Source: Candidatus Hydrogenedentota bacterium
GTDB lineage: Bacteria > Hydrogenedentota > Hydrogenedentia > Hydrogenedentales > SLHB01
DNA length: 64,000 bases
Direction of reading: 5' to 3'
NCBI GenBank assembly: GCA_963745075.1
Contig: CAVUWV010000014.1
Span: forward strand, 1 to 64,000
The position numbers and the translations under genes are program-made. Positions 1-64,000 of the stretch are shown here, piece after piece. Under the pieces are notes generated by a model. It was not told where the DNA came from and made no database searches. It was given only the letters and a program-made list of their open reading frames with translations. Numbering within the stretch: position 1 is the first letter of the stretch; the number at the start of each line of letters is the position of its first letter.

Positions 1-124
1 GATGAAGGAACGCACCTTCGCGGCTTTGTACTTCACGCCGAAATCCGAAGGCGGTCCGGGCGGATTCGATTTCAAGGTATCGGATGAGCCCATTTACGCC
101 GCGCCGGGCGGAGGGATTCAGTAA
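1..124 (+). CDS. 3' end of a gene truncated by the window edge (…KERTFAALYFTP…FDFKVSDEPIYAAPGGGIQ*)
   Basis: Open frame from position 2 to TAA at 122-124, one base before the GTG of the next gene. Confidence 0.45.
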   Translation, partial: MKERTFAALYFTPKSEGGPGGFDFKVSDEPIYAAPGGGIQ

Positions 125-125
125 C

Positions 126-740
126 GTGCGCACTTGGTTTACAGCGGTCGTAGCGTTCGCGATTTTGCTCGCGGGATGCGAGTCGACCGACAAGGACTCG
201 AAGCTGCCCGTGATTTCCGCGTCCGGCAAGAGCGCCGCGGATCGAGGAACGGTCTTTCTGAAGGTATTTCTCGATGACGACGTGCGTGCCAAGGCGCCGG
301 TGGACATGCAGATCAAGATCGACGACAAGCCGGTCATCAATCGTTCGTTCAGCTTTGGACCGTCCAGCGACGACGGTCAGTACCAGATTACGCTGCCCAC
401 CGGAAGCCATACGTTGAGCGCGACATCATTGCGCGGCAAGACGCAGATTTCGAGACGCTTTCGGGTGGGCAGAGGCGACAAGAAGTTTATCGAACTCTAC
501 GTCACCGATCAGGGGCGCGTTAAATTGACGCCCCAATCCAAGATCCGAATCCTCAAATTTGTCATCAAGCACCGCCGGAAACCGCAGCAGAAGAGTTTCA
601 ATCCGGCGATGTGGATGCGGCTGTCGGCTCATCGAACCGATCCTGGACAACCCGCAGCGAGGCGCAACGAACCCGCATGCCGGCTTACTTTCCGGACCGG
701 CGCCGCACGGAATCAGCGTCCAGACCAATGGGGCGAACGC
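126..740 (+). CDS. Putative lipoprotein with a beta-rich (PEGA-like) domain; true 3' end uncertain
   Basis: GTG at 126, signal peptide with lipobox LLAGC. The listed ORF runs on into the start of the next gene (MSDNGKS at 741), so a frameshift near 570-610 is likely. Confidence 0.5.
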
Positions 741-1910
741 ATGAGCGACAACGGGAAGAGCATGGCAGGGGAAGTCGAATTGGAGACCGTTGAATCCGCG
801 CCGTCATCGTGGCAACGGACGTGGCGAGATCGTCGCCGAGAAGGTTACTGAGACAAGCGGCCCGGTGGAAGTATTCGATACGCTGCAAAGCCGGATTTTG
901 ACCCATTGGCCGGAGGCGCAATCGATTCTCGAACGCAAGATGCCCGCGCCGCGCACGGCTATCGTGTATCCCACGTACGTGTGCAATCAGGATTGCCTCT
1001 GGTGCGAATACAACGCGGAGAACACGAACAAGAATCTGGACCGCGTCATGTCGCGCGACCGGCTCTTTGCGCTCATCGAAGATTTGCGGAGTCTGGGGGT
1101 TCGCGGCGTCGAGTTTTGCGGCGGCGGCGAACCGACACTCCATCCCAATCTCGCGGAACTCGATTCGCGACATGCATGAAAAGGGGCAGAGCGTGGGTTT
1201 GCTGACCAACGGCACGAAGTTGAAAGGCGAGTTGGCGTCGGCCTTGGTGGATTGCGCCAGCTACGTGCGCGTTGGGTTTGATGGCGCTACTCCGGAGACG
1301 GCCAACGCGGTTAAGCGTCCCAAAACGCCGGAAGCCCGGTTCGAAGCGGTTTGCGACAACATCGCCGCGATGATCGCGCTGCGGAACGAGCGAAAGACGA
1401 AGGTTAAGATCAGCATCAAGGTCGTGCTCGACCAAAACAACGTGCACGAAATGGAAGCGTGCGTGGTAGGTTGCGAAACGTCTCCACGTGGATTCGATCC
1501 AATTCAAGGCTGCGCGGTTGGTGGACTCCGAACTTACCCCGGAACAAAGCGAAGAAGTGAATGTGCGACTGGCGAGTCTGCGGCAGCAGCATCCCGGTAT
1601 TGCCATCGTTGGCGGCACGGAAAAGATCAACATGACGACCCATTGCTGGCTCACGCCGCTGCAACTTACGGTGGACCCGATGGGTGAAGTGTATTTGTGC
1701 TGTTACTACCGGCACCGGAAAGATCGCCATTCGATTGGGAACTGTTTCGAGACGTCGCTGCACGACCTCTGGTACAGCGAGAAGCACTGGGAAGCCATCG
1801 ACGGCATCCAGCCGCACGAATGCAACAATCTGGACTGCCGATTCGTGAAGTACAACCAAATCATGGACGAAGTCATGGTGCATAACGATGCGCAGTTTGA
1901 GTTTATATAG
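741..1910 (+). CDS. Radical SAM protein with C-terminal SPASM/twitch domain (frameshifted at about 805, 1160 and 1470)
   Basis: CNQDCLWC motif, GGGEPTLHP, LTNG, VRVGFDG, and SPASM-like CWLTPLQLTVDPMGEVYLCC…IGN…CNNLDC spread over ORFs 790-1179, 1067-1687 and 1488-1910. Confidence 0.85.
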
Positions 1911-1947
1911 TCGCGTTGAGAGTGCCGGACGCGCGTCAGAAGGGAAC

Positions 1948-1976
1948 ATCCCCCTTGATCCCCCTTCAAAGGGGGA
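1948..1976. repeat. Intergenic palindromic element (ATCCCCCTTG ATCCCCCTTCAAAGGGGGA)
   Basis: Direct repeat of ATCCCCCTT plus hairpin TCCCCCTT-CA-AAGGGGGA (1959-1976) between co-directional genes. Confidence 0.5.
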
Positions 1977-2026
1977 ATTTCGCCGATCAGTGTTCCGACT
2001 GAGATGCCCGTGCTTGGGGTGTTGGG

Positions 2027-3437
2027 ATGAAGGTACTCCTGCTGAATCCTCCGGGGGCGTTTTGCCGTGCGGGCTCGCGGTGGCCGCATAAGCGGAAACC
2101 GAAGGCGGTCGGTATTGACTACCACCCGTTTCCGTTTCAACTAGGGTATGCCGCGTCGCGTCTGCTTGCAGACGGTCATGAGGTTGATCTGCTCGATTGC
2201 ATCGCCAACCGGATTGGTCTTGGACGAGCTGGGCCGCATCTGCGACGAGTTCGATCCCGATATCGTGTTCATGGAAACCAGTGCGCCCAGTTGGTCTGAT
2301 GACCTCGCGACCATGCGCGCGCTGAACCGGCCTACCATCGCCGGCGGCGCGCATGCGACGGCAACGCCGCAGGAACATATCGAGGCCGGGTTTACGCGCC
2401 GTAATTCACGGGGAATACGACCAGGCGATCGGCGAAGCCATCACGCTGGAACCCCGAGCCGTGGCTCGCGACGCAGGACGCACCCGCAACCGAGTTCGTG
2501 CCGCTGGTTCGCGATTTGGATGCGCATTCCACGTCCTGCCTGGGAACTCATGACGATGGAGAAGTACAATGACCCATTCTGTCTGGGGCGGTCCGTTACC
2601 GTGCTCACGTCGCGCGGTTGCCCGCTCGAATGCGGTTTCTGCACGATCGCGCCCTTCGCCGGAAAGCGCAACTACCGGCGGCGGGAACCCAAGCACGTCT
2701 GCGATGAGATTCAGGAACTGATCGACCGCTATCATCCCGACGAGTTTTACTTCGATGACGACACGATTACGATCAATCGGAAGCATATTCTGGCGCTGTG
2801 TGACGAGATCGAACGCCGCAACTTCGGTATTCCATTCAGCTGCATGGGGAACGCGGTGATTCCTACGGACGTCATCGCTGCGATGGCCAAGGCGGGTTGC
2901 CGCGCGATCAAATTTGGTGTCGAGAGTGGGGATCCCGACGTGTTGCGCCAAATCCCCAAGGATCAGGATCCGAAAGACGTGGTCCGTACCGTAAACGATT
3001 GCCGGAAACACGGCATTCAAACCCATGCCAACTTCCTGTTCGGCCTTCCGGGCGAATCGCGGGAGAGTGCGTTGCGGACCATCGATTTTGCCTTGGGGCT
3101 GAATACGCACACGTTGCAATTCGCGATTGCCACGCCGTATCCCGGGACAAATTTCTATGAGCGTGCGAAGCAGAATGGCTGGCTGACCAAGGAAAGCTGG
3201 ATGCAGTTCGACCCGGCTGGGGAAGCCGTCGTGTCGTATCCCGGCTATACCGCCGACGACATCGCGGCTATGTACGACTTGGCGTGGAGCCGGTGGCAGT
3301 GGCACATGCTCACCCGTCGCCCGCGGACGTTGCTGCACCATTTTGGCAATGCGTTTCGCCGGGAAGGACTGGGAGGAATGGTCCGGCTCGGCAAGTACAG
3401 CGCGCAGCGCTTCTTCAAGGTCGTGGGAGCACACTGA
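2027..3437 (+). CDS. Cobalamin-binding radical SAM protein, HpnJ/BchE-like (frameshifts at about 2205 and 2400-2520)
   Basis: N-terminus MKVLLLNPP…AGSRWP, GGAHAT, TSRGCPLECGFC, YFDDDT, KFGVESG, FLFGLPGE, TPYPGT. Confidence 0.85.
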
Positions 3438-4757
3438 TGCGAATCGCGCTCGTCAATCCCAGTGTGCCGAAGTCGCTGAAGAAGGAAAACCTGGGGTTGG
3501 CGTACTTGTCCGCCACTTTGCAGGCCGACGGACACCAGACCCGAATCATCGACGAAATCGCGGGTCAGGATGTTGAGGCGGAACTCGACGACTTTCGCCC
3601 GGATATTGTAGGCATCTCATTCATGACGATGTATGCGTTGCGGGCGTACGAACTCGCCGATCGTATTCGGAAAGAACGTGGTCTGACGGTGGTGATGGGC
3701 GGTGCCCATCCCACGGCAATGCCGGAGGAAGCGCTGGAACACGGGGACTGCGTCATTCGCGGCGAGGCGGAGTGGACGTTTCCGCAGGCCATTACATCGG
3801 GCAAACTGGAAGGGATCATCGAGCCGCAAGTGCCGCCGGAATTGGATGTCATTCCCGAGCCGCGCCGTGACCAGCTCGATTTGGACCAGTACGCGGAAGC
3901 GGGGGAGGAGATCGCGGGATTCTCGTATCGCACGCTCGGGATCATTACCAGCCGCGGTTGTCCGTTTGTCTGCAACTACTGCATTAACTCGAAGCGGGAA
4001 ACCAAACTTCGGTTTCATAGCCCGGATCGCGTCGTTGAGGAGATTCGTTACCTGGTCAGACCGGCATCATATCGAGAGCATCGCCTTTTTCGACGAGTTG
4101 ATGGCGACGGACATCGATCGGTTCCGGGCGATTTGCGATAGCATGATTCAGGCGGATCTCAATCACCTGAAATGGGAGTGCCAGATTCATGCCCGGCGGA
4201 TTCGGCCGGACGTACTGCAACTGATGAAACGCGCGGGATGCCTTCAGGTCACCATCGGATTCGAAAGTGGTAGCCAGCGCATGCTCGACCGCATGGTCAA
4301 GCACTCCTCCGTCGAGGCGAATATGGAAGCGGCGCGCCATATCCACGAAGCGGGCCTGCGCGTGCGTGGCTGCTTCATCATCGGAACGCCGGGGGAGACG
4401 GTGGAAGACGTCGAACTCACCCAGAAGTTCATTCGGAACGCGAAGATCGATTTTGCGTCGATCCACTACCTGACGCCGTATCCCGGCACCGCGTTGTTCG
4501 ATGAGTTTAAGGATGAAATCCTGGGCGCCGGGATAACGTGGGACAAGTTTACCGCCGGCGATCCGGACACCTTCAATTGCAACAAGAGTATGTCGCCGGA
4601 GTTGCAGAAGCGGATGTTCCTGAAACTCAGCGCGCGGCAAGCATTCCGAAATTATTCCTGGCCTGAGATGGTCAAGCGCGCCATACGAAACCCCCGTCAC
4701 GCCATCCACGTAGTCTCGAACAGTGGTTTGATTAAGAATCGCGTAATTCGGAAGTAA
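3437..4757 (+). CDS. Cobalamin-binding radical SAM protein (frameshift at about 4060)
   Basis: TGATG overlap with the previous gene; MRIALVNPS…LGLAYLSA, GGAHPT, GEAE, TSRGCPFVCNYC, FFDE, IGFESGS, FIIGTPGET, TPYPGT. Confidence 0.88.
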
Positions 4758-4791
4758 GAAACGTAACAAGATTCCTGTACGGGTGGGACGC

Positions 4792-4874
4792 GGAATGTAG
4801 CGCAGGCGTCTGGCCTGCAAAGTCGTCGGATATGAACTGAACAAGATGCAGGCGAGACGCCTGGGCTACATTCC
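4792..4874. repeat. REP-like 28-bp inverted repeat pair
   Basis: GGAATGTAGCGCAGGCGTCTGGCCTGCA (4792-4819) and TGCAGGCGAGACGCCTGGGCTACATTCC (4847-4874) are reverse complements with 2 mismatches; each arm has GTAG followed by an internal hairpin. Confidence 0.75.
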
Positions 4875-4915
4875 TGCGCTTTTCGATGTGATTGTTTCGC
4901 AGTTTTTTCAGGGGT

Positions 4916-4958
4916 AAAACGAAACTGGGCCGCGAACCCAAAGGTTCGCGGCCGAGTT
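4916..4958 (-). terminator. Rho-independent terminator for the minus-strand gene ending at 4980
   Basis: Perfect 11-bp stem GGCCGCGAACC-caaa-GGTTCGCGGCC (4928-4953) followed on the minus strand by a T-rich tract (GTTTCGTTTT). Confidence 0.7.
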
Positions 4959-4979
4959 GTTATGCACTTGTAATCCCGA

Positions 4980-6765
4980 TTAAAGTGATTCGAACTTCTT
5001 CTGGAAGGGGGTCCGGTCCTCGATCACTAATTGCTTCTTGGCGAGGAGTTCGAGCTTCTCTTCATAGCCTTCCGTGCGGGACGCGAAAATCTGCGCTTCG
5101 ATATTTTTCTGCGCGGTCTCGTCGCCCACGTCAAGAACCGGAATCCGGCGAGCCTTCGGCGGCCGTGTTCTGATAGACGCCGATATGCTCGCCATCGAGG
5201 GTCCGGTAGTAGACGCCCCAGTTGCCATTCATCACGCATTCGGCCCAACTCATGGTCGTCGTACCGAAGCGGTCCGTAACCGGGAGTTCGGCGAAGAAGT
5301 ATTCGCGCGACCGAGCGATTTCGAGTTCCTGGAGGTACAGCGCAGTGTAGGCGTCCAGCAACTTGGCGTCGACCCAGTTCATTCCATCCGCGCGCTGTTT
5401 CAATTCTTCCACTGCGGCGATTCGCGCGGCCCGGGAATATTTTTCGGGGGCCAGGGGCGGACTTTCGCGCACGAGGATTTCCAGCCGCTCGATGTTGCTC
5501 TCGAGCGTGTCCCGCGTAATCATGCGGCGCGTGTTCGCGTCTTCCAGTTTGCCAGTCAGCCCTCAAGTCGCGCGACTTCGGCGTTCAAGCCGTCACGTCG
5601 TGCCTGGGTGATGGCCGTCTCGTTCACGAGCCGGTCGTACTCATCCTGGGCTTGCACGTATTCGGCGTTGGTCTGCTCGAGTTCGGCCTTGGCAGAATCC
5701 AATGGGAAGTGTACTGGGTCAGATCCTGTTGGGCGGTTTCCTTCTGGCCGTTCAGATCGCTGATGCTTTCTGAAGTTCCTTCTCCTCGGCGCGAAGCTTC
5801 TCAATCTGCGCAGTGATCGAGCACTCTCCGGTTCGACCGGCCGCTCAAATCTCGAACCTGGTTATTCAGGTCGCGCAATTTCCTGCTTCAGCTGGTGCCA
5901 CCTGCGTCTTGCCGCGGGATTTACGGTGAACGGCATAAACGGGTCCGGCGAAGATACCGACCGCGAGCAACCCGATGATCAGCGCTACAATGCCAACCAA
6001 TACGCCCTTGCCGCCGCCGCCACGACCGGCTTTCGCGGGCTGGGGTGCAGGCGGGGGCGTCATGGCCGTGGGTGCGGCCGTGTCGGGTCCGAAATCGGGT
6101 ACCGGGGTGCCCTGATCGAAGCCGCCGCTACCGGCGCCACTTCCGAACGCGTCGGCGTCGAATCCTTGGTTGCCTTGATCGGCGCCGAACATGGGCGTCT
6201 CCATTGCCTGCGTGGGCGCCGAGGTATCGGCCGCGGCGCTGAATCCGCCGGTACCGCCGAAAGCGCTGTCGAAGAGGGGCGTGTCGATATCGGACTCGGG
6301 TCCGGGAGGCGCCACTTCGGGCGTTTCCGGGGTGAAGTCGCTGTCGGCGGAAAGATCCTGGAAGCCGGTTCCGGACGGAGTATCCAGACCGCTGTCGGAC
6401 GACGGGGTTCCGAAGACGGGCGTGCTGCCGTATTCGGCGGGTGGCGGTTTTACCGCGCCGCCGGTCGGCTGCGGGGTCTCCACCGGGATGTCGCTGATTG
6501 GCGGCAATCCGCTGACACGTTCCTCCCCCTTGTCGGAGTCCGAATCGATCGAACTGAGTGGGGGAAGACCACTGTCGAAACCACCGCCGGCGGACGATTC
6601 AAAATCGCTCAACGGAGGCAGGTTTCCCAAATCACTCTCGCCACCCTCGCCGGATAGCGCACCGAAATCCGAGTCCCCCGAATCGGCCGTACCGAAAGCA
6701 TCGCTTTCTTCATCTTTGCGTTCTTCGGAGTCACCCTGCTGGTTGCGGCTTTTATCGTCAGCCAT
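4980..6765 (-). CDS. Hypothetical membrane-anchored protein: acidic/Pro-rich disordered N-terminus, single TM helix, coiled coil, C-terminal domain (several frameshifts between 5130 and 5930)
   Basis: ATG at 6765 with RBS GGAGGTGG; ORFs 5866-6780, 5556-5804, 5131-5523 and 4980-5228 read as consecutive pieces; TM VLVGIVALIIGLLAVGIF; heptad-like LDSAKAELEQTNAEYVQAQDEYDRL. Confidence 0.65.
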
Positions 6766-6822
6766 CGAAACCACCTCCATTGTATTGTAGAAGCTGGAGT
6801 TATCACCTCGCGTAACAGCGTC

Positions 6823-6851
6823 ATTCTAACATGGGGTATAGGGGGTGTCAA
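6823..6851 (-). promoter_or_regulatory. Sigma70-type promoter
   Basis: Minus strand TTGACA (6851-6846), 17-bp spacer, TAGAAT (6828-6823) with extended -10 TG, about 58 bp upstream of the ATG at 6765. Confidence 0.8.
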
Positions 6852-7020
6852 GAAATCCCTACCCCAAAATATAGGACCCCGCGAGTGGTCCCATGTCCCT
6901 GTAAATCAAACAATTCCGCGTATCTATCCCGGGTTTGGCGCGGTCGCAAGACGGGCGTCAATCCGGTTATGAATTCTGCGAAATTATCATGATTGGGATA
7001 CCCCGAATCCCGAAGCTACT

Positions 7021-7437
7021 CTACGGCATTACAACCCCGATGGTCAACAGTAAATTCGCGTAGATTCGTTGTTCGCCCGTTACGACTTGCAGGCAGGTCT
7101 CGGGACCCGATGCCTCCTCGTAGAATTCGAACCGTCCGAACCGTGTCAATTCGTGGTCGGGCATCATGTGTTGAAACTCCGCGAAGATGGCGGGATCGGG
7201 CCCGTCCGCGGGTTCCATGACGGCGGCATCTTCAATGGGGATCACCGTGAGCAATGCGGACAACACGTCCGTAACGGTGACCATGCCCGGTGCGAGATTG
7301 AGATAAACCAGGGATGCGTTTTCGCCCAGGCAAGTGCTCGCCGGGTAGTTCCCGTCGGTAATAAGGATGCGTGAGCCGTGCCCTGCGGCGGCCAAGGCCT
7401 CCAGGATTTCCGGGTGAAGGAGTCGTTGCTTGAGCAT
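7021..7437 (-). CDS. RbsD/FucU family sugar pyranase/mutarotase
   Basis: MLK…LHPEILEALAAAGHGSRILITDGNYP…RFEFYE…TGEQRIYANLLLTIGV family signature. Confidence 0.9.
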   Translation of the reverse strand: MLKQRLLHPEILEALAAAGHGSRILITDGNYPASTCLGENASLVYLNLAPGMVTVTDVLSALLTVIPIEDAAVMEPADGPDPAIFAEFQHMMPDHELTRFGRFEFYEEASGPETCLQVVTGEQRIYANLLLTIGVVMP

Positions 7438-7456
7438 GGTGTTGCCTGTCCTTGTG

Positions 7457-9215
7457 CTACGCGCCGCCTATGACGGTTGCGGCGCCGTGCTCCCCGCAGC
7501 GGGGAGAGCGCCTAAGATTCGTATCCAGTTCGTCGGCCAATTCCGGGAACTGGGTTTTGACTTGTTCGGCCAGATGTTTGGCTTCGTCCAGCCGCCCGGT
7601 GGCGAGAAGGCTCTGAATCAGCCCGACTGCCGCGGACTCGATCAGCGGCCGGTTGGAATCGGTTGGGGTTACCCGCAGCAACGAAGCGAAATGCGCGGCC
7701 GCCTCGTTGTAGCGCTGTTGGCCCATGAAGATACGGCCCAGGGAAAGTTGGGCGTCCAGTTCATCGTCCCAGTAGGTATTCTTGGCGGGGCTTCCTTCCG
7801 GTTCCGCGTTCTTTTTCATTCTGGTAGAGATCGACGACGCGTTCGTAGGAGCGCCGGGCGCCGGGAATGTTGTCGAGAAGATCCTGATACGTGACGGCCA
7901 GGTTGTAGGTTACGCGGATGGAGTTGGGATTGTCTTTCAAGGTTGCGACGTAGATCGATTCGTTGCTCCGCCAGTCCTGATTTCGGACCACGGTCAACCC
8001 GATGAAGCACAGGCAGGCGGCATAGGCGACGACGGCGATGGCGGTTCTGGCGCGAACGCTTTGCAACGCCATTGCGGCTAACTCGAAGAGTGCCCACAAG
8101 AACCCGGCGAGGGGAACGTACATCCAGTGTTCGGCCATGGGGGCGTTCAAGGGGAAAATACCGGAAACCGGCAACCAGGCGAGGAGGAAGATGGCCATGG
8201 CGGTCCAGAGGCGGGGCCGTTTCGTCACCACCGCCCACACCGCGATGCCCACACATGCCGCGAGCAGGAGAGTCCCGGCCAGGGCCGCCAATCCACCGAC
8301 GTCGGCCAACGTACGTTCCATGTGCAGACCGGTGGGAATGAAAATGAGCCGGATATATAAGGCAAAGGCCTGGAGGCTTTCATACAAGCGTTGACCGAAC
8401 CCCGGGGTGTTCCCGGCTGCTTGCTCTGGGCTGAAGTTGAGCACCGTTGCCCGCAGTGCGAGATAGATCCCGGTGACTACCGCAGACGCGATCAGCGCGG
8501 GGATGGGCCGGCGGGAGTTTTGCGGCGTTTTCGCATCCGCCTTCGATGCGCCGAGGCGCGCCGCCACAACCATTGCCAGGATCAAGACGGGAAAGATGAG
8601 TGCGGATTCCTTGCACAACAGGGCCAGGGCGATGCATATCGTGCTCAGAATGGCGTAGGCGATGTGCCGTGGCGTTGAAGCCGACCGGAGCGCGAAGAGC
8701 AATCCTGCAAAGCCGAAGGTCGCTGCCATGGGGTCGGCCCGGCCGCTGATGTACGCGACGGCTTCCGTCTGCAGGGGATGGACCACCCACAGCACCGGGA
8801 CACAGGCTTGCACGATCCGCGGCGCGCCGAATTGCGCCAGGAGAAAGAAAAGGAGTATGCCCGCCGCCGCATGCCAGAGCGCATTGCTGACGTGGAAGAG
8901 GAAGGGGCTTACATCCGGGACGCCGAATTTCGTTTGGGAAGGTTCGTGCCCCGAGGTGGTAAGTGCGTAGTCGACGGCGAAAGAGAGGGAAACCAATGGA
9001 CGGTAAAAGTTGCCCTGTCCTCTGCCGTAGGCGTGTTGATCTTTCGTGAAAAGCGCCCCGATTCGTGCGTTCTTGACGTCTTCGTGCAGGAGTACGGAGG
9101 ATGCGTCGTCCCAAACGAACGCATTGGAAAATGTGTTAGCGTAGGCAATCAGCGTGGCGGCGAGAATTCCCGCCACGACCAGTGCGCGAAATTGGGCGTC
9201 GGAAATTATGGCCAT
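7457..9215 (-). CDS. TMTC-like GT-C membrane glycosyltransferase with C-terminal TPRs (frameshift at about 7815)
   Basis: FVWDD, FYRPL, LFHVSNALWH, HPLQTEAVAYISGR, KES, AEHWMYVP and WRSNESIY motifs, multiple TM helices, TPR-like C-terminus continuing in ORF 7457-7819. Confidence 0.8.
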
Positions 9216-9898
9216 GATCGCAGATACACCTCGAACTGGTCGCCGGTCTTCAGATACTCCAGCAACATACCTCGACGTTTGCCGACTATTTTTTTGAACT
9301 TCAGGCCCAGAAACTCGTCGCCCTCACGAACGCGAAGATGTTCCACTTCCCCGGTCTCGGGCAGGTAGACCTCGATAAACGCATAGATCACGGGCGGGTC
9401 CTTCTCGCGGTCCTCATACCAGCCCCGCAACATGACGACCGGCCGGTTCTTCTCGATGGTCGCCCACTCCTTGTAGCGGGGGACCCGGGAGTTATTGGGC
9501 TCGACAATCGTAATAAGATCGCAAATCAGTAACACCGCCAGCCCGTTCTGAGCGCTCCGGGCGACTTTCAGGACGTCCTCCAGATGGCGGACGACCTGGC
9601 GGAGCGCTTCCTTGCCCTCCGGTGTGCCCCGATACTTCTCCGTCTCCTCCTTCAAGTGCTGCTTTAGCGGCTTACCGAAGGCCGGAGGCACGGGTGTTTG
9701 CCGGGTCAACGCCGGAACGAACTGATACAGCGGCTGCAGTCCTTTTTCGATCTCCGCGGCAATCGCTTTTTCGGTCGTGGGACCTTTGCCCGGGGGCGAA
9801 GGGGGCGGAGGCAACTTGCCCTCGTCACACCCGGTGCAGATAAGAAGCGACCCAATCAGGACGCACACGATCGAACGTTTCGAAACGACACGCTCCAT
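9206..9898 (-). CDS. Pro-rich lipoprotein, paralog of 9931-10548
   Basis: Lipobox ICTGC, LPPPPSPP linker, C-terminus EVYLPETGEVEHLRVREGDEFLGLKFKKIVG. Confidence 0.75.
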   Translation of the reverse strand: MERVVSKRSIVCVLIGSLLICTGCDEGKLPPPPSPPGKGPTTEKAIAAEIEKGLQPLYQFVPALTRQTPVPPAFGKPLKQHLKEETEKYRGTPEGKEALRQVVRHLEDVLKVARSAQNGLAVLLICDLITIVEPNNSRVPRYKEWATIEKNRPVVMLRGWYEDREKDPPVIYAFIEVYLPETGEVEHLRVREGDEFLGLKFKKIVGKRRGMLLEYLKTGDQFEVYLRSWP

Positions 9899-9930
9899 GA
9901 TAACGCCAGAGCCCGGTCCGTTGTACGGGG

Positions 9931-10548
9931 TTATTTGTAGACGTCGAAGGTCTGGTCGGTTTTCTTGTACTTCAGCCGGACACCCTTGTTGTCGCCGATG
10001 ATTCGTTCGAGGATCAGGCCTTCAAACTCCTCGCCTTCCCGGACCTGTTCGTGCTTCGTTTCGCCGGTCAACGGCAGGTAGATGTCGAGGAATACATTCG
10101 TAACGCCGTCGATCTCCATGATGCCCTTCATCGTCACCCGGGGGCGGCTCTTTTCGTCGATGGCGCGTTGGCGGTAACGCTGGGTTCGGGTGTTGCCGGG
10201 GTCGAGTATGTCGACGGCGTCACACAGGTTTAACACCAGGTTCCATTGCTCCGATTCGTGGGCGGCCTTGAGCATTTGTACGAAGTCGTTGGTCAAGCGA
10301 TTCTGCGCACTGTTTCCATTGAGTTCGGTTTTGAGGCTCGCCACCTCTTTGGAGAGGGTTTCCTTAAGCTCTTTTGCGCTATTGGGAGCCGGGGTTATCA
10401 ACGGCTTGACCTTTTCCAGCACCCGGGATTCGAGTGCTTGCGCGGTCGGGGGCGGTGGCGGCGGAGGCGGAGGCGGTGGTGGTGGCTCTTTCTTACACGC
10501 GCTCAAGGCGATTAGACACAGAACGGCCAACACGGCAAATCGTTTCAT
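9931..10548 (-). CDS. Poly-proline lipoprotein, paralog of 9206-9898
   Basis: Lipobox LSAC, long poly-Pro run, C-terminus DIYLPLTGETKHEQVREGEEFEGLILERIIG. Confidence 0.8.
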   Translation of the reverse strand: MKRFAVLAVLCLIALSACKKEPPPPPPPPPPPPPTAQALESRVLEKVKPLITPAPNSAKELKETLSKEVASLKTELNGNSAQNRLTNDFVQMLKAAHESEQWNLVLNLCDAVDILDPGNTRTQRYRQRAIDEKSRPRVTMKGIMEIDGVTNVFLDIYLPLTGETKHEQVREGEEFEGLILERIIGDNKGVRLKYKKTDQTFDVYK

Positions 10549-11069
10549 CTTGAATCCCTCTGTTCTCGCTTACCTACCCGAGCCCCCCGCCGGACGGATC
10601 TCGTGCGACGGTGAAACCCTAGTATAGGCATACTTGACAGGGTAAGACAAATTTATTGACACATTGGAAGGGATCCGACACGCCACGGCCGATCGTGTGG
10701 ACTCCCCCGGAATTCTGACGCGCGCATAACACTTGCGCTGTAATCTTTGTGAGCACGGTGCGTTCGAGATACGGCACAGGCTCTTTGGCTTGACCGTGGG
10801 CGCGCGAGAATTCCTCAACAGTGAGCCTATCGTTCTTATCGAGAGCATTGCTCACCGCTGCCTGGGACAACGCTCGATGAGGCAAGGCCGGTGGGGCGGT
10901 GAGAGATGCGAACTAACCGGCCACCATGCAAGAGCTTGACGGAAGGCAGCAACACTTATGTCTTGGGTGGTTTCCTTGCCGACTCGCCACTTTATGTACT
11001 ATGATAATGGTGGAAGCTGGTTGTGCATTCCTCCTCGGTCGGAATCCCGGGGGGACGGAAGGGAGTTTG

Positions 11070-12002
11070 ATGAGCAAAATTCTAATCGTGGACGATGATG
11101 TCGACTTGGCCGAATTGCTTCGGACGAAGCTGAATGACGAGGGGAACGAAGTCCGGATCATTCATTCCGGCGAGGGCGCGTTCGAGTTGGCCAAGGACTT
11201 CAAACCGGATATGGCCATACTGGATATCATGTTGCCCGGCGTCACCGGATATCAGATCTGCCGGCGGCTGCGTAAAGACCCGGAACTGTACAAGATCGGT
11301 ATTCTAATTCTCACGGCGCTGGGCGAGGAGCCTGAAGTCCAACACGGTCTGGAACAGGGCGCGGACGATTTTCTGGCCAAACCGTTCAAGCTGGACCATT
11401 TAATTGAGAAGATCGCGGGGTTGAACGCACTACGGGATTCGATCGATCGGCGTAACCCGGTGACGAATCTGCCGGGGACGGAGGCCATCAAGCGGGAAAT
11501 CAACCACAAGTTGGCCCGGGGCATGGCCATCGCCGCGTGTTATATCGACATCGTCGGGTTCAAAGCCTATTGTGCGGCCTACGGTCAGCAGGGACAGAAG
11601 CGTGCGTTGGAATACATGTCGCAAACGCTCGTCAAGCTGGTTCGCAATATCGGGCTTTACGAATGTTTTGTCGCTCACCTGGGTGGGGAACATTTCGTGG
11701 TTCTCGTAAATCTCGGGGACTACGAACGTTTTTGCAGTACCCTCATGCAGACTTTCGACACGACGGTCGGTCAGCTTTATTCGGCGAAAGAGGTCCAGCG
11801 GGGTTTCGTTGCCGCGACGGATCGCAAAGGGAACGAAGCGAAGTTTCCGTTGATGCAGTTGTCGATTGGGGTGGCGCATACGCAATTCCGCCATTTCAAA
11901 TCCGCCAAGAAGATGTTTGAAGTATTGGCGCAAACGCGCCAGATGGCCAAGCCGAACGGGAAGAGCGTCGTATTCGTCGATCGGCGTCACGCCGACCGCT
12001 GA
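11070..12002 (+). CDS. Response regulator: REC domain plus degenerate GGDEF domain
   Basis: KILIVDDD…ILDIMLP…ILTALG…LAKPF receiver; NPVTNLPG…YIDIVGFKAY…HLGGEHF…LSIGV. Confidence 0.88.
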   Translation: MSKILIVDDDVDLAELLRTKLNDEGNEVRIIHSGEGAFELAKDFKPDMAILDIMLPGVTGYQICRRLRKDPELYKIGILILTALGEEPEVQHGLEQGADDFLAKPFKLDHLIEKIAGLNALRDSIDRRNPVTNLPGTEAIKREINHKLARGMAIAACYIDIVGFKAYCAAYGQQGQKRALEYMSQTLVKLVRNIGLYECFVAHLGGEHFVVLVNLGDYERFCSTLMQTFDTTVGQLYSAKEVQRGFVAATDRKGNEAKFPLMQLSIGVAHTQFRHFKSAKKMFEVLAQTRQMAKPNGKSVVFVDRRHADR

Positions 12003-12212
12003 TTCCCGAAAGTCGCCGCTCGGGATCGGGAAGTATTTGTAGGACAGGAATCATTGCCGTCCTACTTAGACGCGCTCGTCGTCGTATCCGGCAAGCGTGG
12101 GGCGGGTACTTTGCGATACGTCGAACGAGTACGGACGAGAGGACGCAGTAGAGCGAAAACCGCGTTTTCCCTTGCCGCGACTTCCATGTGTCGCGGCAAG
12201 CCAGGGCCACGA

Positions 12213-13334
12213 TCACGGATCGAGTGCAAATGACTTGAAGGCGGGGTTGTCGAGCAACTCCTGTGCGAGGCGCTCGTAACCGGCGCGGATGGGATGACTC
12301 GCGTCGGCGTACATATCACTGGGAAGCAGATCCGGGGCGACAAACGCTGCGTTCTCGGCGTCCAGCCAGGCGATCATGCCCGCGCGCCGATCCTGATAGA
12401 CTTTCCGGTTGGCCTCCGTCAACATGTGTTCGTTAAACGGTCCCAGGATCACGAAGACGTGGTCGCCCCGCCGCTGTAACGTGTCCAATGATTCCTTGAA
12501 GAACTGCCATTGAAGTGACTCGTCCAGCGGAACCCAATCGAAATCCTGTTGTCGCATGCCTCGCTGCTCCCAGGGAATTGGTTCACTCGGAGGGGTGTCG
12601 CCGTCTTTGGGAAGAACGCCGGTGAGGGGCGCCAGCGGGTTGGTATATGGATGGTCCATACTCCACGCGGGGATGCCCTTGTTGCCGTAGTACGCGATGC
12701 GCAAGTGGCCCGTCCACGACAGGAACGACGAATCCCGATCGATTGCGACGGACAAGCGGTCGGCAAGCGAAGCGGAGTAACTGGGGACCTCGGGATAGAA
12801 CTGGGGCACCAGGATCGGATGATTGAAGCGCCGCGCGCGTTCGTCGCGAAGATCGTGGCGTTTCGAGGCGAGCCACAGGGGATTGAGGTGAAGCACGACC
12901 TTTCGGTCGGCAATCGCTTCCCCGTAATACCGGATCAGGCCCGCAAGCGCAACCGGGTGGCTCCCGTTTACGCCCATGTTGGCAAAGCGGTCTTCGCCCA
13001 CGGAAGCGTTGAGGAAATGGGACAAGGTCCCGTCGCCGACGACGTATTGGCCCCAGATCACGGAATCGCCTATGATCGGGATCTGGGACGTCGTGGCGAC
13101 GTCGTCCGCGTAGCGTTCGTAAAGCCAGTAATCGTTGCTGAGGGCGTAGGGAATCCGGTAATCAGGACCCGGCGAAAACGTTTCGTAGCGTTTCCATAGG
13201 AACGGAAGGGCGAAGTAGCAGACCGTTAGAATTGCAGCCGCCACCACCCATTGGGCGGCGGTGAGTCGCAAGGCGTTCGAGGCGAAGGGGCCGTCTTCGT
13301 CGTGCCGGTCGCTGTCGTTTTTGGTCTCTTTCAT
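12213..13334 (-). CDS. Membrane-anchored SGNH-fold protein (DltD/AlgJ/PatB-like acyl-transfer partner)
   Basis: N-terminal TM helix, block I IGDSV, block II NMGVNG, C-terminal DASH (DxxH); directly downstream of the MBOAT gene. Confidence 0.7.
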   Translation of the reverse strand: MKETKNDSDRHDEDGPFASNALRLTAAQWVVAAAILTVCYFALPFLWKRYETFSPGPDYRIPYALSNDYWLYERYADDVATTSQIPIIGDSVIWGQYVVGDGTLSHFLNASVGEDRFANMGVNGSHPVALAGLIRYYGEAIADRKVVLHLNPLWLASKRHDLRDERARRFNHPILVPQFYPEVPSYSASLADRLSVAIDRDSSFLSWTGHLRIAYYGNKGIPAWSMDHPYTNPLAPLTGVLPKDGDTPPSEPIPWEQRGMRQQDFDWVPLDESLQWQFFKESLDTLQRRGDHVFVILGPFNEHMLTEANRKVYQDRRAGMIAWLDAENAAFVAPDLLPSDMYADASHPIRAGYERLAQELLDNPAFKSFALDP

Positions 13335-13350
13335 CGTTCCTATTCTCGTG

Positions 13351-14727
13351 CTAGAACTGGAAGTAGATAAACGCTTGATCGCTGCCTGCCGGGAATATGG
13401 CGACATACAACAGCATGAAAACCACGCCGCCAATGCGTACGGGGGTCCAGTCCAGCACGTGTTTCGCGCGCGATTCATAGACAAACTGATAGGTCCAGAG
13501 CGCCAAGATCAGCCCCATGGCCAACAGGGGGAATTCGGGGTTCGCCCAGCCGCCCGTCACCATACGGCTGAGGATGGTCCACGCCTGCGGCATATCCTGT
13601 GCGCGGAAAAATACCCAGGTCAACGTCACGAACGCGAAGATCAGCATTTGCTTGCAGAATTTTGGAACGTAGGTCCGGTAGAACCGGGTGCGTTCCAGTT
13701 CGCGGGTCGCGACCCGGCCGATGGCGTGCATGGTGCCCCAAACGACAAAGGTCCACGCGGCGCCATGCCAGAGGCCCGATATCACCATCGTCAGGAACAT
13801 GTTGCGGTACGTTGCAGAGGTGCCGCCCCGGTTCCCACCCAAAGGTATGTACACGTAGTCCCGGAACCACGTGGACAGACTGATGTGCCACCGTTCCCAG
13901 AAATCGCCGAGTCCAGTGGCGAGGTAGGGATTGTTGAAGTTCAGCATGAAGCGGAATCCCATCATGCGCCCGACGCCACGCGCCATATCCGTGTAGCCGC
14001 TGAAGTCGCAGTAGATCTGCCAGCCGAAGGCGAAGGTGGCCAGAATCAGCGCGGGGGACGACTGATGTTGGGGGGCGGAATACACCTGGTCGACGTATTG
14101 GGCCAGGTAGTCGGCGATGGCCACTTTTTTGAAAAGGCCCACGACGAACAGCGAAAACCCGTCGATAACCGCTTGGGTGGTGATGGTGGTTTCGCGCTGT
14201 AGCTGCGGCAGAAGATTGGCCGCGCGTTCGATGGGGCCGGCCACCAACTGCGGGAAGAGCGAGACGAATGCCGCGAATCGAATGAAGTTGGGTTCCTTCT
14301 CGATATGACCGCGGTAGTAGTCGATCGTGTAGCTCATCGATTGAAACGTGTAGAAGGAGATCCCGACTGGAAGCAGTACGCCCGGTGCGGGCAATTGATA
14401 CGCCAATCCGCTGGACGTGAACAACGCGTTGAGATTGTCCGTGACGAATCCGGCGTATTTGAAGAACCCGAGGAGGCCGAGGTTATTGACGACGCTGACG
14501 GCGAGCCAGGTTCGCCGCCACGAGCTGCGTGCCATCATGAGTACGACGGCGTAGTCGAGCACGGTGGAATAGACGATGAGCAGGAGATACAGGGGATTCC
14601 AGGCGCCGTAGAAGACGTACGAGGCTGCCAGCAGCCACCAACTCCGATACCGGGTGCGGCGAAGCACCAGGTGGACCGGATACACCACCAGAAAGAATAG
14701 CGCGAATGTCCAAGTGTGGAAAAGCAC
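13351..14727 (-). CDS. MBOAT family membrane-bound O-acyltransferase (AlgI/PatA/DltB type)
   Basis: LGFFKYAGF, LPVGISFYTFQSMSYTID, FPQLVAGPIER, QIYCDFSGYTDMARG, NFNNPY, FWERWHISLSTWFRDYVYIPLGG, GLWHGA. Confidence 0.95.
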   Translation of the reverse strand: MLFHTWTFALFFLVVYPVHLVLRRTRYRSWWLLAASYVFYGAWNPLYLLLIVYSTVLDYAVVLMMARSSWRRTWLAVSVVNNLGLLGFFKYAGFVTDNLNALFTSSGLAYQLPAPGVLLPVGISFYTFQSMSYTIDYYRGHIEKEPNFIRFAAFVSLFPQLVAGPIERAANLLPQLQRETTITTQAVIDGFSLFVVGLFKKVAIADYLAQYVDQVYSAPQHQSSPALILATFAFGWQIYCDFSGYTDMARGVGRMMGFRFMLNFNNPYLATGLGDFWERWHISLSTWFRDYVYIPLGGNRGGTSATYRNMFLTMVISGLWHGAAWTFVVWGTMHAIGRVATRELERTRFYRTYVPKFCKQMLIFAFVTLTWVFFRAQDMPQAWTILSRMVTGGWANPEFPLLAMGLILALWTYQFVYESRAKHVLDWTPVRIGGVVFMLLYVAIFPAGSDQAFIYFQF

Positions 14728-14802
14728 GCGTAACCCCAGATCCCCACTCTATTCGAATCGCCGGGACGAACCCGAAGGGAGAGTCACGGCGACGTTTTGC
14801 GG

Positions 14803-15699
14803 TTATCCCGAAGGCGCCGTTGCGCCGTCGTCGCTACGACGCACGCATCGGAATCCGTAGGCTTCGTATCCGAAGCAGACGTCTGCCAGGCCCGGGTCCT
14901 CGCTATACCGCGCTGCGGAGCGGCAGAACTCCGGCGTACTGTCCCAACCGCCGCCCCGAAGGACGCGCTGTTCGCCATCCTCCGCGTTGCAGGGGTCGGC
15001 GACGGAGTCCGACTGGTAAAACGTTGGGCTGTAAAGGTCCTGGCACCATTCCCAAACGTTGCCGTGCATATCATACAGACCCCAGGCGTTCGGTGTCTTC
15101 TGTTTCACGGGCTGTGTCGTGCCGCCGGCGTTTGCTTCATACCAGGCATGGGCGCCAAGCTGCCGTTCGTCGTTTCCGAAGGAATACGAGTCCGTGGAGC
15201 CGGCGCGGCACGCGTATTCCCACTCCGCTTCGGTGGGAAGCCGGTACCCATTCGCGTCCAGATTGCAGGCGCCGGTTTCGAGATCGTAGCAGGGCGTGAA
15301 GCTTTCGCGCAGCGACCGCATGTTGCAGTACTTGATCGCGCTGTACCAGCCGAGTTGTTCGACCGGGTGGCCGGGACTTTTGAACTTGGACGGGTTCGTC
15401 CCCATCAGGGTCTGGAAATTCTGCTGCGTGACTTCCTGAACGTCCATGAGGAAGCCGGTGACCTGAACCTCATGTACGGGCGCTTCGTCATCCGCGCCGT
15501 CGCGACTGCCCATGGTAAAGGTGCCGCCGGGAATGGCAATCATGTCAACGCCGGTGGACGTCGTAATGGACTTTGGCGCGGGCGTGGTTGCGTTTTTGGG
15601 CGTCGCGGGGGCGTTTTGTGCCGGTTCCGGGGCGGGTCTTCCGCAGCCGGACAAGACACTTAGAGCGACCACCCCGACGACGTACATCAGTGTTTTCAT
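14803..15699 (-). CDS. FGE-sulfatase (SUMF1/PvdO-like) fold lipoprotein
   Basis: Lipobox LSGC; IPGGTFTMGS, PVHEV, YRLPTEAEWEYACRAG, NAWGLYDMHGNVWEW, RVLRGGGW, GFRCVR. Confidence 0.92.
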   Translation of the reverse strand: MKTLMYVVGVVALSVLSGCGRPAPEPAQNAPATPKNATTPAPKSITTSTGVDMIAIPGGTFTMGSRDGADDEAPVHEVQVTGFLMDVQEVTQQNFQTLMGTNPSKFKSPGHPVEQLGWYSAIKYCNMRSLRESFTPCYDLETGACNLDANGYRLPTEAEWEYACRAGSTDSYSFGNDERQLGAHAWYEANAGGTTQPVKQKTPNAWGLYDMHGNVWEWCQDLYSPTFYQSDSVADPCNAEDGEQRVLRGGGWDSTPEFCRSAARYSEDPGLADVCFGYEAYGFRCVRRSDDGATAPSG

Positions 15700-15720
15700 G
15701 GCTGGATTCGTCGGGGCGTC

Positions 15721-18432
15721 TCAGTGACGCGCCGCCTCGTAGTTTACCGGAGCGCGCAGAATCTCCTGGGTGCGCTCGCGAATCTCGTTTGCAATGGGTT
15801 CAAGGCTTGGGTCCTGGGCGAGCGCCGTGCCGGCTCGCTGCCGTAATACGCGGACGATCAAGCGGCACTCGGCCACGAGTTCATCCTGGTTACCGCCGAT
15901 TTCCACCCACTGGCTGGTGTATTTCTTGCAGTTCTCGACCGCGCCCGCGCTGGTGTCGTTCAGGACTTCCTGCCGGAAATCATCGGTTAACTGTTTAGCG
16001 AACTCGATAGACTTGATGTCGTCGCGCCGTTTGTCAATGGCCTCCTCGATTTGCTTGGTGACTGAGATCATGTTGTCCAGGAACTCGGCGTGTTGGGGAT
16101 ACTGGGTCTTCGCCTGTTTGAGATACGTTTCCATATCGGTTGCGAACGCGCCATAGGCGTCGATGCGGTGTCGAATGAGTGAGATGAAGTCGACCACGTT
16201 CTTTAACGCCTGCTCGACTTCCGCGCGCTGATCCTTTTGCTCGTTCTTCTCGTAGATTTCGTTCAGCACGTCGCGCACGGTGCAAGTGGGCCACCCGGCG
16301 GCGACGACCTGCTGCCCTTCCACATCGAGGATGTATTCGCAGGGGCCGACCCCAAGGGAGCCACGGACGACGTCGACCAAGGTGTACTTGTCCAAGGGCG
16401 TTGCGGCGAGGCGGTTCAAGGGGTAGATGATTGCGGGCCCTTCAAATTCGACGGATTCTTTCAGCGGTTGCAGGAAGCCTTGACCGTTCATGCTCACCCA
16501 ACAGGGATACTTGAAGCGCCCCAGCCCCGGTGTGATGCGGGTCCGTTCACCGCTGCCCCACCAGTCCTGAATCGTCCACGAATCTTCGTTTTCCTTGAAG
16601 AGGTCGTGTTTTTTGAATTCGCCGGCGGCAACCTCGGTGAGCATTTCCCAACTGTCCGTCATGTGATCCGAGCGGGACCAGTCGACGCGCCACAGGGCGG
16701 GGAAGGGGACGCGCCAATTCAAGGGGATGACCTTGTCCCGGTCCTGCAAACCGATATCGTGCTCGTGCCAGATACCGGTATCGCAAAGTACGGCGACCCA
16801 GACGGCGCCCTTATCACCGTATGTGTACTCGCTGGAGTCAATCATTCGTTGATGGGACACGCCGGAAAGGTTGGCCTGCACGTCCTGGTCGTTATTGTCC
16901 CAGACGGTCAGCACAATGGCGTTGCCGTCGTCGGTCATATGCATCAGGAAGTTTTCGGTGGGCAGTTCCGCGGTGTCACTGCTGATATCCCAGGCGTCGA
17001 TCACGATGTCGTCGGCAAAGAAATCGGGGAGGATGGCAAACCGGCCGGGCGCGTGTATGTGGAGCTTTTTTGTGCTGGCGAGCGCATTGGTTTTGACCGA
17101 GACCTGCCCCATATTGAGTTCACACCGGATTCCGGCAGAGCCTCCACTCTCGGTAGCATAGGTTACGGCGATCGCGACGCTGTCGTGGGCGTTGTTCCCC
17201 AGAGAGATGTCCGAAAGCCGGACCACTTTGCTGTCGCCCAGGACGCGCATGACCGCCTGCGGCGAAAACTCGTTCCCTTGGCGTCCGTAGAGTTCGATGC
17301 CGGTGCCCGTCTGGCGCACGACGGCGGCGATCTTATCGTTGAGGACAACGGCATCGCCCAGGAACGCGTGCGACGTGTCCTCCTCGGCGACTTCCTCCCA
17401 TGCGCGATAGTTGGCCATATCTTCGGGGGCAAGCGGGGCGTGCGCAGCGGATCCCGTGTCGTACACGAGCGCGAATGGCGCGCCGCCTCCACCGGGTGCA
17501 AACTCAGAACTGGCTTCGAATTCGGCAAGCTTCGACGTTGCATCCCCGTTGTTTTCCATCCAGGGAACCGGTCTCGGCCAACGCCAGAGAAGACGCAATT
17601 CCGTTCCCCCCGCGCCGTCGTCTACGTGGCGTTCACCCCAGGCACCGCTTAACGAGAATATCGAGGTGCTTACGGAACCGTCTTCGAGCGGAATTTCGGA
17701 CGAAATGATTTGCCGTTCCGCATCCACCCCGCTGACATTTTCCAAAACGTCGGAGCCGGTCCCCGTCCAGTGGCTCATGACGATGACGTCGCCGTGTTCG
17801 AGCATATGAAGCACGGTGCTTTCGCCGGATGCTTCCTGCTCGCCGCCGGAGACTTCCGTGGCGTCGATCAGTAATCCTTCGCCCGACGACGAGGGGAGTA
17901 CGACAAAGCGAGCGGGAGCTTCCACGACAAGTTTGGCGGTGCCTTTCACGGGTGACGTTTCGACCGTGGCGGCACCGGCTTCGGAACTGAAACGAACGGT
18001 GATGTCGCCCCCGTTCAAGGTCTTGTATGTGACCTCGACGGTTACCTTGTCCTCAGAGTTCTGGACGATCTTGAATTCCGTCACGCTACGTGCGGGTTGC
18101 TCGCCCTTCGCCATGAGGACGGCATGGTTGAACCATCCGGACAATGTCTTGTGGTAGATTTCCGCACCTTTGCCGTCGTGCCGGATGACCATGGCAATTG
18201 GCGCATTCATCACGATCACGTCGCCCGAGAATTCGTGTGTCGTCTCGCTCGCTGGAATGCGGGTCCACATAGTCGGTGAAGACATGGCGATGGAGGTCAG
18301 CGGTTTGAACGAGCGCGAACCGGAGTCGTAGAGGGCCACGGTTTTTGCCTTCTGCGCGGATGCGGGCAGCGCCCACATGCTTAGCGCAAGGTACACGATT
18401 AGCGCCGCAAATTGATACTTGGAAAATCTCAC
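15721..18432 (-). CDS. Large exported hypothetical protein with internally duplicated N-terminal domain and C-terminal helical region
   Basis: GTG at 18432 with RBS AAGGAG, signal peptide ending ASA, ~900 aa open frame, clear similarity to 18705-20468. Confidence 0.8.
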   Translation of the reverse strand: MRFSKYQFAALIVYLALSMWALPASAQKAKTVALYDSGSRSFKPLTSIAMSSPTMWTRIPASETTHEFSGDVIVMNAPIAMVIRHDGKGAEIYHKTLSGWFNHAVLMAKGEQPARSVTEFKIVQNSEDKVTVEVTYKTLNGGDITVRFSSEAGAATVETSPVKGTAKLVVEAPARFVVLPSSSGEGLLIDATEVSGGEQEASGESTVLHMLEHGDVIVMSHWTGTGSDVLENVSGVDAERQIISSEIPLEDGSVSTSIFSLSGAWGERHVDDGAGGTELRLLWRWPRPVPWMENNGDATSKLAEFEASSEFAPGGGGAPFALVYDTGSAAHAPLAPEDMANYRAWEEVAEEDTSHAFLGDAVVLNDKIAAVVRQTGTGIELYGRQGNEFSPQAVMRVLGDSKVVRLSDISLGNNAHDSVAIAVTYATESGGSAGIRCELNMGQVSVKTNALASTKKLHIHAPGRFAILPDFFADDIVIDAWDISSDTAELPTENFLMHMTDDGNAIVLTVWDNNDQDVQANLSGVSHQRMIDSSEYTYGDKGAVWVAVLCDTGIWHEHDIGLQDRDKVIPLNWRVPFPALWRVDWSRSDHMTDSWEMLTEVAAGEFKKHDLFKENEDSWTIQDWWGSGERTRITPGLGRFKYPCWVSMNGQGFLQPLKESVEFEGPAIIYPLNRLAATPLDKYTLVDVVRGSLGVGPCEYILDVEGQQVVAAGWPTCTVRDVLNEIYEKNEQKDQRAEVEQALKNVVDFISLIRHRIDAYGAFATDMETYLKQAKTQYPQHAEFLDNMISVTKQIEEAIDKRRDDIKSIEFAKQLTDDFRQEVLNDTSAGAVENCKKYTSQWVEIGGNQDELVAECRLIVRVLRQRAGTALAQDPSLEPIANEIRERTQEILRAPVNYEAARH

Positions 18433-18704
18433 TCTGATGCTCCTTGACTTACCCAATCCTCGGATTACGCACAGCAGGCCCAATTAGATATGCGCGATTT
18501 CGTATTCCATCTATGAACCGGACCGCGCCGGCGCGTGTCTCCGCAATGCGGTTCCGGCTGTGGCCGATGGCTACCACAACCGGGGAAGTTGATCCGAGGC
18601 GGCGCACCGAATCGAAAGGATCGTGTAATCCTTGCGCCGATGGGGCCGCCGGTTCGAAGCAAAGTCTGCGCACTACCCAAGAAACGCGATAATGTGTAAC
18701 CCAA

Positions 18705-20468
18705 TCAGTCTTTCTCACCCAACAACGTCGATGCGCGCTGAACGATCATTTTCGACAGGTCATCGCCCATGTTTTTCGGTTCCGTATCGTTCGCGACTTG
18801 TGCGATCCTCCGCACGGCCATCCGGCCTTTGGACAACGCCCGGTCCTGGGCTCGTCCCAGGGTGTGAAGCCGCGTGGACGCGTGCCGGCAGCGATCGAGC
18901 GCGTCGTCCTGGCCGATGGCGTCCATTACGAGGGATGCTTCGGATTGGGCCGTAGCAATGGCATCGCCGAGGGCGTCGTAGGCTTGCGTCTGGCGTTCCA
19001 TTTCGGACGCGATCGCCCGTACTTTGGCGCGTGCGACAGCGCTGCCCATACCTTCCCTTGATTCAATATCATCCCCAATCGCGTCGATAAGTTCCCTGGC
19101 GAATGCCTGGTATTCCTTAATCCGCTTGTCGGCGTGAGTTACGTGCTCGAGCATCGCGTGGAGCCGGTCCTCGATCGTCGCGCGCGAGCGATCGGCGCGG
19201 CCCGCTTTGAACTGCTTCTCGACCCAATCCATCACCAGCGCGGGCGTTGGACTGGTCTGCGCGTCCAGCCCTTCCAAGTCCAACACGTATTGGCACGCGC
19301 CGAATCCGAGGGTGGCCCGCATGATGTCGACGAGGCAAAACACGTCGAGCGGCGTGCCTTGCGTACGATCGATGGGATAGATCACGACCCGATTCGGTGG
19401 GGGGTCTATCGCTTCGGGCGCACGTATATATGCGTCGTGGGTCTCAAACCAGCAGGGATACGCGATGGAGCCGTAGAACGCCGATTCGTACTCGGTAATC
19501 CGGCCCTCCTCGAAATTCCAGGATTCGGATGCTTCCGTCTCGGTCAGAAAGTCGGCCCGCCACCGCGCGGGGAAGGGGGCCGTCCAGTTGAGTTTCAACT
19601 CGCTTGTGCCTGACAGCGGTTGCTCGTACCAGATCGCGGGGCGGTCCATCGCGCTTACCCAAATGGGAGCACCATCGGCATAGGTGACGTCCGATCCTGC
19701 GATGGTCTTGGTGCCGTCACGATCCTCCGCGATGGCCGTCGCTTCCTGGGCGCGGTTACCCCAGACACACGTTACCAGCGCGTTGCCGCCGGCGACGAGA
19801 TGAATCAGGAAATTCTCGGCGGGTATCCCGGCGCGCTCGCCGATGAGGTCCTTTGCCTGGTACACGAGGTCGTCGGCGAAGAAATCCGGGATCACGAGGT
19901 ACACCGAATTCAGCCGCACCGACAGTCCTTTGGTGTTGGCGACGTTGTGGGTTTCAATGTAGATTTGTCCCGTAGCCAGCCGGAAGCGGACGGTAACGGA
20001 ATCGGCGTTTTCTACTGCATACGTCACGGCGACCTCGACGGCGCCGGGCGTGTTTTCGAGGATCTTCAGGTCTTGCAGTTCCGTAAGTGCGGCTTCAGGT
20101 CCACCTGCAGGTATCGGATTCAGGTGTGCGCGTAGCGTGTACCCGGAATCTCCCAAGGCGTACAGGGCTGCGCCGGGCGCATCGCGTCGGATGACCAGGG
20201 CTACGGCGTCGTTCAACAATACCGCGTCGCCGGCGAATTCGTGGTCAACGGTGTCGGCGTCAACGATGAACCACCCGCGCTTGTCGCGCAGCATTTCCGG
20301 TGAGAGTGTTTCACTTGCCGGAGTTGTAGTATCCAGGAGGTAGGTGAAAATGGCGCCGGAGTCTTCGATGGTTTTGTTGACATCTTGTGCGCAGGCCGGC
20401 GCGGCGGACCAAAGCGTGAGGACTGCGAGCGCCGGCAATATCGGGACTAGGAATCGGCCGAACGCCAT
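18705..20468 (-). CDS. Exported hypothetical protein, paralog of 15721-18432
   Basis: Signal peptide ending ACA; shared motifs HEFAGDAVLLND, PDFFADD, ENFL, PFPARWR, IYPIDR…TPLD…CQYVLDLEG. Confidence 0.8.
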   Translation of the reverse strand: MAFGRFLVPILPALAVLTLWSAAPACAQDVNKTIEDSGAIFTYLLDTTTPASETLSPEMLRDKRGWFIVDADTVDHEFAGDAVLLNDAVALVIRRDAPGAALYALGDSGYTLRAHLNPIPAGGPEAALTELQDLKILENTPGAVEVAVTYAVENADSVTVRFRLATGQIYIETHNVANTKGLSVRLNSVYLVIPDFFADDLVYQAKDLIGERAGIPAENFLIHLVAGGNALVTCVWGNRAQEATAIAEDRDGTKTIAGSDVTYADGAPIWVSAMDRPAIWYEQPLSGTSELKLNWTAPFPARWRADFLTETEASESWNFEEGRITEYESAFYGSIAYPCWFETHDAYIRAPEAIDPPPNRVVIYPIDRTQGTPLDVFCLVDIMRATLGFGACQYVLDLEGLDAQTSPTPALVMDWVEKQFKAGRADRSRATIEDRLHAMLEHVTHADKRIKEYQAFARELIDAIGDDIESREGMGSAVARAKVRAIASEMERQTQAYDALGDAIATAQSEASLVMDAIGQDDALDRCRHASTRLHTLGRAQDRALSKGRMAVRRIAQVANDTEPKNMGDDLSKMIVQRASTLLGEKD

Positions 20469-20473
20469 ACGTA

Positions 20474-21343
20474 CTATTTCCAATCCGGATTCATGTCGGA
20501 GCCTTCACGGGTGAGCTGGACCGGATATCCGCCGCTGGTTCGCACCACATAGAGTTCCCACGGCCCGCGCTCGGAAATGCCTTGGCAATAGACGATGTAC
20601 TCGCCGGAAGGATTCACCCGGCCGTAGCGCTGGACGCCCGCCTGAAAGGTCACCATGCGGTTCTTGCTGCCGTCGCAATGAACCGTACAGATATTGGTTT
20701 CCGTCTCGTACACGAGGGTTTCGCCATCCGGCAGGAAGCAGGGTTCACAGGCGCCTTTTTTGTCGTAGACTTTCTCCGGCGTGCCGCCCGCAGTGGGCAC
20801 CAGGTAAATTCCATTGCCCGCGTCCCAACGTGCCGCGAAGGCAATGGTCTTGCCGTCCGGACTCCACGCCGGACCGGAACAGGTGGGCCAATCGGACGGG
20901 CTAAGTGGACGCTCTTCGTCCGACTTCAGATCCCGGACCAGAATGGCATTGTCGCGGCGAAGGGCAATCGCTTTTCCGTCGGGAGACCATGAAGCCTGAT
21001 CGCCGTCGCAGATGCGGGACATGTTGCCGCCGTCAGCGGGAATCATCCAGACACCGGTTGCGCCGTCGCGTGTGGAACTGAAGAGGATCGTATTCCCATC
21101 CGGGCTGAACGCGGGGTCCACGTCGTGTACATCTTCGTCACCCTGCGTGATCTGCCGCAAATTCTCGCCATTGGCATCGATGGCCCATATGCGCCAGTGT
21201 CCCGTGCGGTCGCTGGAAAAGACGATCGTACCGTCAAGGTCCGATAGAACCGGTGGGGCCGTGCCCTGCGCCAAGGAAGCTGCGCAGAGAACGAACGCAG
21301 TGAGTCCGGCTAGAACGACGCGGGGTAAGGTGCGATCGTACAT
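20474..21343 (-). CDS. TolB-like beta-propeller (PD40 repeat) exported protein
   Basis: ATG at 21343 with RBS GAGGAG, signal peptide, IVFSSDRTG, PAFSPDG, SWSPDG, PAWSPDG, terminal NPDW. Confidence 0.88.
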   Translation of the reverse strand: MYDRTLPRVVLAGLTAFVLCAASLAQGTAPPVLSDLDGTIVFSSDRTGHWRIWAIDANGENLRQITQGDEDVHDVDPAFSPDGNTILFSSTRDGATGVWMIPADGGNMSRICDGDQASWSPDGKAIALRRDNAILVRDLKSDEERPLSPSDWPTCSGPAWSPDGKTIAFAARWDAGNGIYLVPTAGGTPEKVYDKKGACEPCFLPDGETLVYETETNICTVHCDGSKNRMVTFQAGVQRYGRVNPSGEYIVYCQGISERGPWELYVVRTSGGYPVQLTREGSDMNPDWK

Positions 21344-21640
21344 TCCGTTCGAATCTCCTCTCCACATCAACACATCCGCAATGACCCGGCGTGGTATCCC
21401 CCGAATACCTGGGGAAGCACGGCGTTCACGAAATACTGCGGAAGGGAACCACAGGCCGGTGCGATTCAATCAGGAGACGCTCCAGCGAGAGGGTCGCGCG
21501 GGCGGTTATGTGCGTGTCCAGTTCGGTAACGACTCCGGGAAACCAGCGATGGCCGGTTTCTTGGTTAACGAAGGGCTAGGGTACACCAAACCTGCATGCG
21601 ATATGCAACCTCGCGTCGAAGCGCCGCAGGCCATTCCCCA

Positions 21641-24385
21641 CTATCTCGTTGCCACAAAATGGTATTTTCCGCTTGGCACCTCGATATCTACCAAGCCGTC
21701 CGCTTCGTGAGTCAAGTGAATTAGTGCGTTGGACTTCAGGGCCGCACCGCTTTCCGTAATGTCGCTCGAACCAGCCGCAGGAATTCGGACCAGCGCGGAG
21801 GTATTGGCCGGGATCTCTACATCCAAGGTGAAAGTCTTGTCGTCTATTCTCCAATTGCTGGCGACGGGGCCGCGGACGGTGTCGTACCAGGTATTGGCCC
21901 ACGTGAGATCGCCGACCGGACGGGGATCGATGATGACGTGACGGAAGCCCGGCTGTTGGGATCGGGCTTGATGCCGCCGAGGGCGCGGGGGAACCATTCG
22001 CCCGCGGCAAGCAAGGTGCTATGAATCTGCGAGTGCTCGCCGTCCCAACGCTCCCACATGGTGGTTGCGCCCTGTTCGTACATATAGCCCCACCCCGGAT
22101 ACGTTTCTTCGTCGATCATGCGGAAGGCCAGATCGTCCCGGCGGAAATCGGTCAGGCACCGAAGCAAGAACATGGAGCCGTGCATGCCCGCGTCGATATG
22201 GTCCGCATTCGTTTCGGTGATCGTTCGCGCGAGGTTGTCGAGCACGGCGGGTTGCAGGGATTTCGGTGTCACGCCGGACAGGAGGGCGAACGCCAAATAG
22301 GCTTGACCGCCGTCCACGTAGGAATTGGTATCGGGTTTGAAGTAGGTCTTGTGCGTGACCTCGCGAATGGTTTCGGCCTTCTGCGCGTAATGCGCGGCGT
22401 CGTCCTTTTCGCCCAACACGGCGGCGATCTTGCTGAGGTGATCGTTTGCATAGGCGCAGTAGCAGTTGTTGAAAAACGTCCGCCACTCCTCCGGCGACCA
22501 CGGGCGTCCGTTATCCTGGTCGTATCCCGGCGCAACCCAGTCGCCAAGGAAGCCGTATCGCTCGTCGCCGTACGGTTGCAGCAGATTGTTCTCCGATTTC
22601 GAATCGAGAAACGCAATGTAGCGCTTCATCATGTCGTAGTTGTCGCGAAGCACACGCGTGTCGCCATAGTGCAGGTACAGGTCCCATGGCAGCAGGATGC
22701 AGAATCCGCCCCAGGTCGGCCCGCCGCCGGCGCCGTGCGGGCTCGGTGCGATATTTGGGAGGTGGCCGGTCTCTGGGTCCTGTACGTCACGCCAATTGCC
22801 GAGCCATTTTGTGTACAGGTCTCCGAGATCACCCGCGTAGAGGGCGGTCTTCGACGTGATCTGACCGTCGCCGCCATAGCCCAAGCGCTCACGGTGCGGA
22901 CAATCGACCGTATCGCCGCCCGCGCATATGCAGCGATAGGTGTACATCGTGGTGTCGTAGATCCAATTGAGAAGCGGGTTGGAACATTTGAACGTTCCAC
23001 GGATTTCGTAGTCGGTTTGCACAAAGAGAGCGCGCGCGTCTTCGGGCACAGGCGGCCGCCGGAGCCCTTTGACGAGGGCGTACCGGAAGGCGTGATAGTT
23101 GAAGTGATTGCGGAAAGTCTCCATGTTGCCGGTCTGGGGAATGTACTCGTCCAGCGTGTGGTAGTCGATCCATTTGCCGGGCTCGTCGTCCGGCCGTTCG
23201 ACGTAACGGATGGAGATGGGTTGACCGGGGTCGCCTTGTACGTCCAGTTCCAACATCGCAGTGACGTTGCGCCCGAAGTCAAAGAGATACTCGTCCGGAG
23301 CGGTCGGCTCGACGGATACGGCCGTGATGCGCTCCCGCACGCGGTTGGGCTCCATCATGGGCGCGCAGAGAACCGGTGTGGGCGGTTCCGCAATCGGCGC
23401 CGGATTCCACATCGCGTCGTCAAACCCGGGCCGATCCCATCCCGGCAGTTTCCGGGCGGGATCATAGCGTTCGCCTTTTAGATTGCCCTTGGTGGTATCG
23501 CCCAATGCCGCTACCGGGCCCGCATGCGTCTTCCAGGTGTCGTCGGTAGCCAAGGTGATGGTTTTGCCATTTTCCAGCGTCACCTCCAGTTGCAGCTTGA
23601 CGAAGGGTCCGCCTGCAATGACGCCGGGGAAGGATTCGCAATACCATCCACGTCCGAGCCACGCGCCCGCACAATTTTCGCCTTGATGCACCGCGTCGGT
23701 GACGTCGTAGGTCGTGTAGTAGGCGCGTTTATTGAAATCGCTTACCGGCGGACTGCATACGTCGTCGCCGATGCGCCGGCCGTTCACGTGCAATTCTGCA
23801 TACCCCAGCGCGGCCACGTAGGCCGTCGCGCGAACGGGTTGGGCGTCGAGGGTGAAGTTCTTACGAAACAGGGGCTGAAAGGGCTCGCTCTGTTCGGCGG
23901 CCCCATCGACGCCCCCAATCCATTTCGCTTGCCAGTCACTCGGGGCCAGCATGCCCATGGACCAGTGCGCGATGCGACTCCACTCGGATGCCGCGTCGTC
24001 GCCGTCCCATACGCGGACCTTCCACCAGTAGGGGGTGCCCGTCTTTAAGGGGGTGCCCGCGTACGGGATGAGGGCCGTTTCGCTCGACGGCACCTTGCCC
24101 GAATCCCATATGTCGCCGGTGCCGGATTCGAGATTGGCCGGGGAACTCGCCACGAGAATCTGATACGCCGTCTGTTCCTGCGCGCGCTCGTCTGAACTTA
24201 CGAGCCAGGTGAGCCGGGGCTCGCGGACATCGATGCCCAGCGGGTTTTCGAGATATTCGCACCGCAGACGGGATACGGAGAGCTTGCAAGGGGGTATCGG
24301 CGGCGCCGGCCACCGGCGGCGTCAGGACCGTGATGCATGAGGCCAGGAGTGCGAAGGACAAGAGGTGAAATTCGTTTCCAAACAT
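21641..24385 (-). CDS. Glycoside hydrolase family 78 alpha-L-rhamnosidase-type protein (frameshifts at about 24270 and 21960)
   Basis: Signal peptide, WDSGKV…YWWKVRVWD, FDFGRN, DCPHRERLGYGGD, LGDW, YPGWGYM…GATTMWERW, C-terminal VEIPANTSA…VPSGKYHF. Confidence 0.88.
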
Positions 24386-24543
24386 GAGACGGTAACTCCC
24401 CCGGTTTCGATAAAGGAGCATTTTGGCAGAAACGCCATCGGTAGGCAAAGTGAGGTCCCGGGTAAGCGCGCGAATCTGACTTCGCTTGAACACATGTATA
24501 TGGCAAGATTGAACGAAACGTCCTTTCCCAGCGTCGAACATGC

Positions 24544-24765
24544 CTATTGCTTGGACGAGGTGCCGCCCGGAGCGGCATAGTTTAACGTGCCGCTTTCCTT
24601 GGCTTTTTCCAGGTTTTCCTGGTACTGGCGGTCAAAGTCCGACTGGCTTTTCGAACTCCCCCAAAGGAATAGACCCGGCATGAGCACGAAAAGGCCCAAC
24701 AGCGCGAGGGACAGGATGACGAGAATAAGGACTTTTGGTGAAAACCGGCTCGTGATCGCATTCAT
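24544..24765 (-). CDS. Small single-TM protein (73 aa), paralog of 45526-45738
   Basis: Hydrophobic helix followed by SDFDRQYQENLEKAK. Confidence 0.65.
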   Translation of the reverse strand: MNAITSRFSPKVLILVILSLALLGLFVLMPGLFLWGSSKSQSDFDRQYQENLEKAKESGTLNYAAPGGTSSKQ

Positions 24766-24991
24766 ACCCCTGAAACTCCCAAATCGGTTCCCGGTCCCAT
24801 CGTCTAGCCTGCCCGTTTAGGCCGACTTTTGTCAATGGTTTCCTCGATTCTGCGGCCCGTTTGGCGTATGATGTATGCGCGCGTGAAGGGTGGTTCTTGG
24901 TACGCCGATTTGGTCGTATGCCGCTACCGCGGAAGACGATGCGCAATGAATCGGCGAATGGTCGGGTGCTCGATCTGTCAGGGAGGAGCGC

Positions 24992-27900
24992 GTGGACCAA
25001 GAGCGGGACTTGCTTTTCGGAATCTTATCCGTCCAGCTTAGACGCGTTGATCCGCAACAACTGGCGTTGGTGAGTGCCGACTGGGCGGGCGAGCCGGAAC
25101 GTCCGCTCGCGGAGCGCCTGGTGAAGTCCGGCCTGTTGAGTGGTGCGGACTGCCGGTTCATCGACGATATGCTTGATGAAGCCATCGAAGCGGATGGCGG
25201 AAACCTCACTAAAACCCTGGAACGGTTTGGGGGAGACGCGCAGGTCCACGATTCGTTCCTGGGCACGATTGCGCGCACTTCGACCGGTGCGATTTTGCAC
25301 TCCACGATACCCAACTTGCCGCTGGGCGCGGTGCGCATGCCAGAAGGCGCAACGGGTGTCCGCGAAGCGTGGGGACGCTATTCGAAAATAGGAGAATACG
25401 CTCGCGGCGGCATGGGGCGTGTGCTCGTGGTGCACGACGAGCACCTGGGCCGCGACATCGCCCTGAAAGAGTTGCTTCCTGTCGGCGGATCGCCGGTAAA
25501 CCGGAACACGCCCGCCAGTCAGGCGGCTCCCCTCATGGCACGGTTTCTTCACGAAGCGCGAATCACCGGTCAACTCGAACACCCTTCCATCGTGCCCGTG
25601 TACGAACTCGGGCACCGCGCCGACGGCAGCCTTTACTACACGATGCGGCTGGTTCACGGCAAGACTTTGCTGGAAGCAATCACGAAGGCAAAGTCATTGG
25701 AAGAGCGTCTGAAACTGCTTCCCCATTTTGTCGACCTTTGCAATGCGATTGCTTACGCGCACAGTCGACATGTCATTCATCGGGACATCAAGCCGGAAAA
25801 CGTGATGGTTGGCGAATTTGGCGAAACGGTGGTACTGGACTGGGGTCTAGCAAAATCCCGGGCCGCGGGGAACTTCATGGTGGAGCGGGTGAGAGCGACG
25901 CGGCGGATGAAGTTGACAGCGTACTGCTTGCGAAGACTTCTGCCGGCCAAGCCCTCGGAACGCCCGTGTACATGCCGCCGGAGCAGGCCCTCGGTCAATT
26001 GGAAAAGGTGGACGAACGCAGCGACGTGTACGCGCTCGGAGCGGTCCTGTACGAACTGTTGTCCGGCCGGCCGCCGTTTTTGGGCAAAACGTCGAAGGAG
26101 GTCTTGAAGAAAGTTGTGCTGGGGACTCCCGACGACCTTGCCTCACTGGAGCCGCGAATACCGGGCGAACTGATCGCAATTTGCCGCAAGGCCATCGAAC
26201 GAACGCCGGAGGACCGGTATCAATCGGCCAAAGAGTTGGCCGACGAGGTGCAGCGATTTCAGGCAGGCGGATTCGTTCAGGCGCATACCTACCAATTATC
26301 CGATCTCGTGTGCTGGGTGGTTCGGCGATACAAGCCAGTCGTTTTCACCGCGTGCTTTGCGCTGGTGGCGCTTGCGGCGGTCGGCACGTATTCCTACGCC
26401 AACATCCGTACCGCCCGGATCCAAGAGCACGTCCAGCGCATCGAGTCGGAGAGCCGCCTTTACGAGGTGTCCATCAATCTCGCACAACGGCACGTCAACG
26501 ATGCGAAATTGGATGTTGCACGGCGCACGCTGTCGGAGTGTTCTCCATCACTTCGCAATTGGGAGTGGGGGCGGTTGCGCTATGTGTGCGACGCGACCTC
26601 GGTGGTGTTAACCGGCCACACGGCGAGGGTGCTGGACGCGGCCTTCAGTCCGGACGGTAGTCACGTGGTTACGCTCGGAGAAGACAACGCGGCTATTCTT
26701 TGGGACACGGCTCGGGGGGAGGAAGTGCTGCGGGTCGATCCGGGGCTGGTGACGTTTGGAAGAGTTGCATTCAGTCCGGATGGTGGTGAATTTGCGACGT
26801 GCGGGTCAGAAGGGCTCGTCAAGATTTGGAGCGCGGAAACGGGCGCCCTTTCGGAAACTCTGAAGTCTGAGCGGGGGGAGGCCCTCGCAGTCTCATACAC
26901 TCCGGACGGTAAACGGATTGTTGGGGGTTTGGGTGGGGGCGCGATTCAGGTCTGGAACCGGGAATCGATGAGGACAGAGCGACTGTGCGATACCGGCGGC
27001 GCTGCCGTGCAAAGCGTCGTCACGAACGCGGCCGGCACCATTGTCGCCGCGGGGTGCAGCAACGGGGCGATCCTCACCTTCAACGTCACGACGGGCGAGA
27101 CCGTGTCAGAAATCTTGGCGCATCCCATCAATCTCCACAAGGGGGTTCTCGGCGTCACCGACGTGGCGTTTCGGCCCAATCACGATCAGATCGCGTCATG
27201 CGGATGCGACGACACGGCGAAACTGTGGGACCTGAATACCGGGCAGTTGCTGCAAACATTTCACGGCCACGGCCAGAAAGTATGGACGGTTTCATTTACG
27301 CCTGACGGGCGCACCCTTGCCACGTCGAGTTCCGACGGCGAGGTAAAGACGTGGGACCCGGACAGCGGAGTGGAACGGACACGGGCAATCGGCCTGAACG
27401 AGGGAATCGTATGCGCGCGATATAGCTCGGATGGCCGCCATCTCGTGACCGCCGGGGACAATCCGGTAGTTCGTATCTGGAATGAGGCCGAACCCTTTGG
27501 GGCATTTCCTCTGCGCGGCCATACCGCCGACGTGAACGCGGCGGCATTCAGCCTTGACGACCGTATACTGGCGAGCGGCGCAGGGCACTGGTCCGCCGGA
27601 GGAGACTCGCGGGTAATCTTGTGGGATGTTGCAACGCATCGCATCCTCCGGGTGTTGGAGGGCCACTTTGGGATGGTCTATGCCGTCGCCTTCCACCCGA
27701 ACGGACGCTGGGTGACCTCCGCGGGTGGCGATCGGCGCGTCATCACCTGGGACATCGATACCGGAGATATCGTTCGTGAATTCTCCGCCGATTTGCATCA
27801 AAACGGTATTCGTTCTATCGCATACAGCCCCGACGGCTCGCGATTTCTAACGGGGGGATGGGACGGTGACAACGGGATTGCGTCAGTAGCCGTCATCTGG

Positions 27901-28422
27901 GATGCGGCATCGGGAACGGCCTTGCATACCCTCGTTCCGCATGGAAGCGTCCTCGATTCGGTGGCCTGGAGCCCGGACGGAGCCCTCGTGGCGACCGCGT
28001 GCCGCGACGGCGTCGCGCGGGTGTGGGATGCGGAAAGCGGATCCTTGGTGTGGGAATTGAAAGCGGACGTTGAGAGTGAACACTGGGCGTATAGCGTGGT
28101 TTTCGATCCTCGCGGAGGGCGGTTGGCCTCCGCGTATTCGTCGGGGGCGATTTTTATCTGGGATCTTTCTACGGGACGGCGTGTGCAACAATTAACGGGA
28201 CATTCGATTCGAGTCAACAATCTGACGTATTCGCCCGACGGTTCGCGCTTGGCGTCCTGCGACAACTCAGGTGTGAACGTTTGGAACCCAGACAGCGGCG
28301 CCTTACTCCTAAGCCTCCCAAACGGCTCCAACGAGGTAGCCTTCAGTCACGACGCGCTCACCCTCGCGACCGCCGGCATAAACGGCGACGTCATCCTGTG
28401 GCCGGCGCTGCCGTGGCAGTAG
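24992..28422 (+). CDS. Hanks-type Ser/Thr protein kinase with C-terminal WD40 repeats (frameshift at about 25880)
   Basis: ARGGMGRV, IALKE, HRDIKPEN, DWGLAK, GTPVYMPPEQ, SDVYALG, then a hydrophobic segment and many GH…FSPDG…WD repeats. Confidence 0.92.
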
Positions 28423-29845
28423 TTACGGCGTTGCAGTAATTGCCGCGACCCAGCCCCCGGAGTCCGATGCTCCGATGAGAATAGGCTGACCCCCTTGGAG
28501 GGTTGCACGCGGGCCCCAGTCGCCGGTTTGGATGTTCACCCAACGGGCGTCGAAATTCGCATCGTATTCGCTGAGGTCCAGCGTAACCTTGCCGCCGTCG
28601 GTGAAGTAGAGGATGTAGGCCTTGCCTGGTCTTGCGGCGAGATAGGCCTCGTCCTCTTCGCGGTCGGAGAGGAGTTCCATGTGCGGCTCCACGTCCCAGA
28701 ATTTGGCGACGCTCTCCACCTTGCGGGCGGACGCGATGCAGGCTTTGGCAATGTCGTTCAGTCCGATGCCCCCGCCGGGACGGTGAAACCGGCATGACGC
28801 CGCGCCCGCGATGAGATTGCGCCAGAACCGTTCCTTTCCGTCCGTCGGGGTGCCGGAACCCCAAGACAATTCCGCCGTCGGAGTAGATCTTGGTGTTATT
28901 CAACGGCCGCGGCGAATCGGCGAGTTGCTGAACGACCCAGTAGGTCCGGTTCCAATGCTCTTCGTTGAATGAGCGGCTGTTGACCTGGGAGATGTCGATG
29001 AAGGTGTACGCTTTCGGGTCGTCGATGGCTTGCCGAATTTTCGCGGAACGCTGCGGTTCCCAGCCGTCGTCGAACATGTCTGTGACGTATGCCGTTACTC
29101 CCTGTGCGGCGGCCGCGTCCTGAATGCGTTTCATCCAATACCGGCCCCACGCGGGCGGCGTCGAGGTTTCATTGTCCATGCAATACAGGACGTTGCCGTA
29201 CTGGAGGCTGTAGGATAACATCTTGTCGACGATGCGCTCCTGATAGCCGCGCACGAGGTCGAGCTGCTTGGCATACAGCGGCATGCCGGGAATGGTGTGA
29301 AAGAACGGCTGTTTGTCGCGCCAGGCGGGTTGCGGATATTGGTTTGTCAATCCCGACTGTTCAACGGAGTAGTTGGCGTTGTTCGCAGGCCGCCACGGGC
29401 TGGCTTCCCAATGTTGCTGCGAATAGTCGAAGCGATCCCATACCTCAATCTGCACGACGATGTCGCGTTCCGCGCAGAGACGCAGGCAGTTCTCGAATCG
29501 CTGCCAGTATGCGTCGTTCCATCGATCGAGATCGTACTTCCCATCGGGCGATCGCTCGAAGGGATAAACCTCGAATCCCGCGTCCTGCCGGGCACTCATC
29601 GTATTGCGAATGACGTTGCCGCCGGCCGCTTTCAACTCGTCGAGCTGCGCTTCCAGGTCGGGAATCTGAAAGAGATTGTCGTCCTTGCTGCCGCCGAGCA
29701 GAAGTACCGGCTCACCCTTGTACTGCCAATACCGGGGATTCTCGGCGTATGGGCGGATATAGTCCGCCGGGTCGACGGCACCGGCCGCAAACGGCAGGAA
29801 TAGCAACAGCACGGCCACGACTCGTTGCATGGTACTATGCCTCAC
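28423..29845 (-). CDS. Exported TIM-barrel glycoside-hydrolase-like protein with C-terminal beta domain (frameshift at about 28870)
   Basis: Signal peptide, NPRYWQYKGEPVLLLGG, VQIEVWD, VLYCMDNE (clan A-like NE), RPLNNTKIY; continues as ERFWRNLIAGAASCRFHRP in ORF 28423-28869. Confidence 0.65.
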
Positions 29846-32091
29846 TTTTCAAAACTCAGTTTCGGACGCGGGGGGCCGGCATAGGGTTTGGCGCCGACGT
29901 GGAGGCCGCGTTGCGGGACCGAGATTAGATCTTTGTCCTTCGTTTGCGGGGGGGTGATCATACCGTAATAGCGGCCCATCCAGTAGGCATCCAGCCAGCC
30001 GCCGGGGTCGGCGATGACGGTCCCGCTGCCGCCATCGAGCTGCATGAAGTCGCCGTCCCACCGGTTGGGCTCGGTCTCGCGCGGACTGAGCGGTTTCGGT
30101 CGTTCCGAGTACATGCGATAGCCTTTCGGCGTATACAAGTCGTCACGGTGGGAATTCGTGAAACGGTACCGGTTCAGATCAAGCGGCCAGTCGCGCAGAT
30201 GATCCACCGCGCGATCGAGTTCGCAATCGTTCCCCGTCAACGCGCCGTAAATGAAATTGAACCACGGCACCGCTTCGATCCGCTTGATTTCCCAACTCCG
30301 TTCGAGGCTGCGCAACCACAGCGTTTCGAGGCCGGGGTCTTGTTCGTATTGAACCAGGGGATAGTAGGAATAGAAGGCGAGCCGGTCGTCGAAATGCGTG
30401 AAGAAGCCGGGGTGGAAAGTGAGTTTCTGGCGCAGGATATCGGCCTGGTAGTTCCACGCAAGGAGTTGGTCCTTGGCGGCAACGAATTTCGGGTCGCCGG
30501 TGAAGTGATAGGCGGTCGTCACGTAGTTAAACGCTTCCATGCCGTTCAACCCGCGCGCGTAGTAACCGTAAGGCGTCTGGAGATAGGCCGGGTCCCACCG
30601 GCCCCAACGTGTCGGCAGCCCGTCCAGGTCGCGCAGGACAAATCCGTTGTCCACGATATGCCCTACAACGCGGTGCAGATGTTCCGTGGCCCATTGGCGT
30701 TCGGCATCGTTCGCGACGCAGTTCAGGAAGACCGTTGTCTCGTAGACGTGGGCGTCCGTCTCATCGCTCGACGTATCGCCTTTCCACTCCCAGAGACCGT
30801 CCGGCGTGGGATGCCACTCCGCGGGTAGTCCGCCGGACCCGTGCATCGCCTTCAACGTGGGTTCGCCGACGTTGTAGATAGAGCGGGCTGGGAAACCCTT
30901 CATGGGCGTGATTTCTTCGCTCCAGCACATCGACTTCATCATGTCGACCGCTTGGTCGCGGGCCTTCTTGTTGCCCGTGACTGCGTATTCAAAACACTTC
31001 GCGCTGGCGTAATGGCTGCTGTAGCCCACGTCGTTGTCGCTGACCTCGCGCTCCCATTCGCCGTTGATAAGGAACAAGGAATGAACGAAACCGAGACGTT
31101 TCATGCCCCATTCGTCGAGCCAGCGCTCGTAGTAGGCCGCTTTCTTGGCGAGGGTGAAGGGTTCGTAGGTGATGATGCCGAGTCCGCCATCTGTGGCGAT
31201 GTAGACCACGTTGTCGCCGCAGGCAATGGCGTTGACCTTGTCGTTCGGGATCCAGCGTGTATACCCGAAGTATTGGTATTCGTCGTTTACATTGCGGATG
31301 GCGCCGCGCATCGTGCCGATCCAAAGATCGCGGTCAAATCCCTGGGCGAGACAGGTTGTGTCTTCGTAGCAAAGCCCGTCTTCGCCCTGGATCTCGTACC
31401 ATGTCATGCCGCGGAGCAAATTGATGCCTTCGTCGGTCGCGCAATACAAGCGGCTGCCGTAGGCCATCATGTCGCGCACCGTGCAGCCCCGTTCGAGCAC
31501 GCCCCAGTCCGCGATGTAGTCGTAGGTGATCGCGTCGTCCTGTACCAGCCCGACGCGTTTCCCATCATGGACGTAGATCGTCCCGCCGTAGGAAGCGATG
31601 CCGAGCAGGGGAGTGGATTTGCCGTCGGTGATCGCGGTTACTTGGTTGCCGTCAATCGAAAACAATGTCGAGCCCGAAGCGAATACGACGGCACTGTTGT
31701 GCGCGCACAGATCCGCGACCGGTTTGTCGGTGACGTGCGACCATGTCGTTCCGTCGAAGGACCACAAACCGTCCGCGGCAATCGCCCACAGCGCGTCGTT
31801 GAGGACTTTTAGTCGAGCGACATTCCCCGCCGGACCACCGTCGAGGCGGGTGAGCTTCTCGTCCGTAACTGTTGAAATGCCGTTCGCATCGCCCACGTAT
31901 GCGTGCCCGTCAAACACCACGACCGCATTCAGAGGATGATCCGTCTCAATGTGGCTTCCAACTTCTTGCAGGTAGACCTCGTCTACGATGGGCTGCCATA
32001 AGGGATCTTGCGGGATCGCGAATTCCGCCTGAACGGGGGGTTCCTGTAGCGCTATTCCCACCAGCAGGGCAATGTAGAACAATCGCGGCAT
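29842..32091 (-). CDS. Exported hypothetical protein: N-terminal beta-propeller repeats plus helical (alpha/alpha barrel-like) C-terminal domain
   Basis: 749-aa ORF with signal peptide; propeller blades LWAIAADGLW, LYCATDEGI, LWIGTMRG, VYIATDGGL; acidic motifs SDND and WKGDTSSDE; overlaps the next gene's start. Confidence 0.75.
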   Translation of the reverse strand: MPRLFYIALLVGIALQEPPVQAEFAIPQDPLWQPIVDEVYLQEVGSHIETDHPLNAVVVFDGHAYVGDANGISTVTDEKLTRLDGGPAGNVARLKVLNDALWAIAADGLWSFDGTTWSHVTDKPVADLCAHNSAVVFASGSTLFSIDGNQVTAITDGKSTPLLGIASYGGTIYVHDGKRVGLVQDDAITYDYIADWGVLERGCTVRDMMAYGSRLYCATDEGINLLRGMTWYEIQGEDGLCYEDTTCLAQGFDRDLWIGTMRGAIRNVNDEYQYFGYTRWIPNDKVNAIACGDNVVYIATDGGLGIITYEPFTLAKKAAYYERWLDEWGMKRLGFVHSLFLINGEWEREVSDNDVGYSSHYASAKCFEYAVTGNKKARDQAVDMMKSMCWSEEITPMKGFPARSIYNVGEPTLKAMHGSGGLPAEWHPTPDGLWEWKGDTSSDETDAHVYETTVFLNCVANDAERQWATEHLHRVVGHIVDNGFVLRDLDGLPTRWGRWDPAYLQTPYGYYARGLNGMEAFNYVTTAYHFTGDPKFVAAKDQLLAWNYQADILRQKLTFHPGFFTHFDDRLAFYSYYPLVQYEQDPGLETLWLRSLERSWEIKRIEAVPWFNFIYGALTGNDCELDRAVDHLRDWPLDLNRYRFTNSHRDDLYTPKGYRMYSERPKPLSPRETEPNRWDGDFMQLDGGSGTVIADPGGWLDAYWMGRYYGMITPPQTKDKDLISVPQRGLHVGAKPYAGPPRPKLSFEK

Positions 32092-32381
32092 CTCAGGTTT
32101 CTCCTTGATAGTTATTGGCGGTGCAACGCTAAAGGCGACGGCGCTTCGCGTTCTGGCATCGAACCCGGTCTACAGTCGCGTGGCGACTAGTCGCTCCTCA
32201 TATCGGGGCAAGAATAGCGGTTATGGAGAACCCGGACAAGGGAGACTTGATTCTGGCGACGCGTGCGAGGCCGTGAGCCGTACGCGGATACCCGTTGCGG
32301 CGATTGGACGGCCGGACGATCACACGAACTCGATGGCATTGAAAGTGGAAGCCGAGCCGGATCGCAAAGTCTCCCCCCACG

Positions 32382-33377
32382 TCACAGGCGGTCGGGCAGT
32401 TCGCGATAGTGGAACAACCGGTTAAAATCGAGCAGACCCGAAAGTGCCGTCGAGATGACGCGCATTCCCAGCTCTTCCAGTATAGCCACTGGGTTCAGGC
32501 CCCCGATGACGAGCGCGCCGATTCGGCCTTGGCTGACGGGGATTTGGAAGAGATCTCGCCCGGGCAAACCGACCTCGACCAAGCCGCCGAGGCCGATTGC
32601 GTCCAATTTCTGTGCGAGATCAATGGTGAGTTGCCGGCTTTCGGCGGGGAACTCCCGAAAGCTCGCCCCGATCCGGCCGTTGCCGGTTTCGATCGCGCCC
32701 AAGTAATCCGTCATGGCGCTACGGATGAAGATTTCGAGGGGATCGATACTCGTGCCGTCGTACGTAATGATCTCGAGAAACCGGCGCGGTCGCCCGTTGC
32801 GAAGTTCGAGCAGTCCCCCAAAGCGAGAGCGGGTGGGGATGCCGTGTTTCAGCAGGACGCCATTGAGTGTGATCGAACACACCGAGCAAAATCCCAGCAT
32901 TCCCTCAGGAACGGTGAGCTTTCCAATACGCTCGCCGGGCTGAAGCAATGCCAGCAGGGAACCCATGGCGTATCCTTTTTCGAAGACTCTGCACACCTTG
33001 TCTACGCATGACGTGAGTTGCTGGGCTTCTACGAGCGACGTGTTTACCACGACCGTACCGGTTCGCGTCGCGAGATCGAAGTTCATCCAATAGGTCATCT
33101 GGTCGATCTTTGCCGACAAGAAGCCGACGCGTTCCAAGGCCTGTGAAGCGTCCAGCTCCTCCAGCCCCTTTTCGGTAATGCGCCGTCCGCGCCGGCCCAG
33201 ATTACGGGTCAACCCCGTTTTATCGAGTTCAAGCAGGTCCAGTCGCACCGTGCGTTCGCTGACTTCGTACCCTTGATTGGAAAGCATCCGTGTTATGCCG
33301 GCGCTATTTACTGCTTCTTCACTTTCCCGCAGTGCGGTCAGAATTGCCAGTTTGCGCTTCTCTTTGTGCTCTGTCAT
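32382..33377 (-). CDS. nrpR: Nitrogen regulatory transcription repressor NrpR (wHTH plus one NRD domain)
   Basis: GYEVSERTVRLDLLELDKTGLT…GRRITEKGLEEL wHTH; GTVVVNTS, SVCSITLNGVLLKHGIP…FGGLLE, YDGTSIDPLEIFI, ASFREFP, IGGLNPVA. Confidence 0.88.
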   Translation of the reverse strand: MTEHKEKRKLAILTALRESEEAVNSAGITRMLSNQGYEVSERTVRLDLLELDKTGLTRNLGRRGRRITEKGLEELDASQALERVGFLSAKIDQMTYWMNFDLATRTGTVVVNTSLVEAQQLTSCVDKVCRVFEKGYAMGSLLALLQPGERIGKLTVPEGMLGFCSVCSITLNGVLLKHGIPTRSRFGGLLELRNGRPRRFLEIITYDGTSIDPLEIFIRSAMTDYLGAIETGNGRIGASFREFPAESRQLTIDLAQKLDAIGLGGLVEVGLPGRDLFQIPVSQGRIGALVIGGLNPVAILEELGMRVISTALSGLLDFNRLFHYRELPDRL

Positions 33378-33649
33378 CGGTCCGTCCTTGTTTTGGCACG
33401 GGTTTCAGAAGTTGGACCTGCGCGTTGGTGCGGCCATCATGCGTGCTTCCCAGGGGAGAACAAAAGCCCGCGCCGCAACCCATTCAAATCGGATCGATCG
33501 GATCGAATTGTGGTGTACCCCGGTTAAAACGCGCGGTCATCACGATTCAGCATCCCGCAAGAAGCGGGCTTTCTGCGCGTTCAGCTCCAAGTGGACGTTG
33601 ATTAAGATTGCGGTTGATAAGCTCCTACCGGCAAGACGCCAGGCATGTA

Positions 33650-33781
33650 TGGCAATATATTGCCAGATAGTACGGCTCATGTTGATGGCGATCAAGAAAA
33701 AATTTGCATTTTAGGCTATGATTTGCTTTTCTAAGGCTCCATTGTGGCATTTTATTGCCAATATTGTGGCAAGTAGATGCG
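33650..33781. promoter_or_regulatory. Candidate NrpR operators GGCA-N6-TGCC
   Basis: TGGCAATATATTGCCA (33650-33665, perfect palindrome), TGGCATTTTATTGCCA (33745-33760) and near match GGCAAGTAGATGCG (33768-33781) in the nrpR-hydC-like intergenic region. Confidence 0.6.
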
Positions 33782-33828
33782 GTGCGGCGTTGCCACGAAG
33801 AATTCGGGGGAATTCTGGGGGATCGCGT

Positions 33829-34344
33829 ATGGATCTGTCTGAGCTCGACACCATTCTAGACAGCAAAGGGACCGAACCGTTTGTCGTCATGGAAGTCCTT
33901 CAAGACGTTCAGGACGCCTACCGGTACCTGCCAGAGGAGGCCATCGTCCACATATCCGAACGGCTGGACGTGCCGGTCATCGAGGTGTTCCGGTTGGCCA
34001 ACTTCTATAAAGCGTTTTCCTTGAAGCCTCGCGGACGGCATCTCGTGACGGTTTGCGCGGGGACGGCCTGTCACGTCCAGGGTGCTCCCCGGTTGCTCGA
34101 TACTGTACTCAGCATCCTCGACACGAAGCCGGGCGAGACGACTTCCGATGGTGCTTTCACGGTGGAGACCGTCAATTGCCTTGGCGCCTGCGCTTTGGCT
34201 CCGGTCGTCGTGATAGACGGGCAGTACTACGACCACATGACGCCCGGGAAAGTGCAGTCCCTCATCGAGGATATCCGGTTCGATGACGAACTGGAGGAAG
34301 ATGATGAAGAAGAGGAGGCGCAGGCCAATGCCGGAACTGGATAG
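33829..34344 (+). CDS. NuoE/HydC-type [2Fe-2S] thioredoxin-like subunit
   Basis: LQDVQDAYRYLP, ANFYKAFSL.PRGRH, VCAGTACHVQG, VNCLGACALAP; acidic C-terminal tail. Confidence 0.93.
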   Translation: MDLSELDTILDSKGTEPFVVMEVLQDVQDAYRYLPEEAIVHISERLDVPVIEVFRLANFYKAFSLKPRGRHLVTVCAGTACHVQGAPRLLDTVLSILDTKPGETTSDGAFTVETVNCLGACALAPVVVIDGQYYDHMTPGKVQSLIEDIRFDDELEEDDEEEEAQANAGTG

Positions 34345-36181
34345 TGTCGCCTCCCTCGAAGGACGGCGTGAGGAGATCTGCCGCACGCTCGCGGGGTACG
34401 ACAAGATTGTCACCATGTGCAGCGGCACCGCGTGCCAGGCTTGCGGGTGTCAGCCCGTGGCACGAGCCATGGCGCGGGAATTGCAAAAGCAGGGTCTCGG
34501 GGACACGGTCCTGTTCCGGCGGACTGGTTGCCATGGGTTTTGCGAGCAAGGACCATTGGTGATTATCGATCCGGACGGCATTGTCTACGTCCATGTGACA
34601 CCGGATGACGTGCCCGAAATCGTCACATGCACGGTTCGTAACGGGGAGGTTCTGGATCGGCTTTCGTATACGGATCCCGTCTCGGACCGAGCGATCCGGA
34701 CTGAAGATGAGATCCCCTTTTACGCCGCACAAAACCGCTCTCTCCTTGGGGAAAATCGCCACGTTGCGCCGCGGGACGTCGACGACTACATCGCCCGGGA
34801 CGGATACGCGGCGTTGGCCAAGGTGTTGAACAGCATGACTCCGGAGGCGGTCGTGGACGAAATCATCCAGTCCGGTCTCCAGGGTCGCGGCGGAGGCGGC
34901 TATCCCACGGGCAAGAAGTGGAGTCAGTGCCGCAACGCCCTCGGGGAAACACGGTATGTGATCTGCAACGCGGACGAAGGCGACCCTGGTGCGTACATGG
35001 ACCGCAGTCTGCTCGAGGGGAACCCCCATTCCATTATCGAAGGGATGATCATCGGCGCTTTCGCGATTGGGGCCAGCCAAGGTTTTGTCTACGTGCGGAA
35101 AGAGTACCCCCTGGCGGTGGTGAATACCGGGGTAGCCCTGCGCCAAGCGCAGGCGCTCAATCTTCTCGGTGAGAACATTCTGGGGACGGGATTCGATTTC
35201 GACATCCAAGTCGTCCGCGGCGGGGGAGCATTTGTGTGCGGCGAATCGACCGCGCTGATGGCGTCGTTGGAAGGAAGGGTCGGCGAACCGCGCCCCAAAG
35301 ATATCCATACGGTTGAGCGCGGCTATTTGGGGCAACCGACGGTGCTGAACAATGTCGAAACGTGGGCCAATGTCCCGGCCATTATTCGCCACGGCGCGGC
35401 GTGGTTTGCAGATCAGGGCACCGAGCAGAGTAAAGGAACCAAGATTTTCGCACTGACGGGCCAGGTGAAGAACACGGGGCTCATCGAAGTCGAGATGGGC
35501 ACGACCCTTCAGAAAATTATCTTCGACATCGGCGGCGGACCCAAGAACGGGCGCGAGATTAAGGCCGTTCAAACCGGTGGACCTTCGGGCGGTTGCTTGC
35601 CGACGTCCCACTTTGACTTGCCCGTCGATTTCGACGCCCTATACGCGGCCGGCTCCATGATGGGGTCCGGCGGAATGGTTGTCATGGACGACTCGGCGTG
35701 CATGGTGGACGTCGCCAAGTACTTCTTGAATTTTCTCCAGGACGAGTCGTGCGGAAAGTGTGTTCCGTGCCGGATCGGTGTAGGCCGGCTACTGGAAATC
35801 GTCACGGATATTTCCGAGGGACGGGGCACGCTGGAGCAACTCGAACTGCTGGAAGAACTGTCGTGGACGATCTCCGTCAGTTCGCTTTGCGCCTTGGGGA
35901 AGACTGCGCCGAATCCCGTGCTTTCCACATTGAAGTATTTCCGAGACGAGTACCTGGACCACATCGAGAACAAGCATTGCGCCGCGGGTGTGTGCCGCGC
36001 CCTGATTCGCTACTCCATTGAGGATCGGCTTTGCGACCGCTGTGGCAAGTGCATCACGAACTGTCCGCACAAGGCGATCAAAGGCGACAAGGAAAGCGGA
36101 TACACGATTGACGACGAATTGTGCAACCGATGCGGCATCTGCTCCGATGCCTGTGAACAGCACGCGATACCCGTACGATGA
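34328..36181 (+). CDS. NuoF/HydB-type FMN/NAD(P)H-binding subunit with N-terminal [2Fe-2S] and C-terminal 2x[4Fe-4S]
   Basis: CSGTAC…TGCHGFC, GLQGRGGGGYPTG, CNADEGDPGAYMDR, GGGAFVCGES, ESCGKCVPC…SLC, HIENKHCAAGVC, CDRCGKCITNCP, CNRCGICSDAC. Confidence 0.94.
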   Translation: MPELDSVASLEGRREEICRTLAGYDKIVTMCSGTACQACGCQPVARAMARELQKQGLGDTVLFRRTGCHGFCEQGPLVIIDPDGIVYVHVTPDDVPEIVTCTVRNGEVLDRLSYTDPVSDRAIRTEDEIPFYAAQNRSLLGENRHVAPRDVDDYIARDGYAALAKVLNSMTPEAVVDEIIQSGLQGRGGGGYPTGKKWSQCRNALGETRYVICNADEGDPGAYMDRSLLEGNPHSIIEGMIIGAFAIGASQGFVYVRKEYPLAVVNTGVALRQAQALNLLGENILGTGFDFDIQVVRGGGAFVCGESTALMASLEGRVGEPRPKDIHTVERGYLGQPTVLNNVETWANVPAIIRHGAAWFADQGTEQSKGTKIFALTGQVKNTGLIEVEMGTTLQKIIFDIGGGPKNGREIKAVQTGGPSGGCLPTSHFDLPVDFDALYAAGSMMGSGGMVVMDDSACMVDVAKYFLNFLQDESCGKCVPCRIGVGRLLEIVTDISEGRGTLEQLELLEELSWTISVSSLCALGKTAPNPVLSTLKYFRDEYLDHIENKHCAAGVCRALIRYSIEDRLCDRCGKCITNCPHKAIKGDKESGYTIDDELCNRCGICSDACEQHAIPVR

Positions 36182-36191
36182 GGGATGAATT

Positions 36192-36833
36192 GTGTCAGAG
36201 CCGGTAACGATTGTCGTAGATGACGTGACCATCGAAACAACGCAAGGGGCGAACGTCCTTGAAGTCGCCCTCGAGGCGGGAGTCTGCATCCCGAATTTGT
36301 GTCATTTGCCGGAAGTGACACCCAGTGGGGCCTGTCGCGTCTGCCTCGTTGAGGTGGAGCGCAACGGACGAACGAAGATGACGGCCGCGTGCGCACTCGA
36401 AGCCAAGGACGGAATGGTCGTTCGGGCTCACACGGAAAACGTGGAACGGGCCCGGCGTAACATTGTCGAGTTGTTGTTGGCGGAAGCGCCGGAATCGGCG
36501 GTACTCCAAACCTTGGCCGAGCGGCTCTGCGTGGAAGAGGTCCATTACCCCGAACGCGAACGTGACTGCATTCTGTGCGGGCGTTGTGTAGCGACCTGCG
36601 CGGAGATCGCGAAAGAAGGGGCGTTGGGCATGATCGGTCGGGGCGCCAATCGCCACACCGGGCTGCCCTTCTACAAGGAGGAATACTGCTCGCAGTGTAA
36701 TGAATGTCATGACCGCTGCCCCATGGAAATCTCGCCCTCCGGAAGGAGCGGGGATAAATGCGGGGTCTGCGGCTCGGAATTGTCCGTGAACGAGGAGATT
36801 CCGGAAATCTGTGAAGAGTGCGTGCTGGGGTGA
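36192..36833 (+). CDS. Short NuoG/HydA-N/HoxU-like Fe-S relay subunit with no catalytic domain
   Basis: IPNLC…GACRVC…AAC [2Fe-2S], CILCGRCVATC, CSQCNECHDRCP, extra C-terminal CGVC…CEEC. Confidence 0.88.
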   Translation: MSEPVTIVVDDVTIETTQGANVLEVALEAGVCIPNLCHLPEVTPSGACRVCLVEVERNGRTKMTAACALEAKDGMVVRAHTENVERARRNIVELLLAEAPESAVLQTLAERLCVEEVHYPERERDCILCGRCVATCAEIAKEGALGMIGRGANRHTGLPFYKEEYCSQCNECHDRCPMEISPSGRSGDKCGVCGSELSVNEEIPEICEECVLG

Positions 36834-36921
36834 TTGGATTCTTTTTTGAGCACGCGTAGGGGGGGCTCTTGCCGCACATTTGTAAGCGGACGTTGGGGGC
36901 CGGAACAGGGAGTGTTAGACG

Positions 36922-38529
36922 GTGAATCTGCAAAGACCAAATTCAAACGACGTATCTCAAACCGAAAACCGATCGCTGAACGTAGTGCCTCAGTCGGGCC
37001 TCTGTACCCGGTGCATCGACGGGTGCAAGGGCAACTGCGAAGTGTTCAAGGCGACGTTCCGAGGGCGCGAAGTCATTTATCCCGGGCCGTTCGGCACGCT
37101 GACTGCCGGTGGGGACAAGGATTACCCGGTAGACTACTCCCACTTGAACATCCTGGGATATGCGTTCGGTGCCGATGGGCTTCCCGAAGGCGTCCCGGCT
37201 GATTCGGATCACGCCGTTTTCCCCAAGGTGAATACGGAGACCAGCTTCGGGTGCGAAAACAAGGTGAAGATGCGCGTGCCCGTTTTCACGGGTGCACTTG
37301 GTTCGACCGACATCGCCAAAAACAACTGGGGCCACTTCGCAGTCGGTGCGGCCATCAGTGGAATATCCCTGGTTTGTGGCGAGAACGTCTGCGGTATCGA
37401 CCCCGAGCTTGAACTGGACAGTCACGGCAAGGTCAAGAACGCGCCCGACATGAAACGCCGCGTGAACACCTATCGACGCTATCATGAAGACCCTTACGGG
37501 GACATCCTGGTACAAATGAACGTGGAAGACACGCGGTTTGGCGTGGCGGAGTACGTCATCGACCAACTCGGTGTAACGACCATGGAATTGAAGTGGGGGC
37601 AGGGCGCGAAATGCATCGGGGGAGAAATCAAGGTCAATACCCTCGAACGCGCGTTGGAACTTCAGAAGCGCGGCTACATCGTTACGCCCGATCCGTCCAA
37701 CCACGCCATCCAGGCCGCGTTTAAGGACGGCGCAATCAAGGAGTTCGAGCGCCATTCCCGGCTTGGCTTCATCGACCAGGAGACCTTCATGAAGGAGGTC
37801 GAGCGGCTCCGCGCCCTCGGGGCCAGGCGCGTCACGCTCAAGACGGGTGCGTATAGCATGCGCGAGTTGGCTATGGCCATTAAATGGTCGTCGGACGCGA
37901 AGATCGATCTGCTGACAATAGATGGCGCCGGTGGCGGAACGGGGATGAGCCCGTGGCGCATGATGGAAGAGTGGGGGATTCCCACGTTTTACCTCCAGTG
38001 CATGGCCAACGAGTTGTGCACGATGCTGAGCGAGAAAGGTGCGTACGTGCCGGATATCGCCATCGCCGGCGGATTCTCGACCGAAGATCACATTTTCAAA
38101 GTGCTCGCCATGGGAGCGCCTTACGCCAAGGCTGTCTGCATGGGACGCGCGCTGATGATCCCGGGAATGGTCGGCAAGAACATCGGTGAATGGATCGGCG
38201 CGAACAAACTCCCCAAATCCGTTTCGCCTTTCGGCCGAACCAAGGAAGAGATCTTTGTCTGTTACGAAGAGCTTCGCGCCCGCTACGGCGATGAAGTCGA
38301 TGAGTTCCCATTGGGCGCTATCGGCGTGTATAGCTTTGTGCAGAAACTCGAAATCGGGTTGCAGCAGCTCATGGCGGGTGCGCGGCGCTTCCGTCTCGAT
38401 ACCATCTGCCGCAAAGACGTAACAGCGTTGACCGAGGATGCGGCGAAAGTCAGCGGCATCCCGTATGTCATGAACGCCTACCGCGAAGAGGCCCTGGCCG
38501 TAATGAACGGCAATGGCCTTGCGAGTTAG
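36922..38529 (+). CDS. Stand-alone FMN-binding glutamate synthase domain protein (GltB central domain family)
   Basis: FTGALGS, CGEN, MELKWGQGAKCIGGE, LTIDGAGGGTGMSP, WGIPT, AIAGG, KVLAMGA, MGRA; N-terminal CTRCIDGCKGNC. Confidence 0.88.
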   Translation: MNLQRPNSNDVSQTENRSLNVVPQSGLCTRCIDGCKGNCEVFKATFRGREVIYPGPFGTLTAGGDKDYPVDYSHLNILGYAFGADGLPEGVPADSDHAVFPKVNTETSFGCENKVKMRVPVFTGALGSTDIAKNNWGHFAVGAAISGISLVCGENVCGIDPELELDSHGKVKNAPDMKRRVNTYRRYHEDPYGDILVQMNVEDTRFGVAEYVIDQLGVTTMELKWGQGAKCIGGEIKVNTLERALELQKRGYIVTPDPSNHAIQAAFKDGAIKEFERHSRLGFIDQETFMKEVERLRALGARRVTLKTGAYSMRELAMAIKWSSDAKIDLLTIDGAGGGTGMSPWRMMEEWGIPTFYLQCMANELCTMLSEKGAYVPDIAIAGGFSTEDHIFKVLAMGAPYAKAVCMGRALMIPGMVGKNIGEWIGANKLPKSVSPFGRTKEEIFVCYEELRARYGDEVDEFPLGAIGVYSFVQKLEIGLQQLMAGARRFRLDTICRKDVTALTEDAAKVSGIPYVMNAYREEALAVMNGNGLAS

Positions 38530-38645
38530 TCGGGGATCCGTTCAAATGATCAACGCCCACCGCCGGTATCGCAGCCGGTGGTGGGCGCAATTGATTGGAC
38601 CGGCGCTGATTGTACCCCTGTCTCGGCAGTCCGTCTGGATTTTCC

Positions 38646-38957
38646 CTATCCGGCAAGTTTCAGATATAGATCTTGGGTGTTGGACTTTCCGTCGCGGATG
38701 ACTTCGACGGAGATGTGGTAGAACCCCGGCGCCCGGTAGGTGTGCTTGTTTGGAAACCAGTTGGTTTCGATGGTGCCGTCGCCCCAATCCCAGCGGAACG
38801 GGCCGTCCGGATCCTGGATGGTGACGCCGTTTACGGAGACCGTCAGCCCGTTTACTTCCGGTTGGAGCAAGGTGATGGGGATTTTATGGTTGGTAGTGGC
38901 ACACCCCAGGAATACCGCGCACAACAACATCGACAAGGGATGGATCGCGATTCGCAT
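38646..38957 (-). CDS. Small PKD-domain lipoprotein
   Basis: Lipobox FLGC; WDWGDG…HTYRAPGFYHISVEV PKD signature. Confidence 0.8.
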   Translation of the reverse strand: MRIAIHPLSMLLCAVFLGCATTNHKIPITLLQPEVNGLTVSVNGVTIQDPDGPFRWDWGDGTIETNWFPNKHTYRAPGFYHISVEVIRDGKSNTQDLYLKLAG

Positions 38958-39075
38958 TCTCGTGTTCCTCCGATGGCCGTGCCCCTTTCTCCGCGATACT
39001 ACGTGATTGTGGCGAATGAAGCGAAATCCGGTTCGTGGACCAGTTGCTTCTGCGGTTATGCAAATCCGCCGGTAT

Positions 39076-39828
39076 CTACTTACCACCCGCAAGATCGATA
39101 AATGTGCCGGTTGCGTACGACGCTTCTTCCGACAACAGCCAGAGGATTGCGTGAGCTACTTCTTCCGGCTGACCGCCGCGCTTCATGGGGATAGCGTCTT
39201 TAATACGGTCCACACGACCGGGTTCGCCGCCGCTTGCGTGAATGTCGGTGTAGATGAACGCCGGTCGGACGGCGTTGACGCGAATGCCCTCGACCGCGAC
39301 CTCCTGGGAGAGGCCAATGGTGAACGTATCGATGGCACCTTTGGAAGCCGCGTAGTCAACATACTCGCCCGCGGATCCGAGACGGGAAGCGGCTGAAGAT
39401 ACGTTGACAATCGCTCCGCCATGACCGCCGTGTCGGGTCGACATGCGCCGGATTGCTTCGCGGGCACACAGGATACTTCCCGTAACGTTCGCCGCGAAGA
39501 TTCGGTTTAAACGCGCGGCGTTCATGTCTTCCACGCGCATTTGCGTTTCGAGGATACCGGCGTTGTTGACCAGGGCCGTGACGAGTCCCAGTTTTTCGTC
39601 CACCGTATTGAACAAGTCGACGACCTCGGACTCGACCGCGACATTTGCCGCGACGGCGATGGCCGTGCCGCCCCTGGATGTGATCTCCGACACGACTGCA
39701 TTCGCAGCGTCCCGGCGCTTCACGTAGTTTACGCACACCGCATACCCACGTGCCGCGGCCAGGCGAGCCGTCGCCGCACCGATGCCGCGACTGCCCCCGG
39801 TAATGACAATGACTTTATGTTCTTGCAA
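39076..39828 (-). CDS. SDR family oxidoreductase (YgfF/glucose 1-dehydrogenase-like)
   Basis: TTG start with RBS AGGAG; ITGGSRGIG, LVNNAG, NVSS, YAASKG, IRVNAVRP. Confidence 0.93.
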   Translation of the reverse strand: MQEHKVIVITGGSRGIGAATARLAAARGYAVCVNYVKRRDAANAVVSEITSRGGTAIAVAANVAVESEVVDLFNTVDEKLGLVTALVNNAGILETQMRVEDMNAARLNRIFAANVTGSILCAREAIRRMSTRHGGHGGAIVNVSSAASRLGSAGEYVDYAASKGAIDTFTIGLSQEVAVEGIRVNAVRPAFIYTDIHASGGEPGRVDRIKDAIPMKRGGQPEEVAHAILWLLSEEASYATGTFIDLAGGK

Positions 39829-40018
39829 TGGGATACTCCTAGCGTTGTGAAGCGGCAATAGTAACTTCGAGCCGGTCTTCAATTCGAGCGGGCCGGAATG
39901 AACTCCTTTCTTCGGTATTCGGCGACGCATTTTAAGAACAGCTTAAATCGGTGTACCGTAGACGACGGTGAACACAGTTTGGAAAACTGCAATCAATCTT
40001 TCAAAGGAGCCAATAACA

Positions 40019-41299
40019 ATGTCTGAATCCCATACCATGACGCGCAGGAGTATATTGGCCGCGGGAGTGGCTTCGGTGGTGGCGCCGGCGATTCTTCGTG
40101 GGGCGGAGCCGACGAGTGACCCCGTGCGCGTGGGCCATATCGGCTGCGGGACGCGCGGCTGGAATCTGACCAAATATACGGGAAGCATTGCGGACGCGAA
40201 GGTGGTCGCGGTATGCGACGTGTATGAGCCGCACCGGCAACGGGGGTTCGAGGCGGGAAATAATCCCGATGCCAAGCGCTACGAGAAGTACGAAGACCTG
40301 CTCGCCGACCCGAATGTGGAAGCGGTGATCATCGCGGTGCCGGATCATTCGCACGAACCGCTGGTGGTGGCCGCAGCGAACGCCGGGAAGGCCGTGTACT
40401 GCGAAAAGGGTTGGACGCGGTCCATCGAAGCGGCGAAACACATGCGCGAGGTCATTCGAAAACAGAAGACGGTGTTTCAGCTTGGCCACCAAGGGCGTCA
40501 GCACCCCGCAACCGCCGCCGCGGCTGAGTTGTTGCGCGATGGGCGGATTGGTCCCATCACGCTGATCAAGACTGGGCGTTATTTCAACGGCACCCTGGAA
40601 CGCGCACCCTGGCGGTGGTACGGCAACTACTCCTGGTACGACCGCCCCGACCCGAAGGAAGTGATCAAGAAACTCGACTGGGACAGGTGGCTCGGGTCGG
40701 CGCCGAAGATCGAGTTCAACGAGCGTCACTTCTGGCACTGGCGCTGCTATTGGCCGTACGGCACGGGTCAGGCCGGCGACTTGTTGTCCCACGAAATGGA
40801 CCACGTCCAGTGCGTACTGGGTTGGGGCATCCCGGACACCTGCCGGTGCACGGGCCAGCTCACGTATTACAAAGACGACCGCGATGTGCCGGACAATTGG
40901 TTGGCGGCCTACACCTTTGAGAAACAGAACTGTACGGTTACCTTCGAGGGCTGCATGAATTCCAACCGCTGTCAGGCCCCGGAGTACATCGGCAAGGACG
41001 GGCGCCTCGTATTCGACGGCATCGGCCAGGACGCCGCGAATTACAACATCTTCGATGACAAGCCCGCGTATCCTTTCAAAGGCGGCACGACCGAACCCGT
41101 CGAAAGCTTTGATCCATCGAAGGCCCCGCATTGGCCCACGCACATGCAGGACTTCCTCCAATGCGTACGCACCGGGGGCCGCCCCAAATGCAACGAGGAC
41201 GAAGCCTTTATCGAAGCCGCGACGCTCCTCATGAGCGTGGAGTCATACAGGCAAAAGCGCGAAGTGCGTTGGGACCCGGTGGGGGAGAGGATTGTATAG
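40019..41299 (+). CDS. Tat-exported Gfo/Idh/MocA family oxidoreductase
   Basis: MTRRSIL Tat motif, GHIGCGTRG, VAVCDV, AVPDHSH, AVYCEK, LDWDRWLG, HEMD. Confidence 0.92.
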   Translation: MSESHTMTRRSILAAGVASVVAPAILRGAEPTSDPVRVGHIGCGTRGWNLTKYTGSIADAKVVAVCDVYEPHRQRGFEAGNNPDAKRYEKYEDLLADPNVEAVIIAVPDHSHEPLVVAAANAGKAVYCEKGWTRSIEAAKHMREVIRKQKTVFQLGHQGRQHPATAAAAELLRDGRIGPITLIKTGRYFNGTLERAPWRWYGNYSWYDRPDPKEVIKKLDWDRWLGSAPKIEFNERHFWHWRCYWPYGTGQAGDLLSHEMDHVQCVLGWGIPDTCRCTGQLTYYKDDRDVPDNWLAAYTFEKQNCTVTFEGCMNSNRCQAPEYIGKDGRLVFDGIGQDAANYNIFDDKPAYPFKGGTTEPVESFDPSKAPHWPTHMQDFLQCVRTGGRPKCNEDEAFIEAATLLMSVESYRQKREVRWDPVGERIV

Positions 41300-41432
41300 C
41301 CGGTCGAATTGTCCTGACAACGTGGTGCGTCGGTGTAAGACTCACGCTTTCCGGTTGACAATATAGCTCCCCGGGCAAATTTTGGCGGGTGGGGAGAATT
41401 ACCCCGCCGCTACGCGCAATGAGGGACCAAAC

Positions 41433-42530
41433 ATGCCCAATCAACACGACCGCGATTGGAAGACGCCCTTCCGGATTCTGGCAACCATGAGTTTGATCCT
41501 GGCCATTCTCTCGTGCCCGCTCTTCTGGGTCGGACTCTGGATCGCATTGGGATATGTACCGAAGCCGGTGTCGGCCCTTCTCGCGAACCTGCCGCTTATG
41601 GGGACCGTATCGTTGGGCATGGCCCTCTCCGCTATCGTGGCTGGTCACATGGCCGTCGCCATGAGTAGACGCGCCTCGAGAGTCCGTGGGAGGGTGTGGC
41701 ATATCCGGTTCATAATCTTCCTGGGTTACGTGAACGTCGCCCTGATCGGTCTTGTCGCATTTGCCTACTTCAACAAGGGCCGCCCGAATGCGGACATGGT
41801 GGCCTGTGAAGGGAATCTCAGGCAGATGCAAACCGTGCTCCGCGAATACCGGGAGGCGAACCCAGGTAGATTCCCGCCGATGTCCCCGCGGCCCGGCGTG
41901 TTGATGTTCACGCCGGAAGCGATCCCACCGGAACGCTTCCCGAACCGCTTCTCCAAAGGGCTCCCGTTTACGTGTCCGACGATTCGCTCCGCTAGGACAC
42001 TTTGGATCACCCCAACCCCGGACAATACCGAGAGCGCGTACGATGATCAGAGCTACTTCTACCTGGGTTATGCCGTGTTCAACGACGACGATGTCGAGGC
42101 GTTTGCGAAGGCATATCGCAAGCGAATCGCGGAAGGTGGAACGTTTGACGATGACCTGATAGTGGAAGATGGCAACGGAACGCGGGTTCTCCACCGGCTG
42201 TCCGATCCGGTGCTCGTCCAGTATTGGGTCACCCATCAGGAAGATAAACTTCCGCATGTAACGAATCCGATTGAAGCGTTTGCGCCCTCGCTTGAGGGCA
42301 ATCAAGTGGTGGCTTACCAAACCGTCGGCGTGGCTCCCACGGACGACGTTCCCCTCCTCATCGAGCGCGACCGGGACCACGTGTATACGGACTGGGGACC
42401 GCCCGCTCCTCGTGGCGCCCACGTCCTCTACGCGTATCACGGCGTTCAGTTCATCGAGCGCGGCACCTGGCCCATGACGGAAAAGACGCAGCGCATCCTC
42501 GCGGAACTTGCCGAGTTGGAGGCGCCGTAG
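41433..42530 (+). CDS. Membrane protein with 3 TM helices and a pilin-like/DUF1559-type cargo domain
   Basis: N-terminal TM helices, then CEGNLRQMQTVLREY…FPP, FTCP, SYFYLGY, and C-terminal GAHVLYAYHGVQF resembling the H-X9-DG C-terminal motif. Confidence 0.6.
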   Translation: MPNQHDRDWKTPFRILATMSLILAILSCPLFWVGLWIALGYVPKPVSALLANLPLMGTVSLGMALSAIVAGHMAVAMSRRASRVRGRVWHIRFIIFLGYVNVALIGLVAFAYFNKGRPNADMVACEGNLRQMQTVLREYREANPGRFPPMSPRPGVLMFTPEAIPPERFPNRFSKGLPFTCPTIRSARTLWITPTPDNTESAYDDQSYFYLGYAVFNDDDVEAFAKAYRKRIAEGGTFDDDLIVEDGNGTRVLHRLSDPVLVQYWVTHQEDKLPHVTNPIEAFAPSLEGNQVVAYQTVGVAPTDDVPLLIERDRDHVYTDWGPPAPRGAHVLYAYHGVQFIERGTWPMTEKTQRILAELAELEAP

Positions 42531-42600
42531 AGTGGGTCGTGCGCTTGGAAACATATGAGCAGAGGTGTAAGAGGAGATTGGATGCGGCCCGCGGTTTACG

Positions 42601-42906
42601 CTACACGTTGTTATCCGCGATGGGCAGCCTCAATTCTCGGGCTGCGTGATGCACGGTTAGAATCTGAGCTTCGCCGGGCTGAAGTCTGTAGATGATCCGA
42701 TAATTTCCCAGAATGATTTCTCGAAAGGAAGGATCGCTCACTTCAGGAACGATACGTCCTGATTCGGGGAAGTCTGCCAAGCGATCCACGGCATCGAATG
42801 CTCGTTCCGCGAATACGGAAGCAATAGGCGGTGCGTCGCGAGCGATGAATAGGCAGATGGCCTCCAGATCATCCAGGGCTTGCGGTGTCCACTTTACTGC
42901 AGCCAT
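42601..42906 (-). CDS. RelE/ParE family type II toxin
   Basis: VKWTPQALDDLEAI..FIARDAP…LADFPESGRIVPE…REIILGNYRIIYR…ILTVHH. Confidence 0.9.
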   Translation of the reverse strand: MAAVKWTPQALDDLEAICLFIARDAPPIASVFAERAFDAVDRLADFPESGRIVPEVSDPSFREIILGNYRIIYRLQPGEAQILTVHHAARELRLPIADNNV

Positions 42907-43076
42907 TTCGCCATACGCTGACGTGCCTCGTCCTGGCTGATCAGCCGGCCGGCATCAGCCTGCTCGACGCCCTTATCAATCTTGTAGAGCAGATAGAGGC
43001 GTTCCAAAGCGTCCGCGACGTTCGCGTCCTCGGGCAAGTCTTCGATGGCCTTCAACATCTGTTGCTTTGTATGCAC
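42894..43076 (-). CDS. Cognate antitoxin (60 aa) of the RelE/ParE toxin
   Basis: GTG with RBS GAGGA; TKQQMLKAIEDLPEDA…KIDKGVEQADAGRLISQDEARQRMAKW; overlaps the toxin start. Confidence 0.8.
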   Translation of the reverse strand: MHTKQQMLKAIEDLPEDANVADALERLYLLYKIDKGVEQADAGRLISQDEARQRMAKWLQ

Positions 43077-43171
43077 AGTGCATTCCTCACGTGGTTGCAG
43101 AGCAAGCTTAGCAGGCCGCCCTTCGGATCGGCAACATGGTACAGGTTGCGGGTCTCGGCCTGAAACCAACG

Positions 43172-43489
43172 TCACGTCAGGCGAACGGGCACGACATCTC
43201 GCGTCCACGGATACGCGTCGTGAATCTCTCGAGCGGCCGTGTCTTCGGAATCGTAGATGCTGGCTCCCCCCGAATACTCCATCCAGCACAGCGCGTATTG
43301 GTCATTGCTGAAATACTCGGAACGACTCCCAAATGTGCCGTCCGGATTCGCTATCAAGAAGATTCGTAACGTGCGATCGGTACTTGTCCAACGCGCTAAA
43401 GGCCTTTTGCCGTTTGCAAAGTTGGGCCAGTCGTCGCAACGCGGTTGACTTGACCCCAAGCCCTTTTTCTTTCCGAACGGCCAAAACAT
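43172..43489 (-). CDS. Hypothetical protein (105 aa)
   Basis: MFWPFGKKK start, fills the gap co-directionally, aromatic-rich globular composition. Confidence 0.55.
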   Translation of the reverse strand: MFWPFGKKKGLGSSQPRCDDWPNFANGKRPLARWTSTDRTLRIFLIANPDGTFGSRSEYFSNDQYALCWMEYSGGASIYDSEDTAAREIHDAYPWTRDVVPVRLT

Positions 43490-43542
43490 TTTACAAGTCC
43501 AATTCGGTTACCGACTAACGTCGCAAGCCTAAAATGGATTGA

Positions 43543-43845
43543 CTAACAATAGTCCTCGGGTTGGAGTCCCTGGTGCCGGATCTCCTCATCAGAAGCGGGA
43601 GTAAACTCAGAGAATCCATGCCGACCGCACGCGGTACAACAGTCTTTCTCACTGCACGTCGCTGATGCACGAACGTTGTGCATATCGAGGAATACGGTAC
43701 CGTCTTCGCAGCAGATTGCCACAAGCCGAGAACATCCCGGGCAAATACGAAGAACTAGCGACTCGCCCTGTTCACAGACCGGGCAGATCGCCTTGAGGGT
43801 CCAAATCGGTCTATCGATCTCCACGGTCTCATGCCTCTCGAACAT
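43543..43845 (-). CDS. Small Cys-rich (zinc-ribbon-like) protein
   Basis: CPVC, CPGC, CCED, CTAC motifs in about 100 aa. Confidence 0.6.
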   Translation of the reverse strand: MFERHETVEIDRPIWTLKAICPVCEQGESLVLRICPGCSRLVAICCEDGTVFLDMHNVRASATCSEKDCCTACGRHGFSEFTPASDEEIRHQGLQPEDYC

Positions 43846-43878
43846 ACGCTGCCGCCGGTTCGCCACGAGGAGCTGCGT

Positions 43879-44130
43879 TCAGGAGGCGTCTAGTTTCTCG
43901 CTGACCCACTCCTTGAGAACGTCCGTGTCCGTCATACCCCTGCTCTGGGCGATTCTGTGTAGCGCGTCGGCTTCTTTGTGGTCAAGAGAGACCTGCACGA
44001 CGATCCGGTCTTCGCGATCGAATACGGTCTCTGCAATCTCCAGCAATTCGTCTTCGAAATCAGTGATGTCGTGCGTGTCCCAGAACCGGGCCATTTCCTC
44101 AACTGCGTCCGTCTGTGGAATTTGTGTCAT
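43879..44130 (-). CDS. brnA: BrnA/CopG-like antitoxin
   Basis: EEMARFWDTHDITDF…ADALHRIAQSRGMTDTDVLKEWVSEKL; ATGA overlap with the toxin gene. Confidence 0.78.
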   Translation of the reverse strand: MTQIPQTDAVEEMARFWDTHDITDFEDELLEIAETVFDREDRIVVQVSLDHKEADALHRIAQSRGMTDTDVLKEWVSEKLDAS

Positions 44131-44408
44131 CTCTTCCTCTGTTTGAATCGCCTTTTCTCGGCGTCCGTCATCGGTCGTGCCGTGACCGGATACCCGTTGC
44201 CTTTAGGAAATTGTATCACAACGCAGAAAAGATACTGCCCTGCGATGGTCCGTCCAAGGACGTAATAGACTGGATTCCGGTCTTCGGATCGGGCACGCAG
44301 CACGAGCGGATGGCCGAAGCAGACCTCCTCGACATCGTGTGGCCGGATGCCGTGTTTCGCGATATGCTCAACGCGATCTTGTGGCCCTATCAACTCACGG
44401 ATCACCAT
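44127..44408 (-). CDS. brnT: BrnT family toxin
   Basis: EHIAKHGIRPHDVEEVCF…YYVLGRTIAGQYLFCVV…VTARPMTDAEKRRF. Confidence 0.82.
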   Translation of the reverse strand: MVIRELIGPQDRVEHIAKHGIRPHDVEEVCFGHPLVLRARSEDRNPVYYVLGRTIAGQYLFCVVIQFPKGNGYPVTARPMTDAEKRRFKQRKR

Positions 44409-44485
44409 AGCGGAATGGTTCTTCCGCCGTCTGAATTCCGCAAGAGCGGTGTTTGGGATTAAGCCGCCCCAAATCGGAGCACGTT

Positions 44486-44822
44486 CTATCGGGCCGGCCG
44501 CTTGAGAACGTAGAACGTGTCGCCTAGCCGTAACCAGTTCCCACCCGTCGGCGCCGAGTTCATTGAGTGCGTCCTCAATCTGGCTCTCGACTTCGGACAT
44601 CATTGCCGCACTTCCCTGGGGCGTGATCTGGGGAATTTGCGACGGCGAGTCCTTCTGCATCTGTTCATTCACCTGCATCGCGGCTTGCTGGACCAACGTG
44701 AAATGACTGAACACCTTGTACTCAAACCCCGCGTGCCCGCGGCTTGACGGCGTCGCTCCGACGAATACACACGCGGCAAACAAGAATGTGAGCAGTTTGT
44801 GTAGCTTGAACGTCTGTCTCAT
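44486..44822 (-). CDS. DUF4177-like small exported protein (frameshift at about 44525 makes it appear fused to BrnT)
   Basis: Signal peptide, FEYKV…EDALNELGADGWELV, and the typical ending GDTFYVLKRPAR* in a shifted frame. Confidence 0.65.
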
Positions 44823-45056
44823 GGTTTCCCTCCCTCTATCGTACTGCCCGGCGAAAGTGCCGGCCCTTTTTTCGAAATTCCGCGCACGTGTCTACCGGTC
44901 GCCCCAATAGTCGAAGACGAGATACTTATTGAGATGGACGGCGAGCGTATCCCAGTACCGTGGAAACGTCGCATTGCGTTGTTTTCATCTGTGTTACTCG
45001 CAGTAGAAGTTCTGAATCTCCATCACAACATGTCACGACCACGTACCGATTCCGCC

Positions 45057-45154
45057 GCCCTTACAGGGCTTGATTGCGAGGGGATCCTTGGACCCAGGGT
45101 TCCGCTCGTGCCTCGCTCCACCCCGGGCTACTATCGAGTCGCCCCGTCCGGGGC
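45057..45154. repeat. REP-like palindromic element
   Basis: GCCCTTACAGGGC (45057-45069)…ACCCAGGG…CCCCGGGCTA…GCCCCGTCCGGGGC (45141-45154); the 3' part recurs at 45316-45348 and CCCTTACAGGG…GACCCAGGGT recurs at 46829-46870. Confidence 0.65.
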
Positions 45155-45159
45155 TGACG

Positions 45160-45258
45160 CAACGTCCATCCCGTCTCTGAGCCGTGGACCGTCAACGTCC
45201 ATCCCGTCTCTGAACCGTGGACCGTCAACGTCCATCCCGTCTCTGAACCGTGGACCCT
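45160..45258. repeat. Tandem repeat, 3 x 33 bp
   Basis: Unit CAACGTCCATCCCGTCTCTGA(G/A)CCGTGGACC(G/C)T starting at 45160, 45193 and 45226, with no spacers. Confidence 0.9.
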
Positions 45259-45525
45259 CAATAATCCGGTTTTCATCTGCGGACCCGTTCTATCATTGGT
45301 TGCGGCTCTGCCGCGCTGGGCTACGGGACGGGCCGCCCCGTCCGGGGCTGCACGCAGGCACCCGGCCAGGCGGACGGGCCTCGGACTAGGACTCGACGAA
45401 GTCGTTTTGGCCATTCCGATCCGGGTCATTGGGAATTGTCTCGGATTTCGTGCTTCGAATTCTGGCTTTGGACGCGGCTGCGCCTCGTTGTGCATGCCTA
45501 TACCGTCTGCGGTCAGGATGAACGC

Positions 45526-45738
45526 TCACGGTGACGGCTTCTCCAGGATTTCCGTATCGGACGGCTTTGGTTGGCTGTATTGTTTGACTTTCTTGAGGTT
45601 CTCCCGGTACTGCCGGTCAAACTCGGTTTCACCGAAGAAGGTGTGCCAAACGAATGTAAGGAACGTCACGAACAGTAGCGCGAGGATGGATAATCCGACT
45701 ACGGTCAGAATCAACGCGAACTTCAAGCCGTTGTCCAT
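45526..45738 (-). CDS. Small single-TM protein (70 aa), paralog of 24544-24765
   Basis: TM helix followed by TEFDRQYRENLKKVK. Confidence 0.65.
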   Translation of the reverse strand: MDNGLKFALILTVVGLSILALLFVTFLTFVWHTFFGETEFDRQYRENLKKVKQYSQPKPSDTEILEKPSP

Positions 45739-45813
45739 GTGCGATCCCCCGGATTTCGACACGATGACTTTGTAGCAGCAGAGGCGCCTGTGACTGCCCC
45801 TCCCGCGCATAGG

Positions 45814-46572
45814 TCAATGTCGACCGTCCTCTTCTTCTGCTTGCGCTGTCCGGGCTTGTTCGGCCCCGGCTGCGTCGGGTCGCCGCTCGCCATACCGAAC
45901 GTCCAGCCCTTCCCGCCGCTGGATGGATTTCCGTCCACCCAATGCCATTCGCGCCATAGTCCCGAGGATCTCGCGCGCCGAGTGGGCGCGGAGTTTTCGG
46001 CCGGACGTCGTCACGTACTCGCGCAGGACGACAAACCGGCCGTGACGGCGCAGCGCCCAGCTCATGGCGGCTTCTTCGGCGGCGAAGAGGCGCTCGTCGA
46101 AGCCGCCGGTCGCGAGGAAAGCGTCGCGGGTGCAGAACAGGAAGCACCCGCTCGCTAGCCTTAGGACGCGGTAAATGGGGACGGCCACTGTCATCATGAT
46201 ACGGCCATAGAGGGGCACCGGGCCATCGAGGCGGAACGCGCAGCCGCCGCCCGCCGCGCCCTGACGCATGGCCTCGACCGCCCCACGAACCGCCGCCTCG
46301 GTGACAACGGTGTCCGCATCGACGAAGATGAACATCTCGCCGTTCGCTGCGTGTCCCCCGGCGTTACGGGTCGCCGCGATTTGCCGGCGGTTCACGTGGA
46401 TTACTCGGGCGCCGTGTTCTTCGGCGATCGCGGCCGTGCGATCCGTAGATGCGTCGTCCACGACGAATATTTCGAAAGGCTCCCCCAGCGCACGCGCAGC
46501 CACATCGAGCGCGTTCAACGTGCGACCGAGGAGCTGCTCCTCGTTATGGGCGGGGATGACGAAGGAAATCAT
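45814..46572 (-). CDS. Glycosyltransferase family 2
   Basis: ISFVIPAHNEE, VVDDASTD, TRNAG, FVDAD, GGFDE, TTSGRK. Confidence 0.92.
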   Translation of the reverse strand: MISFVIPAHNEEQLLGRTLNALDVAARALGEPFEIFVVDDASTDRTAAIAEEHGARVIHVNRRQIAATRNAGGHAANGEMFIFVDADTVVTEAAVRGAVEAMRQGAAGGGCAFRLDGPVPLYGRIMMTVAVPIYRVLRLASGCFLFCTRDAFLATGGFDERLFAAEEAAMSWALRRHGRFVVLREYVTTSGRKLRAHSAREILGTMARMALGGRKSIQRREGLDVRYGERRPDAAGAEQARTAQAEEEDGRH

Positions 46573-46700
46573 GACGATTCGCTACCAATCCTTGTTCTTG
46601 GCGAACGATACCGACTTGCTTCTCTCTGTCGTCCTTTGGATGTCTCAACACGTCATTATATCTTTAGCGACAGATGGAAGCGGCGTTGAGCCGCTGAAAT

Positions 46701-46936
46701 GGCCTTAAAGGCCTGCGTACCCATAGCTCCGGCTTGGCCGAGGCGAAGCGAGGACTAGCCGGGGTCCCAGAGTCCAATCACGTCGTGATTCCCTGAAAGG
46801 GATACATAGTGCGCGGGATTCTATGTAACCCTTACAGGGTATTGGGAATCAGGGGATTTTGACCCAGGGTAGGCCTTGCTGCGCGGCGGCCAATCACGCT
46901 TGCGGCGTGACTGTGAGTATTTTGGCCCTTCAGGCC
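46701..46936. repeat. REPIN-like nested imperfect inverted repeat (~236 bp)
   Basis: Ends GGCCTTAAAGGCC / GGCCCTTCAGGCC; inner arms CCCTGAAAGGGATACATAG (46791-46809) and CTATGTAACCCTTACAGGG (46821-46839) are reverse complements with 2 mismatches. Confidence 0.7.
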
Positions 46937-47048
46937 ACCGTGAGTCACATCGTCGACGAGGAAGGTATGCATTACTTTGCCCCGGAGAGTACCGATGAAC
47001 TGTGTGGCGCGGTTGGCCTAGCAGGCGAAGTTATCCGTCGGTGCAAAC

Positions 47049-48233
47049 TTATCCGGCTTCCACCATCTCCTCCGCCAGCCGCCAGACGTTCTGCAACATG
47101 CGCGGCAAATGGAACGCGGTTTTCCATTTGCTGCCCTTAACGGTGTTGGCGAGGGATCCGTCGTGATGGAGGTAGCCGAACCATTCGCCGTGGGTGAAGT
47201 CGGGGAAATGGGCGAAGGCGTAGGCGTCGATCTTCTCGAAGTTCTGCCAATAACGATTTTCGCCGGTGAGGTGGTAGGCGAGAAGGTTGGCGTAGAGGGC
47301 TTCGCAATGGACCCACCAGAGTTTCATGTCGTGTTCGTAGGGTTCCGGCGGTTTGCCGTCGATGTCGACGAAGTACAGGATGCCGCCGTATTCGTCGTCC
47401 CAGCCGAGGTCCATGGAGTAATCGATGATGGGCAGGGCGGACGCGATGAGATCGGCGTCGTTCCGGTGGCGGGCCTCTTCGAGGAGGAACCACGCGGTTT
47501 CGAGGGCGTGACCGGGGTTGATGCAACGGCCTTCGGGGATGTCGAGTAACAGTTCGCCGTCGGGTCCGACGGTTTCGAAGAGCGCGCGCTTCTCGTGGTT
47601 TAGGAAATGAGTCAGCACTTCATGGATGCAGCGGTCGATGATGGATGTATAGAAGGGGTCGTCGCCGTTGCGGCGCAGCACTTGCGTCATGGCGATGACG
47701 ATCATGGGCATGGCGTGGGATTTTGAAGGGCGCGTGGGGTAGAACTTCGGCGGCATGGACGCGTCCGGCGCGTCGTTGAGTTCGATGATTTTTTGGTAGA
47801 GGGTCCGCGCGCGTTCGACGGCGGACGTGTCACCGGCTGCCTTCCCGTATTCCGACAAGGCGATAACCCCGAAGGTTTCCGTGAATAGGTAGCGCCGCTT
47901 GCGCAAGGGGCGTCCGTCGCGCGTGACGGTATAAAACATGCGACCGTCCGTGTCGAACCCGTGCTTCAACATGAATTCATACCCGAGCCGCGCGAAGTCC
48001 AGCCATTCCGGCCGCGGCTTGACGTCGTTGTAGACCTTCGAATACATCCACACCGTGCGGGCGATCATCCAGAAGCACTTGTCCGTCGACACCACCGATC
48101 CGTCCGCGTCGATATGGTGCAGGTATCCCCCCATTTCGTCGTCGCGGATGTGCCGCATCCAAAAGGGGAGGACGTCGTTCAGGAGCGTATCCCGGTAGCG
48201 GTCGCGTAGTTCGGAAAAGCGTTGCGTATTCAC
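47049..48233 (-). CDS. N-acylglucosamine 2-epimerase (AGE) family protein
   Basis: VLPFW, KCFWMIARTVW, RKRRYLFTETF, GRCINPGHALETAWF, GWDDEYGG, MKLWWVHCEA, GEWFGYL, KWKTAFHLPR. Confidence 0.92.
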   Translation of the reverse strand: MNTQRFSELRDRYRDTLLNDVLPFWMRHIRDDEMGGYLHHIDADGSVVSTDKCFWMIARTVWMYSKVYNDVKPRPEWLDFARLGYEFMLKHGFDTDGRMFYTVTRDGRPLRKRRYLFTETFGVIALSEYGKAAGDTSAVERARTLYQKIIELNDAPDASMPPKFYPTRPSKSHAMPMIVIAMTQVLRRNGDDPFYTSIIDRCIHEVLTHFLNHEKRALFETVGPDGELLLDIPEGRCINPGHALETAWFLLEEARHRNDADLIASALPIIDYSMDLGWDDEYGGILYFVDIDGKPPEPYEHDMKLWWVHCEALYANLLAYHLTGENRYWQNFEKIDAYAFAHFPDFTHGEWFGYLHHDGSLANTVKGSKWKTAFHLPRMLQNVWRLAEEMVEAG

Positions 48234-48485
48234 GTAGTTGCTCCACGTCAAAAAAGATGGCACTCGTGCTGTCTATGTTACTCCATCGGCAGGGTACTTG
48301 ACTGGAGCCAAAATACCAAAGATGGATTCCGAAGCGACGATGGCGTGCGGGATCGGCCATGTTTCTGGTTTCACACTGAGGGTTCCCTCAACGGCTAATC
48401 CTGCTACACTGGAGCGGGTGGGTGGGGTTGCTTTAACTTGCCGCGTACGCTGGTCGTCCGGTTCGAGCCGGACAAGGAGGTATCG

Positions 48486-49160
48486 ATGGTCATTAAACGC
48501 CTCGTTCCGTTCACCCTTCTGCTCGCGCTCACGATTGCACCCAACGCCTTGGCCCACCGGCTGGTTGAAAACGACGGTACCCACGTCGACGCCGCGTCGG
48601 CCCTGGTCGTCACGGAGCCGGATATCTCGCAGCTTATTCTTCACGAAGTGACGGTCGGAAACGAAGAAGTGTGGCTCACGTTTCAAGGGACGGCCGGCGG
48701 CTCCGTTTACCTCCAGCTCGGGGTCCCGGTCATTGACACCCTTTCGGACTACCATCCCGCCGTCGCGCTGGTCGGCCCGGGTCTGCCGGCCGCGATGCTG
48801 CCCTTCGACATACCAAACGGGACCGGCGCAGTGACGTTCAACGCGGCGGACTTCGTGCCCGACTTCTTCTCGGAACCGTTTACCGGTACGGAATCCTGGA
48901 TCTACGTTGAAGAGACGGTCACGCTTCCATCGGACGGAACCTACTACATCGTCGGTTACCACCCCGACCAGACGCCTGGGAAACTCTGGGTGGCGTTTGG
49001 TCAGGAAGAAGTCTTTGGCATTCCGGATATTCTGGCCTATCCAAAGACCCTGCGCGAAGTGCGCGCCTTCCACGAAGTATCTCAAGAACCGCTCGGCATC
49101 ATTCCGCGACTGTTCTTGATGGTGGCCCGCGTGCTGCGTCTGTTTACGTTCTTTTTGTAA
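48486..49160 (+). CDS. Exported hypothetical protein with C-terminal hydrophobic anchor
   Basis: RBS AAGGAGG, signal peptide ending ALA-H, FSEPFTGTES motif, C-terminal hydrophobic/basic tail. Confidence 0.75.
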   Translation: MVIKRLVPFTLLLALTIAPNALAHRLVENDGTHVDAASALVVTEPDISQLILHEVTVGNEEVWLTFQGTAGGSVYLQLGVPVIDTLSDYHPAVALVGPGLPAAMLPFDIPNGTGAVTFNAADFVPDFFSEPFTGTESWIYVEETVTLPSDGTYYIVGYHPDQTPGKLWVAFGQEEVFGIPDILAYPKTLREVRAFHEVSQEPLGIIPRLFLMVARVLRLFTFFL

Positions 49161-49278
49161 ACCCGCGCGATCAAGCGACCTTATCCCGCTGTCTTCGCGG
49201 CGCTTTGCACGCAGAAGGTATTGTTGGGGTCGATGAAGTGACGGCACACGCGAGTCTACGGATTTCGCGTACGATGGC

Positions 49279-50967
49279 TCACAATCCGATTAAGGTGATC
49301 TCGCCCCAATACGCAGCTTCGCAGTACCAGCCGGTCGGTTGGTTCAAGAGTTCAGCCTTAATCGTTTGGCCCGCGTACGGCGCCAAATCAACGTCGACCG
49401 TGAGCCAGCCGTCATGGACCGTGTCCGCGCTGACAGGAGTGTTCACCACGTCCTTGCCATTGATTCTCACGATCAGTTGCCAGTCGCCACCCTCGTGATG
49501 ACTGACCGTGAGCCGCAGCTTGCCCTTTGTATTGGCAGGAATGGTGCCTTCCCGCCAGATGACGCATGGCGTCGCGCCGTCGTCGGGGTGGGTGACCAGA
49601 ACCCGTTCGCGTCCCCGGTACTCGGCGCGGATGCCGGGATCCATTTCCAGTCCGCAATCCTTGATTTCCCAGCCCGGTGCGAACTCCGCGACGACTGCGT
49701 TCATATCCGGGCGTCCGTCAGACAACTCTCTCGAACGGATTTGATCCTCCAATTCGGCATCGGTAAAGCGGCTATTCGCAATTGGACCGGGATCCCAGCT
49801 TTGCTCCAACGGCGAGGGCAGTGGTTTCTGGATGGGGATCAGGAACGTCTCATTCCCGTTTTCATCTACACTGACCTTGCCGCCCGCGCGAACGACGGCG
49901 GCGCGTGCCAAAGTTTCAGACACTTTCAGGAGCTGCGTGAAGGAGTAATCGGTATGGGAAAAGACTGTATCGCGATTCAACGCGGACGTGAATTTCTCCG
50001 GTACGTTTTCCAAAGCAAGTGACGTAAACAGGATGCCCGCGGCACTGGATGGATTGCAGTCGGAATCCTGACCGCAGCGTGTCGCAATCTGAATCGTTTT
50101 GTCCGGGTCGCCGGCACCGTATAGCAATCCCATCACGATGTATGCGCCGTTGATTTTGGCATCAATGTTGAATCCCTTCTTCGCGCCGCCGCACGAGGCC
50201 TTCCGATAGTCTGGATTCTCGTTGTACTTTGCCTCGACCAGCGTCCATGTCGCTTCCCAGTTTGCCGGGTCGGCTTTCCACCACGTAATGACATCGCGGA
50301 TGCATTCGGCATACTGGCTGCCGGACGGAATGCAGTCCAGACCCGCGAGGACGATCTTTTCGGGGTCGGACTCGAAGAACGCCGATGCGTACATCCCGCC
50401 CACAAACTGGCCGCCGTATAGTCCATCACCGTAGTTCATAATCCTGCCGAAAATCTCGCCGAGCGCGATCGGAACGTTCGGAAGTCCGGGTGCAATCAGG
50501 CCGGAATAATCAGCCTCGATCTGGTAGTCAATGTCGTCCGCGTGCTTGTTGAATTCCGGATGGCCGGAATCTGGCGGGGCGATCCCCGCGCGAAGGTTGT
50601 CGCGTCCGGTGCTGTTGGCATGCCAGAGGGGGTAGAGGCTCCGGGCAAAGTCAATGCCGGCCTGCTTACGGGACACGTCCCAGCCGTAGTCCTCGAGCGA
50701 TTTCAGGAACGTCATCTCGACGTAGAGGTCATCCTGCCAGAACTGGTTGACGAGTTCGGGTTTCCATTCCGGCATCTTGCTTTCCGGCACCATGTGTCCG
50801 TTGAACTGGAACTCGGTGGGCGCACCCCAGCCTACGCCGGCCATCTGCCCAATCCAACCGGCCGTCATCCGGCTGACATACTCGTCAACCGGCAACTGGA
50901 GGTAATCGTCTTGTGCCTGCACGATGCTGCACATACCGAAGAGGACCAGTATGGCGTATCGCTTCAT
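49279..50967 (-). CDS. Exported ADP-ribosylglycohydrolase-fold protein with C-terminal beta-sandwich
   Basis: AGWIGQMAGVGWGAPTE, QDDLYVE, DDIDYQIEAD, GLLYG.GD, GQDSDCNPS; signal peptide. Confidence 0.82.
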   Translation of the reverse strand: MKRYAILVLFGMCSIVQAQDDYLQLPVDEYVSRMTAGWIGQMAGVGWGAPTEFQFNGHMVPESKMPEWKPELVNQFWQDDLYVEMTFLKSLEDYGWDVSRKQAGIDFARSLYPLWHANSTGRDNLRAGIAPPDSGHPEFNKHADDIDYQIEADYSGLIAPGLPNVPIALGEIFGRIMNYGDGLYGGQFVGGMYASAFFESDPEKIVLAGLDCIPSGSQYAECIRDVITWWKADPANWEATWTLVEAKYNENPDYRKASCGGAKKGFNIDAKINGAYIVMGLLYGAGDPDKTIQIATRCGQDSDCNPSSAAGILFTSLALENVPEKFTSALNRDTVFSHTDYSFTQLLKVSETLARAAVVRAGGKVSVDENGNETFLIPIQKPLPSPLEQSWDPGPIANSRFTDAELEDQIRSRELSDGRPDMNAVVAEFAPGWEIKDCGLEMDPGIRAEYRGRERVLVTHPDDGATPCVIWREGTIPANTKGKLRLTVSHHEGGDWQLIVRINGKDVVNTPVSADTVHDGWLTVDVDLAPYAGQTIKAELLNQPTGWYCEAAYWGEITLIGL

Positions 50968-51309
50968 CTTCGCCCCCAATCTTCCGTCGTTGTACCAACG
51001 ACTTTTTCGCCTCATGGGATTTCAGCGTGACGGCTCGTCGTCTTCAATTGAATGCGCCGTCTCTATCCGGAACCGGGGGAAGTCTAGATCCCGCGTTACG
51101 GGCGGTCAAGTCGCACGTCTAGGATCGTCGAGCCGTTCCAAGTAATGGACTCCGGGATATGAAGTTGGATACCCTGTTCATGCAGGGTGCCTGGTTGACG
51201 AAACCGCGGGTCGAGGGGTCGAGAACGGCGACGAAACAACGTACGGGTTTGCGGGTTCCCGTCCTCGAAGTCTCTTAGCTCATTTCCTTCGATGGGGAGA
51301 AGGAGCGAA

Positions 51310-52308
51310 ATGAATTCGAGCATCCTTTCGGCGGAGCGTCTGCCAGCGATGGAGTCTGCTGCGGAGTACGGACCACGACGGTCCGCGCGCATCGCGAACG
51401 TCGAGCGGCTGCGCATCCTGGCCATCTTCGAGATCATCGGGTTTCACGCCGCCACAGAACGGACCCTGTTCTTCGGCGGGGTTGGGCTGGCTACGTTTCT
51501 TATCCTGACGAATCTGTTCAACACCACCGTGTCCAACAAACGCGGGTTCACGTCGTTTGCGAAGGCCAAGATCCACCGGCTCCTGTGGCCGTGGCTGTTC
51601 TGGTGCGGCGTTTACGCGGTCTGGATTGCGTTTCACGCGTATCGGCACGGCCAACCGCTGTCGGGTGCGTTCAGTCCATGGATGTTGCTCTACGGAACTA
51701 AAGAGCATCTCTGGTTTGTGCCCTTTGCGCTCGTCTCGGGTGTCACGGTGGGCTGGTTTCAACACTCGTCGTTACAGTGGCGTGACGGTCCGCTCATCGC
51801 CGCCTGCGCAATTCTCGGCGGCGCGATCCTATTGATCAGTTCCGTCGTCACAACCTATTGCGGCGGATTGCACATCCCCATTCCCCAATACTTGTACGCA
51901 TTGCCGTCGACGTTCATCGGATTCGCGTTGGGGCGGTCGGTACTCATTCAGGATCCCGTGGCAAAACGTCGAGCACTAGGGGGGTTGTGCATTGGCGCGG
52001 CAGTCTACGGCGCGGCTTTTCTCGCGCTGGTCCAGGTCGTTCCTCTGCACTATATGGTCTTGCGCTACGCCGTCATGGTGATCGTCATCAGCGGGGCCAT
52101 CGTCTGTCCCGGCCGGGAAGATACGTTGACGCGCCTGAGTATTCCGCTGATGTTCGGCGTCTACCTGATTCACCCGTTGATCGTGGAGATCCTGTACCGC
52201 TTCGACGTGCTTCATCGGCACATTCTTCTTTATGCCCTCGTCGTATTCGTTCTCTCGAACCTTGCCATCTGGACCATGCAGCGGACGAAGTTGCGAAGGT
52301 TTACGTGA
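51310..52308 (+). CDS. Acyltransferase family 3 (OafA-like) membrane protein
   Basis: RIANVERLRILAIFEIIGFH, KIHRLLWPWLFW, HLWFVP, FGVYLIHP; many TM helices. Confidence 0.85.
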   Translation: MNSSILSAERLPAMESAAEYGPRRSARIANVERLRILAIFEIIGFHAATERTLFFGGVGLATFLILTNLFNTTVSNKRGFTSFAKAKIHRLLWPWLFWCGVYAVWIAFHAYRHGQPLSGAFSPWMLLYGTKEHLWFVPFALVSGVTVGWFQHSSLQWRDGPLIAACAILGGAILLISSVVTTYCGGLHIPIPQYLYALPSTFIGFALGRSVLIQDPVAKRRALGGLCIGAAVYGAAFLALVQVVPLHYMVLRYAVMVIVISGAIVCPGREDTLTRLSIPLMFGVYLIHPLIVEILYRFDVLHRHILLYALVVFVLSNLAIWTMQRTKLRRFT

Positions 52309-52356
52309 ATCTGCCGAAGTTTCGATGGCGCAATTCTGGAAACCCAAATAGACTCT

Positions 52357-53418
52357 TCAATCCCGCATACGGGCTGCTTCGGCAAAGGCGACAATATTTT
52401 CCCAGGGCGTTTCAGGTTGCACCATGTTTGAGGGACAGAGGATCGCGCGGTTATCCGGCGTACAACATTCGCGGATCCGGCCGATCCATTGCCGTATCTT
52501 TTCCGGCGTGCCGAAAGGAAAGAGTTTTTGTGCGCTGATCGTTGCGCACAGCAGGATGTCCTGGCCATATTGCTTGTAAGTAGATTCGAAATCCATGCAT
52601 TCGGGTTGAATGGGATGCAGGATGTCGAAGCCCACATCGATAATATCCGGGATGATCGCTTCGATGTTCCCGCAACTGTGCAGAAAGAACGCCGTATCCG
52701 GATGCGACCTGCGCACGGTATCAAGAATGTCGCGCCACTGGGGTCTAATGAACCGTCGCCACAGTTCCGGGTCAATCTGCATGCCCGTTTGCATCCCGGC
52801 GTCGTCGTAAAAGCACAACACGTCGATTCCGGCCGCGGCCGACTCGAGGGCAAGCTTCTTCGTGTAGTCCGCGACTTTTGCGATGACCGCCTCGGCCAAC
52901 GGCACATTGGTAAGAAGGTCCATCATGAATTGTTCCATGCCCCGCAGCCACCAGGACCATTCGTAGATGCTACCCGCATATCCGAAGACCGGGTACCCTC
53001 GTGCATGATACTCCTGCGACAACTGCTCCGCCGAGTTTCGTTCGATTAGCGGTGCTGGAAACCGTTCCACGTCTGTCACGGTTGCCACGTTGGCGAGTGG
53101 CGGAAAGGTCTTCTCATAGGTTCCGGCGGCGCCGCCCGCCCAATGACCGATGCCCCATTCATCAAATGTCGTCCCAGGTGGTACGGGTCCATGCACGGCG
53201 GCGGGATCGTCACCCCCAAACCGCGTCTTCAGGGAAACCGTTCGGAAGTCGTAATCAAAGTATTCCTCGGGCTGGCGGCTTCCGGTTTCCCGTTCAAAGC
53301 GTTCGAGCACCGGCGCCGTGAACCCGGGTGCACCGCCTATGTCGAGCGTAAAGGGGATCCAGTCGCCGTTGCCGGTCTGCAACATCTTCTGTAGATTCTC
53401 GAAGCAGATTGAACTCAC
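52357..53418 (-). CDS. Uroporphyrinogen decarboxylase (UROD/MtaA-like) family protein
   Basis: DEWG, SWWLRGMEQFMMDL, YDDAG, HSCGNI, ILHPIQPECMD, LPFGTPE, PSNMVQPETPWENI. Confidence 0.88.
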   Translation of the reverse strand: MSSICFENLQKMLQTGNGDWIPFTLDIGGAPGFTAPVLERFERETGSRQPEEYFDYDFRTVSLKTRFGGDDPAAVHGPVPPGTTFDEWGIGHWAGGAAGTYEKTFPPLANVATVTDVERFPAPLIERNSAEQLSQEYHARGYPVFGYAGSIYEWSWWLRGMEQFMMDLLTNVPLAEAVIAKVADYTKKLALESAAAGIDVLCFYDDAGMQTGMQIDPELWRRFIRPQWRDILDTVRRSHPDTAFFLHSCGNIEAIIPDIIDVGFDILHPIQPECMDFESTYKQYGQDILLCATISAQKLFPFGTPEKIRQWIGRIRECCTPDNRAILCPSNMVQPETPWENIVAFAEAARMRD

Positions 53419-53935
53419 CGTTCAGACGCCCCCGCGTATATCCTCCGCATTATGCCGGACGTGATTCTACCTGTGGTGGTGGCGTCGTTCCTACTTCGTC
53501 AGGCGGCGTACGGCGATTGGATGATGGCGCACGAATTGGTGTACGTTCCCAACATGACAATTCGCTAATGCGTGCAGGGGATATTCGGGGGAACGCAACC
53601 AGGATGGTTCTTCCTGGCCACCAACCGCACGAAGTGGACGCAACGACGATGGAACGTACTGCACTGCCCGTCCGGCGCCGGTAAGCAGACTCGATTCGCT
53701 GGCGCGCGTCCATTGGTATCGCTGCGCAGTCTCACCAGCCGATGTTTGTGCACTCCGTTGAGACTTGACCGCGCAAATGGAGCATTGAATGGCTTCGCAG
53801 CAATGAATTGACATTTTGCTGCGGTGCGTTGAGAATCGTCAGTGCGCGATCAACGGCGGTCAATTCGACGACATGCACGCGTACGGTCCCATTCTATGCG
53901 TGGTGAAAGTGAATGCCGCATTCAGGAGGTCATTG

Positions 53936-54352
53936 ATGAAATACGTTTTGTACTTTCCGCTGCTCGGGCTGGTCTTTGTAGCGTACAATATTGCCATGGC
54001 AGCGGGTGTAGACTTCGCGGCCAATGCGACGGTGTTGAATATTCCGCACCTGACGCGTGAAACACCGACCACGGTCGGGACTTCCGATTTGATTCTAGGA
54101 ATCGGAATTATCCTGCTCTATTTCGAGATTCTGAAAGCCGCTCGAACCTCCCGGACCACGACCATCGATCACATGTTTTCCATGGTCGCCTTCATCGCGT
54201 TCCTGATCGAGTTCATCGTGGCGCCAGGCGCCGGCACCGCGACGTTCATGTTGCTCACGCTACTTGCGTTGATCGATGTGATTGCGGGATTCACCATCAG
54301 CATTGCTACCGCGCGGCGGGATTTTGCGGTCGGGGGAGGGGGACTCGGTTAA
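53936..54352 (+). CDS. Conserved-type hypothetical 4-TM membrane protein
   Basis: RBS AGGAGG; hydrophobic helices; EILKA…IDHMFSM…FLIEF…DVIAGFTISI..ARRD. Confidence 0.75.
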   Translation: MKYVLYFPLLGLVFVAYNIAMAAGVDFAANATVLNIPHLTRETPTTVGTSDLILGIGIILLYFEILKAARTSRTTTIDHMFSMVAFIAFLIEFIVAPGAGTATFMLLTLLALIDVIAGFTISIATARRDFAVGGGGLG

Positions 54353-54388
54353 TAGGCAGAAGGCCAGAACGAGCCAGGAGATTCAACA

Positions 54389-55525
54389 ATGCTATGCATT
54401 GGATTACGCGCGGCTATTACAGCGTTAGCGGTCTTTTCAGTATGGATACCGCACGATACGGCAACTGCCGAGGAGCCGAAATCAGCGCCGTCCACGCGCG
54501 TGCACGCCTTCTACTACGCCTGGTATCAGAACCCGGAAACCGACGGGGCCTGGAGCCACTGGAACCATGCCGTCTCGGTACGCAAGGGCACCCCGTTCAG
54601 CTACGAGCCGCCGGAGCAGATCGGTGCGAACTTCTATCCCGCCTTGGGGCTCTATAGTTCGAGTTCGCGCGAGGATCTCGCCGATCACATGCAGCAACTG
54701 AAGCAGGCGGGCGTGGGGGTCATCGCCACGTCCTGGTGGGGGCCGGGTGACTTCACGGACCGAATTCTGCCGACGCTGCTCGACGTTGCCGATGAGCACG
54801 GGATCAAGGTCGCCATTCACATCGAGCCCATCGCGGGACGCGACGGCGCTCGCGCGCAACCGTTTCGCGATGCCATCGTGTATCTTGTCGATCACTACGG
54901 CGAACACCCGGCCTACTTTCGCGATGCTGCGCGGGGTAACAAACCTATGTTCTATTTCTATGACTCGTACTTGGTGGAGCCGTCTGACTGGGCGAGTCTT
55001 TTCACGGTCGAGGGAGACCGTTCGTTGCGCGGCACGAAGTACGATGGACTCTTCATCGGCTTGTACGTGAAGGCCGAAGATGGGGACGCGATTGTCGAAT
55101 CCGGTTTCGACGGATTCTATACCTATTTTGCCTCCGATGGGTTTACCTACGGATCAACGACCGCAAACTGGCCGTCGCTCATGCAGTTCGCCCGGGACCG
55201 CCGCATACTTTTCATACCCAGTGTTGCCCCCGGATACGACGACACGCGAATCCGGCCCTGGAATACCGCCAATCAACGCGCGAGGGAGGAGGGGGCGTAC
55301 TACGACCGCATGTGGGAAGCCGCGCTGGACGTTGGTCCGCCCTTCGTCTCGATCACGTCTTTCAACGAATGGCACGAAGGGACCCAGATCGAACCAGCCG
55401 TTCCGAAAACGACTCCGTCCTATATCTATCTCGACTATTCCCCCCTGGAGCCGGACTACTACTTGAAGCAAACCGCCGAATGGGTGAAACGCCTTACCGG
55501 CCGTCACGCGTTCCGTTCGCAATGA
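54389..55525 (+). CDS. Glycoside hydrolase family 99 endo-alpha-1,2-mannosidase/mannanase-like
   Basis: VHAFYYAWY, IGANFYPALGLYSS, HIEP, FYDSY, GFYTYFAS.GF.YGS, GYDDTRIRPWN, SITSFNEWHEGTQIEP catalytic motif. Confidence 0.9.
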   Translation: MLCIGLRAAITALAVFSVWIPHDTATAEEPKSAPSTRVHAFYYAWYQNPETDGAWSHWNHAVSVRKGTPFSYEPPEQIGANFYPALGLYSSSSREDLADHMQQLKQAGVGVIATSWWGPGDFTDRILPTLLDVADEHGIKVAIHIEPIAGRDGARAQPFRDAIVYLVDHYGEHPAYFRDAARGNKPMFYFYDSYLVEPSDWASLFTVEGDRSLRGTKYDGLFIGLYVKAEDGDAIVESGFDGFYTYFASDGFTYGSTTANWPSLMQFARDRRILFIPSVAPGYDDTRIRPWNTANQRAREEGAYYDRMWEAALDVGPPFVSITSFNEWHEGTQIEPAVPKTTPSYIYLDYSPLEPDYYLKQTAEWVKRLTGRHAFRSQ

Positions 55526-55764
55526 ACGGAAGAAGTTTCGGGTCCATATTCTTCATTGAGAATTCCCAAGAGACGAGGATACTATAGTAGCTTGAAATTC
55601 GTATAAGCGTTGTGCGCGAAGGCGGTTGGATTGGCGGTTCCAACGGCCGCACGACGTTAGCCGAAATGCCGCCTTCCAAACAGAGGAAATGATGGAAGAT
55701 TCCATATTCCGTGCGTTATCCAACGGACATCAACTCCTGTGTTGACATGTTGATGCCCGTTTCG

Positions 55765-57594
55765 ATGAAGTATTTGCCCCTTGCGATTATCCTTGGCTTG
55801 TGCTGGTCGTGCGCCACTGCGCCGCCTGTTTGGACTCCGGAAACCGTCGCCGTGCCGTCGCCGGCCCGTGAGGGGATCGAACCGGCGGCGCCTCTGGATG
55901 AACGCGCGGAAGAAATCCTCCCGGCCGGACAGACCATGGCCGAGACACCGGTTCCGCTTTCCCGCGACGGCGCGCTGCTCACGGCGATTTCCAATAACCG
56001 TTCCCTCGAAGTCGCCCGGTTCGGTCCCGAGATTGCCGGCACATTTGTGCCGGAGGCACGCGCCGCATTTGACCCGACGCTCCTCGGGACCCTGTCAACG
56101 GGCCGCACGCGAGAGCCGCTTCCCGTCCGCCGCTTGTCGAGTACCAGCCGCACTTCCAGCAGTAGCCGCAGCTCCAGTGGAAGCACCGGCACTACAGGCA
56201 CTTCGAGTGGAATGACCCCATCCGGGGCCATGACTCAAGCCCAAAGAGTCCAACAGAATATCGCACAGGCGCAGCGCGTCCTTGACGACCTGGACAGCGC
56301 TTCCACCCTGTACGAGAACCGCAAGAACCCCTTCGTCGAAACCAGGAGTACGGATGGAACCGTCCTGCTTCAGGAGACGTTGCCCACTGGGACCCAACTG
56401 TTCTTGACAGGGGCCGCATCCCGGAACGAAGTGGCTCGCTCCGTCGATAACAATGCGGGATCCTGGGTCGTGGGGGCCAGTCAGCCCTTGCTGCGCGGCG
56501 CAGGGCTTGACGTGAATCTGGTGGAGCTGAAACAGGCCAAGAACGTGCGCGCTCAAAGCGAACACGTCCTTCGCGTCGAGGTTACCGACCTTGTCCGGCA
56601 AGTGGAAGATGCCTATTGGGAATTGGTGCTGGCCAACGAGGTGCTCAAGATTCGAGATTTCGCAGTCTCGCTGGCCGACGAGCAACTCAGACGGAATCAG
56701 GACCTCTACTCCGTCGGCAAGACGGTGGAAGGAGATGTTATGTCGGCGAAGGCAGAACGCTCGTCGCGCATCGCGGACCGGGCCGACGCCCAAGCGGCAA
56801 TCGAAACGGAGACCCTCGCGTTGATTCGGTTCCTGAATCCGGACGTAGAAGCGCCTTGGAAGATCCAGTTCCACCCCGTGGACCCGCCCGAAGTCGAGCA
56901 CATCGACGTAAATCCGGATGTCAGCGAGCGCCTGGCGAACATATACCGTTCCGAACTGGCCGAATCGCGACTGGAAGTGGCGAACAGCGACCTGGGTTTG
57001 ATCCAGACGCGGAACGGCCTTCTGCCGAGGCTGGACCTGGTTGGCTCGTACGGGCGCTCGAGCAGCGGCTTCCGCGCCGGGGACATTACGCGCAAGTTGG
57101 ACTCGCCGCAATACGACTCTTTCCAATTCGGTCTTGAATTCGAGACCCCGATACTTTATCGGGCCGAACGTGCGCGCAATCAACGGGCCAAAATGGTACA
57201 GTCCCAAGCCAGTGCGAATCTGAGCGACTTCGAACAGGCGGTAGCCACCGAAGTGCGGCAAGCCGCCGTCGAGGTAGGCCGGCAATGGAAGCGAATCGAC
57301 GCTACGCAAGATGCCGTGACGAGCCGCAAAGAAGAACTGCGAATCGCCGAGGATCGCAACGCCGTAGGCAAGACCACGAATCTCGACCTGCAGATCGTGC
57401 AGCGCGATCTGATTCAGGCGGAAGTGGACGAGGTCACGGCCCGAATACATTACATCGAGGCGCTGACTGGGCTGTATGCGGCCGAAGGGACGCTGCTTGA
57501 GCGGCGCGGTATCCGGCTCCAGGGAGATACGTTATACAGCGGCGCGCAGAACATCCCGGGGGACGGGGAAAACGAGCAACGAGGTAGTGAATGA
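55765..57594 (+). CDS. TolC-family outer membrane efflux protein (lipoprotein-type signal)
   Basis: Two OEP repeats (AISNNRSL…QPLLRG…VEDAYWEL; LLPRLDL…VRQAA…GKTTNLDLQ); first gene of the MFP/RND operon. Confidence 0.88.
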   Translation: MKYLPLAIILGLCWSCATAPPVWTPETVAVPSPAREGIEPAAPLDERAEEILPAGQTMAETPVPLSRDGALLTAISNNRSLEVARFGPEIAGTFVPEARAAFDPTLLGTLSTGRTREPLPVRRLSSTSRTSSSSRSSSGSTGTTGTSSGMTPSGAMTQAQRVQQNIAQAQRVLDDLDSASTLYENRKNPFVETRSTDGTVLLQETLPTGTQLFLTGAASRNEVARSVDNNAGSWVVGASQPLLRGAGLDVNLVELKQAKNVRAQSEHVLRVEVTDLVRQVEDAYWELVLANEVLKIRDFAVSLADEQLRRNQDLYSVGKTVEGDVMSAKAERSSRIADRADAQAAIETETLALIRFLNPDVEAPWKIQFHPVDPPEVEHIDVNPDVSERLANIYRSELAESRLEVANSDLGLIQTRNGLLPRLDLVGSYGRSSSGFRAGDITRKLDSPQYDSFQFGLEFETPILYRAERARNQRAKMVQSQASANLSDFEQAVATEVRQAAVEVGRQWKRIDATQDAVTSRKEELRIAEDRNAVGKTTNLDLQIVQRDLIQAEVDEVTARIHYIEALTGLYAAEGTLLERRGIRLQGDTLYSGAQNIPGDGENEQRGSE

Positions 57595-58844
57595 CGCAGT
57601 TCAAACAACACCGGCGGCGGTGCGGTGAGACGAGCCGAGGGATCCTGCTCGCCGCCGTATTGCTGCTGGCGGCAGTCACCGGTTCCTGCGGGAAGAAGAC
57701 GGAAGGATCTGCAGGAGGAAAGCCGCCCGCAGTCCCTGTCCACGCCGCCGAAGTGACCCAACGCGATATGCCCGTGGTGCTCGACTCCATAGGGGCAGGT
57801 GAGGCGTATTCCACCGTCAATGTGAAGTCCCAGGTAACGGGGGAAATTGTCGACGTTACGTTTCGCGAAGGCGACATCGTGCAGGAAGGGCAGGTGCTGT
57901 TTACGATCGACCAGCGCCCCTTCAAAGTGGCGTTGCACGAAGCCGAGGCCAACCTGGCCCGGGCGGAAGCCGAACTCGAACACGCGAAAGCCATGGTCGA
58001 GCGAGACAAGGCCGAGGCGGACAACGCGAAAACGGAACTGGATCGCGATACGACCCTGTTGGACCGGGGAACGATTTCGCAGGAAGAGTTCGACCAGACG
58101 CGCACCAACGCCGATTCGATGCAGGCGTCGGTCCATGCGGATGAGGCTGCTGTAAAGTCCAGCAGCGAATCGATTCGCGTGGCCAGGTCGGCTATCGACG
58201 ACGCCAAATTGCAACTCGACTACTGCACGATCCGGTCGCCTTTAACGGGGCGAACCGGCAGTCTTCTCATCCATAAGGGCAATCTCGTGAAGGCCAACGA
58301 CACGGAACCTCTCGTTGTGATCAACGAGACGCGGCCGATCTATGTGAACTTCACCCTGCCTGAGGCAGCGTTGTCGGCGGTGAGAAAAGCCATGGCCGCC
58401 GGGCGCCTCGAGGTGCGCGCCGAGATTCCGGGCGAAGAAGCTGACCCCGTAGTCGGCAATGTCACCTTCGTTGACAACGCCGTCAACCAGGATACGGGGA
58501 CCATTCGCCTCAAGGCATCGTTTCCCAACGAAGACGACCGATTGTGGCCGGGTCAATATGTGAGCGTCTTCGTTCGCGTCGCCACAATTCCGAATGCCGT
58601 CGTGGCGCCTACGCAAGCGATTCAGATGGGCCAGGACGGGGCCTACGCGTACATCGTCAAAGCCGACAAGACCGTTGAGCTGCGGGAGGTCACCGTTGGG
58701 GATACCTACGAGGGCGACAGCATCATCGAAAAAGGATTGAATCCCGGTGAAACGGTTGTCACCGACGGCCAGATGCGGCTCGCGCCGGGCTTGACGGCGG
58801 ATATCCTTCCCGACGACGCCGAAGGAGCCGCGAGCAGCTCATGA
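57591..58844 (+). CDS. RND efflux periplasmic adaptor (MFP)
   Basis: STVNVKSQVTG…EGDIVQEGQVLFTIDQRPF, helical hairpin, TIRSPLTGRTG, TGTIRLKA…LWPGQYV. Confidence 0.93.
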   Translation: MTQFKQHRRRCGETSRGILLAAVLLLAAVTGSCGKKTEGSAGGKPPAVPVHAAEVTQRDMPVVLDSIGAGEAYSTVNVKSQVTGEIVDVTFREGDIVQEGQVLFTIDQRPFKVALHEAEANLARAEAELEHAKAMVERDKAEADNAKTELDRDTTLLDRGTISQEEFDQTRTNADSMQASVHADEAAVKSSSESIRVARSAIDDAKLQLDYCTIRSPLTGRTGSLLIHKGNLVKANDTEPLVVINETRPIYVNFTLPEAALSAVRKAMAAGRLEVRAEIPGEEADPVVGNVTFVDNAVNQDTGTIRLKASFPNEDDRLWPGQYVSVFVRVATIPNAVVAPTQAIQMGQDGAYAYIVKADKTVELREVTVGDTYEGDSIIEKGLNPGETVVTDGQMRLAPGLTADILPDDAEGAASSS

Positions 58845-61800
58845 ACTTCTCGGCCCTGTTTATTCGCCGCCCCGTGATGACCACGTTGCTCATGCTGGCC
58901 ATCGTGCTCTTGGGTGTGCGCGGATACATGGCCTTGCCGGTCAGCGACCTTCCGAACGTGGACTTTCCTACCATCAGCGTTTCCGCGGTGCTGCCGGGGG
59001 CCAACCCGGAAACCATGGCATCGTCGGTGGCCACTCCCCTCGAACGGCAATTCTCGACCATTGCCGGCCTGGACTCGATGACGTCCGTAAGCGTGTTGGG
59101 CGGATGCGATATCACGTTGCAGTTTTCGTTGGATGTCCAAATCGATGCGGCCGCACAGGAAGTGCAGGCGGCCATCGCCCGGGCCAGCCGCCAATTACCT
59201 GAAGACATGCCGAGTCCCCCCACGTACCGGCGTGTGAACCCCGCCGACTCGCCCGTCATTTACATTGCGCTCACGTCACCCGTACTTCCGCTGTCAGTTG
59301 TGGATGAGTTTGCGGACACGTATCTCGCCCAACGCATCTCGACGCTCAACGGCGTCGCGCAGGTGAATATCTATGGCTCGCAAAAGTACGCGGTCCGCGC
59401 ATTGCTCGACCCGCGCGCCCTCGCGTCGCGCAAGATCGGGATCGACGAGGCTGTCGACGCCATTCAGGCGGGCAACGTCAACCTGCCGACCGGGGACCTT
59501 CAAGGAACGCATCAGGCGTTCACCTTACAGGCCACGGGACAGCTTCAGACTGCAAAGGCCTACGAGCCCATCATCGTGGCATGGCGCAACGGTTCGCCGG
59601 TTCGTCTTCGGGATTTGGGAACCGTCGTCGATAGTGTGGAAAACGACAAGGCCGCAAGTTGGTACAATAACGTGCGGGCCATCGTGCTTGCCGTTCAGCG
59701 GCAGCCGGGCACCAACACCATCCAGGTCGTCGATTCCATCAAAAAGCTCCTGCCGACGTTTCGCGACCAACTCCCGGCGTCCGTCACGATGGAAATCCTG
59801 TTTGACCGCTCCGAATCGATACGCAATTCGGTGAACGAGGTGAAGTTCACGTTCCTGCTCACCATCGTCCTCGTGATACTCGTTATCTTCCTATTTTTGC
59901 GAAACGTGACTGCAACGATTATCCCCAGCTTGGCGCTCATTCTGTCCGTTATCGGCACCTTCGCCGTCATGAATGCGTTCGGATACAGCCTTGACAACCT
60001 CTCTTTGATGGCCCTGACGTTATCGGTGGGCTTCGTGGTGGACGACGCGATCGTCATGATCGAGAATATCGTTCGCCACATGGAAAACGGTGAAACCACC
60101 ATGGAGGCAGCCCACCGCGGATCGCGCGAAATCGGTTTTACGATCGTCTCCATGACGTTGTCGCTGTCGGCGGTCTTCATTCCCGTCTTGTTTATGGGCG
60201 GCATCATCGGGCGGCTGCTGCACGAGTTTGCGGTTACCATCAGCATGGCGATCCTGATTTCCGGATTCATCTCGCTGACGCAAACGCCCATGTTGTGCAG
60301 CCGGTTCTTGCGTCACTACGAACAAGAGCGGCACGGCGCGCTCTACAACGTGCTTGAACGCATTCTCCACGGCATGTTGCGGGTGTACGAAGTCACATTA
60401 CGCGGCGTCATGCGGCACCGATTAGTGACGATGCTGGCGCTCATACCGCTTATCGCGATCACCGGCTACCTGTTCTACTCCATGCCCAAAGGCTTTCTCC
60501 CGAGCGAAGACACGGGGCAGGTATTTGCCGTGACTGAAGCGGCCCAGGGAATCTCGTTTCAGGACATGGTGCGGCACCAGAAGGCGGCGGCAGCCGTTGT
60601 TGCCGCGGATTCCAACGTGGCCGGATTCATGTCCGCAGTAGGGTCGGGAGGCTCCTCGCGATCCGGAAATGAAGGACGCCTCTTCATGCACCTGAAACCC
60701 CGGGACGAACGCATCGGAGTGGACGATTTCATTCAGGAAATGCGCGCGAAACTGAGCAAACTTCCCGGGATACGCGTCTTCATGCAGAACCGCCCCTCCA
60801 TCACCATCGGCGGCCACCTCACGAAGAGCCAGTACCAATTCACGTTGCAGGGCACCGATATCAGCGAACTCTACCATTACGCGCCAATCCTTGAAGCCGC
60901 TATGGAGAAGATTCCCGGCTTTCAGGACGTGACGTCGGACCTTCAGATTACGAACCCGCAGGTGGACGTCACGATCGACCGCGACAAAGCGTCTGCGCTG
61001 AATGTGTCGGCGCGCAAAATCGAGGAGGCTTTATATACCGCGTACGGTTCGCGCCAAGTCTCCACGATCTACGGGTCGAACAATACGTACCGCGTCATCG
61101 TGGAATTGCAGCCCCAGTATGAACTGGACCCGAAGACGCTGTCCATGCTGTACGTGCGGTCGGATACGAACCAGTTGGTGCCTTTGAACACCGTAGCAGA
61201 AATCAAGCGATCGGTCGGTCCGTTGACCGTGACGCACGTGGGCCAGTTACCGGCCGTCACCGTCTCCTTCAACCTGGAACCCGGGTATTCACTGGGCTAC
61301 GCGGTCGATCGCGTCAACGAGGCGGCGCGCAAACTGCTCCCTCAGACCATCATGCCCAGCTTCCAGGGGACCGCCCAAGCGTTCGAGTCCTCGATGCGTG
61401 GGATGGGCTTTCTCTTGTTGGGTGCGGTGCTCGTTATTTACATCATTCTCGGCGTCTTGTACGAAAGCTACATTCACCCCATCACCATCCTTTCCGGTTT
61501 GCCCGCCGCGGGGGTCGGGGCGCTCTTGACGCTAAAGGTCTTCGGGATGGACCTGAACATTTTCTCGCTCGTCGGCATCATCATGCTCGTCGGCATCGTG
61601 AAAAAGAATTCGATCATGATGGTCGACTTCGCCATCGAGGCTCAGGCCAAAACGAACGCCCCGGCGGCCGAAGCAATTGTCGAAGCCTGCCTCATCCGTT
61701 TCCGCCCCATCATGATGACGACCATGGCCGCCCTCATGGGCACGCTTCCCATCGCCCTTGGTGTGGGTGCGGGCTCCGAGTCACGTCGTCCCCTGGGTCT

Positions 61801-61942
61801 CGCCGTCGTGGGCGGTCTGATCTTTTCCCAGCTACTGACCCTCTACATCACACCGGTCTTCTACGTGTACATGGAATCCTTCCGCGGCCTGTTCCACCGC
61901 AAAAAGCCCGGCCGCCAATCGGAAACAGTCCCCGCAAAGTGA
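58841..61942 (+). CDS. RND efflux permease (MdtB/MdtC-like)
   Basis: FIRRPVMTTL, LPVSDLPNVDFPTI, GFVVDDAIVMIENI, GIVKKNSIMMVDFA, RFRPIMMTT. Confidence 0.96.
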   Translation: MNFSALFIRRPVMTTLLMLAIVLLGVRGYMALPVSDLPNVDFPTISVSAVLPGANPETMASSVATPLERQFSTIAGLDSMTSVSVLGGCDITLQFSLDVQIDAAAQEVQAAIARASRQLPEDMPSPPTYRRVNPADSPVIYIALTSPVLPLSVVDEFADTYLAQRISTLNGVAQVNIYGSQKYAVRALLDPRALASRKIGIDEAVDAIQAGNVNLPTGDLQGTHQAFTLQATGQLQTAKAYEPIIVAWRNGSPVRLRDLGTVVDSVENDKAASWYNNVRAIVLAVQRQPGTNTIQVVDSIKKLLPTFRDQLPASVTMEILFDRSESIRNSVNEVKFTFLLTIVLVILVIFLFLRNVTATIIPSLALILSVIGTFAVMNAFGYSLDNLSLMALTLSVGFVVDDAIVMIENIVRHMENGETTMEAAHRGSREIGFTIVSMTLSLSAVFIPVLFMGGIIGRLLHEFAVTISMAILISGFISLTQTPMLCSRFLRHYEQERHGALYNVLERILHGMLRVYEVTLRGVMRHRLVTMLALIPLIAITGYLFYSMPKGFLPSEDTGQVFAVTEAAQGISFQDMVRHQKAAAAVVAADSNVAGFMSAVGSGGSSRSGNEGRLFMHLKPRDERIGVDDFIQEMRAKLSKLPGIRVFMQNRPSITIGGHLTKSQYQFTLQGTDISELYHYAPILEAAMEKIPGFQDVTSDLQITNPQVDVTIDRDKASALNVSARKIEEALYTAYGSRQVSTIYGSNNTYRVIVELQPQYELDPKTLSMLYVRSDTNQLVPLNTVAEIKRSVGPLTVTHVGQLPAVTVSFNLEPGYSLGYAVDRVNEAARKLLPQTIMPSFQGTAQAFESSMRGMGFLLLGAVLVIYIILGVLYESYIHPITILSGLPAAGVGALLTLKVFGMDLNIFSLVGIIMLVGIVKKNSIMMVDFAIEAQAKTNAPAAEAIVEACLIRFRPIMMTTMAALMGTLPIALGVGAGSESRRPLGLAVVGGLIFSQLLTLYITPVFYVYMESFRGLFHRKKPGRQSETVPAK

Positions 61943-62250
61943 CGGCATCCCACCGCACGGTTGCGGTCTGGTTCGGACTTGTCAAGGGCGTCGGCCAATG
62001 AGTTGAGATCCATACAGGATATGGAGACCTACACGCGAATTGAGATTGATAAGAAAGAACGAAGTGTGCGTGAGCGTAATGCGGGCTACTGGGCGCGGGA
62101 TTCGGTCGAGTGATTCTTACCCCACGGGAGACAGCAGCGAAAGAAAACTTAGAATTTGCTGGATCAACTGGATTAGCTGCAAAAGCTGACTTAAACTTTG
62201 TAACAAGCCGAAGATCGTGGGCATATGATGGTCTCCTTTAGTTGGCCGCT

Positions 62251-62272
62251 CAAGTCACATACAAGTCGCATA
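62251..62272 (+). repeat. Putative integrase arm-type sites, left pair
   Basis: 11-bp tandem CAAGTCACATA / CAAGTCGCATA. Confidence 0.6.
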
Positions 62273-62287
62273 CATTTCTAAAATAGT

Positions 62288-62322
62288 ACAGCGACTTACA
62301 GGTAATTTCTGTAAGTCGCTGT
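62288..62322. repeat. Perfect 14-bp inverted repeat just 3' of the tRNA fragment
   Basis: ACAGCGACTTACAG-gtaattt-CTGTAAGTCGCTGT. Confidence 0.75.
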
Positions 62323-62338
62323 TATCATTTAACTTAAA

Positions 62339-62385
62339 TGGTCGGGGTGAGAGGATTTGAACCTCCGGCCTCTTCGTCCCGAACG
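62339..62385 (-). mobile_element. att core: 3' half of tRNA-Pro(CGG), not a complete tRNA
   Basis: Minus strand CGTTCGGGACGAAGAGGCCGGAGGTTCAAATCCTCTCACCCCGACCA = anticodon loop, T-arm (GGTTCAAATCC) and acceptor 3' strand with CCA; no 5' half upstream; 180 bp from the integrase start. Confidence 0.85.
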
Positions 62386-62515
62386 GATTTTTGCCGTGTA
62401 ACGCGGTAGATTCTAATCCGGCCTTTCGAGGCAAATACCCCACAAAACCCCTGTAAACATTGGCTATCCGAAATTCATGCTTTTCTTTCGTCTTACACCG
62501 TGATACAATGCCGTT

Positions 62516-62537
62516 GGGTCACATACGGGTCACAAAA
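62516..62537 (+). repeat. Putative integrase arm-type sites, right pair
   Basis: 11-bp tandem GGGTCACATAC / GGGTCACAAAA sharing the GTCACA core with the left pair. Confidence 0.6.
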
Positions 62538-62565
62538 GCGCACGCGCGATAGGGGAGCGATACAG

Positions 62566-63834
62566 ATGAAGGGAAAGTTGACGGCAAAGGACATGCCGAA
62601 GTACAAACCCCAGGCGGAACCCTTCGAGGTGAACGATACAGAGCTGAAAGGATTTTGCCTTCGCGTCATGCCGACCGGGGGGGCCACCTACTATTATCGC
62701 TATCGACTCCCGAACGGTACGCGGGGCCGTGTGAAGATTGGAAGCGCGGCGGCGCTGACACCGGCGGAAGCACGCGCGGAAGCCGTCCAGAAAGCCGCAG
62801 ACGCAGCAAAGGGCATCGACCCCGGCCTAGACCGTAAGAAAGCCGCACCGTTGACGCTGGGGGCCTTCGTGGAGGATGAATACGATCCCCTGTGGCTACG
62901 CTCGAAGCGAACCGGCGCGGCTACGCTCCGAAACATGAAATCGGCATTCGCAAGCCTTTGGAACCTTCCCTTGCAGGAAGTCACACCGGGCCGTGTAGAG
63001 AAATGGCGAGCGGCCATGATAGCGGGCGGCGCGAAGCCTACCACGGCAAACCGCTACCTTGACGATCTGCGGTCCTGTCTGTCCCGCGCGGTTGAGTGGG
63101 ATCGCGTACCGTCGCATCCTATCGCCAAAACCAAGCGGCTGAAATTCGACCGGGCACCCAAAGTGCGATATCTGGACACCGACGAGGAAAAGGCACTGCT
63201 AAAGGCGCTGGACACCCGCGAGGAAGAAATGCGGAAACGGCGGACAACCTACAACAAGTGGCGGCTAGAACGTCACTATGTCGAATTGACGGACTTGCGC
63301 AAGCTGGCCTATGCCGACTACCTGAAACCCATGGTTATCGTGTCCATGAATACCGGCCTCCGGCGCGGCGAAGTGTTCAACCTGCGATGGGAAGATGTTG
63401 ACCTTGACGGGGGCACGTTGACGGTATCGGGCCACGGGGCGAAGTCAGGACAGACGCGGCATGTCCCGCTGAATTCGATTGCACGGGCCACGCTCGAAAC
63501 GTGGAAGGATCAAGTACCTCCGCATGGCTACGTGTTCGCCAGTGCGAACGGGGGCCGTCTGGATAACGTCAAAACCTCATGGGAAGGGCTGATAGAGAAG
63601 TCGGGGATCAAGAATTTCCGCTGGCATGACCTCCGGCACCATTTCGCGTCAAGGCTGGTTATGGCGGGCGTGGACTTGAACACCGTGCGGGAACTGTTAG
63701 GGCACTCCGATTTGACCATGACGTTGCGGTACGCGCACTTGGCACCGGAGCACAAGTCCGAAGCCGTTGAACGAATCGCGGAACCACGGGACGCGAAAGT
63801 TGTGCGATTCCCGAGGAAGAAATGCAGCAAGTGA
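62566..63834 (+). CDS. Tyrosine integrase with N-terminal arm-binding domain; start of a tRNA-Pro-targeted integrative element
   Basis: DTELKGFCLRV…YYYRYR arm-binding domain, TANRYL, catalytic TGLRRGE, GAKSG, HDLRH, LGHS, RYAH; RBS GGGGAG. Confidence 0.93.
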   Translation: MKGKLTAKDMPKYKPQAEPFEVNDTELKGFCLRVMPTGGATYYYRYRLPNGTRGRVKIGSAAALTPAEARAEAVQKAADAAKGIDPGLDRKKAAPLTLGAFVEDEYDPLWLRSKRTGAATLRNMKSAFASLWNLPLQEVTPGRVEKWRAAMIAGGAKPTTANRYLDDLRSCLSRAVEWDRVPSHPIAKTKRLKFDRAPKVRYLDTDEEKALLKALDTREEEMRKRRTTYNKWRLERHYVELTDLRKLAYADYLKPMVIVSMNTGLRRGEVFNLRWEDVDLDGGTLTVSGHGAKSGQTRHVPLNSIARATLETWKDQVPPHGYVFASANGGRLDNVKTSWEGLIEKSGIKNFRWHDLRHHFASRLVMAGVDLNTVRELLGHSDLTMTLRYAHLAPEHKSEAVERIAEPRDAKVVRFPRKKCSK

Positions 63835-64000
63835 ATTTGAATGCGGAGGATTGGGTATTCTCCAATTCCGGGGACTAGGTTCGCTACCGAAAACCGCGAC
63901 CTTGGCGGCTGTCCCCGGATTCATCACAAGGGCGATTAAAGGAATCGCATCATGCCGAAGAAATCCGATCCCGTCGAAACATGGCTTGCCGAAGTCCATA

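Follow-up and report, generated by a model that had tools for sequence, protein, structure and literature searches.

What reaction is served by an operon that joins a bifurcation-type flavin and iron-sulfur module to a glutamate-synthase-like FMN protein, opposite the gene for a predicted nitrogen repressor? We analysed such a locus in a window of 64,000 nucleotides (the whole stretch of DNA under study) from a Hydrogenedentota genome of 89.7% completeness. Our preferred reading, held tentatively and rated a little short of even, is that the enzyme would confurcate NADH and reduced ferredoxin to aminate 2-oxoglutarate with free ammonium, as an NrpR-repressed substitute for glutamate dehydrogenase (GDH).

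Layout of the locus and anatomy of the Bfu subunits

The features are as follows.

32382..33377, minus strand: nrpR, 331 aa, winged helix and one NRD1/NRD2 pair, predicted 2-oxoglutarate-sensing repressor
33651..33664, unstranded: candidate NrpR operator 1, palindromic sequence GGCA-N6-TGCC
33746..33759, unstranded: candidate NrpR operator 2, palindrome GGCA-N6-TGCC, 70 bp 5' of the bfuC start
33829..34344, plus strand: bfuC, HydC/NuoE-like, thioredoxin-fold [2Fe-2S] C1, PF01257
34328..36181, plus strand: bfuB, HydB-like, 617 aa, FMN/NAD site and sites B1-B5
36192..36833, plus strand: bfuA, 213 aa, A1 [2Fe-2S] and A2 and A4 [4Fe-4S], without a catalytic domain
36922..38529, plus strand: FMN gene, 535 aa, divergent glutamate-synthase-like FMN (beta/alpha)8 protein, predicted catalytic subunit
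38554..38587, unstranded: G+C-rich hairpin of 14 bp between the FMN gene and a PKD-domain gene that converges on it

The preliminary description had reported nrpR divergent from an operon of HydC-like, HydB-like, short HydA/NuoG-like and FMN GltB-domain genes, and this layout is confirmed, with all five reading frames in place. bfuC and bfuB overlap by 17 bp, the ATG of bfuB being preceded by a GAGGAG site; gaps of 10 bp and 88 bp separate bfuB from bfuA and bfuA from the FMN gene. A promoter scan of the nrpR-bfuC intergenic region called no promoter. The hairpin, probably the end of the operon, lies in a region (38535-38610) folding at -38.5 kcal/mol (z -4.1), with 0 of 200 shuffles as stable, and is absent from the terminator scan output. 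Three features had escaped earlier notice: the FMN protein has an N-terminal CxxCx3Cx3C motif and lacks the [3Fe-4S] cysteines of GltB, BfuA ends in a CxxC...CxxC tail, and the intergenic region holds the two palindromes.

The first three genes encode a Type 2 BfuABC core. BfuC carries the thioredoxin-like [2Fe-2S] site C1 (PF01257) on Cys76/81/117/121, followed by an acidic C-terminal tail. BfuB shows the long HydB architecture originally described (N-terminal cysteines, FMN/NAD domain, [4Fe-4S], a C-H-C-C site and C-terminal 2x[4Fe-4S]), with ligands at Cys31/36/68/72, Cys475/478/481/521, Cys458-His545-Cys551-Cys556 and eight C-terminal cysteines. It thus has the FMN/NAD domain, B1 and the extra sites B2-B5 that define such subunits (Schut et al. 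2022), the ligands aligning with 7t2r_B, 9mqx_B and 7q4v_B. These three and 8a6t_B are its best PDB matches, every one from a bifurcating enzyme. As for the residues that mark bifurcating beta-subunits (Ala/Glu232, Met234, Phe367 and GGPSG; Losey et al. 2020; PMC7311640), BfuB has Ala222, Met224 and GGPSG at 417-421; Phe367 does not map exactly, and the candidates 302, 360 and 374 are all Phe. The other HydB of the genome is of non-bifurcating type (Thr/Lys, Tyr in GAYVCGE, and no GGPSG).

BfuA has sites A1, A2 and A4, no A3, A5 or catalytic domain, and an extra subunit encoded in its cluster, the Type 2 arrangement; its cysteines are conserved among relatives, and its best PDB match is WorA (9mqx_A, E 4.1e-29). 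As first described, neither an H-cluster nor a molybdopterin domain is found in it, so a partner or acceptor is needed at A4. The C-terminal CxxC...CxxC is probably a zinc finger, by analogy with the 4-Cys tail of WorA (PMC12318220). We considered this tail as a marker of bfuA-FMN systems (38 of 39 linked against 2 of 30 not co-oriented) and dropped the idea, because the controls were long Fdh/Hyd subunits and other short BfuA proteins and WorA carry such tails.

The closest known systems are Wor-Bfu (WorABCSL) of Acetomicrobium mobile and other Type 2 BfuABC enzymes (PMC9304861, PMC12318220; PDB 9mqx), which share the BfuBC core with B1-B5 and C1, a short BfuA with A1, A2 and A4, no A3 and a zinc-finger-like 4-Cys tail, and a catalytic site on an extra subunit, here a predicted one. 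Unlike Wor-Bfu, this locus has no WorS or WorL, its extra subunit being an FMN barrel, and BfuA, unlike WorA, stops directly after the last CxxC, with no room for the adaptor helix. Neither glutamate nor 2-oxoglutarate is named among the listed third substrates of BfuABC enzymes ('glutam' and 'Glt' are absent from the main text), and our literature search found no paper on a Bfu-FMN system.

Might the module instead serve an enzyme encoded elsewhere (a hydrogenase, formate dehydrogenase or tungsten enzyme), with the FMN gene merely co-promoted? We consider this very improbable. An FdhF/YdeP-family gene does lie on another contig (C35) of the source genome, an AOR-like gene lies 2 kb 3' of bfuA in one genome (G668) and a convergent molybdopterin gene in another (G815), and a Mo/W oxidoreductase is nearby in 2 of 8 orphan bfuCBA loci, which counts against our preferred reading. 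However, the sole H-cluster subunit of the genome comes with a separate HydB/HydC pair of non-bifurcating type, no NiFe subunit follows the operon, as already noted, a PF00374 search of the 89.7% complete genome gave no match to the NiFe large subunit, and the BfuB clade described below accompanies the FMN protein in different phyla and gene orders.

The FMN protein and its proposed substrate

The FMN protein matches PF01645 above the cut-off (E 1.3e-16, residues 284-413 only) and is 17-18% identical to glutamate synthase (GltS). Motif alignment showed the synthase-domain motifs GE, Q..RFG, KxxQGAK.GG (here KxGQGAK), the FMN-binding Lys and GGTGxSP to be kept. Its alignment-based AlphaFold model has a pLDDT of 87, with residues 1-40 at 39-64, so that the placement of the 4-Cys motif (Cys28/31/35/39) is not fixed; a single-sequence model (pLDDT 36) was discarded. 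The top Foldseek match of the model was Fd-GltS (1ofd), and GltS gave the longest structural alignment (361 residues). Among what we take to be the 2-oxoglutarate-binding residues of GltS, Lys230, Gly234, Thr340 and Gly341 have retained equivalents; the Ser loop has moved, and the counterpart of the Arg could be assigned only with uncertainty. PDB sequence and profile searches returned designed TIM barrels only.

Several of these comparisons weaken our reading: the hhalign probability against GltB was 54%, the GAMSxG substrate loop of GltS reads GALGST, and fold Z was higher for alpha-hydroxy-acid oxidases (26.9) and type 2 IPP isomerase (26.7) than for GltS (23.5). The equally good fold match to hydroxy-acid oxidases and the altered loop would suit an FMN subunit acting on another 2-oxo acid or imine or on a 2-hydroxy acid, or oxidizing glutamate, with an indirect nitrogen link; so would a lineage of 50% identity under a sigma-54 two-component system, not NrpR. 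We regard this alternative as unlikely. Hydroxy-acid oxidases carry a His-Arg motif, which is not seen at the substrate loop, whereas the GltS-type KxGQGAK and GGTGxSP are retained and the family's neighbours are glutamine synthetase (GS), P-II, AmtB, GltB and GDH. Bifurcating oxidation of glutamate to NAD+ and ferredoxin would moreover be strongly uphill, judging from potentials (about -0.14 V for the glutamate couple).

The (beta/alpha)8 barrel and its motifs are shared with the synthase domain of glutamate synthases (Synechocystis Fd-GltS 1ofd, Azospirillum GltS 6s6s and the split archaeal-type GltB2), but the FMN protein has CxxCx3Cx3C in place of the [3Fe-4S] cysteines and lacks the amidotransferase and GXGXG parts. 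The [3Fe-4S] motif Cx5Cx4C after the barrel is absent from it and from 12 homologues aligned to GltB, and there is no glutaminase domain in the protein and no class II amidotransferase in the operon. Long open frames that had looked like fusions were upstream open sequence.

These results bear on a glutamine-dependent synthase in which the Bfu module stands in for GltD and a glutaminase subunit acts in trans, an arrangement that seems quite improbable to us. Homology of the FMN protein to the GltB synthase domain speaks for it, as do GS-I, the family's commonest neighbour (23 of 80 loci), and additional GltB-like reading frames, each some 1,000 codons long, in two genomes (G001 and G002). But a canonical gltB-gltD pair is already present on another contig (C20) of the source genome, whose GATase_2 and GXGXG matches lie only inside that GltB; thus no glutaminase partner was found, at 89.7% completeness. 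The four genomes G000, G103, G094 and G135 have their sole GATase_2 match inside canonical GltB, and G913, with an intact operon and completeness not given, has no GATase_2 or GXGXG match. No long fused version turned up in a search, which is weak evidence. The preliminary claim that the module replaces GltD is therefore unsupported, given the resident gltBD, the failure to find a spare glutaminase and the missing [3Fe-4S] motif; that relatives place NADP-GDH, not GOGAT, opposite nrpR opposes it as well. What stands of that description is the Bfu core dedicated to the FMN protein, the nitrogen context and likely NrpR control.

Conservation of the Bfu-FMN pairing

The bfuA-FMN gene pairing is conserved beyond chance. 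A co-occurrence survey covered 27 loci in Hydrogenedentota, 3 of which lie at contig edges and could not be assessed; in 23 of the other 24, bfuA stands directly 5' of the FMN gene. The same order was seen in 12 of 26 assessable loci of Planctomycetota; four gene orders occur overall. In a second phylum (401 genomes) the FMN protein was found in 12 of 12 genomes with a close BfuA, whereas the close lineage as a whole occurs in about 78 of the 401. The 31 linked or co-occurring BfuB proteins formed one clade (UFBoot 100) in a tree with 12 other HydB/NuoF-like controls and no characterised enzyme; 57 BfuB clades have been published. Met234 and GGPSG are present in 31/31 of these proteins and Ala232 in 30/31. 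Synteny, co-occurrence and the single clade bear out the suggestion that the Bfu-type core is dedicated to the FMN protein.

Other counts weigh against our preferred reading. The second phylum has a close BfuA in only 12 genomes, bfuA is upstream of the FMN gene in only 1 of its 29 assessable loci, and 12/31 linked BfuB lack one B2 cysteine. The FMN family, which a sample of 401 genomes from one phylum showed in 217, mostly stands alone: most close homologues outside Hydrogenedentota have no bfu genes alongside, and adjacent bfu genes occur at 1 of 80 loci of close homologues. Nitrogen-assimilation genes, by contrast, occur at 36 of 80 such loci, in favour of our reading. The same partners could thus carry out reductive amination with neither obligatory confurcation nor a lasting complex: BfuABC would serve as a diaphorase for NAD(P)H or to balance ferredoxin, and the FMN protein would draw on free ferredoxin, as its stand-alone relatives presumably do. 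Such an arrangement would be in line with two observations: the stretch examined lacks an FMN gene at 8 of 12 close bfuCBA operons of the second phylum, and in 4 of the 31 linked BfuB a GltD-like domain takes the place of B3/B4 (also counted against our preferred reading). It nonetheless seems to us unlikely, since BfuA needs an acceptor at A4 and nearly all linked BfuB retain the bifurcating signatures. A complex prediction for the FMN protein with BfuA scored 0.00 and was not weighed on either side.

Likely NrpR control and proposed confurcating ammonium fixation

NrpR has a winged helix (PF08461) and NRD1/2 (PF01995, E 2.4e-79), its only PDB match is MJ0159 (3nek, E 7.9e-24), and its gene is single-copy in the source genome. 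Of 58 nrpR loci in Hydrogenedentota, nrpR lies opposite NADP-GDH in 39, opposite bfuC in 4 and opposite the FMN gene in 1, a positional swap with gdhA. The palindrome GGCA-N6-TGCC occurs in 3 of 4 nrpR-bfuC intergenic regions, with two copies also in G103. A related GG[AC]A-N4-T[TG]CC occurs in 37 of 39 nrpR-gdhA regions and is a candidate for the operator of bacterial NrpR; such palindromes are strongly enriched opposite nrpR. The Methanococcus maripaludis NrpR (operator GGAA-N6-TTCC, PMC2723118) has the same domains, palindrome spacing and pair of sites near one promoter, but here the half-site is GG[AC]A and N4 spacing dominates at gdhA. Against this, the window as a whole holds 4 palindromes where 1.6 are expected, a count not above chance. 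No copy of the palindrome lies upstream of glnA, gltB or gdh in the source genome, so NrpR looks like a local and not a global regulator; a genome-wide NrpR regulon was searched for and not found, and there was no enrichment upstream of stand-alone FMN homologues (2 of 76). We rejected a sigma-54 reading of the palindromes: they have 9 bp between GG and GC, and sigma-54 promoters have 10 bp. The nitrogen control proposed at the outset gains support from the neighbouring genes as regards context, and from the nrpR-facing loci and palindromes NrpR control of the bfu operon appears likely. The fall of GDH under nitrogen limitation in C. thermocellum counts against our reading and makes the proposed direction of NrpR control tentative.

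An operon opposite nrpR where relatives keep NADP-GDH suggests undescribed, ATP-free ammonium fixation. The two GDH matches of the source genome (171 and 106 bits) fall far under the NADP-GDH cut-off of 536 bits, although a gdhA-type GDH is retained in G103 and G002, which counts against substitution. In our preferred reading the four gene products would form a Type 2 Bfu enzyme, physically associated, with the FMN protein as third-substrate subunit. BfuBC would draw one electron pair from NADH and another from reduced ferredoxin and pass mid-potential electrons (about -390 mV, NADPH-like) through clusters A1-A2-A4 of BfuA to a cluster on the N-terminal 4-Cys motif of the FMN protein and on to FMN, which would reduce the imine of 2-oxoglutarate and free ammonium to glutamate. 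Needing neither NADPH nor ATP, the enzyme would stand in for NADP-GDH, or for Nfn combined with GDH, alongside canonical GS-GOGAT, and NrpR on the two palindromes would repress the operon until 2-oxoglutarate rises. GdhA, alone or with the Nfn-Bfu/Stn transhydrogenase, would share the net reaction at NADPH-level driving force, and GdhA the position opposite nrpR; the proteins are unrelated, however, with flavin and Fe-S chemistry and NADH and ferredoxin as proposed donors.

Somewhat more tentatively still, such a glutaminase-free confurcating enzyme may represent a new Bfu third-substrate class, in a common FMN family wired to ferredoxin, Bfu or Bfu-GltD, with bacterial NrpR as a dedicated switch for GDH-type amination. 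If so, it would be a third ammonium-assimilation route beside GS-GOGAT and NAD(P)H-GDH, would connect nitrogen metabolism directly with electron bifurcation and would assign a role to a flavoprotein family that is highly conserved and widespread in uncultured anaerobes. The glutamate couple lies at -0.12 to -0.15 V. With this range and Glu/2-OG = 100, the calculated equilibrium ammonium is 0.4-4 mM for NADH alone and 0.08-0.8 micromolar for NADH plus ferredoxin. The enzyme, if correctly read, could fix micromolar ammonium with no need for ATP or NADPH.

Operon anatomy and the electron module

We recovered the five open reading frames in the order given by the preliminary description: nrpR, divergent from genes for HydC-like (bfuC), HydB-like (bfuB) and short HydA-like (bfuA) subunits, followed by a gene for a stand-alone glutamate-synthase-like barrel (the FMN gene). 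The window is contig C14 of the source genome G000 (6.8 Mb, 89.7% complete). The phylum is taken to be Candidatus Hydrogenedentota, the label borne by one member of the FMN protein's 90% cluster.

32382-33377, minus strand: nrpR (open reading frame and domain check)
33829-34344, plus strand: bfuC, divergent from nrpR
34328-36181, plus strand: bfuB
36192-36833, plus strand: bfuA
36922-38529, plus strand: FMN gene, 535 aa

The nrpR-bfuC intergenic region measures 451 bp, and the gaps bfuC-bfuB, bfuB-bfuA and bfuA-FMN gene measure -17, 10 and 88 bp. Because these gaps are short, a scan of them saw no terminator and a stable hairpin lies 3' of the FMN gene, the last in the operon, the four genes likely form a single transcript.

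BfuB had been described as a long, bifurcating-type subunit, and this holds: the ligands of all its cluster sites (B1-B5) are present, and each of its top PDB matches, 7t2r_B (760 bits), 9mqx_B, 7q4v_B and 8a6t_B, is the beta subunit of a bifurcating enzyme, with non-bifurcating Fdh and complex I subunits at 390 bits or less. It carries Ala222, Met224 and GGPSG, the residues by which bifurcating beta subunits are recognized in the available text of Losey et al. (PMC7311640); position 367 does not map exactly, with Phe at all three candidate positions. Among 31 related BfuB, each linked to an FMN gene or to a genome encoding an FMN protein, Met and GGPSG occur in 31, Ala in 30 and the full four-Cys B2 site in 19. 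In a maximum-likelihood tree all 31 grouped in one clade (UFBoot 100) that excluded the 12 other HydB/NuoF-like sequences, which were the only controls and included no characterised enzyme. Four of the 31 have a GltD-like extension in place of B3/B4. These fused genes (L149:7110-10349, L143, L150 and L346) lie ahead of bfuA and the FMN gene, and the GltD-like FAD/NADP domain may provide an alternative electron input.

BfuA has sites A1, A2 and A4, lacks an A3 motif and ends in a CxxC...CxxC tail; its closest solved structure is 9mqx_A, taken to be WorA. According to the available text of PMC12318220, which names 9mqx, WorA lacks A3, has a zinc finger and takes electrons at A4, so BfuA resembles the Wor-Bfu subunit both in lacking A3 and in its four-Cys C-terminal/zinc-finger feature. 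Judged from its sequence, the window's BfuABC falls into Type 2 of the classification by Schut et al. (PMC9304861).

Pairing of bfu genes with the FMN gene

Strong FMN-gene matches occur at 27 loci in the 135 genomes of Hydrogenedentota. In 23, bfuA lies directly upstream; three are at contig edges, and in the remaining one (genome G001) the FMN gene is faced by nrpR, without bfu. The close lineage (74-91%) combines the bfuA-FMN pairing with divergent nrpR in genomes G000, G103, G094 and G002. A second lineage (50%) also pairs the two genes, often behind a sigma-54 two-component system, and in a third the FMN gene and bfuCBA diverge, with GDH or GS in the vicinity. In the third lineage (L349-L351), a 435-aa HTH/cupin-type regulator separates the FMN gene from bfuCBA; GDH, GS-I and, assigned by eye, probable GAF-ANTAR proteins are encoded nearby.

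The FMN protein is encoded in 217/401 genomes (phylum of G136) and 63/401 (phylum of G135). Among the best 30 of 72 matches in Planctomycetota, bfuA is upstream in 12, not upstream in 14, and four are at contig edges; among the best 30 of 232 in the phylum of G136, bfuA is upstream in one, a bfu operon is convergent in two, seven face nrpR and one is at an edge. The best 80 loci over all genomes include bfu in one and nrpR in two. Given so few bfu neighbours among the best loci sampled, the FMN protein usually stands without adjoining bfu genes.

Close BfuA shows the reverse pattern, a tight dependence on the FMN protein. A profile search scoring only seven candidates per genome placed 12/401 genomes of the phylum of G136 at 262-296 bits (next hit, 202). 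Every one of them encodes the FMN protein (11 in the close lineage, one as a contig-edge fragment), and that lineage is present in about 78/401 (hand count). In four of the 12, bfu genes adjoin the FMN gene, in three different orders; eight have orphan bfuCBA operons, two with a Mo/W oxidoreductase nearby. All these pairing counts include kin and are not independent, and their significance is overstated. LuxR-type regulators facing orphan bfuCBA (L330, L331, L337 and L339) share an N-terminal, sensor-like region that matches no Pfam entry; histidine kinases next to the 50% lineage (L142, L145) have it too, which may indicate shared signal sensing.

The Bfu-FMN system is a real, conserved Type 2 Bfu variant, apparently absent from the literature. 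No description appeared in the literature searched, whose coverage excludes most subscription journals. A glutamate-linked Bfu is not listed in the main text and one supplement file of Schut et al. (PMC9304861), whose tables and figures may hold more; the available text of a Hydrogenedentota Bfu survey (PMC11406978) covers H-cluster enzymes only, and that of PMC12018979 refers to glutamate synthase solely as the origin of the NfnL-like domain.

The FMN protein, its partners and proposed glutamate formation

The FMN family is large and very conserved (best 120 of 7,999 scored homologues, 74-94% identical). The predicted model (pLDDT 87) is an FMN (beta/alpha)8 barrel, for which Foldseek placed Fd-GltS 1ofd first (E 3.8e-11, 18% identity). 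VIA-align gave higher scores to flavocytochrome b2 (Z 26.9, with 293 residues aligned at rmsd 2.8) and to type 2 IPP isomerase (Z 26.7) than to GltS 6s6s (Z 23.5, rmsd 3.6), although the GltS alignment was the longest, at 361 residues. Since all three match, the modelled fold leaves the substrate undecided. Read with the roles that we take GltS residues to have, the alignment to GltB of G000 keeps the synthase motifs in the same order (GE, Q..RFG, KxxQGAK.GG, barrel Lys, GGTGxSP), whereas GALGST replaces the GAMSxG loop and the [3Fe-4S] cysteines are absent. Each Cys of an N-terminal CxxCx3Cx3C occurs in 49-51 of 56 aligned sequences, five being gapped there. An archaeal GltB2 alone reportedly forms glutamate from ammonia. 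Two FMN-family paralogues lie close together at L050:9001-13651, L352 and G166:C10.

The glutamate couple lies near -0.14 V. In Bfu enzymes, BfuA moves mid-potential electrons between a third substrate and the core, with NAD(H) near -280 mV and ferredoxin near -500 mV (PMC9304861, available parts). Since the glutamate couple sits far to the positive side of both, the reductive, confurcating direction is the only plausible one; BfuABC and the FMN protein would operate in it, and confurcation would supply NADPH-level driving force without ATP. This chemistry is a prediction from sequence; we infer the complex, its coupling, its substrate and its nitrogen donor.

No NiFe large subunit was found in the 89.7% complete genome G000, and its single H-cluster subunit, on contig C31, is accompanied by a HydC of its own and by a short HydB whose residues are of the non-bifurcating kind. 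That locus (L355, G000:C31:123000-134000) belongs to a Group A [FeFe]-hydrogenase and, beside the short HydB of non-bifurcating type, includes maturase genes and, judged by eye, a probable Rex regulator. One FdhF/YdeP-family gene, on contig C35, could conceivably encode the partner of BfuABC; this gene aside, no partner other than the FMN protein was found in G000.

The proposal that the module replaces GltD is unlikely, because G000 has a canonical gltB-gltD, its GATase_2 and GXGXG matches lie only inside GltB, and G913, with an intact operon, has neither match. G000 also has a pair of GS genes, and its two GDH-family matches lie well away from the NADP-GdhA model. Standing in for NADP-GDH is the better fit, although genomes G103 and G002 hold both the operon and such a GDH. 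One GDH-family gene of G000 (L356, G000:C30:16240-17542) spans two overlapping frames and is probably frameshifted. Flanking the operon in G002 are a gene of PurF-like amidotransferase fold, whose product seems to lack the N-terminal Cys, and genes for a PPDK_N-domain protein and NADP-GDH (L139:2083-3507 and 9635-13660).

NrpR and likely nitrogen control

The nitrogen link of the system is well-supported. nrpR occurs in 57/135 phylum genomes (58 loci, with two apparent duplicates in G006) and is divergent from an NADP-specific-type GDH, assigned to that type by tblastn against one member that scores above the PRK09414 cut-off, in 39 loci; four face bfuC, one the FMN gene and 11 other neighbours, and three are at contig edges. 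The pattern GG[AC]A-N4-T[TG]CC, drawn from the first 22 nrpR-gdhA loci (21 positive), held in 16 of 17 further ones, giving 37/39 (resampled mean 1.6, maximum 6). The N6 form is present in 14/39 (mean 1.5), N5 in none and N7 in four. Across L179-L234, nrpR and NADP-GDH most often diverge around a conserved palindrome. The N4 pattern is a candidate bacterial NrpR operator with a small regulon.

The N6 form resembles the archaeal NrpR operator, GGAA-N6-TTCC in the available text of PMC2723118, and occurs in three of four nrpR-bfuC regions (twice in the window) and in 1/11 loci with other neighbours. Taken alone, it is not above chance across the window, and the palindrome is absent before glnA, gltB and gdh of G000; its support comes from where it lies. 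By analogy with archaeal NrpR, we infer the direction of regulation. The GDH activity of C. thermocellum is 64-fold lower when ammonium is limiting (PMC9888227, available text).

Within the genus, nrpR and the FMN gene are both present in G000 and G103 and both missing from four genomes. The best 80 loci of close homologues elsewhere hold GS-I (23), GltB-like (12), AmtB (9), P-II (8) and GDH (5) genes, with at least one nitrogen gene near the FMN gene in 36/80, a count with no random control alongside.

Elsewhere in the window, a Ser/Thr kinase-WD40 gene is split over two frames (24992-28422) and open reading frames at 21844-24153 and 28391-29845 end in apparent frameshifts, all possibly assembly errors. 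A tandem repeat of three copies of ~30 bp lies at 45200-45300 (seen in translations), and at 42601-43045 and 43879-44400 there are two gene pairs that, judged by eye, are probably toxin-antitoxin systems, one RelE/ParE-like and one BrnT/CopG-like.
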